Source: an uncultured Bacilli bacterium | GTDB lineage: Bacteria; Bacillota_I; Bacilli_A; RF39; UBA660 | Length of the DNA: 64,000 nt | NCBI GenBank assembly: GCA_934131175.1 | Contig: CAKOZD010000007.1 | Span: 62-64,061 of the forward strand | Direction: 5' to 3' | Shown: positions 1 to 64,000 of the stretch, piece after piece | Position numbering within the stretch: the stretch's first letter is position 1 | Layout of the letters: the number at the start of each line of letters is the position of its first letter | Translations under genes and position numbers: made by a program | Notes under the pieces: generated by a model | The model's input: the letters and a program-made list of their open reading frames with translations, nothing else | Told to the model about the DNA's origin: nothing | Databases searched by the model: none

Positions 1-18
1 AATTATACGAGGTAAAGT

Positions 19-1014
19 ATGAATAAAAAATATATTGAAAGATTATATAAGGAAGTAGAGGAACAGTTAGATGAAGAATATAAAGTTGTTTTGGAACCAT
101 CTACTAATATAAAAGAAGATTATGTAGAATTAGATTGTATTAATTGGAAATTAGAAGATACAATGATTGACTTGGTTGATAGTTTAAAAAATAATAACAA
201 ATTAACTTTAGAAGAAAAAATATTAGAGGTATATAAATTTATTTGTTTAAATTACATTTATGATGATAATGTTTTATTCTTCTTTAAAAAAAGAAAAGAT
301 GCTGAAGGAAATACATATTATATAGCAGTTGACTGGTATGGAAGAATTATTGATAAAAATTGGGTTGAAAAAAGAAAAACTCACAATAGAAGAATATGCT
401 ATGAATTTTCAAGATTTTTTGCCAAAGCAATAAATATTTTAATAGGTAATAGAGATGATATGGAATCATTTATTATGGGTTTAAAAGATAATACACATTA
501 CGTTACAGTAATAAGTGGTGATGATTATAGCGCAATCCTTGATTTAGATGATTTTAATAAAATTAAAGATTTAACAAGATTAAAAACTGGATTAACATTA
601 GATGGTATAAGAATATTAAGAGATGATAAAAACATATTAAGAAATGCTATTGATAAATTCAATGAATCAAGAAAACAAACATTAATAGAAAAAAGTAATT
701 CTAAAGAAACAATTGAATATTTTAGTAAAGCAATAAATACTATAAAAGAGTATAACTTAGACTCTCAAGGATTTAATGAAATAATGAAAAAAATTATTGA
801 AGATGAAGGAATAGATACTGATAGATTATGGAAATTAGAATCAGAAACACCAGAAAAAAGGTATGTAAGATGTATCGGCTTTGAATATAAAAACAAAAAA
901 TATATTGTTGATAGTGTATTACAAAAAATGTTTAGTGAAATTGATTCAGATTATGATGAGTCTTTATATATAACAAATCCTGAAGAACATTTATATGAAT
1001 ACTACGGAGGATAG
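19..1014 (+). CDS. hypothetical protein with transglutaminase-like (papain-fold) Cys-His-Asp signature; tandem paralog A
   Basis: ATG follows a GAGGT RBS. Motifs NRRICYEF, THYVTV and LDLDDF fit a Cys/His/Asp core. It shares the DWYGR, NRRxC.E and DLTRLK.GLTL.GI blocks with the next ORF. Confidence 0.75.
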   Translation: MNKKYIERLYKEVEEQLDEEYKVVLEPSTNIKEDYVELDCINWKLEDTMIDLVDSLKNNNKLTLEEKILEVYKFICLNYIYDDNVLFFFKKRKDAEGNTYYIAVDWYGRIIDKNWVEKRKTHNRRICYEFSRFFAKAINILIGNRDDMESFIMGLKDNTHYVTVISGDDYSAILDLDDFNKIKDLTRLKTGLTLDGIRILRDDKNILRNAIDKFNESRKQTLIEKSNSKETIEYFSKAINTIKEYNLDSQGFNEIMKKIIEDEGIDTDRLWKLESETPEKRYVRCIGFEYKNKKYIVDSVLQKMFSEIDSDYDESLYITNPEEHLYEYYGG

Positions 1015-1016
1015 TT

Positions 1017-2072
1017 ATGAAGCAAGATATAAAAAAATTAGAAGAATTTAATGAATTAGTAACAATGAACAAAGGAGAAAGAGATATTGTAGTATATAAT
1101 CCTAAGTGGACTGAGAATGAAAGTGATGAGTTCATAACAAAAGATTTAGTAGAATGGAAAATGACTCCAGAAACAGAAGAATATGTAAAAAAATTACTTT
1201 CAAATTTTCATATGTCTGATGAAACAAGAATAATAAGTCTTTATGAAGAATTAAGTAAAAAATATGTTTATGATGATAATTTAATTTCTTATATTCAAAA
1301 AGTAAGAGATGGAGTTTATACTGTACCGGATTGGTATGGTCGACAAATTGACGAAGTGTGGGAAAGCAACAGAAAAAATCATAATAGACGAGTATGTTTT
1401 GAGTTAGCAAGAGAATTTGCAGCAGGACTAAATGAAATCTTTAAAGACAATGATGACTATAATATATGTATATTATGGGATGTAGAGCAAACTCATTATT
1501 ACGTAGGATTAACTTGCAGTGAGTATAGTCTAACCCTTGATATGGATGATTTTTCTGGTATTAAAGATTTAACAAGATTAAAAGCAGGACTAACACTTGA
1601 AGGAATAAAAATAATGCCTGGAACAGATAAAAATGCTGTTTTTAAATCAGAATTACAAAAATATAATGAAAGAAGAGAAAAATCAGGATACAACTTGATA
1701 AAAAAACAAAGATTTATTTCTGAAAATGTTGATGAACCAGAACAAATTGGATTTTTGAGAAAAGCAATGGAATTTATGTCAGAAGATTTGGGCTTAGACT
1801 CACAAGGTGTATTTGAATATATGAAAGAATTAATAGGATGCTCTTTAGGTGGAAAAGCACGAGAAAAAATTTGGAAGAAAATTTCAGGAGATGAAACAGA
1901 TACAAGATACATTAGATGTCTACTTGTTAATAAAGAAGGAAAAACGTATCTAGTTGATGGTGATTCAAGAGAAGTAAGATTATTTGATAGAGAAGAACTT
2001 GAAAAAGAAGATAGAACGTATTTACCATTTGATGAACTTGAAAGAGATAGAAAGCCATATAGTGGAAAATAA
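1017..2072 (+). CDS. hypothetical protein with transglutaminase-like Cys-His-Asp signature; tandem paralog B
   Basis: Starts 2 nt after the previous stop. Motifs NRRVCFEL, THYYVGL and LDMDDF are colinear with paralog A. Confidence 0.75.
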   Translation: MKQDIKKLEEFNELVTMNKGERDIVVYNPKWTENESDEFITKDLVEWKMTPETEEYVKKLLSNFHMSDETRIISLYEELSKKYVYDDNLISYIQKVRDGVYTVPDWYGRQIDEVWESNRKNHNRRVCFELAREFAAGLNEIFKDNDDYNICILWDVEQTHYYVGLTCSEYSLTLDMDDFSGIKDLTRLKAGLTLEGIKIMPGTDKNAVFKSELQKYNERREKSGYNLIKKQRFISENVDEPEQIGFLRKAMEFMSEDLGLDSQGVFEYMKELIGCSLGGKAREKIWKKISGDETDTRYIRCLLVNKEGKTYLVDGDSREVRLFDREELEKEDRTYLPFDELERDRKPYSGK

Positions 2073-2102
2073 ATCTATTGCAAATTAAATAAAAAATATT
2101 AT

Positions 2103-2138
2103 AATACTATTAACAATATTGTTGTTAGTAGTATTTTT
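2103..2138 (+). terminator. rho-independent terminator
   Basis: 14-bp stem AATACTATTAACAA/TTGTTAGTAGTATT with one G-U pair, followed by a T-run. Confidence 0.7.
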
Positions 2139-2171
2139 AATTTTATAAAACAAATAAAAAAAGAGGTTTCT

Positions 2172-3824
2172 ATGAAAAAAATAAAAGAAATTTTAAATGA
2201 AGAAAATAATAAATTAAATATAAAAGATTATATAATACTTGGATTTATAATATTTACTTATACAATAATTTCATTTATAAATTTAGGAAATACAATAAGT
2301 CCAAATACTTTTTTTAAGATAGAATCTACAAATCAAGTAATAATAGAATTAAAGCACACGGATGACATCATAAGAATGAAAATATTTAATGGAGATGAAA
2401 ATGCAAAGTATCAAATATATACTTCTTTAGATGGAAAAGATTACAAATATATCAATGATTATGAAGGAACAGGAGCTTTTTCATGGCAAAGTGAAAAAAT
2501 ATTATCTAAAGGTAAATATATAAAATTATTATTTTTAGATGATTCATCAATTGGAGAAATTGCTTTTTATAACAATAAAAAAGAAAAAATAAAAATAGAT
2601 CAAGTTCTATATAAAAATAAAAAAGTAACATCATTAACAGATGAGCAAAAGACTATTCCAAAAAAAATAAGTTATATGAACTCATCGTACTTTGATGAAA
2701 TATATTTTGCAAGAACAGCTTATGAATATGTAAATGGAATAAACACGTATGAGTGGACACACCCACCTCTCGGAAAACTAATCCAGGCTATACCTATATA
2801 CATAACAAAAAATATGTCTCCGTTTAACTATCGATTAATGGGAAATATTTCAGGAATATTGTTAATTATTGTTATGTATCTATATGGAAAAGAACTGTTT
2901 AAGAAAAGGAAATATGCTATATTTTCAGCACTTCTTATGATGTTTGATACATTTCATTTTGCTCAAACAAGAATGGGAACAGTAGACAGCCATTTAGTAC
3001 TATTTATTTTGTTGGCATCACTCTTTATGGTTAAATATGTAAAAACTGATAAAACAAAAAATTTATTATTATCAGGAATATTTTTTGGACTATCAATTTC
3101 TGTAAAATGGACAGGATTTTATGGAGGCCTTGCACTAGCAATAATTTTCTTTATCAATTTATTTAAAAAGAAAAAAATAAATTTCAAAACAATAATTCAA
3201 GGAACTTCATTTTTCGTAATAATTCCATTAATAATTTATTGTAGTCTATATTTACTATTTCCAAATAATAAGCTAAATTACACAAATAACTTAGAAAACA
3301 TTGTAAAACAACAACAAGACATGTACAATTATCATTCAAAATTAGAAGCAACTCATCCATTTTCATCAAAATGGTATTCTTGGCCAATATCTTATAAACC
3401 AGTTTGGTATCATCAAGAAAAGTATGACAATGCAACTAAAGAAACGATAACAGGTATTGGTAATATTGTTATATGGTGGATAGGAGTAATTGGAATGTTA
3501 TATGTATTAATTAATGCATTTATAAAAAGAAATAAAACATCAATACTATTATTAATAACAATAATGTCTTTATGGTTACCATATGCGTTTATTGGAAGAG
3601 TAATGTTTTTATATCACTTCTTCCCAGTATTACCATTTATGATGCTAAGTATTGTAAAATTATTTAGTGATATAGAAGAAAAATATAAAATTAATTATTT
3701 AATTCCAACATATATGATTTTTGTAATATTATTTTTCATAATATATTATCCAGTAGTATCTGGAACTGAAGTATCAATTGATTATATAAATAATTTGAGA
3801 TTATTTTCTAGTTGGATATTTTAA
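2172..3824 (+). CDS. PMT/GT39-family (GT-C) polyprenyl-phosphate-sugar protein glycosyltransferase with a discoidin-like insert
   Basis: 550 aa with many TM segments. YFDEIYFARTAYEY...THPPLGK is the typical PMT loop-1 motif. The beta-rich segment after TM1 (residues ~40-135) resembles an F5/8 type C domain. Confidence 0.75.
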   Translation: MKKIKEILNEENNKLNIKDYIILGFIIFTYTIISFINLGNTISPNTFFKIESTNQVIIELKHTDDIIRMKIFNGDENAKYQIYTSLDGKDYKYINDYEGTGAFSWQSEKILSKGKYIKLLFLDDSSIGEIAFYNNKKEKIKIDQVLYKNKKVTSLTDEQKTIPKKISYMNSSYFDEIYFARTAYEYVNGINTYEWTHPPLGKLIQAIPIYITKNMSPFNYRLMGNISGILLIIVMYLYGKELFKKRKYAIFSALLMMFDTFHFAQTRMGTVDSHLVLFILLASLFMVKYVKTDKTKNLLLSGIFFGLSISVKWTGFYGGLALAIIFFINLFKKKKINFKTIIQGTSFFVIIPLIIYCSLYLLFPNNKLNYTNNLENIVKQQQDMYNYHSKLEATHPFSSKWYSWPISYKPVWYHQEKYDNATKETITGIGNIVIWWIGVIGMLYVLINAFIKRNKTSILLLITIMSLWLPYAFIGRVMFLYHFFPVLPFMMLSIVKLFSDIEEKYKINYLIPTYMIFVILFFIIYYPVVSGTEVSIDYINNLRLFSSWIF

Positions 3825-3896
3825 AAGGTATTTGTTTAAAATATCTTTTTTTTTATTAATCTGCTATAATTGTATATAGAAAGAGGATGTGAGTTA

Positions 3897-4793
3897 ATGA
3901 AAGCAATATGTGTAGGGCATTCAACATATGATACAACACTACCAATGAATGAGTACCCAACAGAAAATATAAAGTATAGAATAGAAAACCATATAGAGTG
4001 TGGTGGTGGACCAGCATCAAACGGAGCATATTTATTAGCAAAGTGGGGAATTGGTACAACCATTTGTTCTGTAATAGGTGATGATTATTATGGAACTAAG
4101 ATTATTGAAGACTTTGAAAAAATCGGAGCAAATACAAAATATTTAGAAGTAAAAGACAACCATCAAACTTCAAGTAGTTTTATAATTGCTAATATGAGTA
4201 ATGGATCACGTACTATAATTACATCAAAAAAAAATCCAATAAGAAAGCTAAATCAAAGTGTAACAGAAAAAGCAGACTTAATATTAGTAGATGGAGAACA
4301 CCCAGAAACAGCAGATGAAGTATTAGATAACAATAAAGATGCTATAAGTATAATTGATGCAGGAAGACTTAATGAAGATACAAAAAGACTAGGAAAAAAA
4401 GTAAAATACTTAGTATGTTCAAAAGAATTTGCAGAAAAATTTAGTGGTAAAACAATTGATGTAAATAACATTGATTTATTAATTGAAATATATGAAGAAT
4501 TAAAGTCATATTTCAAAAATACAGTAATAATTACATTAGAAGCAGCAGGAAGTTTTACTGAAATAAATGGTAAATATAAAATTATTCCAAGTATTAAAGT
4601 AGTCGCTAAAGACTCAACTGGTGCAGGAGACATTTTCCATGGAGCAATCACTTATTTCTTAGGAATAGGGTATGACCTCGAAAAATCAATAAAATACTCA
4701 TCAATTACAAGTGCAATATCAGTAACTAGGATAGGTTCTAGATATTCAATACCTAATTTGGAAGAAGTGTTAAACTATGATGAGCTTATATAG
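3897..4793 (+). CDS. PfkB-family carbohydrate/ribokinase-like kinase
   Basis: C-terminal DSTGAGDIFHGA motif and N-terminal GGGPASNGA motif. I chose ATG 3897 (AGAGGA RBS) because the track's TTG at 3870 lies inside a TGcTATAAT -10 box. Confidence 0.8.
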   Translation: MKAICVGHSTYDTTLPMNEYPTENIKYRIENHIECGGGPASNGAYLLAKWGIGTTICSVIGDDYYGTKIIEDFEKIGANTKYLEVKDNHQTSSSFIIANMSNGSRTIITSKKNPIRKLNQSVTEKADLILVDGEHPETADEVLDNNKDAISIIDAGRLNEDTKRLGKKVKYLVCSKEFAEKFSGKTIDVNNIDLLIEIYEELKSYFKNTVIITLEAAGSFTEINGKYKIIPSIKVVAKDSTGAGDIFHGAITYFLGIGYDLEKSIKYSSITSAISVTRIGSRYSIPNLEEVLNYDELI

Positions 4794-5043
4794 TAATAGA
4801 CCAGAACTTGACTTACATGGAATTGATAGAGACTATGCAAGAATTCTTATAAATGATTTTATAGCAGATCACTATAAGATGAGAGATGAGGTAGTGGTAA
4901 TAGTTCATGGAAATGGTACTGGAATAATAAGAAAAACAACTCAAGATACATTAAGAAAGAATAAGTTTGTTGAAGAATTTAAAATAGACAATTTTAATGC
5001 CGGTGCAACAGTTGTCAAACTAAAAAAATTCGTTGACAAATAA
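4777..5043 (+). CDS. Smr (small MutS-related) domain protein
   Basis: 88 aa with LDLHG...VVIVHGNGTGIIRK, typical of stand-alone Smr domains. Overlaps the kinase gene by 17 nt. Confidence 0.75.
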   Translation: MMSLYSNRPELDLHGIDRDYARILINDFIADHYKMRDEVVVIVHGNGTGIIRKTTQDTLRKNKFVEEFKIDNFNAGATVVKLKKFVDK

Positions 5044-5061
5044 GGGCTTTTGTGTTATTAT
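5033..5061 (+). promoter_or_regulatory. sigma-A type promoter
   Basis: TTGACA, 17-bp spacer, then TGtTATTAT, located just upstream of the 5091 CDS. Confidence 0.65.
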
Positions 5062-5090
5062 ATGCAATAACGTGACAGGGGGAATCTATA

Positions 5091-6764
5091 ATGTATACGG
5101 AAGAATATGAAAGCAAAGGCTTTCCAATTAGAAGTTTTGCAATAAAACTTATTTTAGTAGTTATATTTGTTTTCTTACTAATATGGCTATTACCAAAGTT
5201 TACATCACCAACAATTGAAACGAGAGAATGTTCAACAACAGGAACATGCGATACATCAGGAATTGAGGCACTTACATCTCAAATTTTTTCTGATAACCTA
5301 GAAAAAATGAAAGATGCAGCTATTTCATATTACACAGATGAAAGATTGCCAAAAGAAGTTGGACAATCTGAGACAATGACTTTAAGTGATATGATTGGTA
5401 AAAAAATAATAGTTGCTTTGATTGATAAAAATAATAAAGCCTGTGATGTAGAAGGTAGTTATGTAAAAATAACTAAGTTAGATGATGAATATCTATTAAA
5501 GGTTAATCTAAAAGATAGTGAAAAAGAAGATTACATATTGGTGCACTTAGGATGCTACACATATTGTGATTCATATGTATGTGAGAAAAAGACTACAGAT
5601 ACATCTTCATCAGTACCAATAAAAGGTGGAAAAGTAAATCCAACAGTTCCAATAAAAGGAAGTATTAAGGATGGAGTATACTACCCACCAGCAAGTAGTA
5701 AGCCATCAAATGATACAACTTGTAAAGGAGATAATTGCAATAAACCATCAGATGATAGTTGCAAAGGTGATAACTGTAACAAACCATCAGATGATGATTG
5801 CAAAGGAGATGATTGCAATAAACCATCAGATGATGATTGTAAAGGAGACAATTGCAATACTCCAAAACCAAGCGATAAACCATGTACAGGAAAAGAATGT
5901 GATGACGATGAGACTCCATCTCCATCACCATCATATCAACCTAAATATATTTATGAGTACAAAAAAACAACATCTGCTAAGTTCTCAGCATGGACAAGTT
6001 GGTCAAGTTGGTCAAAAACAAGTTGTGCTACTCAAGAAGTAAATTGTAGTGATAGCAGTGAAAATTGTTTATATAAACTACAAATGTACAAGAGAAAAGA
6101 ACAAATTGGAACATATCAAAAAACTTATGCAAAACAAAGAGAAGAAGTAAGACAAACAGGTTCTTATACTGAAAAGTCATGTAACAACTTTAACTATGTA
6201 AAAGTAAATCATACTTTATACGCAACAACAACTACAACAACATATACAACAATAAACACAATTACTAATACAACTGCTCACACAGTAGGAAGTTGGAAGT
6301 ACGTAGGACGTGGAAGTTATAGTAATCCACCAAGAGATAGTGCTGGAACAAGCTATAAATTTGTTGGTGCAGATTATAGTTATTGTGCAGAAACATGTAC
6401 AACATTACCTAACTATTACTATGATAAATATACATATACTGGTGGCTTATCAAGCGTATCAAGTTCAACAACACCAGGAACTACTTCATCATCTTCATCA
6501 AGTTCAACATCATCATCAACATCAACAAGTTATGAAGCAAGTTGTGGAGGATATAGTTATAAGACAATACCAATATATGGAACAGTAACAGTAACAGAAA
6601 AAGCAACAAGAACAGAAAAATTATATGGAACAGTATGTTACAAGAGTACAAAAACAAGAAAATTAACAAGTAGTTCTTCAACACAAACTAAGTGGAGTTC
6701 ATACGATGATAAAACACTATTAAATGCAGGTTGGACATATACAGGAAGAAAAAAATTAAAATAG
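5091..6764 (+). CDS. membrane-anchored surface protein with Cys-rich 13-aa repeats, a WxxWxxW motif and Ser/Thr-rich tracts
   Basis: GGGGGA RBS and an N-terminal TM helix. Contains CKGDNCNKPSDD x4, WTSWSSWSKTSC, and poly-T/poly-S runs. Confidence 0.8.
   Translation: MYTEEYESKGFPIRSFAIKLILVVIFVFLLIWLLPKFTSPTIETRECSTTGTCDTSGIEALTSQIFSDNLEKMKDAAISYYTDERLPKEVGQSETMTLSDMIGKKIIVALIDKNNKACDVEGSYVKITKLDDEYLLKVNLKDSEKEDYILVHLGCYTYCDSYVCEKKTTDTSSSVPIKGGKVNPTVPIKGSIKDGVYYPPASSKPSNDTTCKGDNCNKPSDDSCKGDNCNKPSDDDCKGDDCNKPSDDDCKGDNCNTPKPSDKPCTGKECDDDETPSPSPSYQPKYIYEYKKTTSAKFSAWTSWSSWSKTSCATQEVNCSDSSENCLYKLQMYKRKEQIGTYQKTYAKQREEVRQTGSYTEKSCNNFNYVKVNHTLYATTTTTTYTTINTITNTTAHTVGSWKYVGRGSYSNPPRDSAGTSYKFVGADYSYCAETCTTLPNYYYDKYTYTGGLSSVSSSTTPGTTSSSSSSSTSSSTSTSYEASCGGYSYKTIPIYGTVTVTEKATRTEKLYGTVCYKSTKTRKLTSSSSTQTKWSSYDDKTLLNAGWTYTGRKKLK
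5721..5876 (+). repeat. intragenic 39-bp tandem repeat x4 (plus a diverged fifth copy)
   Basis: TGY AAA GGN GAY RAY TGY AAY AAA CCA TCA GAT GAT NNN recurs at 5721, 5760, 5799 and 5838. Confidence 0.9.
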
Positions 6765-6776
6765 GGGGATTTTAAA

Positions 6777-9494
6777 ATGAAAAAGATAGTTAATATAGTA
6801 TTTTATAAATATTTTAATGAAGAAGGAAAACAAAAACAGGCTTGCATATTTTATGATGATGGAACAGTTGCACAAGTATCCTATGAAGAAGGTATAGATG
6901 CTTGTGAAGAAATAGTTGCAGAAAAAAACATTACATCAAAAGATGCATTTAAAGAAATGATTAACAAAGATATGGTTCATGTTATGAGTGGAAAAGAATT
7001 TGAAAGAAGATTTAGTGAATTTTTTGCTAAAAGTTCTGAAGATTCTTTAGAAAATAAGCAAACACCTGTTGTTGAAAATCAAGAAGAAGATAAGAATGAT
7101 AGTAATGAGCCAATCATTGTACCAGACAGACAAGGACAAGAAATGCCAATTGTAACACCTGATAATTACGATACAGATGAATATGAATATGGAGAAACTG
7201 AAACACCACATATTGATGAAAATGATAGTACTCAAACTCAATTAGATGATGAGTTACCAGATGACTTTATAAGTGATGAGGAAGTAGAAAATAATAGAGA
7301 TAACAGAGAAGCAAGAAATGTTCCTCCAATAACACCTACACATCAAGATGAAGCAAGCGAAGAACAGCCAGAAACACAAAGCACTGAGCAACCTGTACCA
7401 ACAAATACAAACGATGATGATTCACACGAAGATAATAATGATGCTGATGCAGATGATAATGATTCTGATAGTGATGCGGATGATAATGACCCAGAAAATG
7501 AAAACGATGCAGAAAATGATAATGACAATGCTACTCCATCATCAAATGATGATTTAGAAGATGAGCTTGGAGAAAACATTGGAGATGATGATGAAGAAGA
7601 AAAAAAAGGATTCTTCAAAAAATTAATTGATAAATTTAAAAAGAACAAAATAGTAAAAAGAATTACTATAGGAGTTATTGCTTTAGCAACAGCAGCAGGA
7701 ATATTCTCTTGTGCAGCTCATAACACTAAAGATGGTCAAATGTTAAATAGTAATATTGCAACAGAGTCAACAACTGATGATGAAAATAAAGTTGATGATT
7801 CTGGAGTATTAGTTCAAGGAGATAATAGTTACTATGATAATTACTCATATGATCAATTACTTCAAGTAACTGATAGCGAACCACAAAAGAATGCAATGGA
7901 AAAATTAGGAAGCGTAGTAACTACATATAATGGTGACTTTGCAAGTGCTCATGTTGAAAGTGGAAAAGATATTAAAACAGCATTAACTTATGATGAAATG
8001 GTAGCATTACAACAAGCATATAACGATTATTCAAAAAAAGACTTACAAGCATACTTTAATGGAGCAGATATACGATCTACAGATTTAACAAGAGCATACA
8101 AATCTGCATCATTACAATTGATGGGAGCATATGTAATTGAAACAAATGAAAGTAAAGTAGATATGTCAAGTCTAATAACTACAGATGAAGGAAAAGAATT
8201 TTATAATAAATATCATACAATGTTCTTAGAAGCTAAGAATGCAACAGAAAAGCAAGATAAGTTAAATAAAATTAAAACTTTCTACGATGAAGTTAAAAAA
8301 GATTTCCCTATAACAGAAGATGTAAGAACAGAAGGTATTTCACATGCTGATAGTTATTCATCAATTACATCATATAAATTATCTGTTGCTCCAATGATTG
8401 CAGCAGGAGAAATGATGTGGCAAAACTTAGACCAAGATTTAACTCTTGATGATACATCTATAGACTTCTTAAATGATATAGGTCTTTGTAATTATGTAGA
8501 AAAAACATTCGAAAGAATTGAAACAATAGCATTAAGTGGAACAGAAGATGAAAAAAATCCATTATATGAGCAATATAAAAATGCAGTTGAAAAAATGTTA
8601 ACAGAAAAAGGAATCGCTGTTATTGATGATGAACATAGAGATTTAACTAAATTACAAGCATTCCAAGATGCAGTTAACTGGCATTTTAAAGAAGATGGAA
8701 GTCTTGAATATTCTGAAGAAACATCTTACTCAACAGATTCTTATCAAACAGTTTCATCTTATTCAGATTCAACAACTACTTATAGTGAAGATGAATCAAG
8801 AGAAAGTGTAAGTGCCGACGAAGTACCTGCTGATGAAAGAGAAAGATTAGAAAACGAAATTAATTCAGAAATAGATAGTGAAAACGAACAAGCAAAATCA
8901 GATGCAGAAGAAAAAGCTGAAGAAAATAGACAAGAAATGCAAGAAGAAGAAGACCAAAACGCTGATAAAATAGAAGAAGAAGTAAAACAAGATGATCAAC
9001 AATTACAAGATGATATAGATAAAGCAAATGACACAATTGATTCAAATAATAGTGATCAAGATACATCAAATGATCAACAAGTAAACGAGGATGATTTCCA
9101 CGGAACAGTAGATTTTGATGATGATCATTCAGATAGTAATGGAAACTTAGATGATTCAGTAGAAAATATTACAACTAGTCCAAGTGATGACCAAACAGGT
9201 CAAGACCTACCAGATCCTAATGAAACTGGTGCTAAGTTTGATGCACAACAAGATAACAGCAACACATCATCTGATAGTAGTTCATCATCAGATAGTAGTT
9301 CATCTTCAACACCAGAAGAGAGTGTTCCATCTACAAGTACAGATGGTGGAGATGTTTCAAACGATGGAGTTTATGAATACGAAGTTCCAGCAGAAGAGGC
9401 ATCACCTTCTAATGCAGACTTAGTAAATGAATATGTTGAGTCTCTTGCAAACCAAGACTCTTCATATGAATCAGACTATGTATATTTCAAATAA
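6777..9494 (+). CDS. large acidic (D/E/N/S-rich) single-pass membrane protein, unknown function
   Basis: GGGGGA RBS, 905 aa. One TM helix (ITIGVIALATAAGIFSCAA) separates the acidic low-complexity regions from a folded central domain. Confidence 0.8.
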   Translation: MKKIVNIVFYKYFNEEGKQKQACIFYDDGTVAQVSYEEGIDACEEIVAEKNITSKDAFKEMINKDMVHVMSGKEFERRFSEFFAKSSEDSLENKQTPVVENQEEDKNDSNEPIIVPDRQGQEMPIVTPDNYDTDEYEYGETETPHIDENDSTQTQLDDELPDDFISDEEVENNRDNREARNVPPITPTHQDEASEEQPETQSTEQPVPTNTNDDDSHEDNNDADADDNDSDSDADDNDPENENDAENDNDNATPSSNDDLEDELGENIGDDDEEEKKGFFKKLIDKFKKNKIVKRITIGVIALATAAGIFSCAAHNTKDGQMLNSNIATESTTDDENKVDDSGVLVQGDNSYYDNYSYDQLLQVTDSEPQKNAMEKLGSVVTTYNGDFASAHVESGKDIKTALTYDEMVALQQAYNDYSKKDLQAYFNGADIRSTDLTRAYKSASLQLMGAYVIETNESKVDMSSLITTDEGKEFYNKYHTMFLEAKNATEKQDKLNKIKTFYDEVKKDFPITEDVRTEGISHADSYSSITSYKLSVAPMIAAGEMMWQNLDQDLTLDDTSIDFLNDIGLCNYVEKTFERIETIALSGTEDEKNPLYEQYKNAVEKMLTEKGIAVIDDEHRDLTKLQAFQDAVNWHFKEDGSLEYSEETSYSTDSYQTVSSYSDSTTTYSEDESRESVSADEVPADERERLENEINSEIDSENEQAKSDAEEKAEENRQEMQEEEDQNADKIEEEVKQDDQQLQDDIDKANDTIDSNNSDQDTSNDQQVNEDDFHGTVDFDDDHSDSNGNLDDSVENITTSPSDDQTGQDLPDPNETGAKFDAQQDNSNTSSDSSSSSDSSSSSTPEESVPSTSTDGGDVSNDGVYEYEVPAEEASPSNADLVNEYVESLANQDSSYESDYVYFK

Positions 9495-9505
9495 AACTAT
9501 AAAAT

Positions 9506-9536
9506 AAATGCTCGATTGAGCATTTTTTTATTTTTT
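9506..9536 (+). terminator. rho-independent terminator
   Basis: AAATGCTC-GATT-GAGCATTT hairpin followed by a T-run. Confidence 0.8.
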
Positions 9537-9576
9537 AAATAAAAATATGAAATTTTGTTGAAATTAAAGAAAATAT

Positions 9577-9605
9577 TTGACAATGAACAACACATGTGGT
9601 ATAAT
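9577..9605 (+). promoter_or_regulatory. sigma-A type promoter
   Basis: TTGACA, 17-bp spacer, then TGgTATAAT (consensus with extended -10). Confidence 0.75.
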
Positions 9606-9655
9606 ATGAATACATTGAAGGTACAGAGGGTCTTCAAAGAGTGGGGGTTGAATAT

Positions 9656-10075
9656 ATGAAAAATAGTTATATATTTGAATATTTAGATGAAAATGATTTT
9701 AGAAAGAAAGAAAGATCAGTTAGAAAGTATAATATGCTTGCTTATAAGAAATTAACATTTACTTATTATCCAGAATTAAGAAAAGGTACATTCTTAGGTA
9801 AAGAAGTAAATAGAGATGAGAAAGCACATACAGTAAGTTATGAATTACAATTACCAACAGATGAATTATTTAAAAAAGTTCATGGTCCAATAATTTTACA
9901 CTATACTGTATATACAGAAAAGAGTATTATCCTTTTAACAAATATTACACCAGAAGGAATTTTAGATGAAGGACATAGAGCAGAATTATCAACATACAAA
10001 GGTGTAATGATTTCAAAAACTAATCCAGAAAAGGATATGTTTAAAATCAATTTACTAAATATGCTTGGAAAATAG
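9656..10075 (+). CDS. hypothetical protein
   Basis: ATG 9656 follows a GGGGG RBS, so the track's upstream GTG is unlikely to be the start. I recognised no motif. Confidence 0.65.
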   Translation: MKNSYIFEYLDENDFRKKERSVRKYNMLAYKKLTFTYYPELRKGTFLGKEVNRDEKAHTVSYELQLPTDELFKKVHGPIILHYTVYTEKSIILLTNITPEGILDEGHRAELSTYKGVMISKTNPEKDMFKINLLNMLGK

Positions 10076-10153
10076 AGAAAAAACTCTATTTTTTTTAATT
10101 TTTCTATTGCATTCCTAAAAAATTCATGCTATCATTAAATAGCAATGTGAATT

Positions 10154-10230
10154 GGACCCTTAGCTCAGTTGGTTAGAGCATCCGGCTCATAACCGGGCGG
10201 TCACAGGTTCGAGTCCTGTAGGGTCCACCA
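10154..10230 (+). tRNA. tRNA with CAT anticodon, probably tRNA-Ile2 (lysidine) rather than elongator Met
   Basis: 77-nt cloverleaf GGACCCT...AGGGTCCACCA with anticodon loop CTCATAA. The acceptor stem with C4/C5 resembles Ile2-type tRNAs. CCA is encoded. Confidence 0.85.
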
Positions 10231-10236
10231 TTCAAT

Positions 10237-10320
10237 GCGAGTATGGCGGAATTGGCAGACGCGCTAGACTTAGGATCTAGTGTCATAGACGTGCAGGTTC
10301 AACTCCTGTTACTCGCACCA
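10237..10320 (+). tRNA. tRNA-Leu (TAG anticodon)
   Basis: 84 nt, GCGAGTA...TACTCGCACCA, anticodon loop CTTAGGA, long variable arm. Confidence 0.9.
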
Positions 10321-10330
10321 TTTGTAATTT

Positions 10331-10360
10331 AAAGCAACTATCAAGTTGCTTTTTATTTTT
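10331..10360 (+). terminator. rho-independent terminator after the tRNA pair
   Basis: AAAGCAACT-ATCA-AGTTGCTTT hairpin followed by a T-run. Confidence 0.85.
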
Positions 10361-10375
10361 ATATAAGGAGTAAAT

Positions 10376-10993
10376 ATGACAACAGTATACTTAATAAGAC
10401 ATTCAAAAACATTAGATGTAAATAATGATTTATCAACAGATACATTACAAATTCAAAATGAAAAGAAAGTTCTATCTCAAGAAGGAGAAAACTTAGCAAA
10501 AAATAAATTTAATAATTCGCTTTTTAATGATATAGAAGTTATATTTGCTTCTAATTATGTAAGAACTATAGAAACTGCAAAATATATTTCAGAAAATAAT
10601 AATATAAAAATCAATATTTTAGACGGCCTAGGAGAAAGAAAATTTGGTATAAATTCATGGAATGAAAAACCAAAAGGCTTTGAAAGAAGACAATTTTTAG
10701 ATGAAAACTATAAAATTGGCGATGGAGAAAGTAAAAAAGAAGTAGAAGAGAGAATGTATGAATGCATCTTAAAAATATTAAAAGAGAACCAAAACAAAAC
10801 AATCGCAATAGTCTCTCATGCAACAGCTATATCATATTTATTAAATAAATGGTGTAATATAGAAATAGAAGATAATATGCTAAGTTATAAATATAATGGT
10901 AAAGAAATATTAAAAGGACCTATAAATTATTGTGAAACATTTAAATTAACTTTTGATATAGAAAGTAATTTAAAAAATATAGAAAAAATATAA
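10376..10993 (+). CDS. histidine phosphatase (phosphoglycerate mutase-like) family protein
   Basis: N-terminal LIRHSKT (an RHG-type motif) and a downstream SHATAI His motif. AAGGAG RBS. Confidence 0.75.
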   Translation: MTTVYLIRHSKTLDVNNDLSTDTLQIQNEKKVLSQEGENLAKNKFNNSLFNDIEVIFASNYVRTIETAKYISENNNIKINILDGLGERKFGINSWNEKPKGFERRQFLDENYKIGDGESKKEVEERMYECILKILKENQNKTIAIVSHATAISYLLNKWCNIEIEDNMLSYKYNGKEILKGPINYCETFKLTFDIESNLKNIEKI

Positions 10994-11000
10994 CAAATTA

Positions 11001-11031
11001 TTGACTCTCAAGTTAACTTTAATGTTATTAT
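11001..11031 (+). promoter_or_regulatory. MerR-type promoter/operator (19-bp spacer)
   Basis: TTGACT, 19-bp spacer, TATTAT. The spacer carries TCAAGTTAACTTTA, a near-palindrome. A 20-nt block here is identical to 43731-43750. Confidence 0.7.
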
Positions 11032-11053
11032 TAAAACGAAAGGAGACATTTTT

Positions 11054-11734
11054 ATGTATAAAATAAAAGAGTTTTCAGAAATTACGAATATACCAGTCGC
11101 AACACTTAGATACTATGATGAAATTGATTTACTATATCCAAGCTCAATAGACATAAATACAGGATATAGATATTACGAAGACAAACAATTATATAAAGCA
11201 AATCTAATAGTTGAATTAAAAAAATTAGGCTTATCATTAGATGAAATAAAAGAATATCTAAAAACTAATGATAATAAATTATTAGAAAGAAGTCTAGATA
11301 AGTATGAAGAAAAGATAAGATTACTAAAAGAGTTTATGGAAAAACAACAAGAAAAAACATATAAAATAGTAAAATCTGATATTAATAAATGGAAAGAATT
11401 AAACGGAAGCCTAAACCAAAACTGCGCATTAGCCTTAGAAATAAAGGCAAATAATGCAAACTATTACTATATTGAAGAAAACGGCAAAATAGTTGCAGAC
11501 TTTGCTGTTTATAAAGAAATGAAGTGGATAACAACAAGAAGTAGAATAATTCAAAATAAAGAATTATTTGACATTATATTAGAAGAATTAAAAAAAGATT
11601 TTGATGAGATAATGACAATCCAACCAGTAGAAAACGAAGAAATTATTAATTATTTATTAAAGACATATGAAACAACACAAGAAGAAGCATATCAAGGACC
11701 ATATAAATATTTAAAAATAAGAATAAAACTATAA
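11054..11734 (+). CDS. MerR-family transcriptional regulator with a C-terminal effector-like domain
   Basis: N-terminal IKEFSEITNIPVATLRYYDEIDLL...GYRYY is a MerR HTH. Confidence 0.85.
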   Translation: MYKIKEFSEITNIPVATLRYYDEIDLLYPSSIDINTGYRYYEDKQLYKANLIVELKKLGLSLDEIKEYLKTNDNKLLERSLDKYEEKIRLLKEFMEKQQEKTYKIVKSDINKWKELNGSLNQNCALALEIKANNANYYYIEENGKIVADFAVYKEMKWITTRSRIIQNKELFDIILEELKKDFDEIMTIQPVENEEIINYLLKTYETTQEEAYQGPYKYLKIRIKL

Positions 11735-11765
11735 TACTATTACTTTTAATAGTATTTTTATTTTT
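11733..11765 (+). terminator. rho-independent terminator
   Basis: AATACTATTA-CTTT-TAATAGTATT hairpin followed by a T-run. Confidence 0.75.
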
Positions 11766-11816
11766 ATATATTTAAGCTATATGTGGTATTATAATAATAT
11801 ATAGAGGAGGAATAAT

Positions 11817-12557
11817 ATGTTAAATGATAAAGTAGCAATTATAACAGGAGGTACAAGAGGTATAGGTTTTGCGATAGCTAAAAAGTTTTTAGAAAATAAT
11901 GCTAAAGTAGTAATACTAGGTTCTAGAAAAGAAACAGTAAATAAAGCGTTAGAAAGTTTAAAAGAAGAAAATGAAAATTATGAAGTAGATGGATACTACC
12001 CAGATTTAACAAATGAAAATGAAGTTAGAGAAACATTTGAAAAAGTAAAAGAAAAGTATAACCATATTGATATTTTAGTAAATAATGCTGGAGTATCATC
12101 ATCTATGCCAATAGAAAACTATACAATGGATGAGTATGAAAGAGTAGAAAATTTAAATATAAAATCAGTATTTGTATGTTCAAAAGAAGTTTTACCATAT
12201 TTAAAAGAAACTAAAGGAGTAATTTTAAATACAAGTTCAATGGTTAGTATTTATGGTCAACCAAGCGGAGTAATGTACCCAACAAGTAAATTTGCAGTTA
12301 ATGGTATGACAAAGTCCCTTGCAAGAGAAGTTGCAAAATACGGAATAAGAGTAAATGCCGTAGCACCAGGAATCACAAATACAGACATGGTTAAAAATTT
12401 ACCAGAAAACGTTATAGAACCATTAATAAAATCAATTCCATTAGGAAGAATAGGAGAACCAGAAGATATAGCAAATGCCTTCTTATTCCTAGCAAGTCCT
12501 CTTGCAAGTTATATAACAGGAGTTATCTTATCAGTAGATGGTCTAGCAAGAAGCTAA
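11817..12557 (+). CDS. short-chain dehydrogenase/reductase (FabG-like)
   Basis: TGGTRGIG cofactor motif, NNAG, and a YxxxK catalytic motif (YPTSK). Confidence 0.85.
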   Translation: MLNDKVAIITGGTRGIGFAIAKKFLENNAKVVILGSRKETVNKALESLKEENENYEVDGYYPDLTNENEVRETFEKVKEKYNHIDILVNNAGVSSSMPIENYTMDEYERVENLNIKSVFVCSKEVLPYLKETKGVILNTSSMVSIYGQPSGVMYPTSKFAVNGMTKSLAREVAKYGIRVNAVAPGITNTDMVKNLPENVIEPLIKSIPLGRIGEPEDIANAFLFLASPLASYITGVILSVDGLARS

Positions 12558-12635
12558 TTAAGATTATTAAGTAGAAAATTTTCTCTTTTTCTGTTATTAT
12601 ATATAACAAGTTTTAATTAAGGAAAGGAGATAAAT

Positions 12636-13343
12636 ATGGTTTACTATAATAGAAATTTTCAAAAATTAGAATTACAAAATATGGAATATCTAAATCAAGG
12701 TGATTGTGGAAAAGTATCACATAATGATGAAATAATATTAAAAGAATATTTTGACTTTACCCATAATAGCTATAGAATAAAAACAAATGTATTTGATACA
12801 TTAAAAAGTATTGATGATAAACATTTAATTGAATTATATGACATTTATACTGCAAAAACTAAAATAAAAATATTTTTTGAAAAATTATTACAATATCAAT
12901 TTGAAATAGATTGTTATACAGCAAAATATTATAGTGATAATAGTGTAAACGCACTAAACGAACCAAAGGAATATCTCTTAGAAAACTTATTTGAATTACA
13001 AAAACTATTTAATATATTAACAGAAAATAATATTTGTACGATGGATGTGAAAAGAGCAAATACAATAATTGGAAAAGAAGGGATTGTTATAATTGATCCG
13101 GATTTATTTTATATACCAAAGAAAAAAGAAAACGTTGCCTTAATAAATCAGTTAAATTTATTAAATTTATTTAAAAGTATTTGCCTAACGTCAATTGATA
13201 CAAAAAGAGACTTAGATGATATTTTAAAATACCTTGAAAAAGAAGTTTTAGATTTTGATTTAACAGAAAAAACAGATATTTCATATGAAATATCAAAAAA
13301 ATTAAAATATAGAAGATGTCCTAAAGATATATTTATTCATTAA
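12636..13343 (+). CDS. small protein-kinase-like fold protein (hypothetical)
   Basis: MDVKRANTII resembles the D-x-K-x-x-N catalytic loop and IIDPDLF resembles a DFG-like motif. An N-terminal Gly-containing loop is followed by ILKEY. Confidence 0.55.
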   Translation: MVYYNRNFQKLELQNMEYLNQGDCGKVSHNDEIILKEYFDFTHNSYRIKTNVFDTLKSIDDKHLIELYDIYTAKTKIKIFFEKLLQYQFEIDCYTAKYYSDNSVNALNEPKEYLLENLFELQKLFNILTENNICTMDVKRANTIIGKEGIVIIDPDLFYIPKKKENVALINQLNLLNLFKSICLTSIDTKRDLDDILKYLEKEVLDFDLTEKTDISYEISKKLKYRRCPKDIFIH

Positions 13344-13357
13344 ATAAAGGAGCAAAT

Positions 13358-13909
13358 ATGAAAAGATGTAAATGGTGTAATTTAAAAAATGAAAAATATA
13401 TAAAATATCATGATGAAGAGTGGGGAGTACCAAACTTCGATGATAAATATCTATTTGAAATGTTAATATTAGAATCATTTCAAGCAGGATTATCTTGGGA
13501 ATGTGTTTTAAATAAAAGAGAAGCCTTCGAAAAAGCATATGATAATTTTGATATAGAAAAAATTATAAACTATGATGAGGTAAAAATATTAGAATTATCA
13601 GAAAATAAAAATATAATAAGAAATAAATTAAAGATAAAAGCAAGTATAAATAATGCCAAAGTATTTAAAAATATAGAAGAAGAATACCAAACATTTTATA
13701 ATTATTTGAAGTCATATACAAAAGATAAAATAATTTATGAAAATGATAAAGCAGCATCTCCTCTTTCAGATGCAATTTCAAAAGATTTAATAAAAAGGGG
13801 AATGAAATTTGTTGGAACAACTATAATATATTCATATCTTCAAGCTATTGGTGTAATAAATTCTCATGAAGATGATTGTTATTTATATAAGAAGGGAAGA
13901 AATAAATGA
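13358..13909 (+). CDS. tag: DNA-3-methyladenine glycosylase I
   Basis: CKWC...YHDEEWGVP...LFEMLILESFQAGLSW is the Tag signature. Confidence 0.9.
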   Translation: MKRCKWCNLKNEKYIKYHDEEWGVPNFDDKYLFEMLILESFQAGLSWECVLNKREAFEKAYDNFDIEKIINYDEVKILELSENKNIIRNKLKIKASINNAKVFKNIEEEYQTFYNYLKSYTKDKIIYENDKAASPLSDAISKDLIKRGMKFVGTTIIYSYLQAIGVINSHEDDCYLYKKGRNK

Positions 13910-14469
13910 AAGTTTTATTATTAAATGGAAGTCCTCATAAAAATGGAGAAGCATATAAAGCATTATCAATTGTAGAAGAAAGTTTAAAAGCAAATGGAAT
14001 AGATTCAGAATGGTTCTGGTTAGGAACAAAGCCAGTAAGAGGTTGTATTGCTTGTGGTAGTTGTGCAAATACTAATAGATGTGCATTTAATGACGATATA
14101 GCAAACGAACTAATAGAAAAAATAATAGATTGTGATGGATTGATAATTGGAACACCAGTTTATTTTTCAGGGGCAAATGGTGCTTTAACAGCAGTCTTAG
14201 ATAGAGTGTTTTATGCTGCTCAAACTAAAGGAACATTGTTTAATGGAAAACCTGCCGCAACAATTGCTACTATGTATAGGTCTGGCGCAAACCACGCAAT
14301 AGATAGAATAAATAAATATTTTCTATTTAATAATATGCCAGTTATCCCAACAAGTTATTGGAGCCTAAAATTTGCAGATAACTCATCAGTAGAAAATGAT
14401 GAGAAAGGAAAAATTACCATGAAAAATTTAGGAATAAACATGGCAGAATATTTAAAAAAGACTCACTAA
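13906..14469 (+). CDS. flavodoxin-fold NAD(P)H-dependent FMN reductase / iron-sulfur flavoprotein-like
   Basis: LLLNGSPHKNG plus a CIACGSC...C cysteine cluster. ATGA overlap with tag. Confidence 0.7.
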   Translation: MKVLLLNGSPHKNGEAYKALSIVEESLKANGIDSEWFWLGTKPVRGCIACGSCANTNRCAFNDDIANELIEKIIDCDGLIIGTPVYFSGANGALTAVLDRVFYAAQTKGTLFNGKPAATIATMYRSGANHAIDRINKYFLFNNMPVIPTSYWSLKFADNSSVENDEKGKITMKNLGINMAEYLKKTH

Positions 14470-14475
14470 TATTAG

Positions 14476-14910
14476 TTAGTGAGTTTCTTTATATAATTTT
14501 TGGATATCTAAAGGCATATCTTCAACAGACATATTTTTAACTTTATTAACTGTGCCATCTTCTAGTGCTTTAGAATAATACCATTGTTTAAACTTAATAA
14601 GTTTTAAAGCATTCTCAAGAAGAGTAATTTGATTATTAATATTTACTTCTTGTTCAAAAAAAATATCACGACGTTCTCTTATTGTAGTATCTCCAATTCT
14701 ACATAAATCCATAAAGTGTTTTATTTCACTTATTTTCATACCAGAATTTTTTAAACATTCAATCATTCTAATTGAATCTAAGTCATCTTTAGAAAATATT
14801 CTAATTCCTCCGTCAGTTCTATTAATATCTGGAAGAAGTCCATGTTTATCATAATATCTTAATGTTGAGATAGATAAACCAGTAATTTTTGATATTTCTC
14901 CGATTTGCAT
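14476..14910 (-). CDS. MerR-family regulator, NmlR/AdhR-like
   Basis: MQIGEISKITGLSISTLRYYDKHGLL HTH and a single conserved-position Cys (IECLKNSGM). ATG 14910 is 8 nt after a GGAGG RBS, so the track's TTG at 14925 is unlikely. Confidence 0.8.
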   Translation of the reverse strand: MQIGEISKITGLSISTLRYYDKHGLLPDINRTDGGIRIFSKDDLDSIRMIECLKNSGMKISEIKHFMDLCRIGDTTIRERRDIFFEQEVNINNQITLLENALKLIKFKQWYYSKALEDGTVNKVKNMSVEDMPLDIQKLYKETH

Positions 14911-14932
14911 AAATATAACCTCCAAAAAAGTA

Positions 14933-14963
14933 TTGACCTAAACCAAGGTTTAGATAATATACT
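14933..14963 (+). promoter_or_regulatory. MerR-type promoter/operator for the DXS-like gene
   Basis: TTGACC, 19-bp spacer, TATACT. The 16-bp dyad CTAAACC-AA-GGTTTAG (7-bp arms, 14938-14953) begins at the last base of the -35 hexamer and runs into the spacer. Confidence 0.7.
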
Positions 14964-15013
14964 TATTTTAGTACTAATAAATAAATTAGTCAAATTAAAA
15001 ACAGGAGGTAAAT

Positions 15014-16777
15014 ATGTATAATATATTAAATAAAATTAATAGTCCAGAAGACGTAAAAAAATTAAGTATAAAAGAATTAAATGACTTAGCAAGTGATGTA
15101 AGAGAAGCTTTATTTAATAGATTAACTAAAGTAGGAGGACACTTCGGTCCAAACTTTGGTATGGTAGAGGCAACAATTGCTCTTCATTATGTCTTTAATT
15201 CTCCAAAAGATAAGTTTGTTTTTGATGTATCACACCAAGCATATACTCATAAAATGTTAACAGGAAGAAAAAACGGTTATATTAATGATGAACATTTTAT
15301 AGAAGACTCAGGATATACTAATCCAGAAGAGAGTGAACATGACTTATTTAATGTTGGTCACACTTCAACTTCTATTTCATTAGCAACAGGTCTTGCTAAA
15401 GGAAGGGATTTAAAAGGAACACACGAAAATATCATTGCCATAATAGGAGATGGTTCATTATCCGGTGGAGAAGCCTTAGAAGGATTAAACGTTGCTGGTT
15501 CTGAACTAAATTCAAATATTATAATAATTGTAAATGATAACCAACAATCAATCTCAGAAACCCATGGAGGAATATATAAAAGTTTAAAAGATTTAAGAGA
15601 GACTAATGGAACATCTTCTAATAATATTTTTAAAACATTTGGACTTCACTATATCTATGAAAATGATGGAAACAATATTGAGAAAATGATTAAAGTTTTA
15701 GAAAAAGTAAAAGATATAAATCATCCAGTTGTAGTACATATCAATACACAAAAAGGAAAAGGTTATAAGCTAGCTGAAGAAAATAAAGAGGCTTGGCATT
15801 GGACACTACCTTTCGATAGAGAAACAGGTAAACCAACAATAAAATTTTCAGGAGAAAATTATACAATGCTTGCTAGAAAATTCATTTTAGAGCGAGCTAC
15901 AAAGGATAAAACATTTGCAGTAATTACACCAAATATGCCAGGAAGTATGGCTTTATCAATAGAAGATAGAAAACTATTAGGGGATAGATTTATTGATGTT
16001 GGAATTGCTGAAGAACAAGCAGTTGCAATGGCATCTGGTATGGCAAAACAGGGAATGAACCCACTTATAATTACTAATATGACATTTATGCAAAGAACAT
16101 ATGACCAAGTGTCTCATGATGTATGTATAAATAACCAGCCAGTAACATTCTTATTAAATTATACTGCATTTGATGGCTTAACAGATGTAACTCATTTAGG
16201 AATATTTGGTTTATCTTTATTTACAAATATTCCGAATTTAGTAGTGCTTGCTCCAACGTCACGTGAAGAATTTGAAAGTATGTTAGACTATTCAATTACA
16301 GAAAGAAAACATCCAACAATGATACTAATCCCAGGAAATGAAGTAACAAGTAGAAAAATGTTAAATAGTGTAGAAGAACTAAATAAATATGAAATAGTTG
16401 AAAAAGGAAAAGATGTAGCAATAATCGCATTAGGTGATTTCTTTCAAAAAGGACAAACTCTATCTAAAAAGATAGAAGAAGAATTAAAAATAAAACCTAC
16501 ATTAATAAACCCAAGATTTGCATCAGCCTTAGATAAGGAATTATTAAATAATTTATTAAAAGATCATAAATTAGTTATCACTTTAGAAGACGGAATATTA
16601 AATGGCGGTTTTGGAGAAAAAATAGCAAGTTATTATGGAACGAGCGATATAAAAGTAAAAAACTATGGCTTAGACAAAAAATTCTATGATAGATATAATC
16701 CAGAAGAATTATTAAAAACGCTTGGTATGGATTATGAAAGCATTATAGTTGACATCAAAAACATATTAAATAAATAA
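15014..16777 (+). CDS. dxs: 1-deoxy-D-xylulose-5-phosphate synthase family (transketolase-like) protein
   Basis: GGHFGPNFGMVEATIALHYVF, DVSHQAYTHKMLTGR, GDGSLSGGEALEGLN (TPP motif) and GIAEEQAV. Confidence 0.8.
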   Translation: MYNILNKINSPEDVKKLSIKELNDLASDVREALFNRLTKVGGHFGPNFGMVEATIALHYVFNSPKDKFVFDVSHQAYTHKMLTGRKNGYINDEHFIEDSGYTNPEESEHDLFNVGHTSTSISLATGLAKGRDLKGTHENIIAIIGDGSLSGGEALEGLNVAGSELNSNIIIIVNDNQQSISETHGGIYKSLKDLRETNGTSSNNIFKTFGLHYIYENDGNNIEKMIKVLEKVKDINHPVVVHINTQKGKGYKLAEENKEAWHWTLPFDRETGKPTIKFSGENYTMLARKFILERATKDKTFAVITPNMPGSMALSIEDRKLLGDRFIDVGIAEEQAVAMASGMAKQGMNPLIITNMTFMQRTYDQVSHDVCINNQPVTFLLNYTAFDGLTDVTHLGIFGLSLFTNIPNLVVLAPTSREEFESMLDYSITERKHPTMILIPGNEVTSRKMLNSVEELNKYEIVEKGKDVAIIALGDFFQKGQTLSKKIEEELKIKPTLINPRFASALDKELLNNLLKDHKLVITLEDGILNGGFGEKIASYYGTSDIKVKNYGLDKKFYDRYNPEELLKTLGMDYESIIVDIKNILNK

Positions 16778-16782
16778 TTTAT

Positions 16783-16808
16783 GAAGAAGAGTAATTCTTC
16801 TTTTTTTC
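16783..16808 (+). terminator. rho-independent terminator
   Basis: GAAGAA-GAGTAA-TTCTTC hairpin followed by T7. Confidence 0.65.
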
Positions 16809-16837
16809 TTGAAAAATTAATGAGTTTATAGTATAAT
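16809..16837 (+). promoter_or_regulatory. sigma-A type promoter
   Basis: TTGAAA, 17-bp spacer, TATAAT. Confidence 0.7.
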
Positions 16838-16868
16838 ATGTGTAATTTAATGGGGAAGGTTGTGTATT

Positions 16869-18383
16869 ATGAAAACAATAGAATTTTTTAAAGGATTAGA
16901 AGATCCAATAAAGAAGAAAGAAACAATAGATAAACTAGTAGAATGTTATGAAGAAAGCTATAAGTTAGATTATGAGAGATATTCTCATTCTATGTATGAA
17001 AAGATAGTAAAAACTATGTTTGATAAAAAGGTTATAAGTAGATACAATGTAAGAGAAAGATTTAATTTTGAATTATATTGTTTTAACGAATGGAAAAATA
17101 GTATTTTAAATTATAACATAAATAATATACATCAAGATTATCAATTAGGATTTATAAAGTTACAAAGAAGATTAAGAAACTTTAATCCAACAACTGTAGA
17201 AGAAATATATGATTTTTTAGAAAATACATATGAAGAAACAAATAGTCCACTATATACAAAGGATGAAGATTATCAAAAAGTACTTAATTCAGTAAGATAT
17301 AATAGAATAGGTGAAGATTCCACTTGGCAACATGTAGCATCAAATTATATTTATATGAACCAACAAACATCGTACACTGTACATCATAGATTTTATATAA
17401 ATACAGACTCAACATATACAGATTATTTTGCAAGACTATTAATGGAAAAGTGTAAAGATAAAAAATACAAATATTATTTTAAACTTGATAATTTTGGAAA
17501 TAGAGCAGATACTATAGTTGTGTATTGCAGTGATACCAATTTATTAAAGTTCTTAGATATTTTAAAGGAAATAAAAAAAGAACATCCAGAATTAGAAGGT
17601 CATTTACATAGACCGCCATTTTTAACAGCAAACATTGACGATTGGATAGGTTATGCATCAGAACCATCAGTGAAAGATGGTGACAAACGTTTTTCTTTTA
17701 ACTCATTAAGAACTAGAGTACTTGATGAATCAATGACTAAACTAAATAAAGAATGGATAAGAAAAAACAAAAATAATGATATCATATCAAATGGGACAAA
17801 AAGTAAATTTATAGACTACATTACAGAAATGGTTTTAAATGAACAAATGGCATCATTTAAAAGAACTGAAAAACATGACGTTTTCTCTAAAACAGATGTA
17901 GAATTTGCTAATAAAAATGGTTTTAAAAGAGAATCATTAAATAGTCCTAAATTTATATCTATGTATAGAAACTATGTAAAAAAAGAAATTATAAAATTAA
18001 TAGATAAAATAGATAACTATACTCCATCAGATATAGATAACCTTATAGGTTATAATGGAAAAAGTATAAAATTAGAAAAACAAAGTATAGAAAAAGCTTT
18101 AAGAAAGATGCTATATATTACAAGAGCAAACATTCCAAACTTTGATGATAAATTAAGAGAAGAAATCTATCAAAGAGGAGAAAAATATAATTTAACTAAA
18201 CAAAACATAGCATTCGATTCAGAATATGTTTATACAACAATAAGTAAAGAACAACAATCTACTACAGAAAGTAAAGCATCACAGCAAACAAAACAACAAT
18301 CTAAAGAAAAACCAAAACAATATACATATAAACCAATGACAGACCAAGAAATATTAGATGCTAGAAGAAAAATTGGACTATAG
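16869..18383 (+). CDS. hypothetical protein, possibly HopA1-like effector-family fold
   Basis: ATG 16869 follows a GGGGAAGG RBS. The block HRFYINTD...YFKLDNFGNRADTIVVYC recalls the pattern of proteins annotated as T3SS effector HopA1 family. This is a tentative call. Confidence 0.5.
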   Translation: MKTIEFFKGLEDPIKKKETIDKLVECYEESYKLDYERYSHSMYEKIVKTMFDKKVISRYNVRERFNFELYCFNEWKNSILNYNINNIHQDYQLGFIKLQRRLRNFNPTTVEEIYDFLENTYEETNSPLYTKDEDYQKVLNSVRYNRIGEDSTWQHVASNYIYMNQQTSYTVHHRFYINTDSTYTDYFARLLMEKCKDKKYKYYFKLDNFGNRADTIVVYCSDTNLLKFLDILKEIKKEHPELEGHLHRPPFLTANIDDWIGYASEPSVKDGDKRFSFNSLRTRVLDESMTKLNKEWIRKNKNNDIISNGTKSKFIDYITEMVLNEQMASFKRTEKHDVFSKTDVEFANKNGFKRESLNSPKFISMYRNYVKKEIIKLIDKIDNYTPSDIDNLIGYNGKSIKLEKQSIEKALRKMLYITRANIPNFDDKLREEIYQRGEKYNLTKQNIAFDSEYVYTTISKEQQSTTESKASQQTKQQSKEKPKQYTYKPMTDQEILDARRKIGL

Positions 18384-18399
18384 AATTCAAATTTAATTA

Positions 18400-18430
18400 A
18401 AAAGGTGATATTAATCGCCTTTTTATTTTG
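18400..18430 (+). terminator. rho-independent terminator
   Basis: AAAGGTGAT-ATTA-ATCGCCTTT hairpin with one G-U pair, followed by a T-run. Confidence 0.75.
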
Positions 18431-18479
18431 AATTCATAATAAGAAATGTTATAATAACTAATTAAAAGAGGTAGATATT

Positions 18480-19610
18480 ATGGCAAAAGAAAGATTACCA
18501 CTAAAAACACTAACTGGAATACCATTTAGAATTAATAAAGATATCTTAAAAGAAATAGAAGAAGAGTTAGAACTATTTTTATTAGAAGAAGAATTTATGA
18601 ATACCCGTGACTTTTCAAAAAAAGTAATGTTTAATCAAGAAATAAAAGCAAATAATACTGTAGAAGGTTATAATGATTCTGTATCTTTTATTAAAAAAGT
18701 AATTGAAAATGCATCAGAAGAACAAAATATAGAAAAGAGAAATAGAATAATAAACCTATATAATGGATATCAATATATTTTAAAAGGACAGGATATAACT
18801 GAAGAAAATGTTTTGAAACTATATAAAATATTAAGTAAAGATTTATTAGAAGAATATGATTTATCTCATATGGGAGAAAAATACAGAAAAGCACCAGTTT
18901 ACATACTAAAAGACGGAAGATTAGATGATTCCATGGATGAAGGAATTCCTTATGAAGAAATCGATGAATATATGGACTCATACTTTGAATTTATTGATAC
19001 TTTTAAAGTAGATAATTCTCAAACAGATGAATTCATTAAATCGCAAATAATGCATTTTTATTTTGTTTATATTCATCCATTTTTTGATATTAATGGAAGA
19101 AGTAGTAGAACAATAGCAATGTGGTATTTATTAAATAAAGAAGTATATCCATATATAATATTTAATAGAGGAATAAACTTTGATTCAAACTATGATAGAG
19201 TAATAGGAACTGCTAAAACAAGACTAGATATTACAGAATTTTTAAAATATATGTTAATAAGTGTAAAAAAAGAATTAGAAAAAGAATACATTATTCACAA
19301 CTTAGATTCTCAGTCAGAACGACAATGGCATACAATTGACTATCAAGCACTAAATTACTTTTTAGCACTAAACGGAGAAAAAACAGTACTTGACTATGCT
19401 ACTACATATAATAGATTAAATACTAAAAAGAACATCAAAACAATATTTGAAAATATGTTACTTCCTATGATAGAAGATGAAACATTAAAAATTACAAGAA
19501 CAACAAAAAAGAATATGTTTGATAATGTACCAAATTTAGTACTTGAATTAAACAAAGATAAAGTAAATGAAATAAATCTTGAAAAAGTAAAAAGATTAAA
19601 ATTACATTAA
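18480..19610 (+). CDS. Fic/DOC family protein (putative AMPylase)
   Basis: HPFFDINGRSSR matches the Fic motif HxFx(D/E)(G/x)NGRxxR. An N-terminal NTVEG-type helix is also present. Confidence 0.85.
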   Translation: MAKERLPLKTLTGIPFRINKDILKEIEEELELFLLEEEFMNTRDFSKKVMFNQEIKANNTVEGYNDSVSFIKKVIENASEEQNIEKRNRIINLYNGYQYILKGQDITEENVLKLYKILSKDLLEEYDLSHMGEKYRKAPVYILKDGRLDDSMDEGIPYEEIDEYMDSYFEFIDTFKVDNSQTDEFIKSQIMHFYFVYIHPFFDINGRSSRTIAMWYLLNKEVYPYIIFNRGINFDSNYDRVIGTAKTRLDITEFLKYMLISVKKELEKEYIIHNLDSQSERQWHTIDYQALNYFLALNGEKTVLDYATTYNRLNTKKNIKTIFENMLLPMIEDETLKITRTTKKNMFDNVPNLVLELNKDKVNEINLEKVKRLKLH

Positions 19611-19705
19611 TAATTTACATATAACTGTAAATAAAAAATATAATATTATAAAAAGTATCATAACTTATGATAAAATTATATCTGTATGAAGAAAGGATGA
19701 AATAT

Positions 19706-20275
19706 ATGGCAGGTTTACCAATATTTGTTAAATATATAATTGTATTTTTTGTATCAATGGTTCCAATAGTAGAACTAAGAGGAGCAATTCCTATTGCAGA
19801 GAGTTTAGGGCTTAATATATTTATGTATTATCCAATTGCTATCATAGGAAATCTATTACCAGTTCCAATTATATATTTATTTGCAAGAAAAGTACTTGAA
19901 TGGGGTAAAGATAAAAAACTAACTAAGAAGTTCTTTACATGGTGTATAGAAAAAGGGGATAAAGGTGGAGAAAAACTTAGAAAGTCTGCAGGTAATAGTG
20001 GAATCTTTATAGCACTCCTTTTATTTGTAGGAATACCACTACCAGGTACAGGAGCATGGACAGGAACTCTAGCAGCAAGCTTTTTAAAATTAGATTTTAA
20101 AACTAGTATTTTAGCAGTATCACTAGGTGTTGTACTTGCAGGAATAATTATGTCTTTAGGTAGTAAAATAGTTTCAACACTAGGTTGGCTAGGAGTTGGA
20201 ATATTAGTAGCAGTTATTCTTTTAATTGCAGTAATAACAATAATTTTAAATAAAAAGAAAGAAAAAAATAAATAA
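19706..20275 (+). CDS. small multidrug-export-like membrane protein (COG2426-like)
   Basis: ATG 19706 is 8 nt after AAAGGA. The VELRGAIPIA motif and 4-5 TM helices support the call. Confidence 0.6.
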   Translation: MAGLPIFVKYIIVFFVSMVPIVELRGAIPIAESLGLNIFMYYPIAIIGNLLPVPIIYLFARKVLEWGKDKKLTKKFFTWCIEKGDKGGEKLRKSAGNSGIFIALLLFVGIPLPGTGAWTGTLAASFLKLDFKTSILAVSLGVVLAGIIMSLGSKIVSTLGWLGVGILVAVILLIAVITIILNKKKEKNK

Positions 20276-20308
20276 AAAAATATATCTATTATAAAGATAT
20301 ATTTTTTA
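20274..20308. terminator. bidirectional terminator between convergent genes
   Basis: AAAAAATATATCT-ATTATAA-AGATATATTTTTT hairpin flanked by A and T runs. Confidence 0.75.
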
Positions 20309-22180
20309 TTGCTTTTTAGGATTATTAAAAATAGATTCAACACTACTATCAATATTTTCTCCAAGCATTTTATTTAACTCATCAGTACTATGGTAAGAAT
20401 CTTTATCATTAAAAATTTTCGTATCATTAAAAGAAAAATCATCATTTTTATGTATTTGATTATTTCTTAAATAACCAACATATTCATAAATTAATTCAAA
20501 ATATTGCTCTCTATCTAGTTTTAATACTTCTTGATAATCTAAAAGTTCTTTTCCATCTGCTTTTCTAATAGAATTAATTTTACTAACAAGAATAGCAGTA
20601 TCAGTTTCTAATTGTAATTTTCTCTTTTCCTCTTCATCATAAGATAAATACTCATCAATTAGCATATTATTTTCTATATATTTCGGATGATTATTATTGA
20701 TACTAATTAACCATGTTTCATTATACAATTTTTTTAATTCATCCATTGACATTAACAACAACATAACTTTAAGTTTCTCATTATATTTAGGATTATTATT
20801 TATAATAAAATCAACCATTCTATCTTTCTTTGCATTATCTAATGATTCTTTTAATTCTTCATCAGTTAAAGTATAATTTTCTAATATTGACTCTTCAGTA
20901 ATAATAGAATGATTTTCTTTTAAATAGTTACATCTCTTTCTTATTTCCTCGATACATTCAGAAAACATCCTATTGTTAAAACAATTTTTATACTTCAAAT
21001 ATATTTTATGATATAATCTGATGTCTTTATTATCCTTAGAAATATTAGAATATAATTCTTCTTCCATCTTATATTTACTTTCCAACTCATCTAACTCATC
21101 GTAAGATAAGTCAAACAATTCTTCTAATGAAATATCTTTTGCAGAATAATTTTTTATAAGATTTAATAATTCCATACACTTAAATATAATATTTAGAGCC
21201 TTATCAATATGCATACCAATATTAGAAAATATTTTTTTACTTTTATTTGCTTGATATATTTTAAAAACTTCACTTACATTAGGTTTACTTTTACATAGTA
21301 AGTAACAATTTTTTAATACATCAGAATATTTTAATTGAGTAATTTTCTCGTCCATAGGTAAATCAGGATTAAAAAGTCTAATTGGTATTTCTTTATAAAC
21401 TATTGATTGAAGATTAACAATAACCATCAAATTATCTTTTAGTTCATAAGTTTTACTAAATTTAACTTTTTTATCTCTTAAAACTGACATTGTATTTTCA
21501 CAGGAAGATATGATTTTCTCACTCGTTTTAGAGTCTTTTATAGAAGAACTATGTAATACTCTTAAATCTCCTAAATTATAATTTTTAATTATATAATTAT
21601 TAATATTATTATATCTTCGTATTTCATTTAAATACATATCGTTATTTATATTTAGAAAATCATCTTTTTCACTCTCTGAAATGCTTGGTGTTAAATAATT
21701 AAAAATAGTATTTAAATTCTTCTCTGCGCTAGAAAAAATACTCTCTAATTTTTCTTTATCAGAAACAATACATGTTACTAAAAAATTCCATGTTTCATTA
21801 TTATTCGCAGCTAAAACTTTTCTATAATCTAAAAAAGCATTCAACATAGTATTCAAAGAATCAGTAAGACTGCCAAACTTTCTTTCCATCTCTTTTTTAT
21901 ATATATTAATCTTTCTTTGTTTTTCGAAAAAAGAGTCATTTGAATTATTAATTAATTTTCTTCTGTATTTTAAAGGAATATTATTTTTGAAAGAATTTAC
22001 ATATTTTTCAATATATCTTTCTTTATTTTTATATATTTCTACTGCATAGTTATACATTTTATTGTATATTTCAAGATTATCAGTATTTTTAGAAAAATCC
22101 TCATAAGATAAATTGAATCTTTCAGTTTTAATTAATTCGTTATATAGTTTTAGAATTTCTTCTTCATTATTTATATCCAT
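20306..22180 (-). CDS. large helical hypothetical protein (orphan, opposite strand)
   Basis: 624 aa with a GGAGAAG RBS. I recognised no motif. Confidence 0.7.
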   Translation of the reverse strand: MDINNEEEILKLYNELIKTERFNLSYEDFSKNTDNLEIYNKMYNYAVEIYKNKERYIEKYVNSFKNNIPLKYRRKLINNSNDSFFEKQRKINIYKKEMERKFGSLTDSLNTMLNAFLDYRKVLAANNNETWNFLVTCIVSDKEKLESIFSSAEKNLNTIFNYLTPSISESEKDDFLNINNDMYLNEIRRYNNINNYIIKNYNLGDLRVLHSSSIKDSKTSEKIISSCENTMSVLRDKKVKFSKTYELKDNLMVIVNLQSIVYKEIPIRLFNPDLPMDEKITQLKYSDVLKNCYLLCKSKPNVSEVFKIYQANKSKKIFSNIGMHIDKALNIIFKCMELLNLIKNYSAKDISLEELFDLSYDELDELESKYKMEEELYSNISKDNKDIRLYHKIYLKYKNCFNNRMFSECIEEIRKRCNYLKENHSIITEESILENYTLTDEELKESLDNAKKDRMVDFIINNNPKYNEKLKVMLLLMSMDELKKLYNETWLISINNNHPKYIENNMLIDEYLSYDEEEKRKLQLETDTAILVSKINSIRKADGKELLDYQEVLKLDREQYFELIYEYVGYLRNNQIHKNDDFSFNDTKIFNDKDSYHSTDELNKMLGENIDSSVESIFNNPKKQ

Positions 22181-22294
22181 AACTTCTCCTATCTTTAATA
22201 ATTATAACATAAAATATTTATATATTTTTAAAGTTAATGTAGAAATATAGCTAACTATAATGTATAATATGTTGGAAAAACGGAGACATACTAT

Positions 22295-22981
22295 ATGAAA
22301 AATAAAGGAATAAATGAAAATACAAGAGATGAACTTTTTAAATATAAACACAAATTATGTTTAAAAACAGATAAGAATCTTTCTATATTATTTGCAATTG
22401 ATAATTACACATTAAAAAAAGAAGGAATATTACAAAGACCTATAAATAAGATTAATGAAATTGCTTTTAAAATAAAGACAGATAATATCACATATAACCC
22501 TGATACTAAAATGTATGAATATAAAGAAGAAAAAACAGAGACATATCATTTTGATACTATTTCAAGATATATATTTGAAAATGATGAAATAAAAGATGAG
22601 TTAGAATCAACAAAAAGATATCGTAAATGTCACACAAGATCAATAGATTTAGCACTAGCTTTAAAAGACGCTAGAGTAGTAACTGGATTTGCTGAATTAA
22701 ATGGTGTAGAGTTTCTTCATTCCGTAGTAGAAATTATATTAGACAGTAAAACATTTTATCTTGATTGGACAAGAAATATAATGATGCAGCAAGATGAATA
22801 TAAAAGACTTTTTAGATATAGAGAAATGTCTAAAGTAGATGCTAAAAATATTATATCTGACATGGAATACATCAAAGGACTTAACTTAAATATAGAAGAA
22901 TACTTATTATTTAGAGATGAATTAATGAAAGATATAGAAAAAAATAAAAGTGCATTTCAAAAAGTAAAAGTAAATTTATAA
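22295..22981 (+). CDS. hypothetical protein with transglutaminase-like Cys-His-Asp signature
   Basis: RKCHTRSIDLALALKDARVVTGF...LHSVVEI...YLDWT matches the C...ARxVxG...HxWxE...D pattern. Confidence 0.6.
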   Translation: MKNKGINENTRDELFKYKHKLCLKTDKNLSILFAIDNYTLKKEGILQRPINKINEIAFKIKTDNITYNPDTKMYEYKEEKTETYHFDTISRYIFENDEIKDELESTKRYRKCHTRSIDLALALKDARVVTGFAELNGVEFLHSVVEIILDSKTFYLDWTRNIMMQQDEYKRLFRYREMSKVDAKNIISDMEYIKGLNLNIEEYLLFRDELMKDIEKNKSAFQKVKVNL

Positions 22982-23028
22982 TTACTTATGATATAATTTA
23001 CTATATAATAAAATAAGAGGTAGTAAAT

Positions 23029-23664
23029 ATGAAGAAGTTTTATAATGATTATTTAGAAAAAAATCATAAATTTGATAGATGGACAATGGTTGGAATACTA
23101 GCACTTTTAATAGTAATTGCTGGTTGTTTTGGATGGCTATATGAATTTATTTTTTATTTCTTTAATGGAGGAATGAAAACATTTTATTGGAGAGGAGGAA
23201 ACTTTCTTCCTTGGATTAACATATATGCAACAGGTTCTGTTATGATATATTATCTAACATATAAACATAGAAAAAAGCCCTGGAAAGTATTTTTAATGAG
23301 TTTCTTATCAACTGGTATTTTGGAATATTTTTCAGGTCTTGGAATGCTTCTAATTACCCATAAAAGATGTTGGGATTACAATAAGGAAATATTAAACTTT
23401 GGAAATATTGGAGGATTTGTTTGTCTAAGAAGTGTTATGTTTTTTGGATTATCTGCACTTTTACTTATGTATGTAATAATTCCACTTCTTTTCTTTCTGG
23501 CAAAAAAACTAAATAAAAAAGTATTTCTTACAATAAGCATTACACTTTGTTCAATAATTTTATTTGATGAATTTTATAATTTACTATTCGCAAGAATCTT
23601 AAATTTACCAAGAGCATATGATGTATATTCTAAATTAGGAATACCATATGTAAAGTTTAAGTAG
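23029..23664 (+). CDS. polytopic membrane protein (ABC-transporter type IV / DUF1113-like)
   Basis: 211 aa, about 5 TM helices, GWLYEFIFYFF motif. Confidence 0.55.
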   Translation: MKKFYNDYLEKNHKFDRWTMVGILALLIVIAGCFGWLYEFIFYFFNGGMKTFYWRGGNFLPWINIYATGSVMIYYLTYKHRKKPWKVFLMSFLSTGILEYFSGLGMLLITHKRCWDYNKEILNFGNIGGFVCLRSVMFFGLSALLLMYVIIPLLFFLAKKLNKKVFLTISITLCSIILFDEFYNLLFARILNLPRAYDVYSKLGIPYVKFK

Positions 23665-23673
23665 GAGTGTTAT

Positions 23674-24366
23674 ATGAACTTAAAAGATAAATTAATAGAG
23701 TTAAGAAATAAATTAACAAAAAAAGATGAAATAAAAGAAATAGACTCACAAGAAGAAATCATAGATGAAGAGAAAAAAATTGATCCAAAAGAATTTATTA
23801 AAGGCTTTGTAAATCAATCAGATTTAACAGAAGAGCAATTTGAATTTTTAAAAGATTTGTATTTGCAAGATAAAAAAATAATAGGGCTTCATAATACTCA
23901 TTATGATGATGTGAATTCTTTCTTTAAAAATGGTCTTACAAATAACACCGGTTATTTAGGAGAAAAATCAACGTCTCTTACAAATACTGTCTATCCAAGT
24001 ACTCAATTTTTTCCATTACTTACTTATCATCATCCAAGGTATACAACAATTATTCTTTTATTAAATGAAGATATTATAGAAGGAAAAGAAGGAATATTTA
24101 AAGATTTAGATAATGAATATTATGGAATACCAAAAGAATATATAGTAGGTGCATTTCAAAATGGAAAAATATATAAAAATCCAAACTTTAGAGAAAACTA
24201 TAAAGACCCATCAGCCTTAAAAACAACAGATAAAGGAAGTTATTTAATAAGAACAAAAGAAGAAAAAGAAGATGAAGTAAAATTTTGTTCAGACATATTT
24301 TATATGAATAAAGACTTAGAAAGATTAAATAAGCAAGAAGAAACTATAGAAGTCCCAAAAAAATAA
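23674..24366 (+). CDS. hypothetical protein
   Basis: AGGAG RBS, 230 aa, no motif recognised. Confidence 0.65.
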   Translation: MNLKDKLIELRNKLTKKDEIKEIDSQEEIIDEEKKIDPKEFIKGFVNQSDLTEEQFEFLKDLYLQDKKIIGLHNTHYDDVNSFFKNGLTNNTGYLGEKSTSLTNTVYPSTQFFPLLTYHHPRYTTIILLLNEDIIEGKEGIFKDLDNEYYGIPKEYIVGAFQNGKIYKNPNFRENYKDPSALKTTDKGSYLIRTKEEKEDEVKFCSDIFYMNKDLERLNKQEETIEVPKK

Positions 24367-24395
24367 AGAAATCATAACTATAAAAAGAGGAAGAT

Positions 24396-25199
24396 ATGCA
24401 AGAAAATATTAAAATAATATTCTTTGATATAGATAAAACATTAACTAAAGATAATGAAATTATTTCAAAAAGGACAAAAGAATACTTTGAAAAATTAAAT
24501 AAAAACAAATATTTAATTCTAGTAACAGGAAGAACAAACATATATGCAATTAAAAAAAGTATTGCATCATCTGCAAGTAATATTGTAATTTCTGATAATG
24601 GAGCTCTTATATATGATTATAATAAAAATAAAATATTATATAGTTCATTTATAAAAGAAGAAGATATATTAAAAATATGGCACTTATCTAACAAATATAA
24701 TATAGGTATAGTCCTTAATACTATAAATAAAAGATATCGAAATAATAATTCAATAAATGAAGGATATTTTGATTACGATAATTTAGAAATAACTGATATA
24801 AATAAATTAACTAGTAAAATATCTCAAATAGTTCTATTTTTAAATGATAAAAAAGATTATAATACTATCTTAAAAGAACTACAAAAACTAAATAATATTC
24901 AAGTTTCTAATACAGGTAAAGAACTTGATGAAAGGTACTTTATAGATATAAATAATAAAGAAACTTCTAAAGGAGTAGCAATTAAACATTTATATAAAAT
25001 TTTAAATATTAATAAAAATAACACAATGTCATTTGGAGATTCAATGAATGATTTATCTATGTTTTTAGAAACTAATATAAAAGTTGCTATGAAAAATGCT
25101 GATGCCAATTTAAAAGAAATCGCAACATACATAACAGATTATGATAATAATGAAGATGGAGTTATTAAATTTTTAGAAAAATATTTCAAAAAAAAGTAG
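24396..25199 (+). CDS. HAD-superfamily hydrolase, Cof-type (subfamily IIB)
   Basis: FFDIDKTL motif I and GDSMNDLSMF motif IV. Confidence 0.85.
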   Translation: MQENIKIIFFDIDKTLTKDNEIISKRTKEYFEKLNKNKYLILVTGRTNIYAIKKSIASSASNIVISDNGALIYDYNKNKILYSSFIKEEDILKIWHLSNKYNIGIVLNTINKRYRNNNSINEGYFDYDNLEITDINKLTSKISQIVLFLNDKKDYNTILKELQKLNNIQVSNTGKELDERYFIDINNKETSKGVAIKHLYKILNINKNNTMSFGDSMNDLSMFLETNIKVAMKNADANLKEIATYITDYDNNEDGVIKFLEKYFKKK

Positions 25200-25228
25200 G
25201 TATTCTGAATTTAAAAATACTTACTTTT
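25192..25228. terminator. bidirectional terminator between convergent genes
   Basis: 13-bp stem AAAAGTAGGTATT/AATACTTACTTTT with one G-U pair. Confidence 0.65.
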
Positions 25229-25234
25229 ACTTTG

Positions 25235-25780
25235 TCATTTCATAAAAATTGTATTAAAAAGTTTCTTAGAATATATATTAATATCATCTAAACTATAATT
25301 AAGTTCATCTCTAAAATATTTTATATATAAATTAATAAGACCATCAACAAATACAGATATATTTAATTCTAGATATTCGTCATTATTTTTATTTTTTAAA
25401 ATATCATTTAATTTCTTATTAGCTATTTTATTTAATCTTTCCATAAATATCATAGGATCATTAGATTTTAATATAGCTTGGTATAAATTACAATTTGCTT
25501 TTAAAAATATATTTATATTATCAATAAAATCATCAACATCATTTAAAGAAGTAATATCATCATTAAAAAGATCAAGTGCTTCATCTTGGAACTCTTTAGC
25601 AATATCATATATATTACTATAATGAGAATAGAAGGTTCCACGATTTATATCAATATTATTAACAAGTTCAGTAACTGTTATTTTAGACAGTTCTTTTTTT
25701 TCACTTATCATATTAGCAAACTCACTACGAATTAAATTTTTAGTTTTAATAGATGAACGATTTAATCCTTTTACTCTCAT
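25235..25780 (-). CDS. TetR-family transcriptional regulator
   Basis: ATG 25780 follows a GAGGTG RBS. The N-terminal helix-turn-helix ITVTELVNNIDINRGTFYSHY is TetR-like. Confidence 0.8.
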   Translation of the reverse strand: MRVKGLNRSSIKTKNLIRSEFANMISEKKELSKITVTELVNNIDINRGTFYSHYSNIYDIAKEFQDEALDLFNDDITSLNDVDDFIDNINIFLKANCNLYQAILKSNDPMIFMERLNKIANKKLNDILKNKNNDEYLELNISVFVDGLINLYIKYFRDELNYSLDDINIYSKKLFNTIFMK

Positions 25781-25852
25781 ATATTTCACCTCTGGACTTA
25801 TTATATAATATCTCACTATTATTGCAAAACTAATTTTAACAAATAAATAAAA

Positions 25853-25872
25853 ACTGTTGAAATTTTAACAGT
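25853..25872. promoter_or_regulatory. candidate TetR operator in the divergent TetR/ABC intergenic region
   Basis: ACTGTTGAAA|TTTTAACAGT is a 20-bp near-palindrome with one symmetric mismatch. It overlaps a TTGAAA -35-like hexamer. Confidence 0.55.
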
Positions 25873-25950
25873 ATACATATTGATGTTGTTCTAATTAGTT
25901 CTTTAATATTATAGAATTAACAATGAATTTTGTATTAAGGAGGAGTAAAA

Positions 25951-26652
25951 ATGTCATACATAGAATTTAGTAAAGTAACAAAAGAATACAAAACGGGAGA
26001 TGTAACAATAAAAGCCCTAAATAATGCAAGTTTTAATATAGAAAAAGGAGAACTTGTAGTTATTGTAGGACCAAGCGGTGCTGGAAAAACAACTGCTCTA
26101 AATATTTTAGGTGGAATGGATTCTGTAACTCATGGAACTGTTTTAATAGATAATGAAAACATAAGTAATTATAAAAGGCAAGAGTTAACAGAATACCGTC
26201 GTGATGATATTGGTTTCGTTTTTCAATTTTACAATCTAGTCCAAAACTTAACAGCTAAAGAAAATGTAGAACTAGCTGTACAAATATCAAAAAATCCATT
26301 AGATGTTGATAAAGTACTAGATAGTGTCGGACTAAAAGAAAGAAAAAATAACTTTCCATCACAACTATCGGGTGGAGAACAACAACGTGTCGCAATCGCA
26401 AGAGCAATAGCTAAAAATCCAAAAATTCTTTTATGTGATGAGCCAACAGGAGCTCTTGACTATAAAACAGGAAAACAAATACTAAAATTACTTCAAGACA
26501 CATGTCGAAAAGAAAAAATGACTGTAATAATAATCACTCATAATGCCGCAATCGCTCCCATGGCCGATAAGATAATACATTTTAAGAATGGAACGGCAGA
26601 ATCAATTAAAATAAATGAAAATCCAACCCCAGTAGAAGAAATAGAGTGGTAG
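25951..26652 (+). CDS. ABC transporter ATP-binding protein (MacB/FtsE-like)
   Basis: Walker [10 protein letters not shown], signature LSGGEQQR, Walker B LLCDEPT. Confidence 0.9.
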
Positions 26653-26661
26653 GTGTTAGTT

Positions 26662-29600
26662 ATGAAAAATAAAACATTAAATAAAGATATTAAAAAATCA
26701 ATAACTAACTCATTCGGCAGATTTATATCAATAATGCTCTTAATGGCACTTGGATCATTTGCTCTTATCGGTCTCTCAGTATCAGGACCTGACATGCGAA
26801 AAACAGGAACCAATTATTTTAATAAATATAATACAGCAGACATTACAATAATGAGTGACTATGGAATTACAACAACAGAGATGAATTCAATAAAAAAAGT
26901 AAGCAATTTAAGAGAGATAGAATACATTTACTTAAAAGATGTAACTTTAAAAAACAGTACTAAAAGTTATAGAATATTTTCAAATACAGAAAATATCTCA
27001 ACATACGAACTTGTTAAAGGAAAAATTCCAACAAAAGAAAATGAAATTGCGCTAGATACATCTAATGAATCAAAATATAAAATTGGAGATACTATATCAT
27101 TCATTGAAAAAGAAAATGAATATGGAGAAAAAGTATTAAAAAGAACAACTTTCAAAATAACAGGTTTTATTAAATCAACTGAAATACTATCAACTCTAAA
27201 TCGTGGTCAAACAACAACAGGAACAGGTTCACTAGATTGCTACGCAGTAGTTGATAAAAAGGCTTTCTCGTCAAGTGTATATATGATGGCTAAATTAAAT
27301 TTTAAAGATACTAAAAATATAGACCCATACACATCAAGATATAATAAAAAAATAATAAAGCATAAAAAAGAGTTAGAAAATATTCTAGAAGATAACAAAT
27401 CCATTAGATTTGATTTAATAAAAAGTGAATATAAAGAAAAACTAGATTCTGCTAATAATAAGTTAATTGACGCAAGAAAAGAACTTGAAAGTGCTAAAAA
27501 TTTATTAGAAACTGCAAAAAATAAAATAGATAAAGCAAAACAAGAAATTAATATTAACGAAAATAAATTAACAAATGCAAATAAAGAATTAAAAAAAGCA
27601 GAAAAAGAACTTGAAAAAAACAAATCTGATTTAAATAATAACAAAAGTAAATTACAATCATCTAAAAATCAATTAAATACAGCTCAAAATAATATTGGAC
27701 TATCAGATAAAAGATTAGAACTTGCAAAAGAACAATTAGATGAAACAGAAAAATTAATAAATGAAAAAGAAGAAGTTCTAAATGCAAAAAATCAAGAGTT
27801 AGTAAATAGTGAACAATTATTAAATGAAAATAAAAATAAATTAGAAGATTCAAAGAAAGAACTAGAAAAAAATAAAGCATCATATGAAAATGAAATCAAT
27901 GATTTAAACAGTAATATAAATGAATTAGAAAATAAATTAAAAGATAATAATCTAACTACTGCAGAAAAAAAAGAATATGAAAGTCAATTAAGTAATTTGA
28001 AAAGCAACCTAGAAACCACAAAAACTGAATATAATTCTTTTATAGAAAATGTCTATAATCCAAATACTACAGAAATTGAAAAGAATTTAAAAAGTATAGA
28101 AGAACAAGAAAAAGATATTCAAAATAACAAAATTTTAATAAATGAAAATTTAAAGGAAATAGAAAAGTCTAAACAAGAATTAAACTTAAAAAAAGAAGAT
28201 TATAATAATTCTAAAAATGAGTTAGATCTTGCAAAAGAAGAATACAATCAAAAAGTTTTAGAATATAATAATGCGCTAGAAAAAATAAAAGAAGCAGATG
28301 CTAAGATATTAGTAGCTGAAAGTACAATTAATTCTAAAAAGAGTGAGTATCAAGAAGGTGTAAAGACTCTAAATAATGCAAAGCAAGAGTTAGAAAGTAA
28401 AGAAAGCGAATACTATGAAAAATTAGAAGAATATAATGAAAAAAGAATTGATGCAGAAAAAGAAATATCAGATGGCGAAGAAAAACTAAATGAAGAACAA
28501 GAAAAATATAATAATTTGGAAAGTCCAGTATATGAAGTGGACAATAGACGAGAAACTCCAGGTGGAGAAGGATACAAGATATATGAAACTGTATCAAATA
28601 TAATTGACTCACTATCTGATATATTTCCATGGTTTATGTACTTTGTCGCAGCCTTAGTAACTCTAACTACAATGACAAGATTTGTTGATGAAGAAAGAAT
28701 AAATATGGGTACTCTAACATCTTTAGGATATAGTGATAAAGATATTATAAAGAAGTTTGTAGTCTATGGATTTATATCAGCGTCAATTGGTACAATACTA
28801 GGAGTAACTCTAGGACATATCTTAATACCATATATTGTTTATAATGCATATGGGCATGGATTTACATTCCCAAAGATAGAATTACATTTCTATTTAAAAG
28901 AGACAATACTAGCATGCATACTCTCACTGTTATGTAGTGTTTTACCAGCATATATAGTTGCAAAAAATAATTTAAAAGAAAAACCAGCAGACTTATTATT
29001 ACCAAAAGCCCCTGTAAGTGGTTCTAAAATATTATTAGAAAGAATAAAACCTATTTGGAATAGATTAAATTTTACTCATAAAGTAACTGCAAGAAACATA
29101 TTTAGATACAAAAAAAGAATGCTCATGACAATATTTGGAGTAGCAGGAGCAAGTGCTATTTTATTTACTGGTTTTTCAGTACAGAAATCTGTTTCAACAA
29201 TAAATGATAAGCAGTTTAAAGAAATAATAAAATATGATATGATTGTTGCTTTAAATGATACAAAAAATAATAGTGACTTAAATAAATTTAATAAGCTAAT
29301 AGAAAAAGACAATATTAAAAGTTATTCAAAAGTTTACTATGACGAAGCAACAAAAAAGACTGGTAAAAATAATGACAAACAAGAGATTAAAGTAATTGTT
29401 CCAGAAAATAATAATTTAAATAGTTATATTGATTTACGTAATAGAAAAACAAAAAATACTATTAATCTTTCAAGAAATGGCGTTGTAATATCAGAAAGAC
29501 TTGCTAAAGCAATGAATGTAAAAATAGGCGATAAATTTACAATAGAAGATAGTAAAGGTAATAAACACTCAATAAAAGTAACGGACATATGTGAAATGTA

Positions 29601-30210
29601 TGCTGGTCACTTTATTTTTATGAATAAAGAATACTATGAAAAAATATATAATACTAAATATACAACAAATGCATATATGTTTAAATTAAAAGATTCAACT
29701 GTAGAAAATACAAAAAAAGTAAGTGCAGAGTTTATGAATTTAAATATAACAAAAGGAGTAGTTCAAAATACTACTATGTATAATATGGTTAATACTATAG
29801 TAAACTCATTAGATAAAATAATGATAGTTTTAATAGTATTAGCATCCCTTTTAACAGTAGTAATATTATTTAATTTAACAAATATAAATGTTGAAGAAAG
29901 AATAAGAGAATTATCAACAATCAAAGTATTAGGATTTAGAGATAACGAAGTAACAATGTATATCTATAGAGAAACAATAATTTTATCAGAAATTGGAATT
30001 GTAATAGGATGGCTATTTGGAATTGTTCTTCATAATTATATTTTAACAGTAGTTCCACCTGATGAAGTTATGTTTGATCCAAGTGTTTGGATTGGTGCTT
30101 ACATTATTTCATTTATTGTAATTAACATAGTTACATTTATATTAAAATATTATATAAATAAAAAGTTAATTGATGTTGATATGATAGAAGCATTAAAATC
30201 AGTTGACTAA
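26662..30210 (+). CDS. FtsX-family ABC permease (two FtsX modules) with a very long coiled-coil extracytoplasmic insert
   Basis: ATG 26662. TM helices lie at the N-terminus, the middle and the C-terminus. About 400 aa of heptad-like K/E/N/L repeats span ~27.4-28.5 kb. Confidence 0.85.
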   Translation: MKNKTLNKDIKKSITNSFGRFISIMLLMALGSFALIGLSVSGPDMRKTGTNYFNKYNTADITIMSDYGITTTEMNSIKKVSNLREIEYIYLKDVTLKNSTKSYRIFSNTENISTYELVKGKIPTKENEIALDTSNESKYKIGDTISFIEKENEYGEKVLKRTTFKITGFIKSTEILSTLNRGQTTTGTGSLDCYAVVDKKAFSSSVYMMAKLNFKDTKNIDPYTSRYNKKIIKHKKELENILEDNKSIRFDLIKSEYKEKLDSANNKLIDARKELESAKNLLETAKNKIDKAKQEININENKLTNANKELKKAEKELEKNKSDLNNNKSKLQSSKNQLNTAQNNIGLSDKRLELAKEQLDETEKLINEKEEVLNAKNQELVNSEQLLNENKNKLEDSKKELEKNKASYENEINDLNSNINELENKLKDNNLTTAEKKEYESQLSNLKSNLETTKTEYNSFIENVYNPNTTEIEKNLKSIEEQEKDIQNNKILINENLKEIEKSKQELNLKKEDYNNSKNELDLAKEEYNQKVLEYNNALEKIKEADAKILVAESTINSKKSEYQEGVKTLNNAKQELESKESEYYEKLEEYNEKRIDAEKEISDGEEKLNEEQEKYNNLESPVYEVDNRRETPGGEGYKIYETVSNIIDSLSDIFPWFMYFVAALVTLTTMTRFVDEERINMGTLTSLGYSDKDIIKKFVVYGFISASIGTILGVTLGHILIPYIVYNAYGHGFTFPKIELHFYLKETILACILSLLCSVLPAYIVAKNNLKEKPADLLLPKAPVSGSKILLERIKPIWNRLNFTHKVTARNIFRYKKRMLMTIFGVAGASAILFTGFSVQKSVSTINDKQFKEIIKYDMIVALNDTKNNSDLNKFNKLIEKDNIKSYSKVYYDEATKKTGKNNDKQEIKVIVPENNNLNSYIDLRNRKTKNTINLSRNGVVISERLAKAMNVKIGDKFTIEDSKGNKHSIKVTDICEMYAGHFIFMNKEYYEKIYNTKYTTNAYMFKLKDSTVENTKKVSAEFMNLNITKGVVQNTTMYNMVNTIVNSLDKIMIVLIVLASLLTVVILFNLTNINVEERIRELSTIKVLGFRDNEVTMYIYRETIILSEIGIVIGWLFGIVLHNYILTVVPPDEVMFDPSVWIGAYIISFIVINIVTFILKYYINKKLIDVDMIEALKSVD

Positions 30211-30317
30211 AGTATAAATTATATAATAAAAAATAAATATATGACTATTATCTTAGATAAATGATATAATAAGCTTATAAGGATAGTTATTCTTATATGA
30301 AAGGATAAGTGATTTAG

Positions 30318-31049
30318 ATGAATAATAAAAAAGTTGCAATTATAACAGGAGGAGCTAGTGGTATTGGTCTTGCTACTGCAAAGAAATTATTAAGTGAAGA
30401 TATTGCTGTTGCAATAGTAGACTTAAATGACAAAGTAGAAGAAATATCACATGAATTTGGAGAGAACTGTCTTGGTATTAAATGTGACGTATCAAACGAG
30501 GATGATGTTAAAGCATGTGTTTCTAAAGTAGTAGAAAAATTTGGACATATTGATTACTTAGTTGCTAATGCCGGAATCGGAGGAGGTGCTAACAAACCTC
30601 ACGAAGTAGATATTAGTGAATGGAACAAAGTTGTCGCTGTAAATCAAACAGGAATATTCTTAATGAATAAATATGTAATTTGTGAAATGTTAAAAACCGG
30701 TGGAGGTGCAATTGTAAACACATCATCAATGTATGGACTTGTTGGTTCAACAACATCATTTGCATATTCTGCAACAAAAGGAGCAATCACTCAAATGACA
30801 AGATCAATTGCCCTAACTTATGCAAGAGACAACATTAGAGTAAATGCCATCGCCCCAGGATATGTTGACACTCCAATACTTGCAATGGTACCAGATGATA
30901 TCAAACAAGTAATGGCAAATCAATTACCAATAGGTCGTCTTGGAAAAGACGTAGAAATCGCTAATCTAATAAGTTACTTATTAAGTGATAATGCATCATT
31001 TATAACAGGAGCAATAGTACCAATTGATGGAGGATATACTGCTCAATAA
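30318..31049 (+). CDS. short-chain dehydrogenase/reductase
   Basis: TGGASGIG, NAG and YSATK motifs. Confidence 0.85.
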   Translation: MNNKKVAIITGGASGIGLATAKKLLSEDIAVAIVDLNDKVEEISHEFGENCLGIKCDVSNEDDVKACVSKVVEKFGHIDYLVANAGIGGGANKPHEVDISEWNKVVAVNQTGIFLMNKYVICEMLKTGGGAIVNTSSMYGLVGSTTSFAYSATKGAITQMTRSIALTYARDNIRVNAIAPGYVDTPILAMVPDDIKQVMANQLPIGRLGKDVEIANLISYLLSDNASFITGAIVPIDGGYTAQ

Positions 31050-31051
31050 TT

Positions 31052-31079
31052 AAAAGGCTTAGGCCTTTTTTCTTTTTTT
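31052..31079 (+). terminator. rho-independent terminator
   Basis: AAAAGGC-TTAG-GCCTTTT hairpin followed by a T-run. Confidence 0.8.
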
Positions 31080-31143
31080 CTTGACAGATTAAATCACATA
31101 ATCTAAAATACAATACTTGAATAAAAGAAAAAGAGGTTAAATT

Positions 31144-32226
31144 ATGAATAACGAATTAGAAATAATTCTAGAAAGTATATTAGAAAAGGTAAAAAAAGAA
31201 AGTGTATCTCTAAATACAAATCAAAAGAAAATATTAATATATAAAAGTTTGTATGAGTCCCTAACAAATAGACAAGATTTATTAGAAGATAAAGATGAAA
31301 CATTAAAAACTATTTATAAAGCATTTATATATTCAAAAATAACTCCTCCAGTTGGAACAAGTTCATTCTTAGACTATAGTATTTTAGAAAGAAAATCTAT
31401 AAGAAAAATAGATGATAATTTAATAGAAAAAAATTACAGTAAGATACTAAATAGTTACAAAGATTTAGTAAAAGAATTGCACCTAACTTCATCACTAGAT
31501 ATAGCAAATCTTTTTAGTATTCTTTTATGGAATGGATATTTTAGTGAAAATAAAAAATATGTTTATGGTATTGGAAATCGTATGATGGAAGAGAAAAATC
31601 TTCAAAGTCTAATTATGCAAGGACATGGTGCTTGTTTTGAAAATGCAAGAATGTTAAATGACTTCATAAAAACATGTAATAAAAGAAGTTCTATGATAAT
31701 GTGTTACATGGATGGAGAAAATACTAAAATTAATAGACCAAAAGAAGTAAAAATAAAATATGATAATACTGCTCAAACTCTAAGACAAAAGAAAAAACAT
31801 TCCTTAAAAGGATTTTTAGAGGATTTTCTAGTAAAAAATTATAGTGGAAATCATATTATAAATATAATAGAAGACAATGATAAATTAATATTTTATGATG
31901 TAACTAATAACTGTATATTAAGTATTTTAGATGATGAAACAATAAAACTAATAAATGGAGAAGGAAAATATACTATATTTCCATTTACTGCAAGTCAACT
32001 ATTAGGACCATTTACAGACTTTGACTATCTAATAAAATTACTTGGAGATGAAGAATTAACATCAACTTTAACTGAAGAAGAGTTTAAGGAACAATTCAAA
32101 AAAATGCATTCTATGTTTTTAGAAAACAAGCAATTTGCAGATGATATTTATACAGATATTCATAAAAACATTGAAAACATAAATCAAGAAGTAGGAGAAA
32201 AGACATATAAATACTTATATTGTTAA
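31144..32226 (+). CDS. hypothetical protein with transglutaminase-like Cys-His-Asp signature
   Basis: GHGACFENARMLNDF...GNHIINIIE...IFYDVTN. Confidence 0.6.
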   Translation: MNNELEIILESILEKVKKESVSLNTNQKKILIYKSLYESLTNRQDLLEDKDETLKTIYKAFIYSKITPPVGTSSFLDYSILERKSIRKIDDNLIEKNYSKILNSYKDLVKELHLTSSLDIANLFSILLWNGYFSENKKYVYGIGNRMMEEKNLQSLIMQGHGACFENARMLNDFIKTCNKRSSMIMCYMDGENTKINRPKEVKIKYDNTAQTLRQKKKHSLKGFLEDFLVKNYSGNHIINIIEDNDKLIFYDVTNNCILSILDDETIKLINGEGKYTIFPFTASQLLGPFTDFDYLIKLLGDEELTSTLTEEEFKEQFKKMHSMFLENKQFADDIYTDIHKNIENINQEVGEKTYKYLYC

Positions 32227-32256
32227 AAAATAATTAGTAATTTGCTAATTATTTTT
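32227..32256 (+). terminator. rho-independent terminator
   Basis: AAAATAATTAG-loop-CTAATTATTTT hairpin. Confidence 0.7.
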
Positions 32257-32301
32257 AATTTATATATAATAAATTTATAAAAGTTATATATAGGAGAAAA
32301 C

Positions 32302-32658
32302 ATGAAAGAAAACAAAACAAAAGAAGAATTAAATAATTTATTCTTAGAAAAATTAGGAATAACATATAGTGAATTTGAAGAACTAGATTTTGATGTTCAA
32401 CAAGAATTACTAAAAAAGATTAGAAGTAGTAGAAAAATAAAAAATGATGATAAAGTAAGAGTAATGATTGGTAGTGGAGAACACGCAACTTTCATAACAG
32501 TTCCTAAAGGTACAAAAGTAATGCTAAGTGATGGTACTATACATGAGGCTGGTCTTACTTTAGAAGAAGAACAAAAACGTCTTGAAAAAAGAATGGATAA
32601 AGCATTTAGAAAAACGCCATTAGAAAAAATAAAAAGCCTAGTAAAAAAAAGGCAATGA
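32302..32658 (+). CDS. hypothetical protein
   Basis: AGGAGA RBS, 118 aa, no motif recognised. Confidence 0.6.
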   Translation: MKENKTKEELNNLFLEKLGITYSEFEELDFDVQQELLKKIRSSRKIKNDDKVRVMIGSGEHATFITVPKGTKVMLSDGTIHEAGLTLEEEQKRLEKRMDKAFRKTPLEKIKSLVKKRQ

Positions 32659-32701
32659 CATGATATAATAATCTAGAATATATAAAAAAGGAAGTAATAG
32701 T

Positions 32702-33025
32702 ATGTATAAGAATATTGAAAAAAAGCAAATATTAAAATTAAAAGATTTAGTAGAATATCAAGAAGGACAAGTAGTAAGTAAGACATTAGTTCAAAATACT
32801 CTTGTAAGTGTAACAATATTTTCATTTGATAAAGATGAAGAAATATCAACTCATGCTGCTGGAGGAGATGCCATGGTAACAGTTTTAGAAGGAACTGGAA
32901 AATTTACAATAGGTGGAGATTGTTTTATATTAAATGAAGGAGAAACTATAATAATGCCAAAAGATATACCACATGCAGTTTATGGAGAAGAAAAATTTAA
33001 AATGTTACTTGTAGTATCATTTTAA
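32702..33025 (+). CDS. cupin domain protein
   Basis: 107 aa with ISTHAAGGDAMVTVLEGTG...GETIIMPKDIPHAV, which fits the two cupin motifs. Confidence 0.7.
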   Translation: MYKNIEKKQILKLKDLVEYQEGQVVSKTLVQNTLVSVTIFSFDKDEEISTHAAGGDAMVTVLEGTGKFTIGGDCFILNEGETIIMPKDIPHAVYGEEKFKMLLVVSF

Positions 33026-33042
33026 TTAAATAAGATGAATAG

Positions 33043-33771
33043 ATGAATAATTTAAAAGAATATTTAAATAAAACAATAAATATTAATATAGATAAACCAC
33101 TAGGAAGTAAAAATAAAAAGTATCAATACATTTATCCAGTAAACTATGGATATGTAAATAATGAAGGAGTTTTTTCAAACAAAAGAATTAATTGTTACTT
33201 ATTAGGTATATTTGAAGAAGTTTCTAACTACGCAGGTAAATGTATTGCCATAGTTCATAGAATAGATGATAATAACGATAGTCTAATAATTGTACCAGAA
33301 GAAAAAACATATTCTAATAAAGAAATAGATGCCTTAATAGAATTCCAAGAAAAATATTTCAAACATATAATTATAAAAGATGAAATAGAATTTAATTCGC
33401 TTATTCCAGAACTAAGTGTAAAAGATATAAACAAAAGTATAGAGTTTTATAAAACATTAGGTTTTAAAGTTCTTTATGAGAGAAAAGAATCTAAATTTGC
33501 ATTTTTAGAATTAGAAAACAATCAAATAATGATAGAAGAAATAAATGATAATTGGAATGTTGGAAAATTAGAATATCCATATGGTAGAGGTATAAATATA
33601 AGTATGACAATAGACAATGTTTTAGTCTATTATAAAATTCTAGAAGAAAAAAATATAACATTCTTTAAAAAATTAGAAGTACATAAATATAGAGTAGACA
33701 ACACAATCTATGAAGATAAAGAATTTTTAATTCAAGATATCGATGGCTATTTACTAAGATTTAATAATTAA
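33043..33771 (+). CDS. fusion protein: inorganic-pyrophosphatase-like N-domain plus glyoxalase/bleomycin-resistance (VOC) C-domain
   Basis: The N-terminal YPVNYGYVNN block resembles PPase YPxNYGFI, but the Asp cluster is not evident. The C-terminal IPELSVKDINKSIEFYKTLGF resembles a VOC fold. The RBS is weak. Confidence 0.55.
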   Translation: MNNLKEYLNKTININIDKPLGSKNKKYQYIYPVNYGYVNNEGVFSNKRINCYLLGIFEEVSNYAGKCIAIVHRIDDNNDSLIIVPEEKTYSNKEIDALIEFQEKYFKHIIIKDEIEFNSLIPELSVKDINKSIEFYKTLGFKVLYERKESKFAFLELENNQIMIEEINDNWNVGKLEYPYGRGINISMTIDNVLVYYKILEEKNITFFKKLEVHKYRVDNTIYEDKEFLIQDIDGYLLRFNN

Positions 33772-33783
33772 AGGAGGATAAAC

Positions 33784-34218
33784 ATGGAAAATAAATACGA
33801 ATTTTTTATAGCAGGTAGAGCTAGAAATAAAGAAAACATTCTACAAATATGTGCTTTATTTGACAAATATAATATTTCTTATTATTGTTTTTTAAAAAAC
33901 GAAGAAAATTGGGGATATGGAAATAAAAATCAGACTCCTGAAGAAAAACAAAAAGAGTTTGAATCATTAAATTTAAAAAGTGATATAGTACTTAATTTGT
34001 TTAATAATGATTTAGAAGGTGAAAAAAGTTCAAAGAATTTATTATTAGTTTTACCTGCTGGAAAAGCAGCACATATTGAAGCAGGTATTGCTTATGGTTT
34101 AGGTAAAAAATGTTATGCAATAGGTGAATATGAACAAACAGATACACTTTACAATATATTTGAAAATATTTTTGAAACAACATTCGAATTAGAAAAATTT
34201 TTAAAAGAATATAAATAA
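33784..34218 (+). CDS. nucleoside 2-deoxyribosyltransferase-like (Rossmann-like) protein
   Basis: FFIAGRAR at the N-terminus and AAHIEAGIAYGLGKKCYAIG (an ExGxAxxxGK pattern). Confidence 0.5.
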   Translation: MENKYEFFIAGRARNKENILQICALFDKYNISYYCFLKNEENWGYGNKNQTPEEKQKEFESLNLKSDIVLNLFNNDLEGEKSSKNLLLVLPAGKAAHIEAGIAYGLGKKCYAIGEYEQTDTLYNIFENIFETTFELEKFLKEYK

Positions 34219-34259
34219 TAAATTAGAATAATCTTTTAATTTATAAATAAGGAATAAAA

Positions 34260-35099
34260 ATGAAAAAAATTATCAAAGAAAATTATATTGCAATAACAAT
34301 GTTTCTAATATTTGAAATAGTCGCAATATCTTTATTTATATCTACAAAAAACATATTTTATCTATTTAATTTTACATATATAGGTTTATGTATTACGATA
34401 GGATTAATTTTAACTAATAGAAAAAATAAATATTCAAGAAATTTTGTTCAACTAGGAGTAGGACTTTATATGTTCTTATATCTTGGAATAATATGTAGAG
34501 AAAACATGCAAATAGAAGGATTCTGGTATTATCTATTTTTAGGAGTATTTGAAGCAACAACAATTCACTACTTAATTGCCAAAATATTAGGACCACTTTT
34601 CTTCGGAAGAGGCTGGTGTGGATATGCCTGCTGGACAGGAGCAATACTTGACCTGCTTCCATATAAAAAGCCAAAAAATAAAAGATTAAAAATAGGTTTT
34701 ATTAGATATATTATGTTTATAATTTCACTTTTATTTGTTATGGCACTTTTCATCTTTAAAGTACAAAATATTGAAAAAATTATGTTCTATGCATTTATAA
34801 TTGGAAATATAATTTATTATTTAATTGGAATAATTCTTGGAGTCATATTGAAAGATAATAGAGCTTTCTGTAAATATATTTGTCCGGTTACAATATTCTT
34901 AAAACCTGCAAGTTACTTTTCATATTTAAGAGTAAAATGTGATCACACTAAATGTATTAATTGCAAAAAATGTCTTAATAGTTGTCCAATGAATGTTGAT
35001 ATGTTAGATGATTCCAGAAAAAGATTAAATGGAACTGAATGTATTTTATGTCTAAATTGTATAGAAAACTGCCCTAAAAAAGCACTTGATTTAAAATAA
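34260..35099 (+). CDS. membrane-bound 4Fe-4S ferredoxin-type protein (NapH/MauN-like)
   Basis: Multiple TM helices, with CGYACWTG, CKYICP, CINCKKCLNSCP and CILCLNCIENCP. Confidence 0.75.
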   Translation: MKKIIKENYIAITMFLIFEIVAISLFISTKNIFYLFNFTYIGLCITIGLILTNRKNKYSRNFVQLGVGLYMFLYLGIICRENMQIEGFWYYLFLGVFEATTIHYLIAKILGPLFFGRGWCGYACWTGAILDLLPYKKPKNKRLKIGFIRYIMFIISLLFVMALFIFKVQNIEKIMFYAFIIGNIIYYLIGIILGVILKDNRAFCKYICPVTIFLKPASYFSYLRVKCDHTKCINCKKCLNSCPMNVDMLDDSRKRLNGTECILCLNCIENCPKKALDLK

Positions 35100-35132
35100 A
35101 AACATATCCAAGTAGAAAAAAATAAAGTCATT

Positions 35133-35141
35133 TGTTATAAT
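35133..35141 (+). promoter_or_regulatory. extended -10 promoter element
   Basis: TGtTATAAT lies about 25 nt upstream of the AAGAAGG RBS and ATG at 35164. Confidence 0.55.
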
Positions 35142-35163
35142 AGACGAAGAAAGAAGGCAGATT

Positions 35164-35573
35164 ATGGAAAAAATGAACAAATAATAGATGAAACACAAAC
35201 AGAAAACAAAGTAGAAATAGAACCTCTATTTGAGGAAGAAGTTGACTTTGATACATTTTCAAAATCAGATTTAAGAGTAGTAAAAATAAAAGATTGTGTT
35301 GCAGTACCAAAAAGTAAAAAACTATTACAATTTACATTAGATGATGGTACAAAAAATGAAAGAACAATTTTAAGTGGAATACATGCTTATTATGAACCAG
35401 AAGATTTAATTGGTAAAACAGCAGTTGCAATTTTAAATTTACCACCAAGAAGTATGATGGGAATAGATTCATCTGGTATGTTAATATCAGCAGTACATAC
35501 AGAAAATGGTGAAGAAAAATTAAGTTTACTTTTAGTAGATGATTCAATCCCAGCAGGAGCAAAATTATACTAA
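35164..35573 (+). pseudogene. stand-alone tRNA-binding domain protein (MetRS C-terminal / Trbp111-like), frameshifted in an A6 run
   Basis: AAGAAGG RBS then ATG 35164, which reads MEKMNK-stop. The frame one nucleotide back is open from 35100 to TAA 35571-35573. It encodes ...DFDTFSKSDLRVVKIKDC...LLQFTLDDGTKNERTILSGIHAYYEPEDLIGKTAVAILNLPPRSMMGIDSSGMLISA..., the MetRS C-terminal tRNA-binding fold. That frame has no ATG/GTG/TTG start. Confidence 0.75.
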
Positions 35574-35585
35574 AAAACATTTATA

Positions 35586-35613
35586 AGAAGTCTATAGGTA
35601 GATTTCTTTTTTT
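35586..35613 (+). terminator. rho-independent terminator
   Basis: AGAAGTCTA-TAGG-TAGATTTCT hairpin with one G-U pair, followed by T7. Confidence 0.75.
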
Positions 35614-35640
35614 GACTAAAATAAAGAATAGTAGTATAAT
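35612..35640 (+). promoter_or_regulatory. sigma-A type promoter
   Basis: TTGACT, 17-bp spacer, TATAAT. Confidence 0.75.
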
Positions 35641-35660
35641 ATGGCGCGTGTGGTGATGAT

Positions 35661-36419
35661 ATGGAAATAATAAATCAAGAAGATTTGGACATGATGCTAT
35701 TAGACGTATTAGGTCAAGGGCAAGAAGGAGTTCTTCTACATGATGAGAAAAACGTCTATAAATTTTTTAGAGAAATAACAGATTTATCATTAGCTGAAAA
35801 AGAAAGTAAACTAATAATATTAGATGGAATATTACCAGAAAACTTTACTGGTCCGAAATCATTAATATATAAAAACAATGAATTTAGTGGATATACTATG
35901 GATTATATAAAAGACTCAATAAACTTATTAGAATATTCAATCGGAACCAATACAGATAAAAGCAAAGTTAAAGATATATTATTAAAAGTATCAGACTCAC
36001 TAAAAAAACTTCATAATTTAGATGAAAATATTATAGTAGGAGATTTAAATCCAAGAAACATATTAGTAGATAAAACATATACTCCACATATAATAGATGT
36101 CGATAGTTTTAAAATAAATGGCTATCTTTGTAATTGCTATCCTCTATTTTTAAGAGTATATTTAGGAAACAGAGATATTCATTTTAATATTAGTAAAGAA
36201 ACAGATAAATTATGTCTTGCATTAATAGGAATGGTACTTCCATTTTTTAAAAATCTTGATTCAATAGGAATTGAAGAATATGAAGAAAAGGCAGATAGTA
36301 ATACTTTTTTAAAAGAATTATATCCATATTTTAGATATTTAAAAGAATATGACAAAACAACATTTCCAGATGTTATGTATTTAGATGAAATGGTTAATAA
36401 AACTCTTATAAAAAAATAA
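35661..36419 (+). CDS. small protein-kinase-like fold protein (hypothetical)
   Basis: LGQGQEGVLL (Gly loop), VGDLNPRNILV (catalytic-loop-like) and IIDVDSF (DFG-like). Confidence 0.55.
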   Translation: MEIINQEDLDMMLLDVLGQGQEGVLLHDEKNVYKFFREITDLSLAEKESKLIILDGILPENFTGPKSLIYKNNEFSGYTMDYIKDSINLLEYSIGTNTDKSKVKDILLKVSDSLKKLHNLDENIIVGDLNPRNILVDKTYTPHIIDVDSFKINGYLCNCYPLFLRVYLGNRDIHFNISKETDKLCLALIGMVLPFFKNLDSIGIEEYEEKADSNTFLKELYPYFRYLKEYDKTTFPDVMYLDEMVNKTLIKK

Positions 36420-36479
36420 AATCGATAATTAATAATTATTGATAATAAGTAGAAACTAGTAAAAATATATAATGATTAT

Positions 36480-36512
36480 ATAATGGTATCGTTAAGATAT
36501 CATTATTTTTTT
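36480..36512 (+). terminator. rho-independent terminator
   Basis: ATAATGGTATC-GTTAA-GATATCATTAT hairpin with one G-U pair, followed by T7. Confidence 0.75.
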
Positions 36513-36524
36513 ACAAATAAAGTA

Positions 36525-36547
36525 AATTGTCTAAATATTAGACAATT
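36525..36547. promoter_or_regulatory. perfect 10-3-10 inverted repeat, candidate TetR operator upstream of oleate hydratase
   Basis: AATTGTCTAA-ATA-TTAGACAATT. Confidence 0.6.
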
Positions 36548-36653
36548 ATTACAATTTTATACTTAATTAAACATCATTAAAAAATTGCTTATTGTACATA
36601 ATATTATTGAGAGTATACTGAAAAATGTATATAAATAATAAGGAGGAATAATT

Positions 36654-38453
36654 ATGTATTATGGAGCAGGAACATATGAGGCTTTTGCAAGACCTGAAAA
36701 ACCTGAAGGGGTAGATAGAAAGTCAGCATATATTATAGGAACTGGACTTGCTGGATTATCAGCAGCATTTTATTTAGTTCGTGATGGTCAAATGAAAGGA
36801 GAACATATTCATTTACTTGAAAAACTTGATTTAACTGGTGGATCATGTGATGGAAGAAAAGACATTACTAAAGGATTTTACATGCGTGGTGGAAGAGAGA
36901 TGGATAATCATTTCGAATGTATGTGGGATATGTTTAGAAGTGTTCCATCAATTGAAACACCAAATGTTAGTGTTTTAGATGAATATTATTGGTTAAATAA
37001 ACATGATCCAAATTACTCTTTATGTAGAGCAACAGAAGATTGTGGTAAAGATGCTCATACAGATAAAATGTTTAAATTAGATAAGGAATCTGCTATGGCA
37101 CTTTCTAAATTATTTATTACAAAAGAGGAAGATTTAGAGGATAAGAAAATTGAAGAAGTATTACCAGAATCATTTTGGAGTACTAACTTTTGGCTATATT
37201 GGCAAACGATGTTTGCATTTCAAAAGTGGTCATCTGCATTAGAAATGAAAAGATATTTATGTAGATATGTTCATCATATAGATGGATTACCTGACTTTTC
37301 GGCATTACGTTTTACTAAATATAATCAATATGAATCAATGATTTTGCCACTTCAAAAATACTTGGAAAATCATGGAGTAAAAATAGAATATGGAATCGAT
37401 GTCAAGAATGTTATAATTGAGGACCAAAATAATAGAAAGATTGCTAAACAAATTATCTATGAAAAAGATGGAGAAGAAAATACAATTGATTTAATAGAAG
37501 ACGACTTAGTATTTATTACAAACGGTTGTTGTACTGATACATCTTGTTATGGTGATCAAACAACCCCTCCAGATTTATCAAAAATAAAAAATGGCTGTGG
37601 TGAGTCTTGGGATATGTGGAAAAACATTGCATCACAAGCTAAAAATAATGAGTATGGAAATCCAGAAAAGTTCTGTAGTAATGTAGATAAAACAAATTGG
37701 ATGAGCGCAACAATTGCAACAAGTGATGATGAAATAATTAAATATATCATGGATATTTGTAAAAGAGACCCAAGAAGTGGAAAAGTAACAACAGGAGGAA
37801 TTGTAACTGTAAAAGATAGTACAGAAAACTGGTATTTATCATGGACAATCAATAGACAGCCTCAATTTAAATCTCAAGATAAAAATATGATTTTAGTTTG
37901 GGTATATTCACTTAATACAAATAAAAAAGGAAATTATGTAAAAAAAGCAATGAGAGAATGTACTGGTAATGAAGTATGTGAAGAATGGCTTTATCATATA
38001 GGTTTTCCTAAAGATAAAATAAAAGAGTATGCCAGTGAAAAATGTAATACTACAACTTGTTATATGCCATATATTAATGCCTTCTTCCAACCAAGAAAAA
38101 AAGAAGATAGGCCATTAGTAGTACCAAAAGGAGCAGTTAACTTTGCTTTCTTAGGACAATTTGCAGAAACTCCACGAGATACAATATTTACAACAGAGTA
38201 CTCAATAAGAACAGGAATGGAAGCAGTATATACTCTATTAAATATAGATAGAGCAGTACCAGAAGTATGGGGAAGTAAATATGATGTACGTGAATTACTA
38301 AAAGCCTGTTATTACGCAATAGATAAAAAAAGAATAGATGAAGTTCCACTAACATTTGCAGAAAAACAATTATTAAAAATAGTAAGAAAAAAAATAAAAG
38401 GAACAGACATAGAATTATTATTAGAAGAAAGTGGTTTATTTGACGAAAAGTAA
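36654..38453 (+). CDS. ohyA: oleate hydratase (MCRA family, FAD-dependent)
   Basis: MYYGAGTYEAFARPEKPEGVD...AYIIGTGLAGLSAAFYLVRDG...GGREM, the typical MCRA N-terminus with a GxGxxG motif. Confidence 0.9.
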   Translation: MYYGAGTYEAFARPEKPEGVDRKSAYIIGTGLAGLSAAFYLVRDGQMKGEHIHLLEKLDLTGGSCDGRKDITKGFYMRGGREMDNHFECMWDMFRSVPSIETPNVSVLDEYYWLNKHDPNYSLCRATEDCGKDAHTDKMFKLDKESAMALSKLFITKEEDLEDKKIEEVLPESFWSTNFWLYWQTMFAFQKWSSALEMKRYLCRYVHHIDGLPDFSALRFTKYNQYESMILPLQKYLENHGVKIEYGIDVKNVIIEDQNNRKIAKQIIYEKDGEENTIDLIEDDLVFITNGCCTDTSCYGDQTTPPDLSKIKNGCGESWDMWKNIASQAKNNEYGNPEKFCSNVDKTNWMSATIATSDDEIIKYIMDICKRDPRSGKVTTGGIVTVKDSTENWYLSWTINRQPQFKSQDKNMILVWVYSLNTNKKGNYVKKAMRECTGNEVCEEWLYHIGFPKDKIKEYASEKCNTTTCYMPYINAFFQPRKKEDRPLVVPKGAVNFAFLGQFAETPRDTIFTTEYSIRTGMEAVYTLLNIDRAVPEVWGSKYDVRELLKACYYAIDKKRIDEVPLTFAEKQLLKIVRKKIKGTDIELLLEESGLFDEK

Positions 38454-38526
38454 ATCACTTTTCTTATCTTTAAAGCAACATTAAAAGTAAAATAGTAGTA
38501 TTTAATTTAAGTATAATTAGGAAAAC

Positions 38527-38555
38527 TTGTCCCCAATAACTTTTTAAAGTATAAT
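38527..38555 (+). promoter_or_regulatory. sigma-A type promoter
   Basis: TTGTCC, 17-bp spacer, TATAAT. Confidence 0.6.
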
Positions 38556-38572
38556 AAATTAGGTGATTTAAT

Positions 38573-39130
38573 TTGAGTAGTTTAACAACAAAAAAAGCAA
38601 TTGCTTATACATTTAAAGATTTATTAAAAGAAAAGTCATTTTCTAAAATAACTGTTAATGATATTGCAAAAAGATGTGATATTAATAGACAAACTTTTTA
38701 TTATCATTTTCAAGATATAAGAGACCTTGTTGAATGGATTTGTATCGAAGAAGTTGATAGAATTCTTGATAAGAAGAGTGAATTTGAAACGTGGGAAGAC
38801 AAATTCTTATCTGTATTTCATTTAATGGAAGATGAAAAATTGTTTATTACCAATATATATCACTCAGTATCCGTTGAGGTTCTTAGAAAGAATATATCAA
38901 GACTTGTTTATCCAATAATATATGAAGAAATAAGTAACATGGCAAAGAACTTAAACGAAGATGATAAAGTTTTTATAACAAATTTTTATAAATATGCATT
39001 TGTATCTATTGTATTAAATTGGATAGAAAATAATATGAATGAAAATCCTAAAGACATAGTAAACAAAGTAAGTAATTTAGTAACTGGTACAATAAAGCAT
39101 GCATGTCTTGCAATAAATGATAATGTGTGA
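38573..39130 (+). CDS. TetR-family transcriptional regulator
   Basis: TTG start 8 nt after an AGGTGA RBS. The HTH is ITVNDIAKRCDINRQTFYYHF. Confidence 0.8.
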   Translation: MSSLTTKKAIAYTFKDLLKEKSFSKITVNDIAKRCDINRQTFYYHFQDIRDLVEWICIEEVDRILDKKSEFETWEDKFLSVFHLMEDEKLFITNIYHSVSVEVLRKNISRLVYPIIYEEISNMAKNLNEDDKVFITNFYKYAFVSIVLNWIENNMNENPKDIVNKVSNLVTGTIKHACLAINDNV

Positions 39131-39162
39131 TTAACTAGTTATAGGTGATATTACTTGAAATG

Positions 39163-39191
39163 TTGACAAATAAGAAAAAAAGTAGTATAAT
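39163..39191 (+). promoter_or_regulatory. sigma-A type promoter
   Basis: TTGACA, 17-bp spacer, TATAAT. Confidence 0.75.
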
Positions 39192-39223
39192 ATGCGAAAC
39201 AATTGGTAAGGGGAGAGAAGAAT

Positions 39224-40579
39224 ATGAAATTAGAAGAATTAGAAGAAAAAGCTATTGATTTAGCAAATCGTTTTAAAGGAATTAATAATTGGATAGAAAA
39301 TAATAAAGATACAGATCCAAACTTTTCTGAAATGATAGAAGCTTTAGTAGAGTATGGTTCATTAACTGCAGAATTCAATAATTATTATAAAGAGACTGGT
39401 TATCCAACTATTCACGATAGTAACGGAGAAAGAAAAGCAGAAAGTTATGATATGCCAGTACTTTCAGAAAATTTAAAGAAAGTTCAAGATGAAGTATATA
39501 AGATGTTTAGATTAAGAAGTAAAAGCCCTTTCTTTAAAGATAAAATTGCAAATAAATTTGCAACTGATTTAAGTGTTGAATCAACTATTGGAAACTATAT
39601 TATTCCAGAAAATAAAGAAATAGCAGAAAAGAAAAAACAAGTATTAAGAAAAGTTGCAGGAGTATATTTCTATATATGGCAAGTAAAACAAACTAATCCA
39701 AATTATCAATATGATAATGTTACTGAATGGGAAGAACTTCAAAGAAATTATAAGGAATATAAAGAAGCAGTTGGAAATGAAGCAGAAAAATCTTATGAAG
39801 GAAATGTTTTATATTCTGGACCACAATTTGGTGAAGACATTGAAAGAATGTTTGATGTAATTGAAAAAAATTATAAATTTAGTGAAACAAAAGATGAAGA
39901 ATCATCTAAAGAAGAAGTAGAAACTATGGATGAATTAGAAGAAATAAATAAACAAGCTGAAGCGTTAACTAATCGTTTTAGAGGAATAAATAGTTGGATT
40001 GAAGCTAATATAAATACAGATCCAAACTTCTATGAAATGGTAGACTGCATGGTTGAATATGGAAAATTAGTGAAACAATATGATAAATATTATCAAAAAG
40101 CAGGATATCCAACATTTTATAATGGTTCAGAAGAAGTAGAAGCAACACATTATCATTTAGCTCTTGTTTCACCTAAATTAAAAGAGGCACAAAGTGAATT
40201 ATCTAAAATGTGGGATTTAAGACGTAAATCTCCATTCTTTGAAGATGAAACAGTAAGAGAGTTTACAAATGAATTATCACTGAGAGCAAAAATTGCAGAA
40301 TACTATGTTCCAGAAGATAAAGAAATTGAAAGAATTAAAAAAGAAGTTTTATGTAAGACAGCTGGTATTTACTTCTATATTTGGCAAGTAAAACAAACTA
40401 ACCCAGATTACCAATACGATAATGAAGCAGAATGGAATAATTTACTTCAAGCATATGAAATTTATAAAGATGCTGCAAAATATGTAGGACCTCAATTTGG
40501 TAAAGAACTTGAAAAAATGCATGCAGTAATAAATGAAAATTATAAATATAGTGATAATGTTAATAAAAAACAAATGTAA
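39224..40579 (+). CDS. hypothetical protein built from two tandem copies of a ~220-aa module
   Basis: ATG 39224 follows a GGGGAGAG RBS. The two halves align colinearly, for example RF[KR]GIN.WIE.N..TDPNF.EM and AG[VI]YFYIWQVKQTNP.YQYDN. Confidence 0.75.
   Translation: MKLEELEEKAIDLANRFKGINNWIENNKDTDPNFSEMIEALVEYGSLTAEFNNYYKETGYPTIHDSNGERKAESYDMPVLSENLKKVQDEVYKMFRLRSKSPFFKDKIANKFATDLSVESTIGNYIIPENKEIAEKKKQVLRKVAGVYFYIWQVKQTNPNYQYDNVTEWEELQRNYKEYKEAVGNEAEKSYEGNVLYSGPQFGEDIERMFDVIEKNYKFSETKDEESSKEEVETMDELEEINKQAEALTNRFRGINSWIEANINTDPNFYEMVDCMVEYGKLVKQYDKYYQKAGYPTFYNGSEEVEATHYHLALVSPKLKEAQSELSKMWDLRRKSPFFEDETVREFTNELSLRAKIAEYYVPEDKEIERIKKEVLCKTAGIYFYIWQVKQTNPDYQYDNEAEWNNLLQAYEIYKDAAKYVGPQFGKELEKMHAVINENYKYSDNVNKKQM
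39227..40560 (+). repeat. intragenic tandem duplication (~660 bp unit x2, diverged)
   Basis: The second copy starts at about 39926 (MDELEEINKQAEALTNRFRGINSWIE...). Confidence 0.8.
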
Positions 40580-40588
40580 AATATAATT

Positions 40589-40615
40589 GAAAGGTGGAAA
40601 CACCTTTCTTTTTTT
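40589..40615 (+). terminator. rho-independent terminator
   Basis: GAAAGGTG-GAAA-CACCTTTC hairpin followed by T7. Confidence 0.85.
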
Positions 40616-40674
40616 ATACTAAAGAATATAGCATGACATTATCATAAAATGATTACAAAATAATTAAAAAGATA

Positions 40675-40703
40675 TTGAATTAGAAGGAAAAATATGCTAT
40701 AAT
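40675..40703 (+). promoter_or_regulatory. sigma-A type promoter
   Basis: TTGAAT, 17-bp spacer, TGcTATAAT. Confidence 0.75.
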
Positions 40704-40791
40704 ATGCCTCAATTTGGGGAGAAACTTGTAAAAAAAGTGAGAACTCTAGAAGTAAATATTTAAAATAGTTAAAGAAAAAGGGGAAACAAAA

Positions 40792-43695
40792 ATGAAAAAT
40801 AAAAATGATAATATAAAAAATATTTATCAAAAATTTAAAGCAAGTAAAAAATTAGTTGCTGCAGCAGTAATTGCTTTACCGTTAGTATTTTCTATTAGTG
40901 GATGTGCAAAAGGAAAAGATGATACATTATGTTTGGTTGATTTAACAGATGAATTAGAAAATGATGCAAAATTGCTTACAATGGATGAAAGTAGTGAAAT
41001 TAACTTAGAAACAGAAGAAAAAAGCAAATTATTAGCAATTATAGATAAGAATCAAACTAAAGAAAATGATTTATATGAAGTATTTATAATTAATGAGGCT
41101 GGAAAAATATTTAATGGTAAAATGCAAGAAAAGTATTTAGATAATAAGAGTATAGATGAAATAGAAATAGATAAGGATACAGTAAGTAAAGTTTCAAAAA
41201 TATTATTTGATACAAATTTATCTACAAAAGATGACAATTCAAATGAGAACAATTTAAAAAGTGAGAGTTTTGTAATAACGAATTTTAGTGAAACTAAAAA
41301 TATAGATTCTAATGAAAATGAAATTATCTATATTGAAAATAATCAATTAAAAACAGGAACAATTGATTCTAGTAATTTATATGTTTTAGATGATAATAAC
41401 AATAATACTGAAGTAGAAAAATATATTGTTAATGTTGAAGGATTAAATTTAAGAAAAGAAGCATCAGTCCAAAGTGAAAGTGTTGATAAACTCAAGATTG
41501 GAACAGAAGTATTGGTTCTTGGACACGATAATGAAACATCTGATGCTCCTATGGAATGGTGTAATATTGCAGTTAATATAGATGGTAAGATAAAAAGAGG
41601 ATATGTTTGTAAAAATTTGTATGATGGTGGTAAAAAGATAAAATATTTATTAACACCAGAAGAATATAATGAACAAATTAATTCTCAAGAAGAAGTAATA
41701 GAAGATGTTATAGAGCAAGAACAAGAAGAGACTGAGCAAGCAAACCAAAAACCAAAAGAACAAGTATCAAACGTACAAAATAATACAGATAAAATGAATT
41801 TTGATTCGAGAATTTTTTACATTAGTTCGTCAAAAATATTAGAAAATGATTTTACAGAATTAAAAGAAGAAGCATCTACTTTTTCAAGAACTATTGAAAC
41901 TTTGGATGACAACACAATTGTATATATAAAGGCAAATGAAAATTCAAATTATGATTCGTGGATAAAAGTTCACACACTTAATGATAAAATAGGATATGTA
42001 TCGTCTGATTGTATATTTGATAAAGAAACAGGTCAAGCATTATCTAGTTATATAAAAAATAATTATTTTTCAAATGAATCTTCAGAAAAAGTATCTTCTC
42101 AAATTGAGCAACCTGAAAGTTTCTTGAAAAGTGAAAATCAAAATACTAAAGAATTAGAAAGTCAGGAAATAAAAGAATCTGATAATCAAGAAGAAAGTGA
42201 AGAAACCCAAAAAACAAATTTAAGAATATTTTATGTTAATGGTGCTATATCATCTGATGATGGCAGAGTTAATATAAGAAAATTAGCAGACTCTGAATCT
42301 GAACTAGTAGCTACACTAGATAAAGACACTCAAATATATATTGACTATACAGAAGCACTTGACAATGATGGATGGCTAAAAATATCTGGAATAAAGAATA
42401 GTGATGGACAGGATGAAGTTATATCAGGATATGTAAGTTCTAACTTTGTTTTTGATAAAGAGACTGAAAAAACAGTAAGGGAATTTATAGAAGAGAATGA
42501 AGTTGATGAAAATAATTTTTCACACAAAACAGAACTTAAAAAATTTTATGTAGATGGTTCAATCGATTGCGAAAGCGAAATCGTAAATATCAGAAAAGAT
42601 GCAACTGTAAATTCAGAACGTGTCTTAACTATAAATAATGGAACTCAAGTATATATTGATTATACAGCTCCGCTTGATAATAACGGTTGGACAAAAATAT
42701 GTGGCATAAAAACAAAAGATGGAAATTTTGAAAAAGTAGCAGGTTATATAAGTTCAAATTTTATATATGAATATGATGGTGAAAACTCTATAATGGATTT
42801 TGTAAAAAATAATGAATTAGAAAATATAAATAAAAATATAAACTCTGAATCAGAAAACGTTGAAGCACCATATGGTGATTATAAAATTATAGATATTTCA
42901 GAACACAATGGTACTATTGATTTTAAAAAATTAAAAGAAAATGGATATAATCAGATTCTTATTCGTATGTTCGATACATTTTTTATGTCAGATTATAGCG
43001 AAGACTCAATGAATAAAGTTGATCTTAAATTTGAGGAATACATAGAGGAATGTAAAAAATATGATATTGATTACGGCTTTTATATATATTCAAGAGCAAC
43101 TACAGAGAAAATGGCAAAATTAGAAGCAATAAAAGTATTATATTTATTAAATAAATATGATTTAAGACCAACATTACCTATATATTGGGATATTGAATCG
43201 CAAGAAAGTGAACCACTATATAGTGAAGAAGATGGGATAATAAATAAAGATGAAAAATATAGTTCACCAGACTTTATAAATTACTATCCAGAACAAGTAA
43301 TTAATAATTTTTATGCCTTTGCAGAAATACTTGAAAATTCAAATTATAAGGTAGGAATATATTCTGGAGATAATGTTTTAAATACAATAGACCCAGAAGG
43401 TGACAAATTAACTGGATATAGTGTATGGAACGCAAGTTATTGTTATGGAGAAACACAATGTGATTATGATGTTAATTACAAGACAAATAATTTAAAATAT
43501 GCAGGAGATACAGCTATTTTTCAATTTTCAGATACAGGGAGAATAGAAGGAATAAATGGAAATGTGGACTGTAATTATGGGAAGTATGATTATACAAAAG
43601 AAATAAAAGAAAATAATATGAATTATCCAATATCTTTTGATGAAATAAAAAGTAAACAAGAAGAAATATTGTCAGGAACAGAAAAATATAGATAA
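40792..43695 (+). CDS. lipoprotein cell-wall hydrolase: SH3b-like repeats plus a C-terminal GH25 muramidase
   Basis: Lipobox LVFSISGC. Four SH3b-like modules end in GY[VI]SS[DN][CF][IV]F. The C-terminal domain has IIDISEHNGTIDF...FQFSDTGRIEGINGNVDCNY, typical of GH25. Confidence 0.8.
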   Translation: MKNKNDNIKNIYQKFKASKKLVAAAVIALPLVFSISGCAKGKDDTLCLVDLTDELENDAKLLTMDESSEINLETEEKSKLLAIIDKNQTKENDLYEVFIINEAGKIFNGKMQEKYLDNKSIDEIEIDKDTVSKVSKILFDTNLSTKDDNSNENNLKSESFVITNFSETKNIDSNENEIIYIENNQLKTGTIDSSNLYVLDDNNNNTEVEKYIVNVEGLNLRKEASVQSESVDKLKIGTEVLVLGHDNETSDAPMEWCNIAVNIDGKIKRGYVCKNLYDGGKKIKYLLTPEEYNEQINSQEEVIEDVIEQEQEETEQANQKPKEQVSNVQNNTDKMNFDSRIFYISSSKILENDFTELKEEASTFSRTIETLDDNTIVYIKANENSNYDSWIKVHTLNDKIGYVSSDCIFDKETGQALSSYIKNNYFSNESSEKVSSQIEQPESFLKSENQNTKELESQEIKESDNQEESEETQKTNLRIFYVNGAISSDDGRVNIRKLADSESELVATLDKDTQIYIDYTEALDNDGWLKISGIKNSDGQDEVISGYVSSNFVFDKETEKTVREFIEENEVDENNFSHKTELKKFYVDGSIDCESEIVNIRKDATVNSERVLTINNGTQVYIDYTAPLDNNGWTKICGIKTKDGNFEKVAGYISSNFIYEYDGENSIMDFVKNNELENINKNINSESENVEAPYGDYKIIDISEHNGTIDFKKLKENGYNQILIRMFDTFFMSDYSEDSMNKVDLKFEEYIEECKKYDIDYGFYIYSRATTEKMAKLEAIKVLYLLNKYDLRPTLPIYWDIESQESEPLYSEEDGIINKDEKYSSPDFINYYPEQVINNFYAFAEILENSNYKVGIYSGDNVLNTIDPEGDKLTGYSVWNASYCYGETQCDYDVNYKTNNLKYAGDTAIFQFSDTGRIEGINGNVDCNYGKYDYTKEIKENNMNYPISFDEIKSKQEEILSGTEKYR

Positions 43696-43722
43696 AAAGC
43701 AGGTAATTAAACCTGTTTTTTT
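43695..43722 (+). terminator. rho-independent terminator
   Basis: AAAAGCAGGT-AATTAA-ACCTGTTTTT hairpin followed by a T-run. Confidence 0.75.
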
Positions 43723-43731
43723 ATGATTGTA

Positions 43732-43762
43732 TTGACTCTCAAGTTAACTTGAATGATAAGGT
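43732..43762 (+). promoter_or_regulatory. MerR-type promoter/operator (19-bp spacer), same operator as at 11001
   Basis: TTGACT, 19-bp spacer, TAAGGT. The spacer contains the perfect 14-bp palindrome TCAAGTTAACTTGA (43739-43752). Confidence 0.7.
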
Positions 43763-43784
43763 ATCACCCGAAAGGGGAGTTAAT

Positions 43785-44069
43785 ATGGGTTGCAATAGTT
43801 GCAGATTTTTAAATGAAAATAAAAAGAAAGAAGGTGCATGTGGAGCATGCTATTATTGCAGTAAACTAAAAGCATATATAAATGGAGCATATAATCAATC
43901 ATGTGATGATTATAAATATGATTATGCTAAGAAAAATTATCAGAAAGATGAAATATATAAAGATGGAAGAAACTATTCATCAGATAATACTGATATTGGA
44001 ACATATATATTTATTTTAGTGATAATAGTAATATTAGACATAATATTTAATTTCATCTTTCCAATTTAA
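43785..44069 (+). CDS. small Cys-rich (zinc-ribbon-like) protein with a C-terminal TM anchor
   Basis: ATG 43785 follows an AAAGGGGAG RBS. Contains CNSC...CGACYYC and the C-terminal hydrophobic stretch IFILVIIVILDIIFNFIF. Confidence 0.65.
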   Translation: MGCNSCRFLNENKKKEGACGACYYCSKLKAYINGAYNQSCDDYKYDYAKKNYQKDEIYKDGRNYSSDNTDIGTYIFILVIIVILDIIFNFIFPI

Positions 44070-44168
44070 ATATTTCAAAAATGTAATGTATAGTAATATT
44101 TAATTAATGACTAAAAATGCAATATATAGTAAAATACTTAAAGAAAGAAAACTGAAAGGATTAAAAAT

Positions 44169-45266
44169 ATGATTTATCTAACATCTATAAAAATATCATT
44201 CTTAATATTTCCATTTATTGCACTTTTAATAACAATTCCATATATATTAATACAATACCATAAGTATGGATCAATAAATAAATTAAGAGTTTTAATAGTA
44301 TATTCATTCATTTTGTATCTACTAACAATTTACTTTTTAGTAATACTTCCATTACCACCACTAGATCTTGTAAAGAACTTGACATCTCCAAAGTATCAGT
44401 TAATACCATTTAATTTTATAATTGATTTTATAAAAGATAATCCATTGGTATTAAATAATCCAAAAACTTATATAAAAGCACTGCTTGATCCGAATGTTTA
44501 TACAGTACTATTTAATATTATTATGACAATTCCGTATGGAATGTACTTAAATTACTATTTCAAAAAAGATTTAAAAACTGTTATAAAATATACATTTCTA
44601 CTATCATTATTTTTTGAATTAACTCAGTTAACAGGATTATATTTTATTTATCCTAGACCATACAGATTATTTGATGTAGATGACTTAATGATTAATACAT
44701 TAGGAGGAATAGTAGGTTATTTTATAATGAATAAATTAAAAATATTACTACCATCAAGAGAAGAAATAGATGAAAAATCAATAAATGACTCAGTAAATGT
44801 ATCAGTACTCAGAAAATTAACAAGTATTCTAATAGATATATTTATATACATAGTATTAATAACTTTTATAAATATATTTATAAATAATCAAATAATAAAT
44901 TATATAATATTAATAATTTACTTTATAATAATACCAACTATAAATAATAAAACCTTAGGAATGAGCTTTGTTAATATAAAGTATGATGTTGCAAATAAAA
45001 GAATATTAAGAATATCTCTAAGACAAGTAATTATATATTTATATTATATAGAACCTCCTAAAATTATATTTTATTTATTTAATGTATTGAGTATTGAAAG
45101 TAATATAAAAATCGTATTATATATATTAACAATGATCATTTTATTTATAGTTTATTTAGTAAGTATAATAAAATTTCTATTAAAAAAAGATTTATTCTAT
45201 GACAAATTATTAAAAGTAAATATTTTGAGTACTATAAAAGTTAATAAAAATGTAATTGAAGAGTAA
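44169..45266 (+). CDS. VanZ-like / RDD-domain membrane protein
   Basis: The N-terminal half has ELTQLTG...FDVDDLMINTLGGIVGY (VanZ-like). The C-terminal half is a polytopic RDD-like region. Confidence 0.65.
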   Translation: MIYLTSIKISFLIFPFIALLITIPYILIQYHKYGSINKLRVLIVYSFILYLLTIYFLVILPLPPLDLVKNLTSPKYQLIPFNFIIDFIKDNPLVLNNPKTYIKALLDPNVYTVLFNIIMTIPYGMYLNYYFKKDLKTVIKYTFLLSLFFELTQLTGLYFIYPRPYRLFDVDDLMINTLGGIVGYFIMNKLKILLPSREEIDEKSINDSVNVSVLRKLTSILIDIFIYIVLITFINIFINNQIINYIILIIYFIIIPTINNKTLGMSFVNIKYDVANKRILRISLRQVIIYLYYIEPPKIIFYLFNVLSIESNIKIVLYILTMIILFIVYLVSIIKFLLKKDLFYDKLLKVNILSTIKVNKNVIEE

Positions 45267-45284
45267 TAGTTACCATGTTATAAT
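45256..45284 (+). promoter_or_regulatory. strong sigma-A type promoter overlapping the VanZ-like stop codon
   Basis: TTGAAG, 17-bp spacer, TGtTATAAT. Confidence 0.65.
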
Positions 45285-45316
45285 GAAGACATAGGTAAGG
45301 ATGTGGAGAGAAAAAT

Positions 45317-45351
45317 AAAACTAATGCAAGAATAATTGTATTAGTTTTTTT
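45317..45351. terminator. bidirectional rho-independent terminator
   Basis: 13-bp stem AAAACTAATGCAA/TTGTATTAGTTTT with one G-U pair, flanked by A and T runs. Confidence 0.75.
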
Positions 45352-45353
45352 GC

Positions 45354-45451
45354 AAAAAAAAGCGACTGCCTATGCAGTCTCTCAAATAAATGAGTATTTA
45401 GGGTAAAACCTTTATTTTAACTCTCTATGTCATCTTAAATGGTATTAAGAT
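45354..45451 (-). ncRNA. tracrRNA: tracrRNA (trans-activating CRISPR RNA)
   Basis: The minus strand carries a 25-nt perfect complement of repeat positions 9-33. It is followed by GAGUUAAAAUAAAGG (bulge, lower stem and nexus-like, as in the S. pyogenes tracrRNA), a CUCA/UGAG hairpin, and a GACUGC-AUAG-GCAGUC terminator with U8. Confidence 0.9.
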
Positions 45452-45457
45452 AATATG

Positions 45458-45486
45458 ATAATACCATATTGTAGGAGGTAAGTCAA
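45458..45486 (-). promoter_or_regulatory. tracrRNA promoter
   Basis: On the minus strand, TTGACT (45486-45481), 17-bp spacer, TATTAT (45463-45458). The -35 hexamer overlaps the first base of the cas9 ATG. Confidence 0.7.
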
Positions 45487-48400
45487 TGGCAGCAAAAAAA
45501 GAATATAATATTGGTTTGGATATTGGAACAACTTCGGTTGGTTGGAGTGTAGTTGAAGCTAATAATCAAAAAGTAATGCGTAAAGGTAATAAAGCACTTT
45601 GGGGAGTTAGACTGTTTGAAGAGGCAACAACTGCAGAATCAAGAAGAATGCAAAGAAGTACTAGAAGAAGATATGATAGAAGACGAGAAAGAATAAAATT
45701 ACTTCAAGATGAGTTTAGTGAAGAAATAAATAAAGTGGATGAAAAATTTTTTCAAAAGTTAAAAGAGTCAAAATATGTTGAGAGTGATAAAGAAAATAAA
45801 AAGATAATTTTAGCAAAAGAGGAAAAGAAAGAATTAAGAGAATATCAAAATAAATATAAAACTATATATCATTTAAGAGATGAATTAATAAATAATCCTG
45901 AAAAGAAAGATATAAGACTTGTATATCTTGCAATTCATCATATTATAAAATATAGAGGTAACTTCTTATATCAAAGTTCAAATTTTAATATAGATAATTT
46001 AGATATAAAAGATAAGTTAAATGAGTTATTTTCTGTACTTTCAAATAATATTCAAGAATTAGAGATACCAGAAGATTATACAGATATAATTAACTTAAGT
46101 TTATTAGAAAAGGATTTATTAAAAGAAACTAAAAATGATGTTAAAGCTTCACTAATAAATGATTTATCAGACATAACAAATAAGAGTTTTGCAACAGAAT
46201 TAGGTAAATTAATGGTTGGTAATAAAGGTAATATTAATAAATTATTAATGCTTGAAAGTGATAATAAAATTGAAATTAGTTTTAGCGGTACTGACTATGA
46301 TGATAAATATGAAGAATATCAAGATACATTAGGAGAAAATATAGAAATACTAGATATTTTAAAGCAAATCTATGACTGTATTTTCTTAAAAAAGATATTT
46401 AAAGGTAACCAAAATACGAGCATTTCAAGTTTGATGGTAAAATACTTTGAACAACATAAGAAAGATTTGAATTTCTTAAAAGAATTATTTAGAAATAATC
46501 GTGAATTATATAATTCAATATTTAGAACTAAAAAAGATTTATGTTTATATGACAAGTATATTACTAATAAGATAGATTATGATGAGTTTAAGAAAGAAAT
46601 TAATAAATTATTAGAAGAATTATTTAGTCACGAAGAAGTACTTATTGAACAAGATTTATTAGATGAGTATAATTTGAAGATAAAATCAAAAATTGAAAAT
46701 GGTAATTTTCTTCCTAGAATAACTACGACTGATAATGGTAAATATCCATATCAATTAAATAAATCAGAATTAATAAAAATAATAGAAAATCAAGGAAAAT
46801 ATTATCCATTCTTATTAGATAAAATAAATGACAATAAAACATATAAGATTGTTAAATTATTAGAATTTAGAATTCCTTATTATGTTGGTCCATTGGTATC
46901 TGAAAAAAGAAGCAAGAATGCTTGGCTAGAAAGAAAAATCAATGATATTAAGATAACTCCATATAATTTTGATGATGTAGTTGATAAAGAAAAGACAGCA
47001 GAAAAGTTTATTAAAAGAATGATTTCTCATTGTACATATTTATTGGATGAATACGCACTTGCGAATAACTCTATATTATATTCTAAATTTAAAGTTATGA
47101 ATGAACTAAAGCAAATAAGGGTAAATGATAGAAAGTTAGAATTGAAATTTCAACAACAAATATTAGAAGACTTTTTCATGAAGACATCTGGCACAATTAC
47201 TGAAAAGAAGTTTAAGAATTATTTAATTTCAACTGGTGAATGTAATATGGAAGGAGGAAATTTAAGAATAACTGGATATTCTGCAGATGGTAAGTTTGCT
47301 AATAATATGCAGTCTTATGTAGATTTCTTTGGAGAAAATGGAATATTTGCCGGTACTGATTATGATGAAGAAAATGCAGAAGAAATAATTGAATGGATCA
47401 CAATCTTTGAAGATAAAGATATTTTAGAAAAGAAAGTTAGAGATAATTATAGTAAGTTAAGTGAGAATCAAATAAAGAAAGTTTTAGCAAAGAAATATTC
47501 TGGCTGGGGAAGTTTATCTAAAAAACTTTTAAAAACTAAATATTATAAAGATAAAGAGACAGAATTATATAAATCAATATTAGATTTAATGTATGAAACT
47601 GAAAATAATTTTATGCAGATAATAAATAATGATAAATATAATTTTCAAGAAATGATACAAGAGTTTAATAATAGTAAAGAAAGTAAAAAATTAAATTATT
47701 CAATGGTCGATGAGTTAGCAACTTCTCCTGCAACAAAAAGAGGTATATACCAAGCCTTAAAAGTTGTAGAAGAGTTAGTTGATTATATTGGATATGAACC
47801 AAAAAATATTTCAATTGAAATGGCAAGAAGTGACGAAGAAAAAGTAAGAAAAGATTCAAGAAAAGACTATATTAAAAAGCTGTATGATAGTTGTAAAAAT
47901 TCAATAGATAATTATAAAAAATTGAAACATGAGTTGGATAGTCATGAAATAACTAGTCAAAGATTATTCTTATACTTTATTCAAGAAGGCAAATGTTTAT
48001 ATTCTGGTACACCATTAAATATCGAAGATATAGAAAATCAGTCTTTATATGAAATTGATCATATAATTCCAAGGTCATTAATAAAAGATGACTCAATTGA
48101 TAATAAAGCGTTAGTATTAAAAAAATGTAATCAAGATAAAAAGGCAAGTTACGTTTTACCGCCTCAGTTTAGAACTGAACATCAAATAGAATGGTGGAAA
48201 CGTTTAAAAGATAATCATTTAATGTCAGCAAAGAAGTTTTATCACTTAACAAGAAAGAAATATGATGAAGATGATATCAACGGATTTATCAATAGACAAT
48301 TGGTTGAAACAAGACAAATTACAAAACATGTTGCTAATATTTTAAAGAATTTACATAAGGATTCTAATATCATTTATTTGAAAGCCGACTTATCACACAA

Positions 48401-49523
48401 TTATCGTGAAAAGTATGATTTATTTAAATTTAGAGACATAAATGATTATCATCATGCTCATGATGCTTATCTTGCAGCTGTATTAGGTGAATATAAAGAA
48501 AAATTTATGAAAAGAAAAATAAATTTTGATATGGTTAGAGAACTTAATAATAAGATTGTTGAAATGGATGAAGGCAAAAGAAAAAATCTTAGATTTGGAT
48601 ATGTAATTAATAGTTTGGATGAAAATTTAAATGATATAGTTTTAAAAATTTCAGAAAACTTAGTTGATAATGAGACTGGTGAAGTATTATTTGATGCACA
48701 TGAATTTAATAAGAGAGTAGAAGATACTTTATATAGAAATGATATTATGGTTAGTAGAAAGACTGAGATAAGAGCAGGTGCATTTTATAAAGAAACGATA
48801 TATAAAAAAGGCAAAGGAATTATTCCTATAAAACTTGGTATGCCAACTGAAATATATGGTGGATATTCAAATACAAATACAAAAAAATTGATGCTCATTG
48901 AATATAATGAAAATCAGAAAAAAATTATTGGACTTCCAATGGCATTGGATGCAAGAAATAAAGATGATGAAATTAATGATTATATTAAAACACAGATTAA
49001 TTTGAAAAAAGATTCAACATTTAGTATAAAAAAATATTCTATTCCTTTTGAAACGGAAGTAATATATAATAATCAAAATGTTTTTATAAAAGGATATGGT
49101 ATAGTTCAAAAAAATTGTGAAGTGTCAAATGCAGTTCAATTAAAAATAGCAAAAGATAAGATGAAACATTGGAAATATGCACTTCAATATTTATTGAATG
49201 ATAAAAAGCAATATATTGAATATGCAGAAAAATATGTAAATGATATTTATGATTTTCTAATTAATTTAGATTTATTTCCGTTATTTAATAAAGAATTAGA
49301 TAAAATAAAAAATAAAGTTAATTTTGAAAATTTAGATTTAGATCAACAAAAGAAAATAATAAGTGAATTATTTAAGATGTTTCATTGTAACAGTGTTAAT
49401 GCTAATTTATCTGAATTTGGACTTGGTGATAGAATTGGACGCTTGAAAGGGAATAATATAACAACAGGTATAATTATTTCAAAATCTGTAACTGGAATAA
49501 GAGAGTCAAGATATGAGTTTTAG
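45486..49523 (+). CDS. cas9: CRISPR-associated endonuclease Cas9 (type II-A)
   Basis: 1345 aa with a GGAGG RBS. Contains RuvC-I IGLDIGTTSVGW (D12), the Arg-rich bridge helix RRMQRSTRRRYDRRRERI, RuvC-II ISIEMAR (E778), HNH YEIDHIIPRS...CNQDK (H859, N882) and RuvC-III DYHHAHDAYL (H990, D993). Confidence 0.97.
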   Translation: MAAKKEYNIGLDIGTTSVGWSVVEANNQKVMRKGNKALWGVRLFEEATTAESRRMQRSTRRRYDRRRERIKLLQDEFSEEINKVDEKFFQKLKESKYVESDKENKKIILAKEEKKELREYQNKYKTIYHLRDELINNPEKKDIRLVYLAIHHIIKYRGNFLYQSSNFNIDNLDIKDKLNELFSVLSNNIQELEIPEDYTDIINLSLLEKDLLKETKNDVKASLINDLSDITNKSFATELGKLMVGNKGNINKLLMLESDNKIEISFSGTDYDDKYEEYQDTLGENIEILDILKQIYDCIFLKKIFKGNQNTSISSLMVKYFEQHKKDLNFLKELFRNNRELYNSIFRTKKDLCLYDKYITNKIDYDEFKKEINKLLEELFSHEEVLIEQDLLDEYNLKIKSKIENGNFLPRITTTDNGKYPYQLNKSELIKIIENQGKYYPFLLDKINDNKTYKIVKLLEFRIPYYVGPLVSEKRSKNAWLERKINDIKITPYNFDDVVDKEKTAEKFIKRMISHCTYLLDEYALANNSILYSKFKVMNELKQIRVNDRKLELKFQQQILEDFFMKTSGTITEKKFKNYLISTGECNMEGGNLRITGYSADGKFANNMQSYVDFFGENGIFAGTDYDEENAEEIIEWITIFEDKDILEKKVRDNYSKLSENQIKKVLAKKYSGWGSLSKKLLKTKYYKDKETELYKSILDLMYETENNFMQIINNDKYNFQEMIQEFNNSKESKKLNYSMVDELATSPATKRGIYQALKVVEELVDYIGYEPKNISIEMARSDEEKVRKDSRKDYIKKLYDSCKNSIDNYKKLKHELDSHEITSQRLFLYFIQEGKCLYSGTPLNIEDIENQSLYEIDHIIPRSLIKDDSIDNKALVLKKCNQDKKASYVLPPQFRTEHQIEWWKRLKDNHLMSAKKFYHLTRKKYDEDDINGFINRQLVETRQITKHVANILKNLHKDSNIIYLKADLSHNYREKYDLFKFRDINDYHHAHDAYLAAVLGEYKEKFMKRKINFDMVRELNNKIVEMDEGKRKNLRFGYVINSLDENLNDIVLKISENLVDNETGEVLFDAHEFNKRVEDTLYRNDIMVSRKTEIRAGAFYKETIYKKGKGIIPIKLGMPTEIYGGYSNTNTKKLMLIEYNENQKKIIGLPMALDARNKDDEINDYIKTQINLKKDSTFSIKKYSIPFETEVIYNNQNVFIKGYGIVQKNCEVSNAVQLKIAKDKMKHWKYALQYLLNDKKQYIEYAEKYVNDIYDFLINLDLFPLFNKELDKIKNKVNFENLDLDQQKKIISELFKMFHCNSVNANLSEFGLGDRIGRLKGNNITTGIIISKSVTGIRESRYEF

Positions 49524-50385
49524 AACAGTTGTTATTACTAAACAATCTAAGATTAGTTATAAAAATAGATTTCTTGTAGTAAAACAGGAAAATGATGAGA
49601 AGTATATTCATTTATCAGAAATAGATACAATAATAGTAGATTCTATATCAGTATCTATTTCTGCATATCTTTTAAAAGAACTTGCAGATAATAAAATAAA
49701 TATAATATTTTGTGATGAAAAGCATAATCCATTTGGTGAAGTTGTTCCATATTACTCAAAACATAATACCAGTAAAATGATTAAAGAACAAATTAAATGG
49801 AAAGCATCTGACAAAGATAAAATATGGACAGAGATAGTAAAAAATAAAATTATGAATCAAGCTTTGTTGCTTAAGAAAACTAAATCATCAAAATATAAAC
49901 TGATTTTAAGTTATATTGATGAAGTTGTTGACGGAGATAAAACAAATAGAGAAGGTCATGCAGCAAAAGTTTATTTCAATGCTCTATTTGGAAATGATTT
50001 TGTTAGAAATTCAGATGATTCTATAAATGCAGCATTAAACTATGGATATGCAATTTTACTTTCAACAATCAATAAAGAAATTATTAATAATGGGTATTTA
50101 ACGCAACTTGGAATCCATCACAAAAATGAATTTAATGAGTTTAATTTAACTTGCGATTTAATGGAACCATTTAGAATAGTAATTGATAACTTTGTCTATT
50201 ATAATCAAGAAAGAAAACTTGATACAGAATATAAACTTGATATTGTAAATATTTTGAACGGAACTTTTAAGTATCAAGGAAAAAATTACACATTAAAAGA
50301 TATTATAAAAATGTTTGTAAAGAATACTTTAGAATCAATAAATAATTCAGAAAAATATAAGGAATTTGTATATTATGAGGGATAG
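49513..50385 (+). CDS. cas1: CRISPR-associated endonuclease Cas1 (type II)
   Basis: 290 aa, overlapping cas9 by 11 nt. Motifs include NREGHAAKVYFNALFG, ALNYGYAIL and GIHH. Confidence 0.93.
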   Translation: MSFRTVVITKQSKISYKNRFLVVKQENDEKYIHLSEIDTIIVDSISVSISAYLLKELADNKINIIFCDEKHNPFGEVVPYYSKHNTSKMIKEQIKWKASDKDKIWTEIVKNKIMNQALLLKKTKSSKYKLILSYIDEVVDGDKTNREGHAAKVYFNALFGNDFVRNSDDSINAALNYGYAILLSTINKEIINNGYLTQLGIHHKNEFNEFNLTCDLMEPFRIVIDNFVYYNQERKLDTEYKLDIVNILNGTFKYQGKNYTLKDIIKMFVKNTLESINNSEKYKEFVYYEG

Positions 50386-50389
50386 AGTT

Positions 50390-50695
50390 ATGAGGACAAT
50401 TGTATTTTTTGATCTTCCAAATGTGTATTCTAAAGATAAAAGAGCATATCTAATGTTCAGAAAGTTTTTGATTAATGAAGGGTTTATAATGATGCAAGAA
50501 TCAGTGTACTCAAAAATCGTTTTAAATTCTCAACAATCAAATGCTTTAGTTGAAAGAATAAGAAAAAAGGCCCCCCAAAAAGGTATAATACAAGTAATGA
50601 GTATAACAGAAAAACAATATTCCCAAATAGAATTTATTACAGGAAGTAGCAATAGTAAAATAATAAATAGTGAAGAAAGATTAATAGTATTATGA
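50390..50695 (+). CDS. cas2: CRISPR-associated endoribonuclease Cas2
   Basis: MRTIVFFDLP...MQESVYSK is the typical Cas2 ferredoxin-fold pattern. ATG 50390 follows a GAGGGA RBS, so the track's 50366 start is less likely. Confidence 0.9.
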   Translation: MRTIVFFDLPNVYSKDKRAYLMFRKFLINEGFIMMQESVYSKIVLNSQQSNALVERIRKKAPQKGIIQVMSITEKQYSQIEFITGSSNSKIINSEERLIVL

Positions 50696-51369
50696 AAATA
50701 AAAATAGACTTTATTGATTCAATAATAGATTTTGATAATTCAAATGTATATTCATTTGAGATACATAATAAAAAGTATTTATATAGAATTTCATCATTAT
50801 TTTATAGTATTAGTAATGGTGATTTACCAGAAGAGGTTGAATGCTTTGATAAAGATAACAATGAATTAAAGATAAGTAATAAAATAAGATTCTTTTCTGA
50901 ATATTTTGACTTTGGATTTGATTCTAAAAAATATTCAGCAGATATCACTAAATATATTTTATCTAATATAGAACAATATGATAGTGAGAATATTCTAAGA
51001 ACATTCTCTAAATTATGTAAATTAATTGATAATGAGTTACAGAAGACAGATTTATCAATATCAGTCTCTACAGAAGAAGGTATTGAAAATGTAATTAAAA
51101 TGTTTAAGATTAAAATAAATCAAAAAGAAGATTTACTAGATAATTTACTCTTAATAGTTGATTTAGAAGTTGCATTAAATTCTAATAAATTATTATGCTT
51201 TATGAATTTAAAACAATATTTAACTAAAGAAGAAGTAATTGAATTTTATAAATATGCAACATATAACTCAATAAAAATAATAATGATAGAATCTACTAAA
51301 TATGACTATTTTAGCAATTATGAAAAAGTTATAGTTATTGATCAAAGTTTAGATGAAAGTATGATATAA
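50692..51369 (+). CDS. csn2: CRISPR-associated protein Csn2 (type II-A marker)
   Basis: 225 aa, ATGA overlap with cas2. The call rests on its position between cas2 and the leader, and its size fits the short Csn2 family. Confidence 0.8.
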   Translation: MKIKIDFIDSIIDFDNSNVYSFEIHNKKYLYRISSLFYSISNGDLPEEVECFDKDNNELKISNKIRFFSEYFDFGFDSKKYSADITKYILSNIEQYDSENILRTFSKLCKLIDNELQKTDLSISVSTEEGIENVIKMFKIKINQKEDLLDNLLLIVDLEVALNSNKLLCFMNLKQYLTKEEVIEFYKYATYNSIKIIMIESTKYDYFSNYEKVIVIDQSLDESMI

Positions 51370-51449
51370 TAATTATAGATGAAATAGAATTTATCATTTA
51401 AGAGCTACACATCTCTATTACTGTAGTAGTAGAATTAAAACTATTTGAG
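51362..51449 (+). promoter_or_regulatory. CRISPR leader with candidate promoter and leader-anchoring motif
   Basis: TGaTATAAT (51362-51370) overlaps the csn2 stop codon. The leader ends in ATTTGAG directly before repeat 1. Confidence 0.7.
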
Positions 51450-54400
51450 GTTTTAGTTCTATGTCATCTTAAATGGTATTAAAACATACGATTGTTAGCA
51501 TCACCAATATATATCGTTTTAGTTCTATGTCATCTTAAATGGTATTAAAACTACTTCTACTAGTTTACCTCGATGTCCTTTGTTTTAGTTCTATGTCATC
51601 TTAAATGGTATTAAAACAGTACAACATTTACAATCATTAACAGACAAGTTTTAGTTCTATGTCATCTTAAATGGTATTAAAACCGGATTCAATAAATTAA
51701 ATACTGCTATCACGTTTTAGTTCTATGTCATCTTAAATGGTATTAAAACTGTAAACTTCTAGCAGTACTGCTATTTGCTGTTTTAGTTCTATGTCATCTT
51801 AAATGGTATTAAAACAATTAAATCATTTATTAAAAAATATTGTTAGTTTTAGTTCTATGTCATCTTAAATGGTATTAAAACATTTAAGCACTTTACTTAG
51901 AAAGAAAGTAGGTTTTAGTTCTATGTCATCTTAAATGGTATTAAAACAACTGCTCTCTATTCATATTTATTATTAATGTTTTAGTTCTATGTCATCTTAA
52001 ATGGTATTAAAACATTAGAGATATATAATCCCTTAAATTATAAGTTTTAGTTCTATGTCATCTTAAATGGTATTAAAACAACATTTGCAACAAACAATGA
52101 AAAAGATATGTTTTAGTTCTATGTCATCTTAAATGGTATTAAAACAATATGGGTTTGAATATTATAAAACAATATGTTTTAGTTCTATGTCATCTTAAAT
52201 GGTATTAAAACAATTAGGAAGTGCTGGAAAAGCAATAGGAAGTTTTAGTTCTATGTCATCTTAAATGGTATTAAAACTCCTGAGTCATATTCATAATACG
52301 TCTTCATGTTTTAGTTCTATGTCATCTTAAATGGTATTAAAACTTTCTTGTGATTGTGTAATAACTGGTTCACGTTTTAGTTCTATGTCATCTTAAATGG
52401 TATTAAAACGGCAATGGATATGGAATGTATGCAGATGACGTTTTAGTTCTATGTCATCTTAAATGGTATTAAAACTTGACAACACCCAAATAAATTACTT
52501 GATATGTTTTAGTTCTATGTCATCTTAAATGGTATTAAAACCTTAATTGTTCCATCTTCTAACTCACATACGTTTTAGTTCTATGTCATCTTAAATGGTA
52601 TTAAAACGAACTTTAATTATATATTTCTCGGCTTTCTGTTTTAGTTCTATGTCATCTTAAATGGTATTAAAACACTTAAATTCTTCTACGAAACCTACTG
52701 GAAGTTTTAGTTCTATGTCATCTTAAATGGTATTAAAACTTAGGAGAGGTTTTAACAGATGCTAACTTAGTTTTAGTTCTATGTCATCTTAAATGGTATT
52801 AAAACAATAAAAAATTAAACTTCTCTGGTCTTATTGTTTTAGTTCTATGTCATCTTAAATGGTATTAAAACTAGTACAGTGCTTATTAAAGTGCTAGAAA
52901 GGTTTTAGTTCTATGTCATCTTAAATGGTATTAAAACAAAGTATTTGAAGGAGAATATCAAGATATAGTTTTAGTTCTATGTCATCTTAAATGGTATTAA
53001 AACCTTATCCAAATTCATTTGATACGAATTATTGTTTTAGTTCTATGTCATCTTAAATGGTATTAAAACCGATGAAACAAGCCGTATAAAGGCTAATATG
53101 TTTTAGTTCTATGTCATCTTAAATGGTATTAAAACCTTAATACCAAGCGAATTAAATTGGGACTAGTTTTAGTTCTATGTCATCTTAAATGGTATTAAAA
53201 CGCTTATCCAAATTCATTTGATACGAATTATGTTTTAGTTCTATGTCATCTTAAATGGTATTAAAACACCCCTAGAAATTCAAGCCCTAGAAAATCAGTT
53301 TTAGTTCTATGTCATCTTAAATGGTATTAAAACCTTATTAATATTTCAAAAAATGGAATGCTTGTTTTAGTTCTATGTCATCTTAAATGGTATTAAAACC
53401 ATCATAAATAATAACAAGTTGCTTATCTTGTTTTAGTTCTATGTCATCTTAAATGGTATTAAAACTGATGATGACATACGTCTAGCATATCGAGGGTTTT
53501 AGTTCTATGTCATCTTAAATGGTATTAAAACAAAGTTAAAGTTAAAAGGAGAACTAAATAAGTTTTAGTTCTATGTCATCTTAAATGGTATTAAAACATT
53601 TGGAATCCAGTATTTATTAACTCCTGTGTTTTAGTTCTATGTCATCTTAAATGGTATTAAAACTGACCATTTGCACACTACGACTAAAGCAAAGTTTTAG
53701 TTCTATGTCATCTTAAATGGTATTAAAACTTCTTTAATGAATAAAAATCTTTCTTTTAGGTTTTAGTTCTATGTCATCTTAAATGGTATTAAAACGATAA
53801 CTAAAACACCAACTACACCTGCAATGTTTTAGTTCTATGTCATCTTAAATGGTATTAAAACAGTTTATTGTTACAATGGTTCGCAAGGAAAGTTTTAGTT
53901 CTATGTCATCTTAAATGGTATTAAAACCATCATAAATTATGACTAATTGCTTATCATGTTTTAGTTCTATGTCATCTTAAATGGTATTAAAACCATCTAA
54001 TTCATTTCTTAATTTTAAGAACTGTTTTAGTTCTATGTCATCTTAAATGGTATTAAAACATGATTTTCTCACAAATAGGCTTACGATACGTTTTAGTTCT
54101 ATGTCATCTTAAATGGTATTAAAACACCCTAAATTCCCAGGATATTTTGTAGTAGGTTTTAGTTCTATGTCATCTTAAATGGTATTAAAACATTTCCACC
54201 TCCTTATAATAAAATAAGGCTGTTTTAGTTCTATGTCATCTTAAATGGTATTAAAACAATATATTTTTCTAATTTCTAGTACAAAATGTTTTAGTTCTAT
54301 GTCATCTTAAATGGTATTAAAACAAATGAAAAAAACTTTATATTTAGTAAAAAGTTTTAGTTCTATGTCATCTTAAATGGTATTAAAACAACAGATAAAA

Positions 54401-54719
54401 ACATTAAAGTTTATCAAGGGTTTTAGTTCTATGTCATCTTAAATGGTATTAAAACTGATTGATGGCAAAGTCGCAGGATATTTTAGTTTTAGTTCTATGT
54501 CATCTTAAATGGTATTAAAACTAAAACTAAGCACTGATAGATACATGATAAGTTTTAGTTCTATGTCATCTTAAATGGTATTAAAACTGGAGCATGAACT
54601 ATACCAGTCCAATAATTGTTTTAGTTCTATGTCATCTTAAATGGTATTAAAACCAAGACATGAAACTGGAAACTGGACTTCTAGTTTTAGTTCTATGTCA
54701 TCTTAAATGGTATTATGAT
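51450..54719 (+). CRISPR. type II-A CRISPR array: 50 repeats (36 bp) and 49 spacers (30 nt)
   Basis: GTTTTAGTTCTATGTCATCTTAAATGGTATTAAAAC recurs at an exact 66-bp period from 51450 to 54618. The terminal repeat at 54684 is degenerate (…GGTATTATGAT). Confidence 0.98.
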
Positions 54720-54765
54720 AAAACAGAGATTAAGACTTAACAAATTTTAAGATGGCAGAAATCCT

Positions 54766-54792
54766 AAAAGACTATTAAATAGTCTTTTATTT
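54766..54792 (+). terminator. rho-independent terminator of the pre-crRNA
   Basis: AAAAGACTAT-TAA-ATAGTCTTTT hairpin followed by ATTT. Confidence 0.75.
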
Positions 54793-54881
54793 GTATTTAA
54801 AATAAAAATTGATAAATTATCTATAAACTTTTTTTATATTTCATTTTCATAAAACTATGTTAGAATAAATAGAAAAAGTGG

Positions 54882-55919
54882 GTGGTTCATATTAATACAA
54901 TAGATATAATTTACAAATTTTTAGAGGAACAAGACTATTTAAATAGAAAAGATGTACTAGGAATAATATTTTATGGTAGTTCAAATTATAATACAGACAC
55001 TAAAGATTCTGACTTAGATTTATTAATCATAACAGACGATGAAAATAATTATAAAGGTGTTACTTATATAGATAATAAAAAAATAGAATATTTTGAAAAA
55101 AATGTTTATGATTTAACACAAAAAATAGAAGAACTTCCAAATGGTTTTGATCGTTCATTAGAATCAATATTTACTAATGGAAAAGTAATCTATGACAAAC
55201 ATAAAACTATTGAAAATCTAAAAGATTTAGTTTTAGAAAACAACGAATATCCAAGAAAGAAAAACCAAAATAAATTCTATTCAACATGTTTTTCAGAATT
55301 TAAAAATGCTTTTTTTAGTACAGATAAAACATCTCCATATTTTAATTATATCTATTACAACTTCTTAGAAGAAATCAGAAAAGAATATCATATACAAAAT
55401 GGTTATTCAAAATTACCAGTAAATAAAATAAAAAAGTTATATGAAAACAGTGATTACTCTGAAAAATATTATTGTGTTAAATTGCCAGATGCTAACTTTA
55501 GAAATTTATATATATCTTTATTAGAAAAATATAAAGATGAAGACTTTAGTATTCTTTTAAGTAAATTAAAAGAAAAACAAACAAGAAAAAAATGCTTTAG
55601 CGTTCGAAAAAATAACATTAAGTATTCTAGTACCATAATATATAGCTTACTTGAGAAGATTGTTGCGAAAGATATAAATGAAAAAGACTATTTGTCACTA
55701 TACTATATAGCACTGGAAAAAATACGTAACTTATATTGTGATATTAATAAACTTAACAATTCATTAGATAATATCTATGAATATGATTCTTCATTTTTAG
55801 AAATTTTTAATGAATGTATATCAAATCCATCAAAAGAAAATATAACTTTACTTTTTAATTATTTATCATCAAAAATAAATATAGATTATAAAAATTATAA
55901 AATATATGAATTATCCTAA
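54882..55919 (+). CDS. Pol-beta-superfamily nucleotidyltransferase (KNTase/Lnu-like architecture)
   Basis: IIFYGSSNYNTDTKDSDLDLLI fits the GS-x10-DxD NTase motif, followed by a helical C-terminal domain. The GTG start has a weak RBS, so the start is uncertain. Confidence 0.65.
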   Translation: MVHINTIDIIYKFLEEQDYLNRKDVLGIIFYGSSNYNTDTKDSDLDLLIITDDENNYKGVTYIDNKKIEYFEKNVYDLTQKIEELPNGFDRSLESIFTNGKVIYDKHKTIENLKDLVLENNEYPRKKNQNKFYSTCFSEFKNAFFSTDKTSPYFNYIYYNFLEEIRKEYHIQNGYSKLPVNKIKKLYENSDYSEKYYCVKLPDANFRNLYISLLEKYKDEDFSILLSKLKEKQTRKKCFSVRKNNIKYSSTIIYSLLEKIVAKDINEKDYLSLYYIALEKIRNLYCDINKLNNSLDNIYEYDSSFLEIFNECISNPSKENITLLFNYLSSKINIDYKNYKIYELS

Positions 55920-55991
55920 AAACAAAAAATAAAAAATAATATTTAAAAGCAGTTATGTTATAATGAATAACTATAGAAAGGAGATATTTTT

Positions 55992-56408
55992 ATGGAAAAA
56001 GAAGTTAGAAAAGAGGTAACATTTAGAGGAGACCCATTATTTCAAGTCATGACAACACCTCAACTTAATCAAAAAGTATTTTTTTTGAATGAGAATGCAA
56101 TTAATGAAGTTAAGTCATATTCTGAAGAAATAGATCTTTTCAATGTACCAGATTTAGTATTATCAAAATTATCAGAAAAACAAGCTAATACAAAATTTTT
56201 ATTAGCATTAGAAAGATGTGGAGAAACAGAATCACATTTACCAGAAACATTAATTGCTTACGCACAAACTGGAGAAGATGAATATAAATTAGAAGGAGTC
56301 TTTTCTGAAAGAAAAGAATATATTGCTCCTGAAACCGGTGAAGAAGTAAAATTAAATTACACTTATTCAAATAAAAAAATAAAAGTAAAAAAAATAAATA
56401 ATAAGTAA
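55992..56408 (+). CDS. hypothetical protein
   Basis: AAAGGAG RBS, 138 aa, no motif recognised. Confidence 0.65.
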   Translation: MEKEVRKEVTFRGDPLFQVMTTPQLNQKVFFLNENAINEVKSYSEEIDLFNVPDLVLSKLSEKQANTKFLLALERCGETESHLPETLIAYAQTGEDEYKLEGVFSERKEYIAPETGEEVKLNYTYSNKKIKVKKINNK

Positions 56409-56428
56409 CTGATGTAGTTGCTTTTTTT
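56404..56428 (+). terminator. rho-independent terminator
   Basis: AGTAACT-GATGT-AGTTGCT hairpin with one G-U pair, followed by T7. Confidence 0.65.
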
Positions 56429-56553
56429 CTTGCTTTTTATAAAATATGTTAAAATATTAGTAAATGCAACCTAAAATGTACAAAAAACAACCGAAAGTTG
56501 GTAGAATGCAACCAGTTTATTTTATATGATTGCTACATGAAAGGAGAAAGATT

Positions 56554-58170
56554 ATGAAATCAAATTTTGCAGATAATCTTAAAAAAATAAGAAAAGAAAA
56601 TAATTTGTCTCAAGAACAACTTGCAGATAAATTAGGAGTGTCAAGACAGAGTGTCTCTAAATGGGAGTCATCTGCTGCATATCCGGAAATGGACAAAGTA
56701 CTTCAACTATGTAAAATGTTTAATTTAAATATAGATGAATTACTAAATCAAAATATAAATGAGATACATGAAGAACAAGAAGGTAAGAATAAAATAAATA
56801 ATTACGTAAACAATTTTCTAGAATATATTACAAAAACAGTAAAATTATTCATGTCTTTATCATTTAAAGATAAAGTGAAATGTTTCGTCGAACAATTTAT
56901 TATTATATTATTTTTACTACTTATTTATTCAATCCTTGGAGGAGTAATGTCATCTGTAGTTGGCAGTATATTTGCCTTTGTACATGGAACTTTTTATTAC
57001 ACAATATATGGAATATTAAAAGGAATATATATATTCATGTGTTTAATACTATCAATAATTATAATTGCACATATATTTAAAATAAGGTATTTAGACTACT
57101 ATGAAATTGTAGAAAAAGAAGATAACACAGAAGGTAGTTTTCAAGAAGATAATTCATCTTCTAACAAACAAGAATTAATAAATGATAAAAAAATAATAAT
57201 AAGAGATCCAAAACATTCAGAATATAATTTTTTAAATGCTATGGTAAAAGTAATATTATTATTCATAAAATTCTTTGCATTATTTATATTTGCAACAGTA
57301 GCATTTATAATTATATTTGAAGTATTTGGACTAGTATTATCACTATATCACATTCCAACTCACAGTCTATTTATTGGAGTATCCCTTACTGCACTAGGTG
57401 TAATTGCTATTACAACAATAATATTAATATTATTATATTCATTTATATTTAATAGAAAGTCATCAATAAAAACATTATTTATAGTATTTATTGCATCACT
57501 TGCTTTATGTGGTATAGGAATTGGACAAGTATTTATTTGTACATTAAATATGAAATATGACAATAAGTCATTTAAAAATGATAATGAATTAGTGAAAGAA
57601 TTCACTTATAAAGATGGAATGAGTATAAATTCTTGGTATGACTATTATGAATTTGATGTTGATAATAATTTAGGTGACAAAGTAAAAGTAACAATAAAAT
57701 ATAATGATAAAACATATAAAGTAAATATGGTTGAAGATGAAAAAACAAATTCTATAGATTTGTCTTTTACAAATAATTTTAATGAATTTTCTAACACTTA
57801 TAAGTTAATAATAAATGATTTAAAAAATAATACTTTAAGTAGTATTGACTCATCATCCCCTGAAGTAGTAATAACTGCAAGTGAAGCAAATGTAAAAAAT
57901 ATGATTAATAAAAAGTCATCAAATAAAATGACAAATTTAGAACAACAAGGAAATAAATTTTTTCTCGATGAAGTAGATGACGATGAACAGATACTTTGTT
58001 ATCAAGAAAATGGTTTCTACAACAACTGTGTTTCTATAGAATTAGATGAAGGAAATATATCTGATTTTAAATATGACAGAGATGGACTTCATTATGATGA
58101 GAAAAAATATGAATGTTCTAATGATGATAGTAAATATTTCTATTGTGATCATAAAGATTATGATGATTAA
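56554..58170 (+). CDS. XRE-family HTH protein fused to a polytopic membrane region and an extracytoplasmic C-domain
   Basis: ATG 56554 follows an AAAGGAG RBS. LKKIRKENNLSQEQLADKLGVSRQSVSKWE is an HTH_3 motif. About 6 TM helices follow. Confidence 0.8.
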   Translation: MKSNFADNLKKIRKENNLSQEQLADKLGVSRQSVSKWESSAAYPEMDKVLQLCKMFNLNIDELLNQNINEIHEEQEGKNKINNYVNNFLEYITKTVKLFMSLSFKDKVKCFVEQFIIILFLLLIYSILGGVMSSVVGSIFAFVHGTFYYTIYGILKGIYIFMCLILSIIIIAHIFKIRYLDYYEIVEKEDNTEGSFQEDNSSSNKQELINDKKIIIRDPKHSEYNFLNAMVKVILLFIKFFALFIFATVAFIIIFEVFGLVLSLYHIPTHSLFIGVSLTALGVIAITTIILILLYSFIFNRKSSIKTLFIVFIASLALCGIGIGQVFICTLNMKYDNKSFKNDNELVKEFTYKDGMSINSWYDYYEFDVDNNLGDKVKVTIKYNDKTYKVNMVEDEKTNSIDLSFTNNFNEFSNTYKLIINDLKNNTLSSIDSSSPEVVITASEANVKNMINKKSSNKMTNLEQQGNKFFLDEVDDDEQILCYQENGFYNNCVSIELDEGNISDFKYDRDGLHYDEKKYECSNDDSKYFYCDHKDYDD

Positions 58171-58182
58171 TAATAAGTATTT

Positions 58183-58220
58183 AAAACTATATATAAAATA
58201 TTCTTATATATAGTTTTTTT
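58183..58220 (+). terminator. rho-independent terminator
   Basis: 14-bp stem AAAACTATATATAA/TTATATATAGTTTT followed by a T-run. Confidence 0.8.
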
Positions 58221-58291
58221 ATTAATATGATATAATATGCATTGATTTCATTAAAAGCAAAATTTTAAATATAAAGAAAAAGAGGGATTAG

Positions 58292-59410
58292 ATGAAAACA
58301 TTATATGAAATATTAGGAGTAAGTGAAACAGCAACTTCTGAAGAAATAAAAAAAGCTTATAGAAAATTAGCAAAAGAGCATCATCCAGATGCAAATTCTA
58401 AGTGGACAGAAGAAGAGAAAAAAATGCATGCAGAAATATTTTCTGAAATTGCAGATGCATACGAAATATTAATTAATGAAGAAGCAAGAAAAGAATATGA
58501 TGAAAAACTAAAAGAAAAAAGAACAAGAAGAAGTTCAAGAAGTCGTAGAGCATCAAGAAATAATAACAATAGTACTGAAGAAGATTATAGTTACGAATAT
58601 GAATATTTTTCTAAAAAAGCAGAAAGATTTAGTAAGAGATATAAAGATATAAATGACGAAATAATAGAAAAGTATTTACGTAAACACAAAAGAAAACCAA
58701 AAACAATTCCAGAGTTTGCAACATTTTTCTTATCATTTGGAGCAATTCATGTATCAAAAGAATTCTTATATCAATTATCAAAATTAAAAAAGAAAGATAA
58801 TGATACACCTAAAAAATTTGTAATAAGAAATAGATATAATTTTGCAGCATTAGCATTAGCTTTTATCATAGCAAATAGTATAGGTGGTAATACAAATACT
58901 ACTCCAGCACAAGAACCAATATACGAAACTACTACACAAACTACAGATACTAATACAGAAAAAGCAACAAATGATACTGAAACAAATGATACAAATAAGG
59001 ACGAAGAACAAGAATCAATCTTATTAACTAGAAAGTATGTTATAAAGCCAGGCGACTATTTATCAAGACTTGCAGTAGATGCAGGAATTTCAACAGATAA
59101 ATTACAAGAGATTAATAATATTAAATCTGCAGATAGAATAAACGTAGGAGACACAATTACAATTCCATATAATATTGAAGGTGAAAATAAAGACTATTAC
59201 ACAAAAAAAGTGGTATTATATGACAGAGATTTATCAAAGGTAGCAGCTGAATATGAAACAGACATTGATACACTTTATAGACTAAATGAAGAAGCAATAG
59301 AAAAAGTAACCGATAACTCTTACGTAGTTTTAAGTGATACTATAGAAGTACCTAACTTTATTACAACTGCTGAATTAAATAGTATGAAAGAAAAAACAAA
59401 AAATTTCTAA
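58292..59410 (+). CDS. J-domain (DnaJ-like) - TM - LysM domain protein
   Basis: LYEILGVSETATSEEIKKAYRKLAKEHHPD carries the HPD motif. A central TM helix is followed by the C-terminal LysM YVIKPGDYLSRLAV...INVGDTITIP. Confidence 0.8.
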   Translation: MKTLYEILGVSETATSEEIKKAYRKLAKEHHPDANSKWTEEEKKMHAEIFSEIADAYEILINEEARKEYDEKLKEKRTRRSSRSRRASRNNNNSTEEDYSYEYEYFSKKAERFSKRYKDINDEIIEKYLRKHKRKPKTIPEFATFFLSFGAIHVSKEFLYQLSKLKKKDNDTPKKFVIRNRYNFAALALAFIIANSIGGNTNTTPAQEPIYETTTQTTDTNTEKATNDTETNDTNKDEEQESILLTRKYVIKPGDYLSRLAVDAGISTDKLQEINNIKSADRINVGDTITIPYNIEGENKDYYTKKVVLYDRDLSKVAAEYETDIDTLYRLNEEAIEKVTDNSYVVLSDTIEVPNFITTAELNSMKEKTKNF

Positions 59411-59562
59411 AAGCTAAGTAAGCAATTAAGTAAAATATTACTTTAAAATTCTTTTCAAATAAAAATATTTATGTTATAATTAACAAGGTTTTAATTGGAA
59501 ACGCACATCCTCTGGATGATAACGAACAACACAAAAGTTTATTATCGAAGGAGGATTTTATT

Positions 59563-60012
59563 ATGCCAAAAAACAAATTTCAAGATGCAATATTTACAAT
59601 CATTATGGCAACAATAATGGTATATGGAATGGTCGTATATAATGTTGCATTAAATATAGGAGGAGTTTCAAGTAAAACTTTTTTACTTGCATTAAAAGAA
59701 CTACCAATAATGGTACCAATAGCATTTGTCTTAGAATTTTTTGTAGTAGGAAAAGTAGCAAAAATTCTAGCATTCAAAGTAGTTACACCACAAGATAGAC
59801 CTCAAATTATCACATACGCAATATCAATTTGTATTTGTTGTATTATGTGTCCTATTATGAGTTTAATAGCTACATTTTTATTTAAAACACCAAGCTTTGG
59901 TATGTGGATACAAACATGGGCTCTAAACTTTCCTATGGCAATGTTTTATCAAATGTTTTATTGTGGACCACTTGTTAGATTAATATTTAGAACAATTTTT
60001 AGAAATAATTAA
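59563..60012 (+). CDS. small polytopic membrane protein (DUF2798-like)
   Basis: GAAGGAGG RBS, 149 aa, 4 TM helices. Confidence 0.55.
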   Translation: MPKNKFQDAIFTIIMATIMVYGMVVYNVALNIGGVSSKTFLLALKELPIMVPIAFVLEFFVVGKVAKILAFKVVTPQDRPQIITYAISICICCIMCPIMSLIATFLFKTPSFGMWIQTWALNFPMAMFYQMFYCGPLVRLIFRTIFRNN

Positions 60013-60013
60013 T

Positions 60014-60040
60014 GAATAGAAGAAATTCTATTCTTTTTTT
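60014..60040 (+). terminator. rho-independent terminator
   Basis: GAATAGAA-GAAA-TTCTATTC hairpin followed by T7. Confidence 0.8.
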
Positions 60041-60111
60041 CGGAAAAATATTTAATAAATGTCCTTTTACATAATATTATTTTAATATATAATTAAAATG
60101 TAGGTGATAGA

Positions 60112-61215
60112 ATGAATGTATATGATTATATAGATAATATAGGAATTTATTCTTTTGAAGAAAAAGAATTTAATGAAGTGGATGCTGCAGTATTCTCATT
60201 TGTTGCATATTCAAGTTTAAAATTAGTATTTAAAAAAGATAAAATGAAAATAAGTGAGCTTGGAAGAGTAAATGTAGGAATGTTTAAGTATGAGGATAAT
60301 AACGTAATAGCTGTGCGTGAAGGAAATAAAGTACTAAATTATATAAAAGATACAAAAAGATATAGGGACTGTCTTTTAAGTAAATTTGAAATAGATGAGA
60401 ACAAGGATATTCAATTTTGCGCAGTATCTATTGAGTATAAGAAAAATCATGTATTTATCTCTTATGAGGGAACAAATGAATTATTTAGTGGCTGGAAAGA
60501 AAACTTATTATTAAGTTGTGAATTTCCAACAAAGTCACACTTAAAAGCAATAAGTTATTTAAATAGAAATTATACATTTTCAGGTAAAAAATTAATTATT
60601 GGAGGTCACTCTAAGGGTGGAAATCTTGCTTTAGTAGCCGCGATGTATGCTAATTTTTTTGTAAAGAGAAAAATCGAGTTTGTCTATAATTTAGATGGAC
60701 CAGGTCTTTTAGATAAACAATTTAATTCTAAACATTTTAAGAGTATTTTAAATAAATATGTTCACATAGTACCAGATTATTCTGTAGTAGGAATGTTTTT
60801 AGAAAACTCTAATGAAGTAGCAGTAAAAGCTCAAACAAGAAGTATTTATTGTCATAATATAAAATATTGGGAAATTGATAAAAATTTTGGATTTGCCAAG
60901 TCAAAATTAAGTGCATATTCTAAAGAACTTAAAAGGGAAATAAAAATTTGGTTAGAAAAATATGATGATCAAGATAAAATGGAACTTATTGATAATCTAT
61001 TCTATATCCTAGATCAAGCGAATGTTTCAAGTATTCTTGAATTAAAACAAGAAAATAAAAAAGTAATAGATTTAATTTATGAAACAAAAGCCATAACAAA
61101 TAAAACAAAAGAAATGCTAGAAGGTCTAATAAAAATAATAATAAAAAGTTACAGTTACTCAACATATAATGAGTTAAAAGTAAAAGTAAAAGATGTATTA
61201 GACTTCAAGAATTAA
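60112..61215 (+). CDS. alpha/beta-hydrolase, lipase-like (Mbeg1/DUF2974-like)
   Basis: GGHSKGGNLA contains the GxSxG nucleophile elbow. Confidence 0.6.
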   Translation: MNVYDYIDNIGIYSFEEKEFNEVDAAVFSFVAYSSLKLVFKKDKMKISELGRVNVGMFKYEDNNVIAVREGNKVLNYIKDTKRYRDCLLSKFEIDENKDIQFCAVSIEYKKNHVFISYEGTNELFSGWKENLLLSCEFPTKSHLKAISYLNRNYTFSGKKLIIGGHSKGGNLALVAAMYANFFVKRKIEFVYNLDGPGLLDKQFNSKHFKSILNKYVHIVPDYSVVGMFLENSNEVAVKAQTRSIYCHNIKYWEIDKNFGFAKSKLSAYSKELKREIKIWLEKYDDQDKMELIDNLFYILDQANVSSILELKQENKKVIDLIYETKAITNKTKEMLEGLIKIIIKSYSYSTYNELKVKVKDVLDFKN

Positions 61216-61216
61216 T

Positions 61217-61585
61217 ATGACTAAAGTAGAACAAATAAATAAGTTATTAGACTCTTTAGAAAAATCAAAATTTAGAGGTTCATTTCATTTAAATAATAGT
61301 ATGAAAGAGTATGTAAGAGAAAAAGGCCTAAATAAGATTGCAAGCGATGCTTATGAAATAATAGAAAAAAGATTAACTCCTGCCATAATAAAAAATGATG
61401 GTAAGCAAACTCCAATGAAACAAACTCATCCAGTATTTATTGCTCAACACGCAACAGGTTGTTGTTGCAGAGGATGTCTTTTTAAAATTCACAATATAGA
61501 AAAAGGCAGAAAATTAACTGATTCTGAGATAAAATATATCGTTAACGTCATTATGTTTTGGATAAAAAGACAAATTAATATATAG
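61217..61585 (+). CDS. DUF4186-like protein
   Basis: DGKQTPMKQTHPVFIAQHATGCCCRGCLFKIHNI is the characteristic conserved block. Confidence 0.6.
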   Translation: MTKVEQINKLLDSLEKSKFRGSFHLNNSMKEYVREKGLNKIASDAYEIIEKRLTPAIIKNDGKQTPMKQTHPVFIAQHATGCCCRGCLFKIHNIEKGRKLTDSEIKYIVNVIMFWIKRQINI

Positions 61586-61628
61586 AAAATGAAAAAATAG
61601 TGTTATAATCAAATTAAAGGAGTAGGGT

Positions 61629-62189
61629 ATGAAAAAAAGAGAAATTATAATTTGTATAATAATTTTATTACTATCAATAGCATCAATTTCAGTTGCTGTT
61701 GTAGTAAGAGAAAACAAAAAGGTCGTTACTCATATAAAAGAAACATCTACTGATACTAAAAATATTGAAGAAGAAAAAGAAAAGAATAATACTGAAAACT
61801 TAAATCATCCAATTGATTATGATGACCTTGAAAGAAATCTTATGAATCTTGTTAATAACGAAGGATACTCAATTATTAAAAGAAATTGTGAAGAAAAAGT
61901 AGTAAAAGCAAAAAAAGATTATATTAAAACTGACAATACACATATATCAACAAAATCAATTTCAGATTTATTAACAAAATTAAAAGAAGCAACATTAGTT
62001 GTAGAGCAAGAAGAATCAAATGTATGTCCAAGTGTTTCTTACTATGTAGCAAGTGATACTGAAGAAGTACTTCAAGTATTTTATTCATCAGATCAAGTAT
62101 CATTTGTTGTAAAAGTAAATAATGTATCATATAACTTTAAATATGATGATGCTAAAAACATAAAAGATTTCATAGAAAATTTAAAATAA
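61629..62189 (+). CDS. membrane-anchored hypothetical protein
   Basis: AAAGGAG RBS and an N-terminal TM helix. Confidence 0.65.
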   Translation: MKKREIIICIIILLLSIASISVAVVVRENKKVVTHIKETSTDTKNIEEEKEKNNTENLNHPIDYDDLERNLMNLVNNEGYSIIKRNCEEKVVKAKKDYIKTDNTHISTKSISDLLTKLKEATLVVEQEESNVCPSVSYYVASDTEEVLQVFYSSDQVSFVVKVNNVSYNFKYDDAKNIKDFIENLK

Positions 62190-62209
62190 GAAGTTATACT
62201 TCTTTTTTT
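62188..62209 (+). terminator. rho-independent terminator
   Basis: AAGAAGT-TAT-ACTTCTT hairpin followed by a T-run. Confidence 0.7.
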
Positions 62210-62256
62210 CTGCTATAATAACGTTATACAATTAACAATGTAACAAGGAGGAAACA

Positions 62257-62955
62257 ATGAAAAAATTAGTATTAATAGGTGGAGGAGAAATAGGAAAAGG
62301 ACAAACTTCATATGAAACAGAAAATATTGATAAAGAAATTGTAAAGATGTCTGAAAAAGAGCATCCAAATTTATTATTCATTGGACTTGCAAGTTCATAC
62401 TCTGATTCATACTATGATTTAATAAAGAAAATATATAAAAATTTAGGATGTGAATGTGCTTATCTAAAAAAGAAAAATGTAATAAATAATCCTGATATTG
62501 TAAAAAACAAAATATTAAACGCTGACATTATCTATATAGGTGGTGGAGACACAATAAAATTAATGGAAGTTGTAAAAGAGTATGAAATAGATAAACTTTT
62601 AAAAGAGGCTTATGAAAAAGGTACTGTACTTGCAGGTATTTCAGCAGGAGGAATTCTCTTATCAAAAGAAGGATATTCTGATTCCTTAATATTACGAGGC
62701 GAGAGTAACAATTATACTTTTATTGATGGTTTAGGATTTACAAATATAAGCTTTTGTCCTCATTATAATGCTGATGAAAAGAAAAAAAATTGCTTATTTA
62801 ATGATTTAGAAAATTCTTCTAAAGAAGTGTTTGGAGCAGAAAACTGTTCAGCAATAAAAATAATTGATGATAAAATATCAGTAATAAAATCAAATGAAAC
62901 AGCAAATGTTTGGAAAATTAAATTTGAAAAAAATATAGTTGAAGAAAAAATATAA
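62257..62955 (+). CDS. peptidase S51 (dipeptidase E-like) family protein
   Basis: IYIGGGDTIKLM and LAGISAGG (nucleophile Ser) motifs. Confidence 0.7.
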   Translation: MKKLVLIGGGEIGKGQTSYETENIDKEIVKMSEKEHPNLLFIGLASSYSDSYYDLIKKIYKNLGCECAYLKKKNVINNPDIVKNKILNADIIYIGGGDTIKLMEVVKEYEIDKLLKEAYEKGTVLAGISAGGILLSKEGYSDSLILRGESNNYTFIDGLGFTNISFCPHYNADEKKKNCLFNDLENSSKEVFGAENCSAIKIIDDKISVIKSNETANVWKIKFEKNIVEEKI

Positions 62956-62990
62956 ATAATGCTATACTCTATAATAAGAGGAGTGAGATA

Positions 62991-63752
62991 ATGGAAAAAG
63001 AAAAAAAGAATAAAGGATTAATTGCTATAGTTATAGTATTGATTTTAGTAATTATTGGGTTAATAGTCTATATTTGCTATGACAAAGGAATTGTAAAAAA
63101 TAGTAAGAAAGAAGAAATAACTGAAAAATCAAAAAAAGAAACAAATAAAAGTAAAGACAAAGTTGTCGAAGAAAAAGATGAAATAAAACCATTAGATTTA
63201 ACAAAATGTTTAAATACAACTAATTTAACATTTAGAGATCCGGTTGTTGCAACAACTTCATTTGGTTTAACTGCCAAAGTAAATGATGATAAAAAGACAG
63301 TAACTCTAACAATTGATTGGAAAACATTTGGTCCATTAACATCTGCAACAGCATATGCTAACGAATCACAAGATTATATAATTAAAGGGTTTGACAAAAA
63401 TGTAAAAGCTGCATATATTGGAGAATTTGGACATTCTTCAGTATCTCTTACATTATTATTTATAATGGAAGATGGTACAGTAAGTTATATGCCAATGTTT
63501 GTACAAGCAGCAGATCAAGCAGGAAATATGAGATACGATGTAAACTACACATATAATAAAGATGCATCTGGAAAAGTAACTGATACTTATTTTCAAGTAA
63601 AAGGATATGTACAAGGAGTAACTGGAGCAGTAGAAATTTATAATGTAGTTGGATATGATTCAAATACTTCAGCTGTAACAAGCGCTATGACAGCAATTGC
63701 AGCAACAAAAGATGGAAGTTTCTATGATTTGGTATCAGTAATAAATAACTAA
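62991..63752 (+). CDS. membrane-anchored hypothetical protein
   Basis: AGAGGAG RBS and an N-terminal TM helix. Confidence 0.65.
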   Translation: MEKEKKNKGLIAIVIVLILVIIGLIVYICYDKGIVKNSKKEEITEKSKKETNKSKDKVVEEKDEIKPLDLTKCLNTTNLTFRDPVVATTSFGLTAKVNDDKKTVTLTIDWKTFGPLTSATAYANESQDYIIKGFDKNVKAAYIGEFGHSSVSLTLLFIMEDGTVSYMPMFVQAADQAGNMRYDVNYTYNKDASGKVTDTYFQVKGYVQGVTGAVEIYNVVGYDSNTSAVTSAMTAIAATKDGSFYDLVSVINN

Positions 63753-63762
63753 TAATTATAAT

Positions 63763-63790
63763 GAAAGGTAAACAAAATACCTTTCTTTTT
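63763..63790 (+). terminator. rho-independent terminator
   Basis: GAAAGGTA-loop-TACCTTTC hairpin followed by a T-run. Confidence 0.8.
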
Positions 63791-63854
63791 CTATTTTTTT
63801 CTATAAATAAAAAAAATATATGCTATAATGAATTATAGGAAAGTAGTGGTGAGA

Positions 63855-64000
63855 ATGAATAATAGTAAAACTAGTTTAAATAGTGACAAAAAAACAATAA
63901 ATATAATTCTTGGAATTTTACTGGTAATTATATTATTAAAAATAGCAGGTGGTGTCACTGAAAAAGTAAGTGAAATGATTTCAAATTACACAAATAGTAA
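63855..64000 (+). CDS. hypothetical membrane protein (5' fragment, runs off the window)
   Basis: ATG 63855 with an open frame to the window end. A TM helix (ILGILLVIILLKIAGG) is present. Confidence 0.5.
   Translation, partial: MNNSKTSLNSDKKTINIILGILLVIILLKIAGGVTEKVSEMISNYTNS

Follow-up and report, generated by a model that had tools for sequence, protein, structure and literature searches.

Comparison with described type II-A systems

In Streptococcus pyogenes SF370 the CRISPR-Cas9 locus runs in the order tracrRNA (on the opposite strand), cas9, cas1, cas2, csn2, leader and array. Its 36-nt repeats, with GTTTTAG at the start and AAAAC at the end, enclose 30-nt spacers, and its guide is built of a lower stem, a bulge, an upper stem, a nexus and hairpins. 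All these traits recur in the locus described here, which lies in a 64-kb stretch of DNA (the whole stretch analysed, called the window below). We are confident that it represents a type II-A CRISPR-Cas9 system of adaptive immunity, located on the chromosome of an uncultured Bacilli bacterium of the human gut. This bacterium is a relative of 'Clostridium sp. CAG:451', with a G+C content of about 25% and a uniform composition across the window.

The Cas9 of the window has all the catalytic residues of SpCas9, a comparable length (1345 vs 1368 aa) and, apparently, the same NGG PAM. Nevertheless the two proteins are only 34% identical overall, the PI domain alone finds no significant sequence match in SpCas9, and the second PAM arginine is one residue off (DRIGR in the window, DRKRY in SpCas9); the SpCas9 sequence behind the 34% value was verified through its length and the positions of its catalytic residues. 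The two loci also differ in the start of the tracrRNA, just 34 nt from the cas9 ATG in the window, and in the end of the leader, ACGAG in S. pyogenes (PMC5382924) and ATTTGAG (Group 1) in the window.

The best-scoring solved structure is FrCas9 of Faecalibaculum rodentium (PDB 9jwk/9jwn, PMC12926199), likewise a large type II-A Cas9 of a gut Bacillota member. Its sequence (9jwk) aligns with residues 5-1232 at 526 bits, while SpCas9 reaches about 500 bits, but the FrCas9 alignment ends before the PI domain. Moreover FrCas9 reads NNTA (PMC11331784), whereas the window Cas9 apparently reads NGG. When the PI domain alone was searched against the PDB sequences, no significant match to any solved Cas9 was obtained; thus the PAM readout is not assignable from homology alone.

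Organization of the locus

An earlier note on this DNA, made from the sequence alone, had described a complete type II-A locus in the order tracrRNA-cas9-cas1-cas2-csn2-leader-array. This order holds (Table 1), with the refinement that the minus strand encodes the tracrRNA. All six parts are intact: the tracrRNA, the four cas genes and the conserved leader with its 49-spacer array. The profile search that the note had proposed places Cas9, Cas1, Cas2 and Csn2 each well above the curated NCBIfam cut-offs, with the profiles covered in full, and the locus is therefore assigned to type II-A, as the note had it; the 1345-aa protein in particular, for which a failure against Cas9 profiles would have refuted the note, matches TIGR01865 at 837 bits. 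The overlapping or abutting cas reading frames are also found, with overlaps of 11 nt for cas9/cas1 and 4 nt for cas2/csn2.

Table 1. Features of the CRISPR-Cas9 locus, in window positions.
Feature	Position	Strand	Description
tracrRNA gene	45354..45451	-	about 98 nt, directed away from cas9
tracrRNA terminator	45379..45364	-	GACTGCATAGGCAGTC, then T8 at 45361..45354; found by terminator scan
Anti-repeat in tracrRNA	45414..45451	-	upstream of cas9, repeat-like
Promoter-like site (tracrRNA)	45458..45486	-	TTGACT, 17-nt spacer, TGgTATTAT; 10/12 matches, extended -10 (promoter scan)
cas9	45486..49523	+	1345 aa; TIGR01865, 837 bits (cut-off 100)
cas1	49513..50385	+	290 aa, type II; TIGR03639, 319 bits (cut-off 120), profile positions 1-276 of 278
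cas2	50375..50695	+	106 aa from ATG 50375; TIGR01573, 74 bits (cut-off 24.5)
csn2	50692..51369	+	225 aa, short canonical form; TIGR01866, 111 bits (cut-off 35), profile positions 3-218 of 222; Pfam Cas_Csn2
Leader	51370..51449	+	80 bp, ends ATTTGAG right at repeat 1
CRISPR array	51450..54719	+	50 repeats of 36 nt, exact 66-nt period, 49 spacers of 30 nt
Terminator-like hairpin	54765..54789	+	downstream of array; A/U-rich, 11-bp stem, -9.6 kcal/mol (RNA fold), then U-rich tract
Predicted guide pair			crRNA: 20-nt spacer + GUUUUAGUUCUAUGUCAUCUUA; partner: the 98-nt tracrRNA, or fusion through GAAA

The effector is one large protein with a split RuvC and an inserted HNH, a bridge helix and a REC lobe (Pfam Cas9_REC, Cas9-BH, HNH_4, Cas9_RuvC and Cas9_PI). 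Its length and its catalytic residues stand exactly where the earlier note had counted them: D12 in RuvC-I, E778 in RuvC-II, H859 and N882 in HNH, H990 and D993 in RuvC-III. A MAFFT alignment pairs five of these residues with D10, E762, H840, H983 and D986 of SpCas9. MAFFT pairs the SpCas9 residue N863 with D884, not N882; N882 is its equivalent only in the ungapped alignment by eye of LVLKKCNQDK and LTRSDKNRGK. The PI domain covers approximately residues 1098-1345 and contains D1315-R1316-I-G-R1319. No cas9 promoter could be assigned from the promoter scan.

Csn2 is the signature protein of subtype II-A. Its gene lies downstream of cas1-cas2, cas4 is absent, and the cas2-to-array interval holds no further ORF. 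For cas2 two other starts were proposed, at 50390 (101 aa, gene caller of the source contig) and at the TTG 50366 (mechanical ORF). The N-terminus MRDRVMRTIVFFDLP is similar to that of SpCas2.

The array follows csn2, with the leader on the cas-proximal side and a 36-nt repeat beginning with GTTT. The 80-bp leader and the array agree with the earlier description in the number and length of the repeats, period, number and length of the spacers and degeneracy of the terminal repeat. The first 49 repeats are identical (GTTTTAGTTCTATGTCATCTTAAATGGTATTAAAAC); the last ends with TGAT in place of AAAC, i.e. 3 changes in the final 4 nt. The degenerate copy lies at the distal end and the polarity is leader-proximal, as had been noted. 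A 50-repeat array of this regularity is far beyond chance. The leader is near-invariant across 11 related loci, in all of which it ends TTTGAG/GTTTTAG. ATTTGAG/GTTT is the leader end of Group 1 type II-A systems; experiments on S. thermophilus CRISPR1 have shown that adaptation depends on it (PMC5382924). The hairpin downstream of the array is a weak candidate for its terminator; with too few G-C pairs in the stem, it escaped the consensus terminator scan.

tracrRNA and guide pairing

The predicted tracrRNA comprises the anti-repeat, two hairpins, the first of them nexus-like with GG/CC, and the terminator. The anti-repeat is complementary to the CRISPR repeat: the predicted cofold of the two RNAs has 33 intermolecular base pairs and an energy of -53.3 kcal/mol. 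On the minus strand, 45450..45356 matches the Rfam tracrRNA model RF02348 over its full length (model 1-92); the score is 30 bits (E=0.0037), lower than the gathering score of 70. At the gathering threshold the Rfam scan returned two tRNAs only in the window, and the tracrRNA was seen just at the E-value threshold. It is conserved in 10 related loci, where compensatory changes affect six pairs of the terminator stem and, in locus L009, the nexus covaries from GG/CC to GC/GC. The promoter-like site of Table 1, from which the tracrRNA would be transcribed, has both its -35 and -10 hexamers kept in related loci; the -35 hexamer shares one base with the cas9 start codon, namely the first.

To judge from the homologous systems of S. 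pyogenes and S. thermophilus, transcription of the array would start in the leader, and each repeat would pair with the anti-repeat to form a lower stem of 7 bp and, beyond a small bulge, an upper stem of about 26 bp. Host RNase III and Cas9 would then turn the duplex into mature crRNAs. The Cas9:crRNA:tracrRNA complex would scan for a 3' NGG PAM, form an R-loop and cut both strands with HNH (H859) and RuvC (D12/E778/H990/D993). Finally Cas1-Cas2-Csn2 would add new spacers of 30 nt at the ATTTGAG mark where leader and repeat meet, with the PAM chosen by Cas9. The 64-kb window contains no RNase III gene. A candidate adjoining an SMC-like ORF was rejected: the ORFs concerned encode an ABC ATPase and an FtsX permease. 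An alternative genetic code (reassignment of TGA or AGG) was also considered and dropped, since no sign of reassignment emerged: none of 38 long ORFs ends in TGA, and AGG is rare.

Spacer targets and PAM

A search of all 49 window spacers against GenBank phages by BLAST, which the earlier note had suggested as a route to the PAM, gave no match. In IMG/VR a match was obtained for spacer 45 (54390..54419): it targets the gene for the terminase large subunit on gut-phage contigs, with one PAM-distal mismatch and TGG in the 3' flank. Altogether 17 window spacers were compared with IMG/VR or JGI metagenomes, giving this one real match, one likely chance match and none for the others. In IMG/VR, exact or IUPAC-merged scans of spacers 24/27, 30/38, 34/37, 8/13 and 22/48 found no match, and the scan of spacers 31/45 found one for spacer 45 alone. 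In JGI metagenomes spacers 12/19 had no match, and that of spacers 3/28 was discarded as a 24/30 mosaic, probably due to chance. The remainder of the target phage contigs held no additional protospacers of the window.

Together with five protospacers of related arrays (L053, L054 and L065, with 86% identity in the PI domain of Cas9), spacer 45 provides six independent protospacers, carried by the gut-phage contigs IMGVR_UViG_3300045988_181812, _182801 and _180532. All six have NGG in the 3' flank, five times TGG and once AGG, on the non-target strand, while the 5' flanks are not conserved. Since the frequency of the GG dinucleotide in the target phage is 0.023, six of six has a p of about 1e-10. 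The PAM of the window Cas9 is thus very likely NGG, judging from these flanks. The earlier note had left it as unknown, but it can be deduced.

A less simple PAM (NGGNG or a T-biased WGG), or an NGG signal limited to the relatives with their 86%-identical PI variants, appears unlikely to us, though it deserves to be weighed. The arrays of relatives account for five of the six protospacers, G occupies flank position 5 in four of six and T position 1 in five of six, and the lack of a match between the isolated PI domain and solved Cas9 proteins points the same way. So does a protospacer of locus L002 (PI domain 73-76% identical, 2 mismatches), flanked by GATGTG, i.e. not NGG. Against this, the protospacer of the window's own spacer 45 has TGG. 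The PI motif D-R1316-x-G-R1319, aligned with D1332-R1333-K-R1335 of SpCas9, is invariant as DRxGR in all 79 homologues of the window PI type. Offset overlaps between spacers also lead to AGG: the spacers of L008 and L059/L060 end 3 nt earlier than window spacer 31, and at that point spacer 31 has AGG. This is one informative case, most repeated acquisitions being in the same register. The L002 protospacer is the one match (28/30) that 99 pooled spacers of relatives gave with GenBank phages by BLAST; it was set aside as an outlier from a more distant PI variant.

Relatives and spacer turnover

In two loci of the same genomic context (L046 and L047) Cas9 is 96% identical and the arrays hold 19-22 spacers, none in common with the window; their terminal repeat is degenerate in the same manner. 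Arrays are thus fully turned over between near-identical strains, and a 96%-identical strain that shares no spacer indicates ongoing spacer acquisition. Cas9 proteins of 'Clostridium sp. CAG:451' and of gut Bacilli MAGs are 89-97% identical, some being labelled Cas9/Csn1 by NCBI. Their loci have a repeat that is identical or differs at one position, a near-identical anti-repeat and a highly similar leader, but wholly distinct spacers. Loci of the CAG:451 type also differ in their chromosomal site, which adjoins a DDE transposase, and some relatives differ by an unrelated PI cassette.

The locus is a fresh member of a well-known family, with a textbook architecture. It is not a discovery because close relatives are already public and labelled Cas9: public metagenome proteins are up to 96–97% identical to the window Cas9, and NCBI already names an 89-92% identical relative Cas9. 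Our literature search returned no paper with the CRISPR repeat sequence of the window, nor one with CAG:451 together with Cas9.

Functional status of the locus

We consider the locus a complete, intact type II-A phage-defence system that is probably working. Expression and processing of crRNA and tracrRNA, RNA-guided cleavage and spacer uptake are supported only indirectly, by the intact motifs, the identical repeats, the turnover between strains and the PAM-flanked phage matches. The locus could instead be complete but silent or blocked (by a repressed cas operon, a prophage anti-CRISPR or lost acquisition), with the array as a historical record. We hold this to be improbable. It would agree with the single real match among the 17 spacers compared and with the unassigned cas9 promoter, and the locus is known here from sequence, with 64 kb of genome visible. 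However, a dead locus should decay, whereas the 49 non-terminal repeats are identical and the catalytic and profile features intact. Moreover, spacer sets are entirely different in near-identical strains, and clade spacers hit co-occurring gut phages beside the correct PAM. The 64-kb window yielded no self-targeting spacer, and hence no hint of tolerated autoimmunity. More improbable still, to the point of being nearly negligible, is a mis-assembly joining a CRISPR-Cas locus to unrelated chromosome sequence. The contig is indeed of metagenomic origin (ENA ERZ27287099, contig k141_366467) and arrays are hard to assemble, but the G+C content is uniform, exactly this Cas9 occurs on five contigs, and independent assemblies of relatives with Cas9 91-96% identical have the same flanks (VanZ upstream, nucleotidyltransferase downstream).

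A probably working system of this kind leaves the understanding of type II-A systems unchanged. What the locus records is active-looking Cas9 immunity, and target phages, in a poorly known lineage of uncultured gut Bacilli. As a tool, an SpCas9-sized ortholog with 34% identity to SpCas9, an apparent NGG PAM and a fully predicted guide pair offers little gain over existing ones. A better lead is provided by close relatives in which the same guide RNAs go with another PI domain and, probably, another PAM.

Possible exchange of PI cassettes

Near-identical Cas9 backbones in the clade bear one or the other of two unrelated PI cassettes, whose apparent PAMs differ. Identity between the two cassettes is only 34%, and that between the backbones is 87-98% in DNA and up to 95% in protein. 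We lean slightly towards the view that a single module of tracrRNA, Cas9 backbone, Cas1, Cas2, Csn2 and repeat may carry either cassette, exchanged by recombination at about window positions 48800..49470. One cassette would read NGG (n=6 protospacers) and the other an apparent NNRACC (n=3), both few, and spacers of both types match the same phage. If true, this would be a natural PAM switching of type II-A systems that counters PAM escape by phages, and would supply a ready-made, guide-compatible pair of Cas9 proteins with different PAMs. PI-domain exchange between near-identical orthologs with different PAMs is known for Nme1, Nme2 and Nme3 Cas9 of Neisseria meningitidis, according to the account of Edraki et al. 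given in PMC7822910. There too the backbones are highly similar save for the PI domain, and alternative PI domains go with different PAMs; the Nme proteins, however, are of type II-C with N4-spaced PAMs, whereas the clade of the window is of type II-A.

The cas operon encodes a complete type II-A protein set

The cas operon consists of four co-directional + strand genes in the ORF list (see table). Their products were assigned with NCBIfam equivalog models at the curated cut-offs, and all four score far over the cut-off across almost the full profile span. The 1345-aa protein, taken for a Cas9 in the earlier note from the sequence alone, is thus identified as such, and cas1, cas2 and csn2 follow it in overlapping or abutting frames as had been described. 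Since Csn2 occurs together with Cas9, Cas1 and Cas2, the subtype is II-A.

Pfam recognizes in Cas9 the bridge helix, REC lobe, HNH, RuvC and PAM-interacting (PI) domains. The catalytic residues D12, E778, H859, N882, H990 and D993 all stand where they had been placed. The best solved structures matched are 9jwk (F. rodentium Cas9, PMC12926199; 526 bits), 9vj8 (an unnamed Cas9; 521 bits) and SpCas9 (~500 bits). Identity to SpCas9 is 34% by global alignment with an SpCas9 sequence verified by its length of 1368 and its own catalytic positions. In this alignment D10, E762, H840, H983 and D986 of SpCas9 fall on D12, E778, H859, H990 and D993. N863, however, falls opposite D884 and not N882; the N882-N863 correspondence is obtained only by lining up the local motif by eye, ungapped.

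Features of the CRISPR-Cas locus and adjacent regions
Feature	Coordinates	Strand	Description	NCBIfam model	Bits	Cut-off
Tandem repeat	5720..5859		39 nt, 3.6 copies			
Candidate cas9 promoter	45256..45284					
Predicted tracrRNA	45451→45354	-	~98 nt			
tracrRNA terminator	45379..45354	-	G+C-rich hairpin then T8			
Rfam tracrRNA alignment	45450..45356	-	30 bits, E=0.0037			
Repeat copy	45416..45451	+	imperfect, direct			
tracrRNA promoter-like site	45486..45458	-	TTGACT, 17 nt, TGgTATTAT			
cas9	45486..49523	+	1345 aa	TIGR01865 (Cas9)	837	100
cas1	49513..50385	+	290 aa	TIGR03639 (type II Cas1)	319	120
cas2	50366..50695	+	ORF list	TIGR01573 (Cas2)	74	24.5
csn2	50692..51369	+	225 aa	TIGR01866 (Csn2)	111	35
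CRISPR array	51450..54719		50 repeats			
Spacer 24	53004..53033					
Spacer 27	53202..53231					
Spacer 30	53400..53429					
Spacer 38	53928..53957					
Spacer 45	54390..54419					
Candidate pre-crRNA terminator	54765..54789		A/U-rich hairpin then U-rich tract			

A tracrRNA is predicted on the minus strand

Upstream of cas9 lies an imperfect copy of the repeat. Because this + strand copy is direct, a tracrRNA complementary to the crRNA repeats must be transcribed from the minus strand. On that strand the Rfam tracrRNA model aligned end to end, with a score under its gathering score of 70. Together with a promoter-like site and a terminator, this match delimits the predicted tracrRNA. The candidate promoters for cas9 are that of the table and a weaker site within the tracrRNA gene.

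Cofolding of tracrRNA and repeat gives 33 intermolecular pairs (-53.3 kcal/mol): a 7-bp lower stem opening with a G·U pair, a bulge of 2 nt in the tracrRNA, then a long upper stem. A nexus-like GG/CC hairpin, a second hairpin and the terminator follow 3' of the anti-repeat. This guide architecture is of the same type as that of SpCas9. Among 10 related loci the anti-repeat is invariant, while the hairpins display compensatory changes: six terminator pairs are altered on both sides, and the nexus GG/CC becomes GC/GC in one relative (L009).

Array and leader

A pattern search returned the array exactly as first read, with 50 repeats of 36 nt, an exact period of 66 nt and 49 spacers, every one of 30 nt. 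Forty-nine repeats are identical; the last, at the leader-distal end, has TGAT in place of the final AAAC. The leader, i.e. the interval from the csn2 stop to repeat 1, measures the 80 bp announced. It is near-invariant across eleven related loci, all with TTTGAG directly 5' of GTTTTAG. The window leader ends in ATTTGAG. In the grouping of Van Orden et al. (PMC5382924), ATTTGAG/GTTT marks the "Group 1" type II-A leader end, experimentally required for spacer integration at S. thermophilus CRISPR1 (PMC5382924). This motif and the distal degenerate repeat fit the leader-proximal acquisition proposed in the earlier note. Downstream of the array, a hairpin may be the pre-crRNA terminator, a weak assignment.

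Some spacers are related to each other. Spacers 24 and 27 correspond to one protospacer with a 1-nt offset; spacers 30 and 38, in the same register and differing at 5 positions, would be directed at variants of a single site. Between strains, too, there are several pairs in the same register. These pairs suggest that variant phages are re-sampled at hot spots or within the limits set by the PAM.

The PAM is very probably NGG

The spacer search proposed initially had a mixed outcome: GenBank phages gave no match to the window spacers, whereas IMG/VR, scanned with spacer pairs merged into IUPAC patterns, did. Spacer 45 hit three related gut-phage contigs, the single mismatch being at PAM-distal position 4. 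Its protospacer lies inside the terminase large-subunit gene, with the 3' flank TGGATTAGGT. Most other scans of window spacers (IMG/VR and JGI metagenomes) were negative, and one gave a single likely chance match.

We then added more of the target phage contigs and further arrays of strains with the same PI type (PI 86% identical). They provided five more independent protospacers on the same phage, with 3' flanks TGGTGAAGAT, TGGAGGGAAA, TGGTGACATT, TGGTGGTGGA and AGGAACAAAA; their 5' flanks are unrelated to each other. As GG makes up 2.3% of this phage's dinucleotides, NGG at six protospacers out of six has p ~1e-10. In addition, spacers of the related loci L008 and L059/L060 end 3 nt earlier than window spacer 31, whose sequence at that point is AGG. 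Taken together, these flanks and this overlap indicate that the PAM of the window Cas9, left blank in the earlier note, is very probably NGG. Position 5 of the flank is G in 4/6 and position 1 is T in 5/6, numbers too small to interpret. A protospacer of L002, a relative with a more distant PI variant, has the flank GATGTG, off NGG (2 mismatches).

In HMMER and MAFFT alignments D1315-R1316-I-G-R1319 stands opposite D1332-R1333-K-R1335 of SpCas9. This DRxGR motif, retained in 79/79 homologues of the window PI type, fits a presumed arginine readout of two guanines.

The phage contigs (IMGVR_UViG_3300045988_181812, _180532 and _182801) represent a siphovirus-like gut phage of 27-32 kb. It encodes both terminase subunits (small and large), a portal, a head protease and, at the tape-measure position, an ORF of 847 aa. 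It is targeted by spacers from at least 6 different strains of the Bacilli clade, in arrays of both PI types, which links it to this uncultured Bacilli host.

Probable exchange of the PI domain

Cas9s up to 95% identical to that of the window over residues 1-1090 can be just 34% identical in the PI domain (P0062 and P0063: 94-95% and 34%). At the DNA level, identity to the relatives' loci L003 and L004 is 83-99% from tracrRNA through csn2 outside the cassette, falls to 52-65% in bins covering 48800..49399, is still 71-75% until ~49550 and then returns to 98%. From these profiles the PI domain appears to be a swapped cassette (48800..49470, Cas9 residues ~1100-1328). The PI domains group L003, L004 and L005 against L001, L002, L006, L007 and L008; L004 and L008 share one backbone with different cassettes. 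Three protospacers of the type B array L005 on the same phage have the flanks AGAACC, AAGACC and TGAACC, not NGG.

PI exchange is described in Neisseria and streptococci (PMC7822910), where near-identical orthologs differ in their PAMs. The clade is thus a further instance of a known pattern and brings no new principle; it is also the region's most useful lead.

Activity of the locus

The locus had been called complete and apparently active. Judged from its sequence, this type II-A system is in all likelihood functional: its parts are intact, its 49 non-terminal repeats are all identical, and no window spacer has a self-target within the 64 kb. No rnc gene is present in the window. Strains with a 96%-identical Cas9, the same genomic context and a similarly degenerate last repeat have none of their 19-22 spacers in common with the window, and across the clade spacers match contemporary gut phages beside the expected PAM. 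That the locus, complete as it is, has been silenced seems to us improbable next to a functional system.

Relatives and genomic setting

The window matches part of an ENA metagenome contig (ERZ27287099:k141_366467, 72.9 kb); the 24-kb stretch compared is identical to 35486..59523. Among genomes, the nearest relatives are "Clostridium sp. CAG:451" and uncultured gut Bacilli MAGs, whose Cas9 is 78-91% identical; Ca. Coprovivens Cas9 is at 56%. In a collection of 5.8 billion proteins the top Cas9 matches are at 97% and 96%, with hundreds more at 85-92%. At NCBI a 92% relative is already called "type II CRISPR RNA-guided endonuclease Cas9", and the CAG:451 protein, at 89%, "Csn1 family". Our literature search found no paper naming this repeat, nor one in which CAG:451 and Cas9 both appear. 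The clade is thus annotated but apparently not characterised biochemically. The initial finding is real and its interpretation correct; the locus is ordinary, an addition to a well-known type with close annotated relatives already public.

The same tracrRNA-to-array module occupies two different chromosomal sites. In the 89% clade (five CAG:451-like loci, L052, L055, L063, L064 and L066) it directly follows a DDE_Tnp_1 transposase and is flanked by xseB/DUF1653 and a SpoIVB-like peptidase; in the window and in relatives at 91-96% (L046, L059) its neighbours are a VanZ gene and a nucleotidyltransferase gene. Conservation starts abruptly at the tracrRNA terminator (~45350).

Other features of the window

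G+C is ~25% across the whole window. The 38 long + strand ORFs stop with TAA (29) or TAG (9), never TGA, and ~16,000 codons include 19 AGG and no CGG. Extreme A+T bias is the probable cause; no sign of reassigned codons was found.

Two adjacent large ORFs at 5091..9494 (557 and 905 aa, without Pfam match), the 557-aa one containing a tandem repeat, may encode repetitive surface or secreted proteins. Few ORFs lie on the minus strand of this otherwise co-directional + strand window; the largest of them (20306..22180) has 624 aa and no Pfam match, and GC skew becomes negative locally around it. Directly 3' of the array (54882..56408), come a 345-aa protein with a nucleotidyltransferase domain (NTP_transf_2/Polbeta), a 138-aa ORF without Pfam match and then an HTH/CI-repressor-like protein of 546 aa. 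The 345-aa/138-aa pair, which adjoins the array also in L046 and L059, might form a defence module or a toxin-antitoxin system.

Follow-up and report, generated by a model that had tools for sequence, protein, structure and literature searches.

A predicted tracrRNA gene directly upstream of cas9 in a type II-A CRISPR-Cas locus of uncultured gut Bacilli

The tracr-S RNA of Streptococcus pyogenes SF370 is 89 nt long as a primary transcript and about 75 nt long after processing, and its start lies about 210 nt from the cas9 ATG. Further details, reported by Deltcheva (2011), Nishimasu (2014) and Briner (2014), include a gene upstream of cas9 on the opposite strand of a cas9-cas1-cas2-csn2-array locus, an anti-repeat that begins a few nucleotides after +1, a UAAAAU:GUUUUA lower stem beside an asymmetric bulge (crRNA 2 nt, tracrRNA 4 nt), and a AGUUAAAAUAA-GG core with a 3-bp nexus, more hairpins and a terminator. 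In most type II-A loci the tracrRNA is found upstream of cas9 (Chylinski et al., 2013; PMC3737331). The in-silico criteria for a tracrRNA in the same study were an intergenic anti-repeat near the cas genes of a type II locus, extensive pairing of it with the repeat, a promoter of its own and a Rho-independent terminator (Chylinski et al., 2013). Group 1 type II-A systems are marked by ATTTGAG/GTTT at the leader-repeat junction (PMC5382924), and tracr-L autoregulation has been documented for S. pyogenes-like II-A systems (PMC11417352).

A stretch of 64,000 nt of DNA (25% GC), referred to here as the window, carries a locus of this kind. The cas9-cas1-cas2-csn2-array block on its plus strand is a complete type II-A operon, each protein scoring above the cut-offs of its NCBIfam family, and the presence of cas1, cas2 and csn2 places it in subtype II-A. 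The element under study sits in the 219-nt gap between the end of a VanZ-like ORF (45266) and the start of cas9 (45486), an intergenic site that adjoins the intact type II cas locus. The surrounding features are as follows.

44169-45266: VanZ-like ORF upstream of the element, ending at 45266
45486-49523, plus strand: cas9, 1345 aa, SpCas9-like (TIGR01865, 837 bits)
49513-50385, plus strand: cas1 (TIGR03639, score above cut-off)
50366-50695, plus strand: cas2 (TIGR01573, score above cut-off)
50692-51369, plus strand: csn2 (TIGR01866, score above cut-off)
51370-51449, plus strand: CRISPR leader, 80 nt, ending in ATTTGAG directly 5' of repeat 1
51450-54719, plus strand: CRISPR array, 50 copies of the 36-nt repeat with 49 spacers, each 30 nt long

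The Cas9 protein matches SpCas9 chains over its full length (E about 1e-148), and its RuvC I-III, HNH and Arg-rich helix motifs are all intact. The repeat consensus is GTTTTAGTTCTATGTCATCTTAAATGGTATTAAAAC, which 49 of the 50 copies match exactly; the terminal copy is degenerate, with 3 mismatches. Because the leader ends in ATTTGAG and the degenerate repeat lies at the distal end, the array is oriented along the plus strand. The pre-crRNA is thus a plus-strand transcript, and an RNA from 45354-45451 must come from the minus strand to be able to pair with it. The locus has the exact ATTTGAG/GTTT junction of Group 1 type II-A systems and a Csn2 of the short form (225 aa), a likeness that concerns the array and adaptation side and not the tracrRNA itself (PMC5382924).

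The element was first proposed in a preliminary description of the DNA, which quoted a 98-nt minus-strand string identical to 45354-45451 and read it as a tracrRNA gene directly upstream of cas9. Its parts, with nucleotides of the RNA counted from +1, are given below.

45458-45486, minus strand: predicted tracrRNA promoter, with -35 TTGACT at 45486-45481, TG at 45466-45465 and -10 TATTAT at 45463-45458
45354-45451, minus strand: predicted primary tracrRNA, about 94-98 nt, +1 at A45451 and 3' end in the U8 run at 45354-45361
45424-45448, minus strand: anti-repeat core (nt 4-28), perfect complement of repeat nt 9-33
45414-45423, minus strand: GAGU bulge at nt 29-32, then the UAAAAU lower stem at nt 33-38, paired in RNAcofold with GUUUUA of repeat nt 1-6
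45402-45410, minus strand: nexus-like stem-loop GGU-UUU-ACC, pairs G42:C50, G43:C49 and U44:A48, with an AAA linker 5' of it
45381-45394, minus strand: hairpin 2, CUCA-UUUAUU-UGAG, 4 bp
45354-45379, minus strand: predicted intrinsic terminator, stem GACUGC/GCAGUC, loop AUAG, then GC and U8

The +1 lies 35 nt upstream of cas9 on the opposite strand. Nucleotides 4-28 (45448-45424) match the reverse complement of repeat nt 9-33 over all 25 nt. About 2e-8 such 25-mers would be expected by chance in a window of 25% GC, and no other same-sense match of at least 12 nt lies outside the array within the window. The anti-repeat is able to pair with the repeats of the pre-crRNA, of which 49 of 50 are identical. 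When the repeat and the 98-nt RNA were folded together in RNAcofold, 33 intermolecular pairs were formed at -53.3 kcal/mol. The program adds the wobbles G7·U32 and U8·G29, by which only A30-G31 are bulged; in the S. pyogenes style of reading, the same bases give a bulge of 2 nt (GU) against 4 nt (GAGU). The preliminary description had claimed the perfect 25-nt complement, the pairing of UAAAAU with GUUUUA across a small asymmetric bulge and the duplex geometry of S. pyogenes, and all three hold: the complement exactly, the lower stem with the same pairs in RNAcofold, and the geometry in the shared lower stem and the 2-nt/4-nt reading of the bulge. By analogy with S. pyogenes, the 25-bp upper stem of the crRNA:tracrRNA duplex is the presumed substrate of RNase III. 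An exact 14-nt reverse-complement match to the repeat at 44400-44413 (plus strand), inside the VanZ-like ORF, was set aside as probable noise, about 0.11 such matches being expected by chance.

The S. pyogenes tracr-S and the RNA predicted here share their place upstream of cas9 on the opposite strand of a cas9-cas1-cas2-csn2-array locus, an anti-repeat a few nucleotides after +1, the UAAAAU:GUUUUA lower stem with its 2-nt and 4-nt bulge, and the AGUUAAAAUAA-GG core followed by a 3-bp nexus, more hairpins and a terminator. They differ in several respects. The linker is AUAAAGG here, with one extra A, and AUAAGG in S. pyogenes; the nexus is GGU-UUU-ACC here and GGCUAGUCC in S. pyogenes; and the sequences of hairpin 2 and of the terminator are unrelated to those of S. 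pyogenes. The upper stem is a 25-bp perfect duplex, unlike that of S. pyogenes, the tracrRNA start lies 35 nt rather than about 210 nt from the cas9 ATG, and there is no sign here of a second, tracr-L promoter. The tracrRNAs predicted for II-A by Chylinski et al. (2013; PMC3737331) likewise share the defining anatomy and the location upstream of cas9; unlike that set, the Cas9 clade here is one of uncultured gut Bacilli MAGs, of Clostridium sp. CAG:451 and of Ca. Coprovivens.

Rfam family RF02348 (tracrRNA), a covariance model of the Streptococcus-type tracrRNA, matches the element over its full length (model positions 1-92) at 45356-45450 on the minus strand, including the AGUUAAAAUAA-GG core, and the region of the lower stem and bulge aligns with AAGUuAaaaU of the family consensus. 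The match scores 30 bits (E = 0.18), below the gathering threshold of 70, and the element is thus a divergent relative of the RNAs modelled by RF02348, not a member by the Rfam cut-off. No hit to the repeat or tracrRNA strings was obtained in the searchable literature or in the supplements to the 79-ortholog Cas9 catalogue (PMC7606464).

Related loci provide a means of asking which parts of the element are kept. They were brought in by Cas9 searches and comprise L001-L011 from GTDB genomes (Clostridium sp. CAG:451, uncultured Bacilli MAGs and a Ca. Coprovivens MAG; Cas9 56-91% identical), L012-L020 from metagenome contigs, and L021-L024, four more distant loci (Cas9 64-71% identical). The Cas9 of the window is itself absent from the protein collection, where its best match is 97% identical; the lineage is one of uncultured gut Bacilli. 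In each of the 22 related loci whose sequence extends upstream of cas9 (Cas9 56-98% identical), the element keeps its location and strand, while the flanks beyond the terminator are drawn from several unrelated contexts with different genes. Among the 19 distinct tracrRNA sequences, the window included, the anti-repeat core is invariant (19/19), and nt 29, just outside it, varies. In the alignments nt 2-28 and nt 30-40 are invariant, and L024 is one A shorter in the linker before the nexus.

The hairpins of the 3' part vary in sequence and keep their pairing. Pair counts were taken from an alignment made with R1, a covariance model built from a hand-specified structure to which the 19 sequences were re-aligned; a MAFFT alignment was put aside for this purpose since it misaligned the stems of L004, L008 and L009. 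R1 scores the element at 122.6 bits and the rest of the window at 36.5 bits or less. Across the three helices, 96.8% of 247 pair-cells are standard pairs (19 sequences), compared with 25-50% of cells when the partners are slid by 1-3 columns. Changes on both sides are found in 11 of the 13 pairs, which was reached by 0 of 500 shuffles, a statistic that overstates the significance because the alignment was fitted to the model structure and the relatedness among the sequences is fairly close. Despite this inflation, the compensatory pattern remains plain from the slid controls and from the raw sequences. All 6 pairs of the terminator stem covary, with 100% of cells paired, and all 4 pairs of hairpin 2 show changes on both sides in some relative, with 89.5% of cells paired. 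The nexus is paired in 100% of cells in the 19 sequences, with a single compensatory change, G43:C49 to C:G in L009. An alternative nexus register given by RNAalifold (A41:U52, G42:C51, G43:C50) is broken in L009, and the register G42:C50, G43:C49, U44:A48 was preferred. Modules of the Cas9-binding type (a bulge, a nexus and at least one hairpin) are thus present in the 3' part, the nexus with its one compensatory change.

Folded alone, the RNA has an energy of -21.9 kcal/mol (z = -3.75 against shuffles). In a terminator scan, the GC-rich 6-bp stem at 45379-45364 was the 1 hit found, compared with 0.1 expected in shuffles. The nexus-like segment, short hairpin and intrinsic terminator that had been described beforehand were therefore all located, with stems that are kept in the relatives.

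As the anti-repeat is invariant, the intermolecular duplex is without true covariation, and it is the repeats that vary. The repeat variant A32G (L006, L021) gives a G·U pair with tracrRNA U5, C19U (L022, L011) gives a U·G pair with G18, and changes of repeat position 8 to G or A (L009, L022) fall in the bulge, so that all three kinds leave the duplex with the unchanged anti-repeat intact. A fourth variant, T21C, found in 2 of the L002 repeats, would place C opposite A as a mismatch.

The predicted promoter lies directly upstream of the RNA start. It has a 17-nt spacer ending in TG and 6 nt from the -10 box to +1, and agrees with the motif in 10 of 12 positions along with the TG extension (motif scan). 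At the 25% GC of this region the scan gives no excess of promoter-like hits (6 found, 8.9 expected in shuffles), and it is therefore conservation that argues for a promoter at this site. The arrangement TTGAC[AT]-17/18-TGnTAnnAT-6 nt-purine is kept in 14 of 14 distinct upstream sequences, one of them with TTTACA as its -35 box. The purine after the 6-nt gap begins the conserved RNA, and the sequences of the spacer and the discriminator vary among loci. The TTGACT-17-TATTAT promoter that the preliminary description had placed at the right distance was accordingly found at 45486-45458 on the minus strand, with a geometry conserved in the relatives. The anti-repeat is thereby framed by a predicted promoter of its own and a predicted Rho-independent terminator, and each of the in-silico features listed by Chylinski et al. 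(2013; PMC3737331) is found at this element.

Judged from its sequence and that of its relatives, 45354-45451 (minus strand) is very probably a functional tracrRNA gene of a type II-A, SpCas9-like system, as had been proposed; the position, the covariation, the promoter geometry and the repeat variants of the relatives all support this reading. It is an ordinary and expected part of such a system, and there is little surprise in it. In the proposed mechanism, a sigma-70-type promoter with an extended -10 would fire leftward from about A45451, and an RNA of ~95 nt would end at the intrinsic terminator (45354-45361). Nucleotides 4-38 would pair with each 36-nt repeat of the plus-strand pre-crRNA, and the 3' part (bulge, nexus, hairpin 2 and terminator hairpin) would be the scaffold bound by Cas9. 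By analogy with S. pyogenes, host RNase III would then cut the 25-bp upper stem to yield the mature crRNA, and the crRNA:tracrRNA pair would guide Cas9 to DNA. We infer transcription, RNase III processing, the binding and dependence of Cas9 and the exact RNA ends from these motifs and this analogy. Of the window ORFs examined, none was recognised as an RNase III gene. The ORF at 25951-26652, which lies beside an ORF of 1185 aa and with it resembles an rnc-smc pair by size, is an ABC transporter ATPase accompanied by its permease.

Other readings of the block can be considered. It might be mainly the cis-regulatory region of cas9, that is, a promoter, operator or 5' UTR acting on the plus strand, with the complementarity to the repeat being secondary. 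The block does abut the Shine-Dalgarno sequence and start codon of cas9, no separate cas9 promoter is evident, and there are plus-strand hexamers within it (ATGTCA-16-GATAAT at 45427-45454 and GATAAT at 45457-45462). However, the G·U pairs, the U-run after a GC-rich stem and the TGnTAnnAT-6-R arrangement work only on the minus strand. The terminator G:U and U:G pairs of the relatives become non-pairs on the opposite strand, and together with the downstream U-run and the sense of the anti-repeat they all point to the minus strand as the RNA strand. The plus-strand -35 and -10 candidates are unconserved beyond the constraint imposed by the anti-repeat and the minus-strand -10 box, and a 5' UTR would give no reason for a 25-nt perfect complement of the repeat. 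This reading is therefore very unlikely as the main role of the block, which may have a dual role as tracrRNA gene and cas9 cis-regulatory region.

Similarly improbable is a silent relic, a solitary inverted and degenerate repeat left by an array rearrangement beside a fortuitous hairpin and T-run. In its favour, Rfam family CRISPR-DR22 scores the anti-repeat (25.2 bits) almost as highly as the true repeats (29.8 bits), and the score of the Rfam tracrRNA family is below its threshold. A relic would decay, yet while Cas9 differs by up to 44% the anti-repeat shows no change at all and the linker before the nexus only the loss of one A in a single locus. The hairpins carry compensatory substitutions, and no locus departs from the promoter geometry. 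All of this contradicts the reading. The least probable reading, with hardly any chance of being right, is that of a tracr-L (a natural single guide) repressing the cas promoter as in S. pyogenes, or a scaRNA-type partner: although such autoregulation is documented in S. pyogenes-like II-A systems (PMC11417352) and the Cas9 here is SpCas9-like, the motif scan found only one minus-strand promoter upstream and no second one, the DNA upstream of +1 consists of the Shine-Dalgarno and coding sequence of cas9, with a 9-mer that coincides with the -10 region as its sole repeat-like segment, there is no lower-stem partner, and the 187-nt extended transcript shows no single-guide fold.

With the block read as a tracrRNA gene, its tight packing against cas9 raises the question of how cas9 is transcribed and whether both genes are co-regulated. 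The tracrRNA -35 box (45481-45486) lies between the cas9 Shine-Dalgarno sequence (GGAGG, 45474-45478) and the ATG, which it overlaps by 1 nt, the A of the ATG being the complement of the first T of the box. Because of this position no separate cas9 promoter fits between the two genes. In most related loci the -35 box abuts or overlaps the cas9 start codon; in L005 and L007 it is a few bases away. A plus-strand GATAAT (45457-45462) overlaps the minus-strand -10 box TATTAT (45458-45463) by 5 bp, and with this overlap -7T and -11A of both promoters are reciprocally base-paired. An 18-bp geometry of this kind is common for bacterial bidirectional promoters (PMC10268837). It is conceivable, though on balance doubtful, that the tracrRNA and cas9 are fired from one such pseudo-symmetric bidirectional promoter. 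If so, cas9 transcription would start at about 45468-45469, with a leader of 17-18 nt in which the Shine-Dalgarno sequence would be retained. RNA polymerase would then take one orientation at a time, by which the Cas9:tracrRNA ratio would be coupled and limited without a tracr-L circuit. Contrary to this, the plus-strand -35 is poor, and in the relatives the plus-strand hexamer has 3 to 5 of 6 matches, which is only what the symmetry imposes. Alternatively, cas9 would be read through from upstream, in which case its 5' UTR would be antisense to the tracrRNA along its full length.

An AT-rich hairpin (CTAATGCAA / TTGTATTAG) followed by T7 is found at 45310-45345 on the plus strand, just after the VanZ-like ORF and back to back with the tracrRNA terminator. 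This hairpin probably terminates transcription of that ORF and, if working, argues against read-through transcription of cas9. The 3' ends of the repeats (e.g. 51474-51482) and the plus strand of the anti-repeat (45438-45446) contain TGGTATTAA, which resembles an extended -10 (TGnTATAAT) with A replacing the final T, a weak match. Repeat-internal promoters are known in some type II-C systems.

The tracrRNA completes the parts list of an uncharacterised clade of SpCas9-sized Cas9 proteins that is common in human-gut Bacilli MAGs. The conceptual gain is small, as a type II-A system is expected to have exactly such an RNA in such a place; the practical one is that a defined tracrRNA allows a single guide to be designed and the enzyme to be assayed for its PAM and activity. 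It had been claimed that the guide could be written directly from the sequence, and a design was made by joining repeat nt 1-16, GAAA and tracrRNA nt 21-97: N20-GUUUUAGUUCUAUGUC-GAAA-GACAUAGAGAGUUAAAAUAAAGGUUUUACCCUAAAUACUCAUUUAUUUGAGAGACUGCAUAGGCAGUCGCUUUUUUU. Its predicted fold is the expected one, with a repeat:anti-repeat stem, the nexus and two hairpins.

The targets of the array were searched for in three ways: the whole array has no match among 50,697 phage records, two spacer patterns have no match in IMG/VR, and the spacers have no self-targets within the window. Some spacers resemble each other. Spacers 24 (53004-53033) and 27 (53202-53231) have 29 of 30 nt in common with a shift of 1 nt and were taken from the same protospacer, and spacers 30 (53400-53429) and 38 (53928-53957) are identical at 25 of 30 positions, as if taken from two variants of one target. 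Neither pair has a match in IMG/VR, and no part of the array matches the phage collection. Upstream of the locus, an ORF of 967 aa at 40792-43695 (plus strand) matches no NCBIfam family, and directly after the array an ORF at 54882-55919 (plus strand) has a weak nucleotidyltransferase (MntA / HalB-like) similarity that lies well below cut-offs.

The distal end of the array recalls the anti-repeat. In L024, where the tracrRNA and the cas genes are intact, the array (about 8975-9010) is a single repeat ending in ...TTAAGAT, the same letters with which the anti-repeat ends on the plus strand. Similar ends are seen in the terminal repeats of the window (54684-54719, ...TTATGAT) and of L017 (...TTACGAT). 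The anti-repeat may have been derived from a terminal repeat of this kind, or the likeness of the three ends may be a coincidence.
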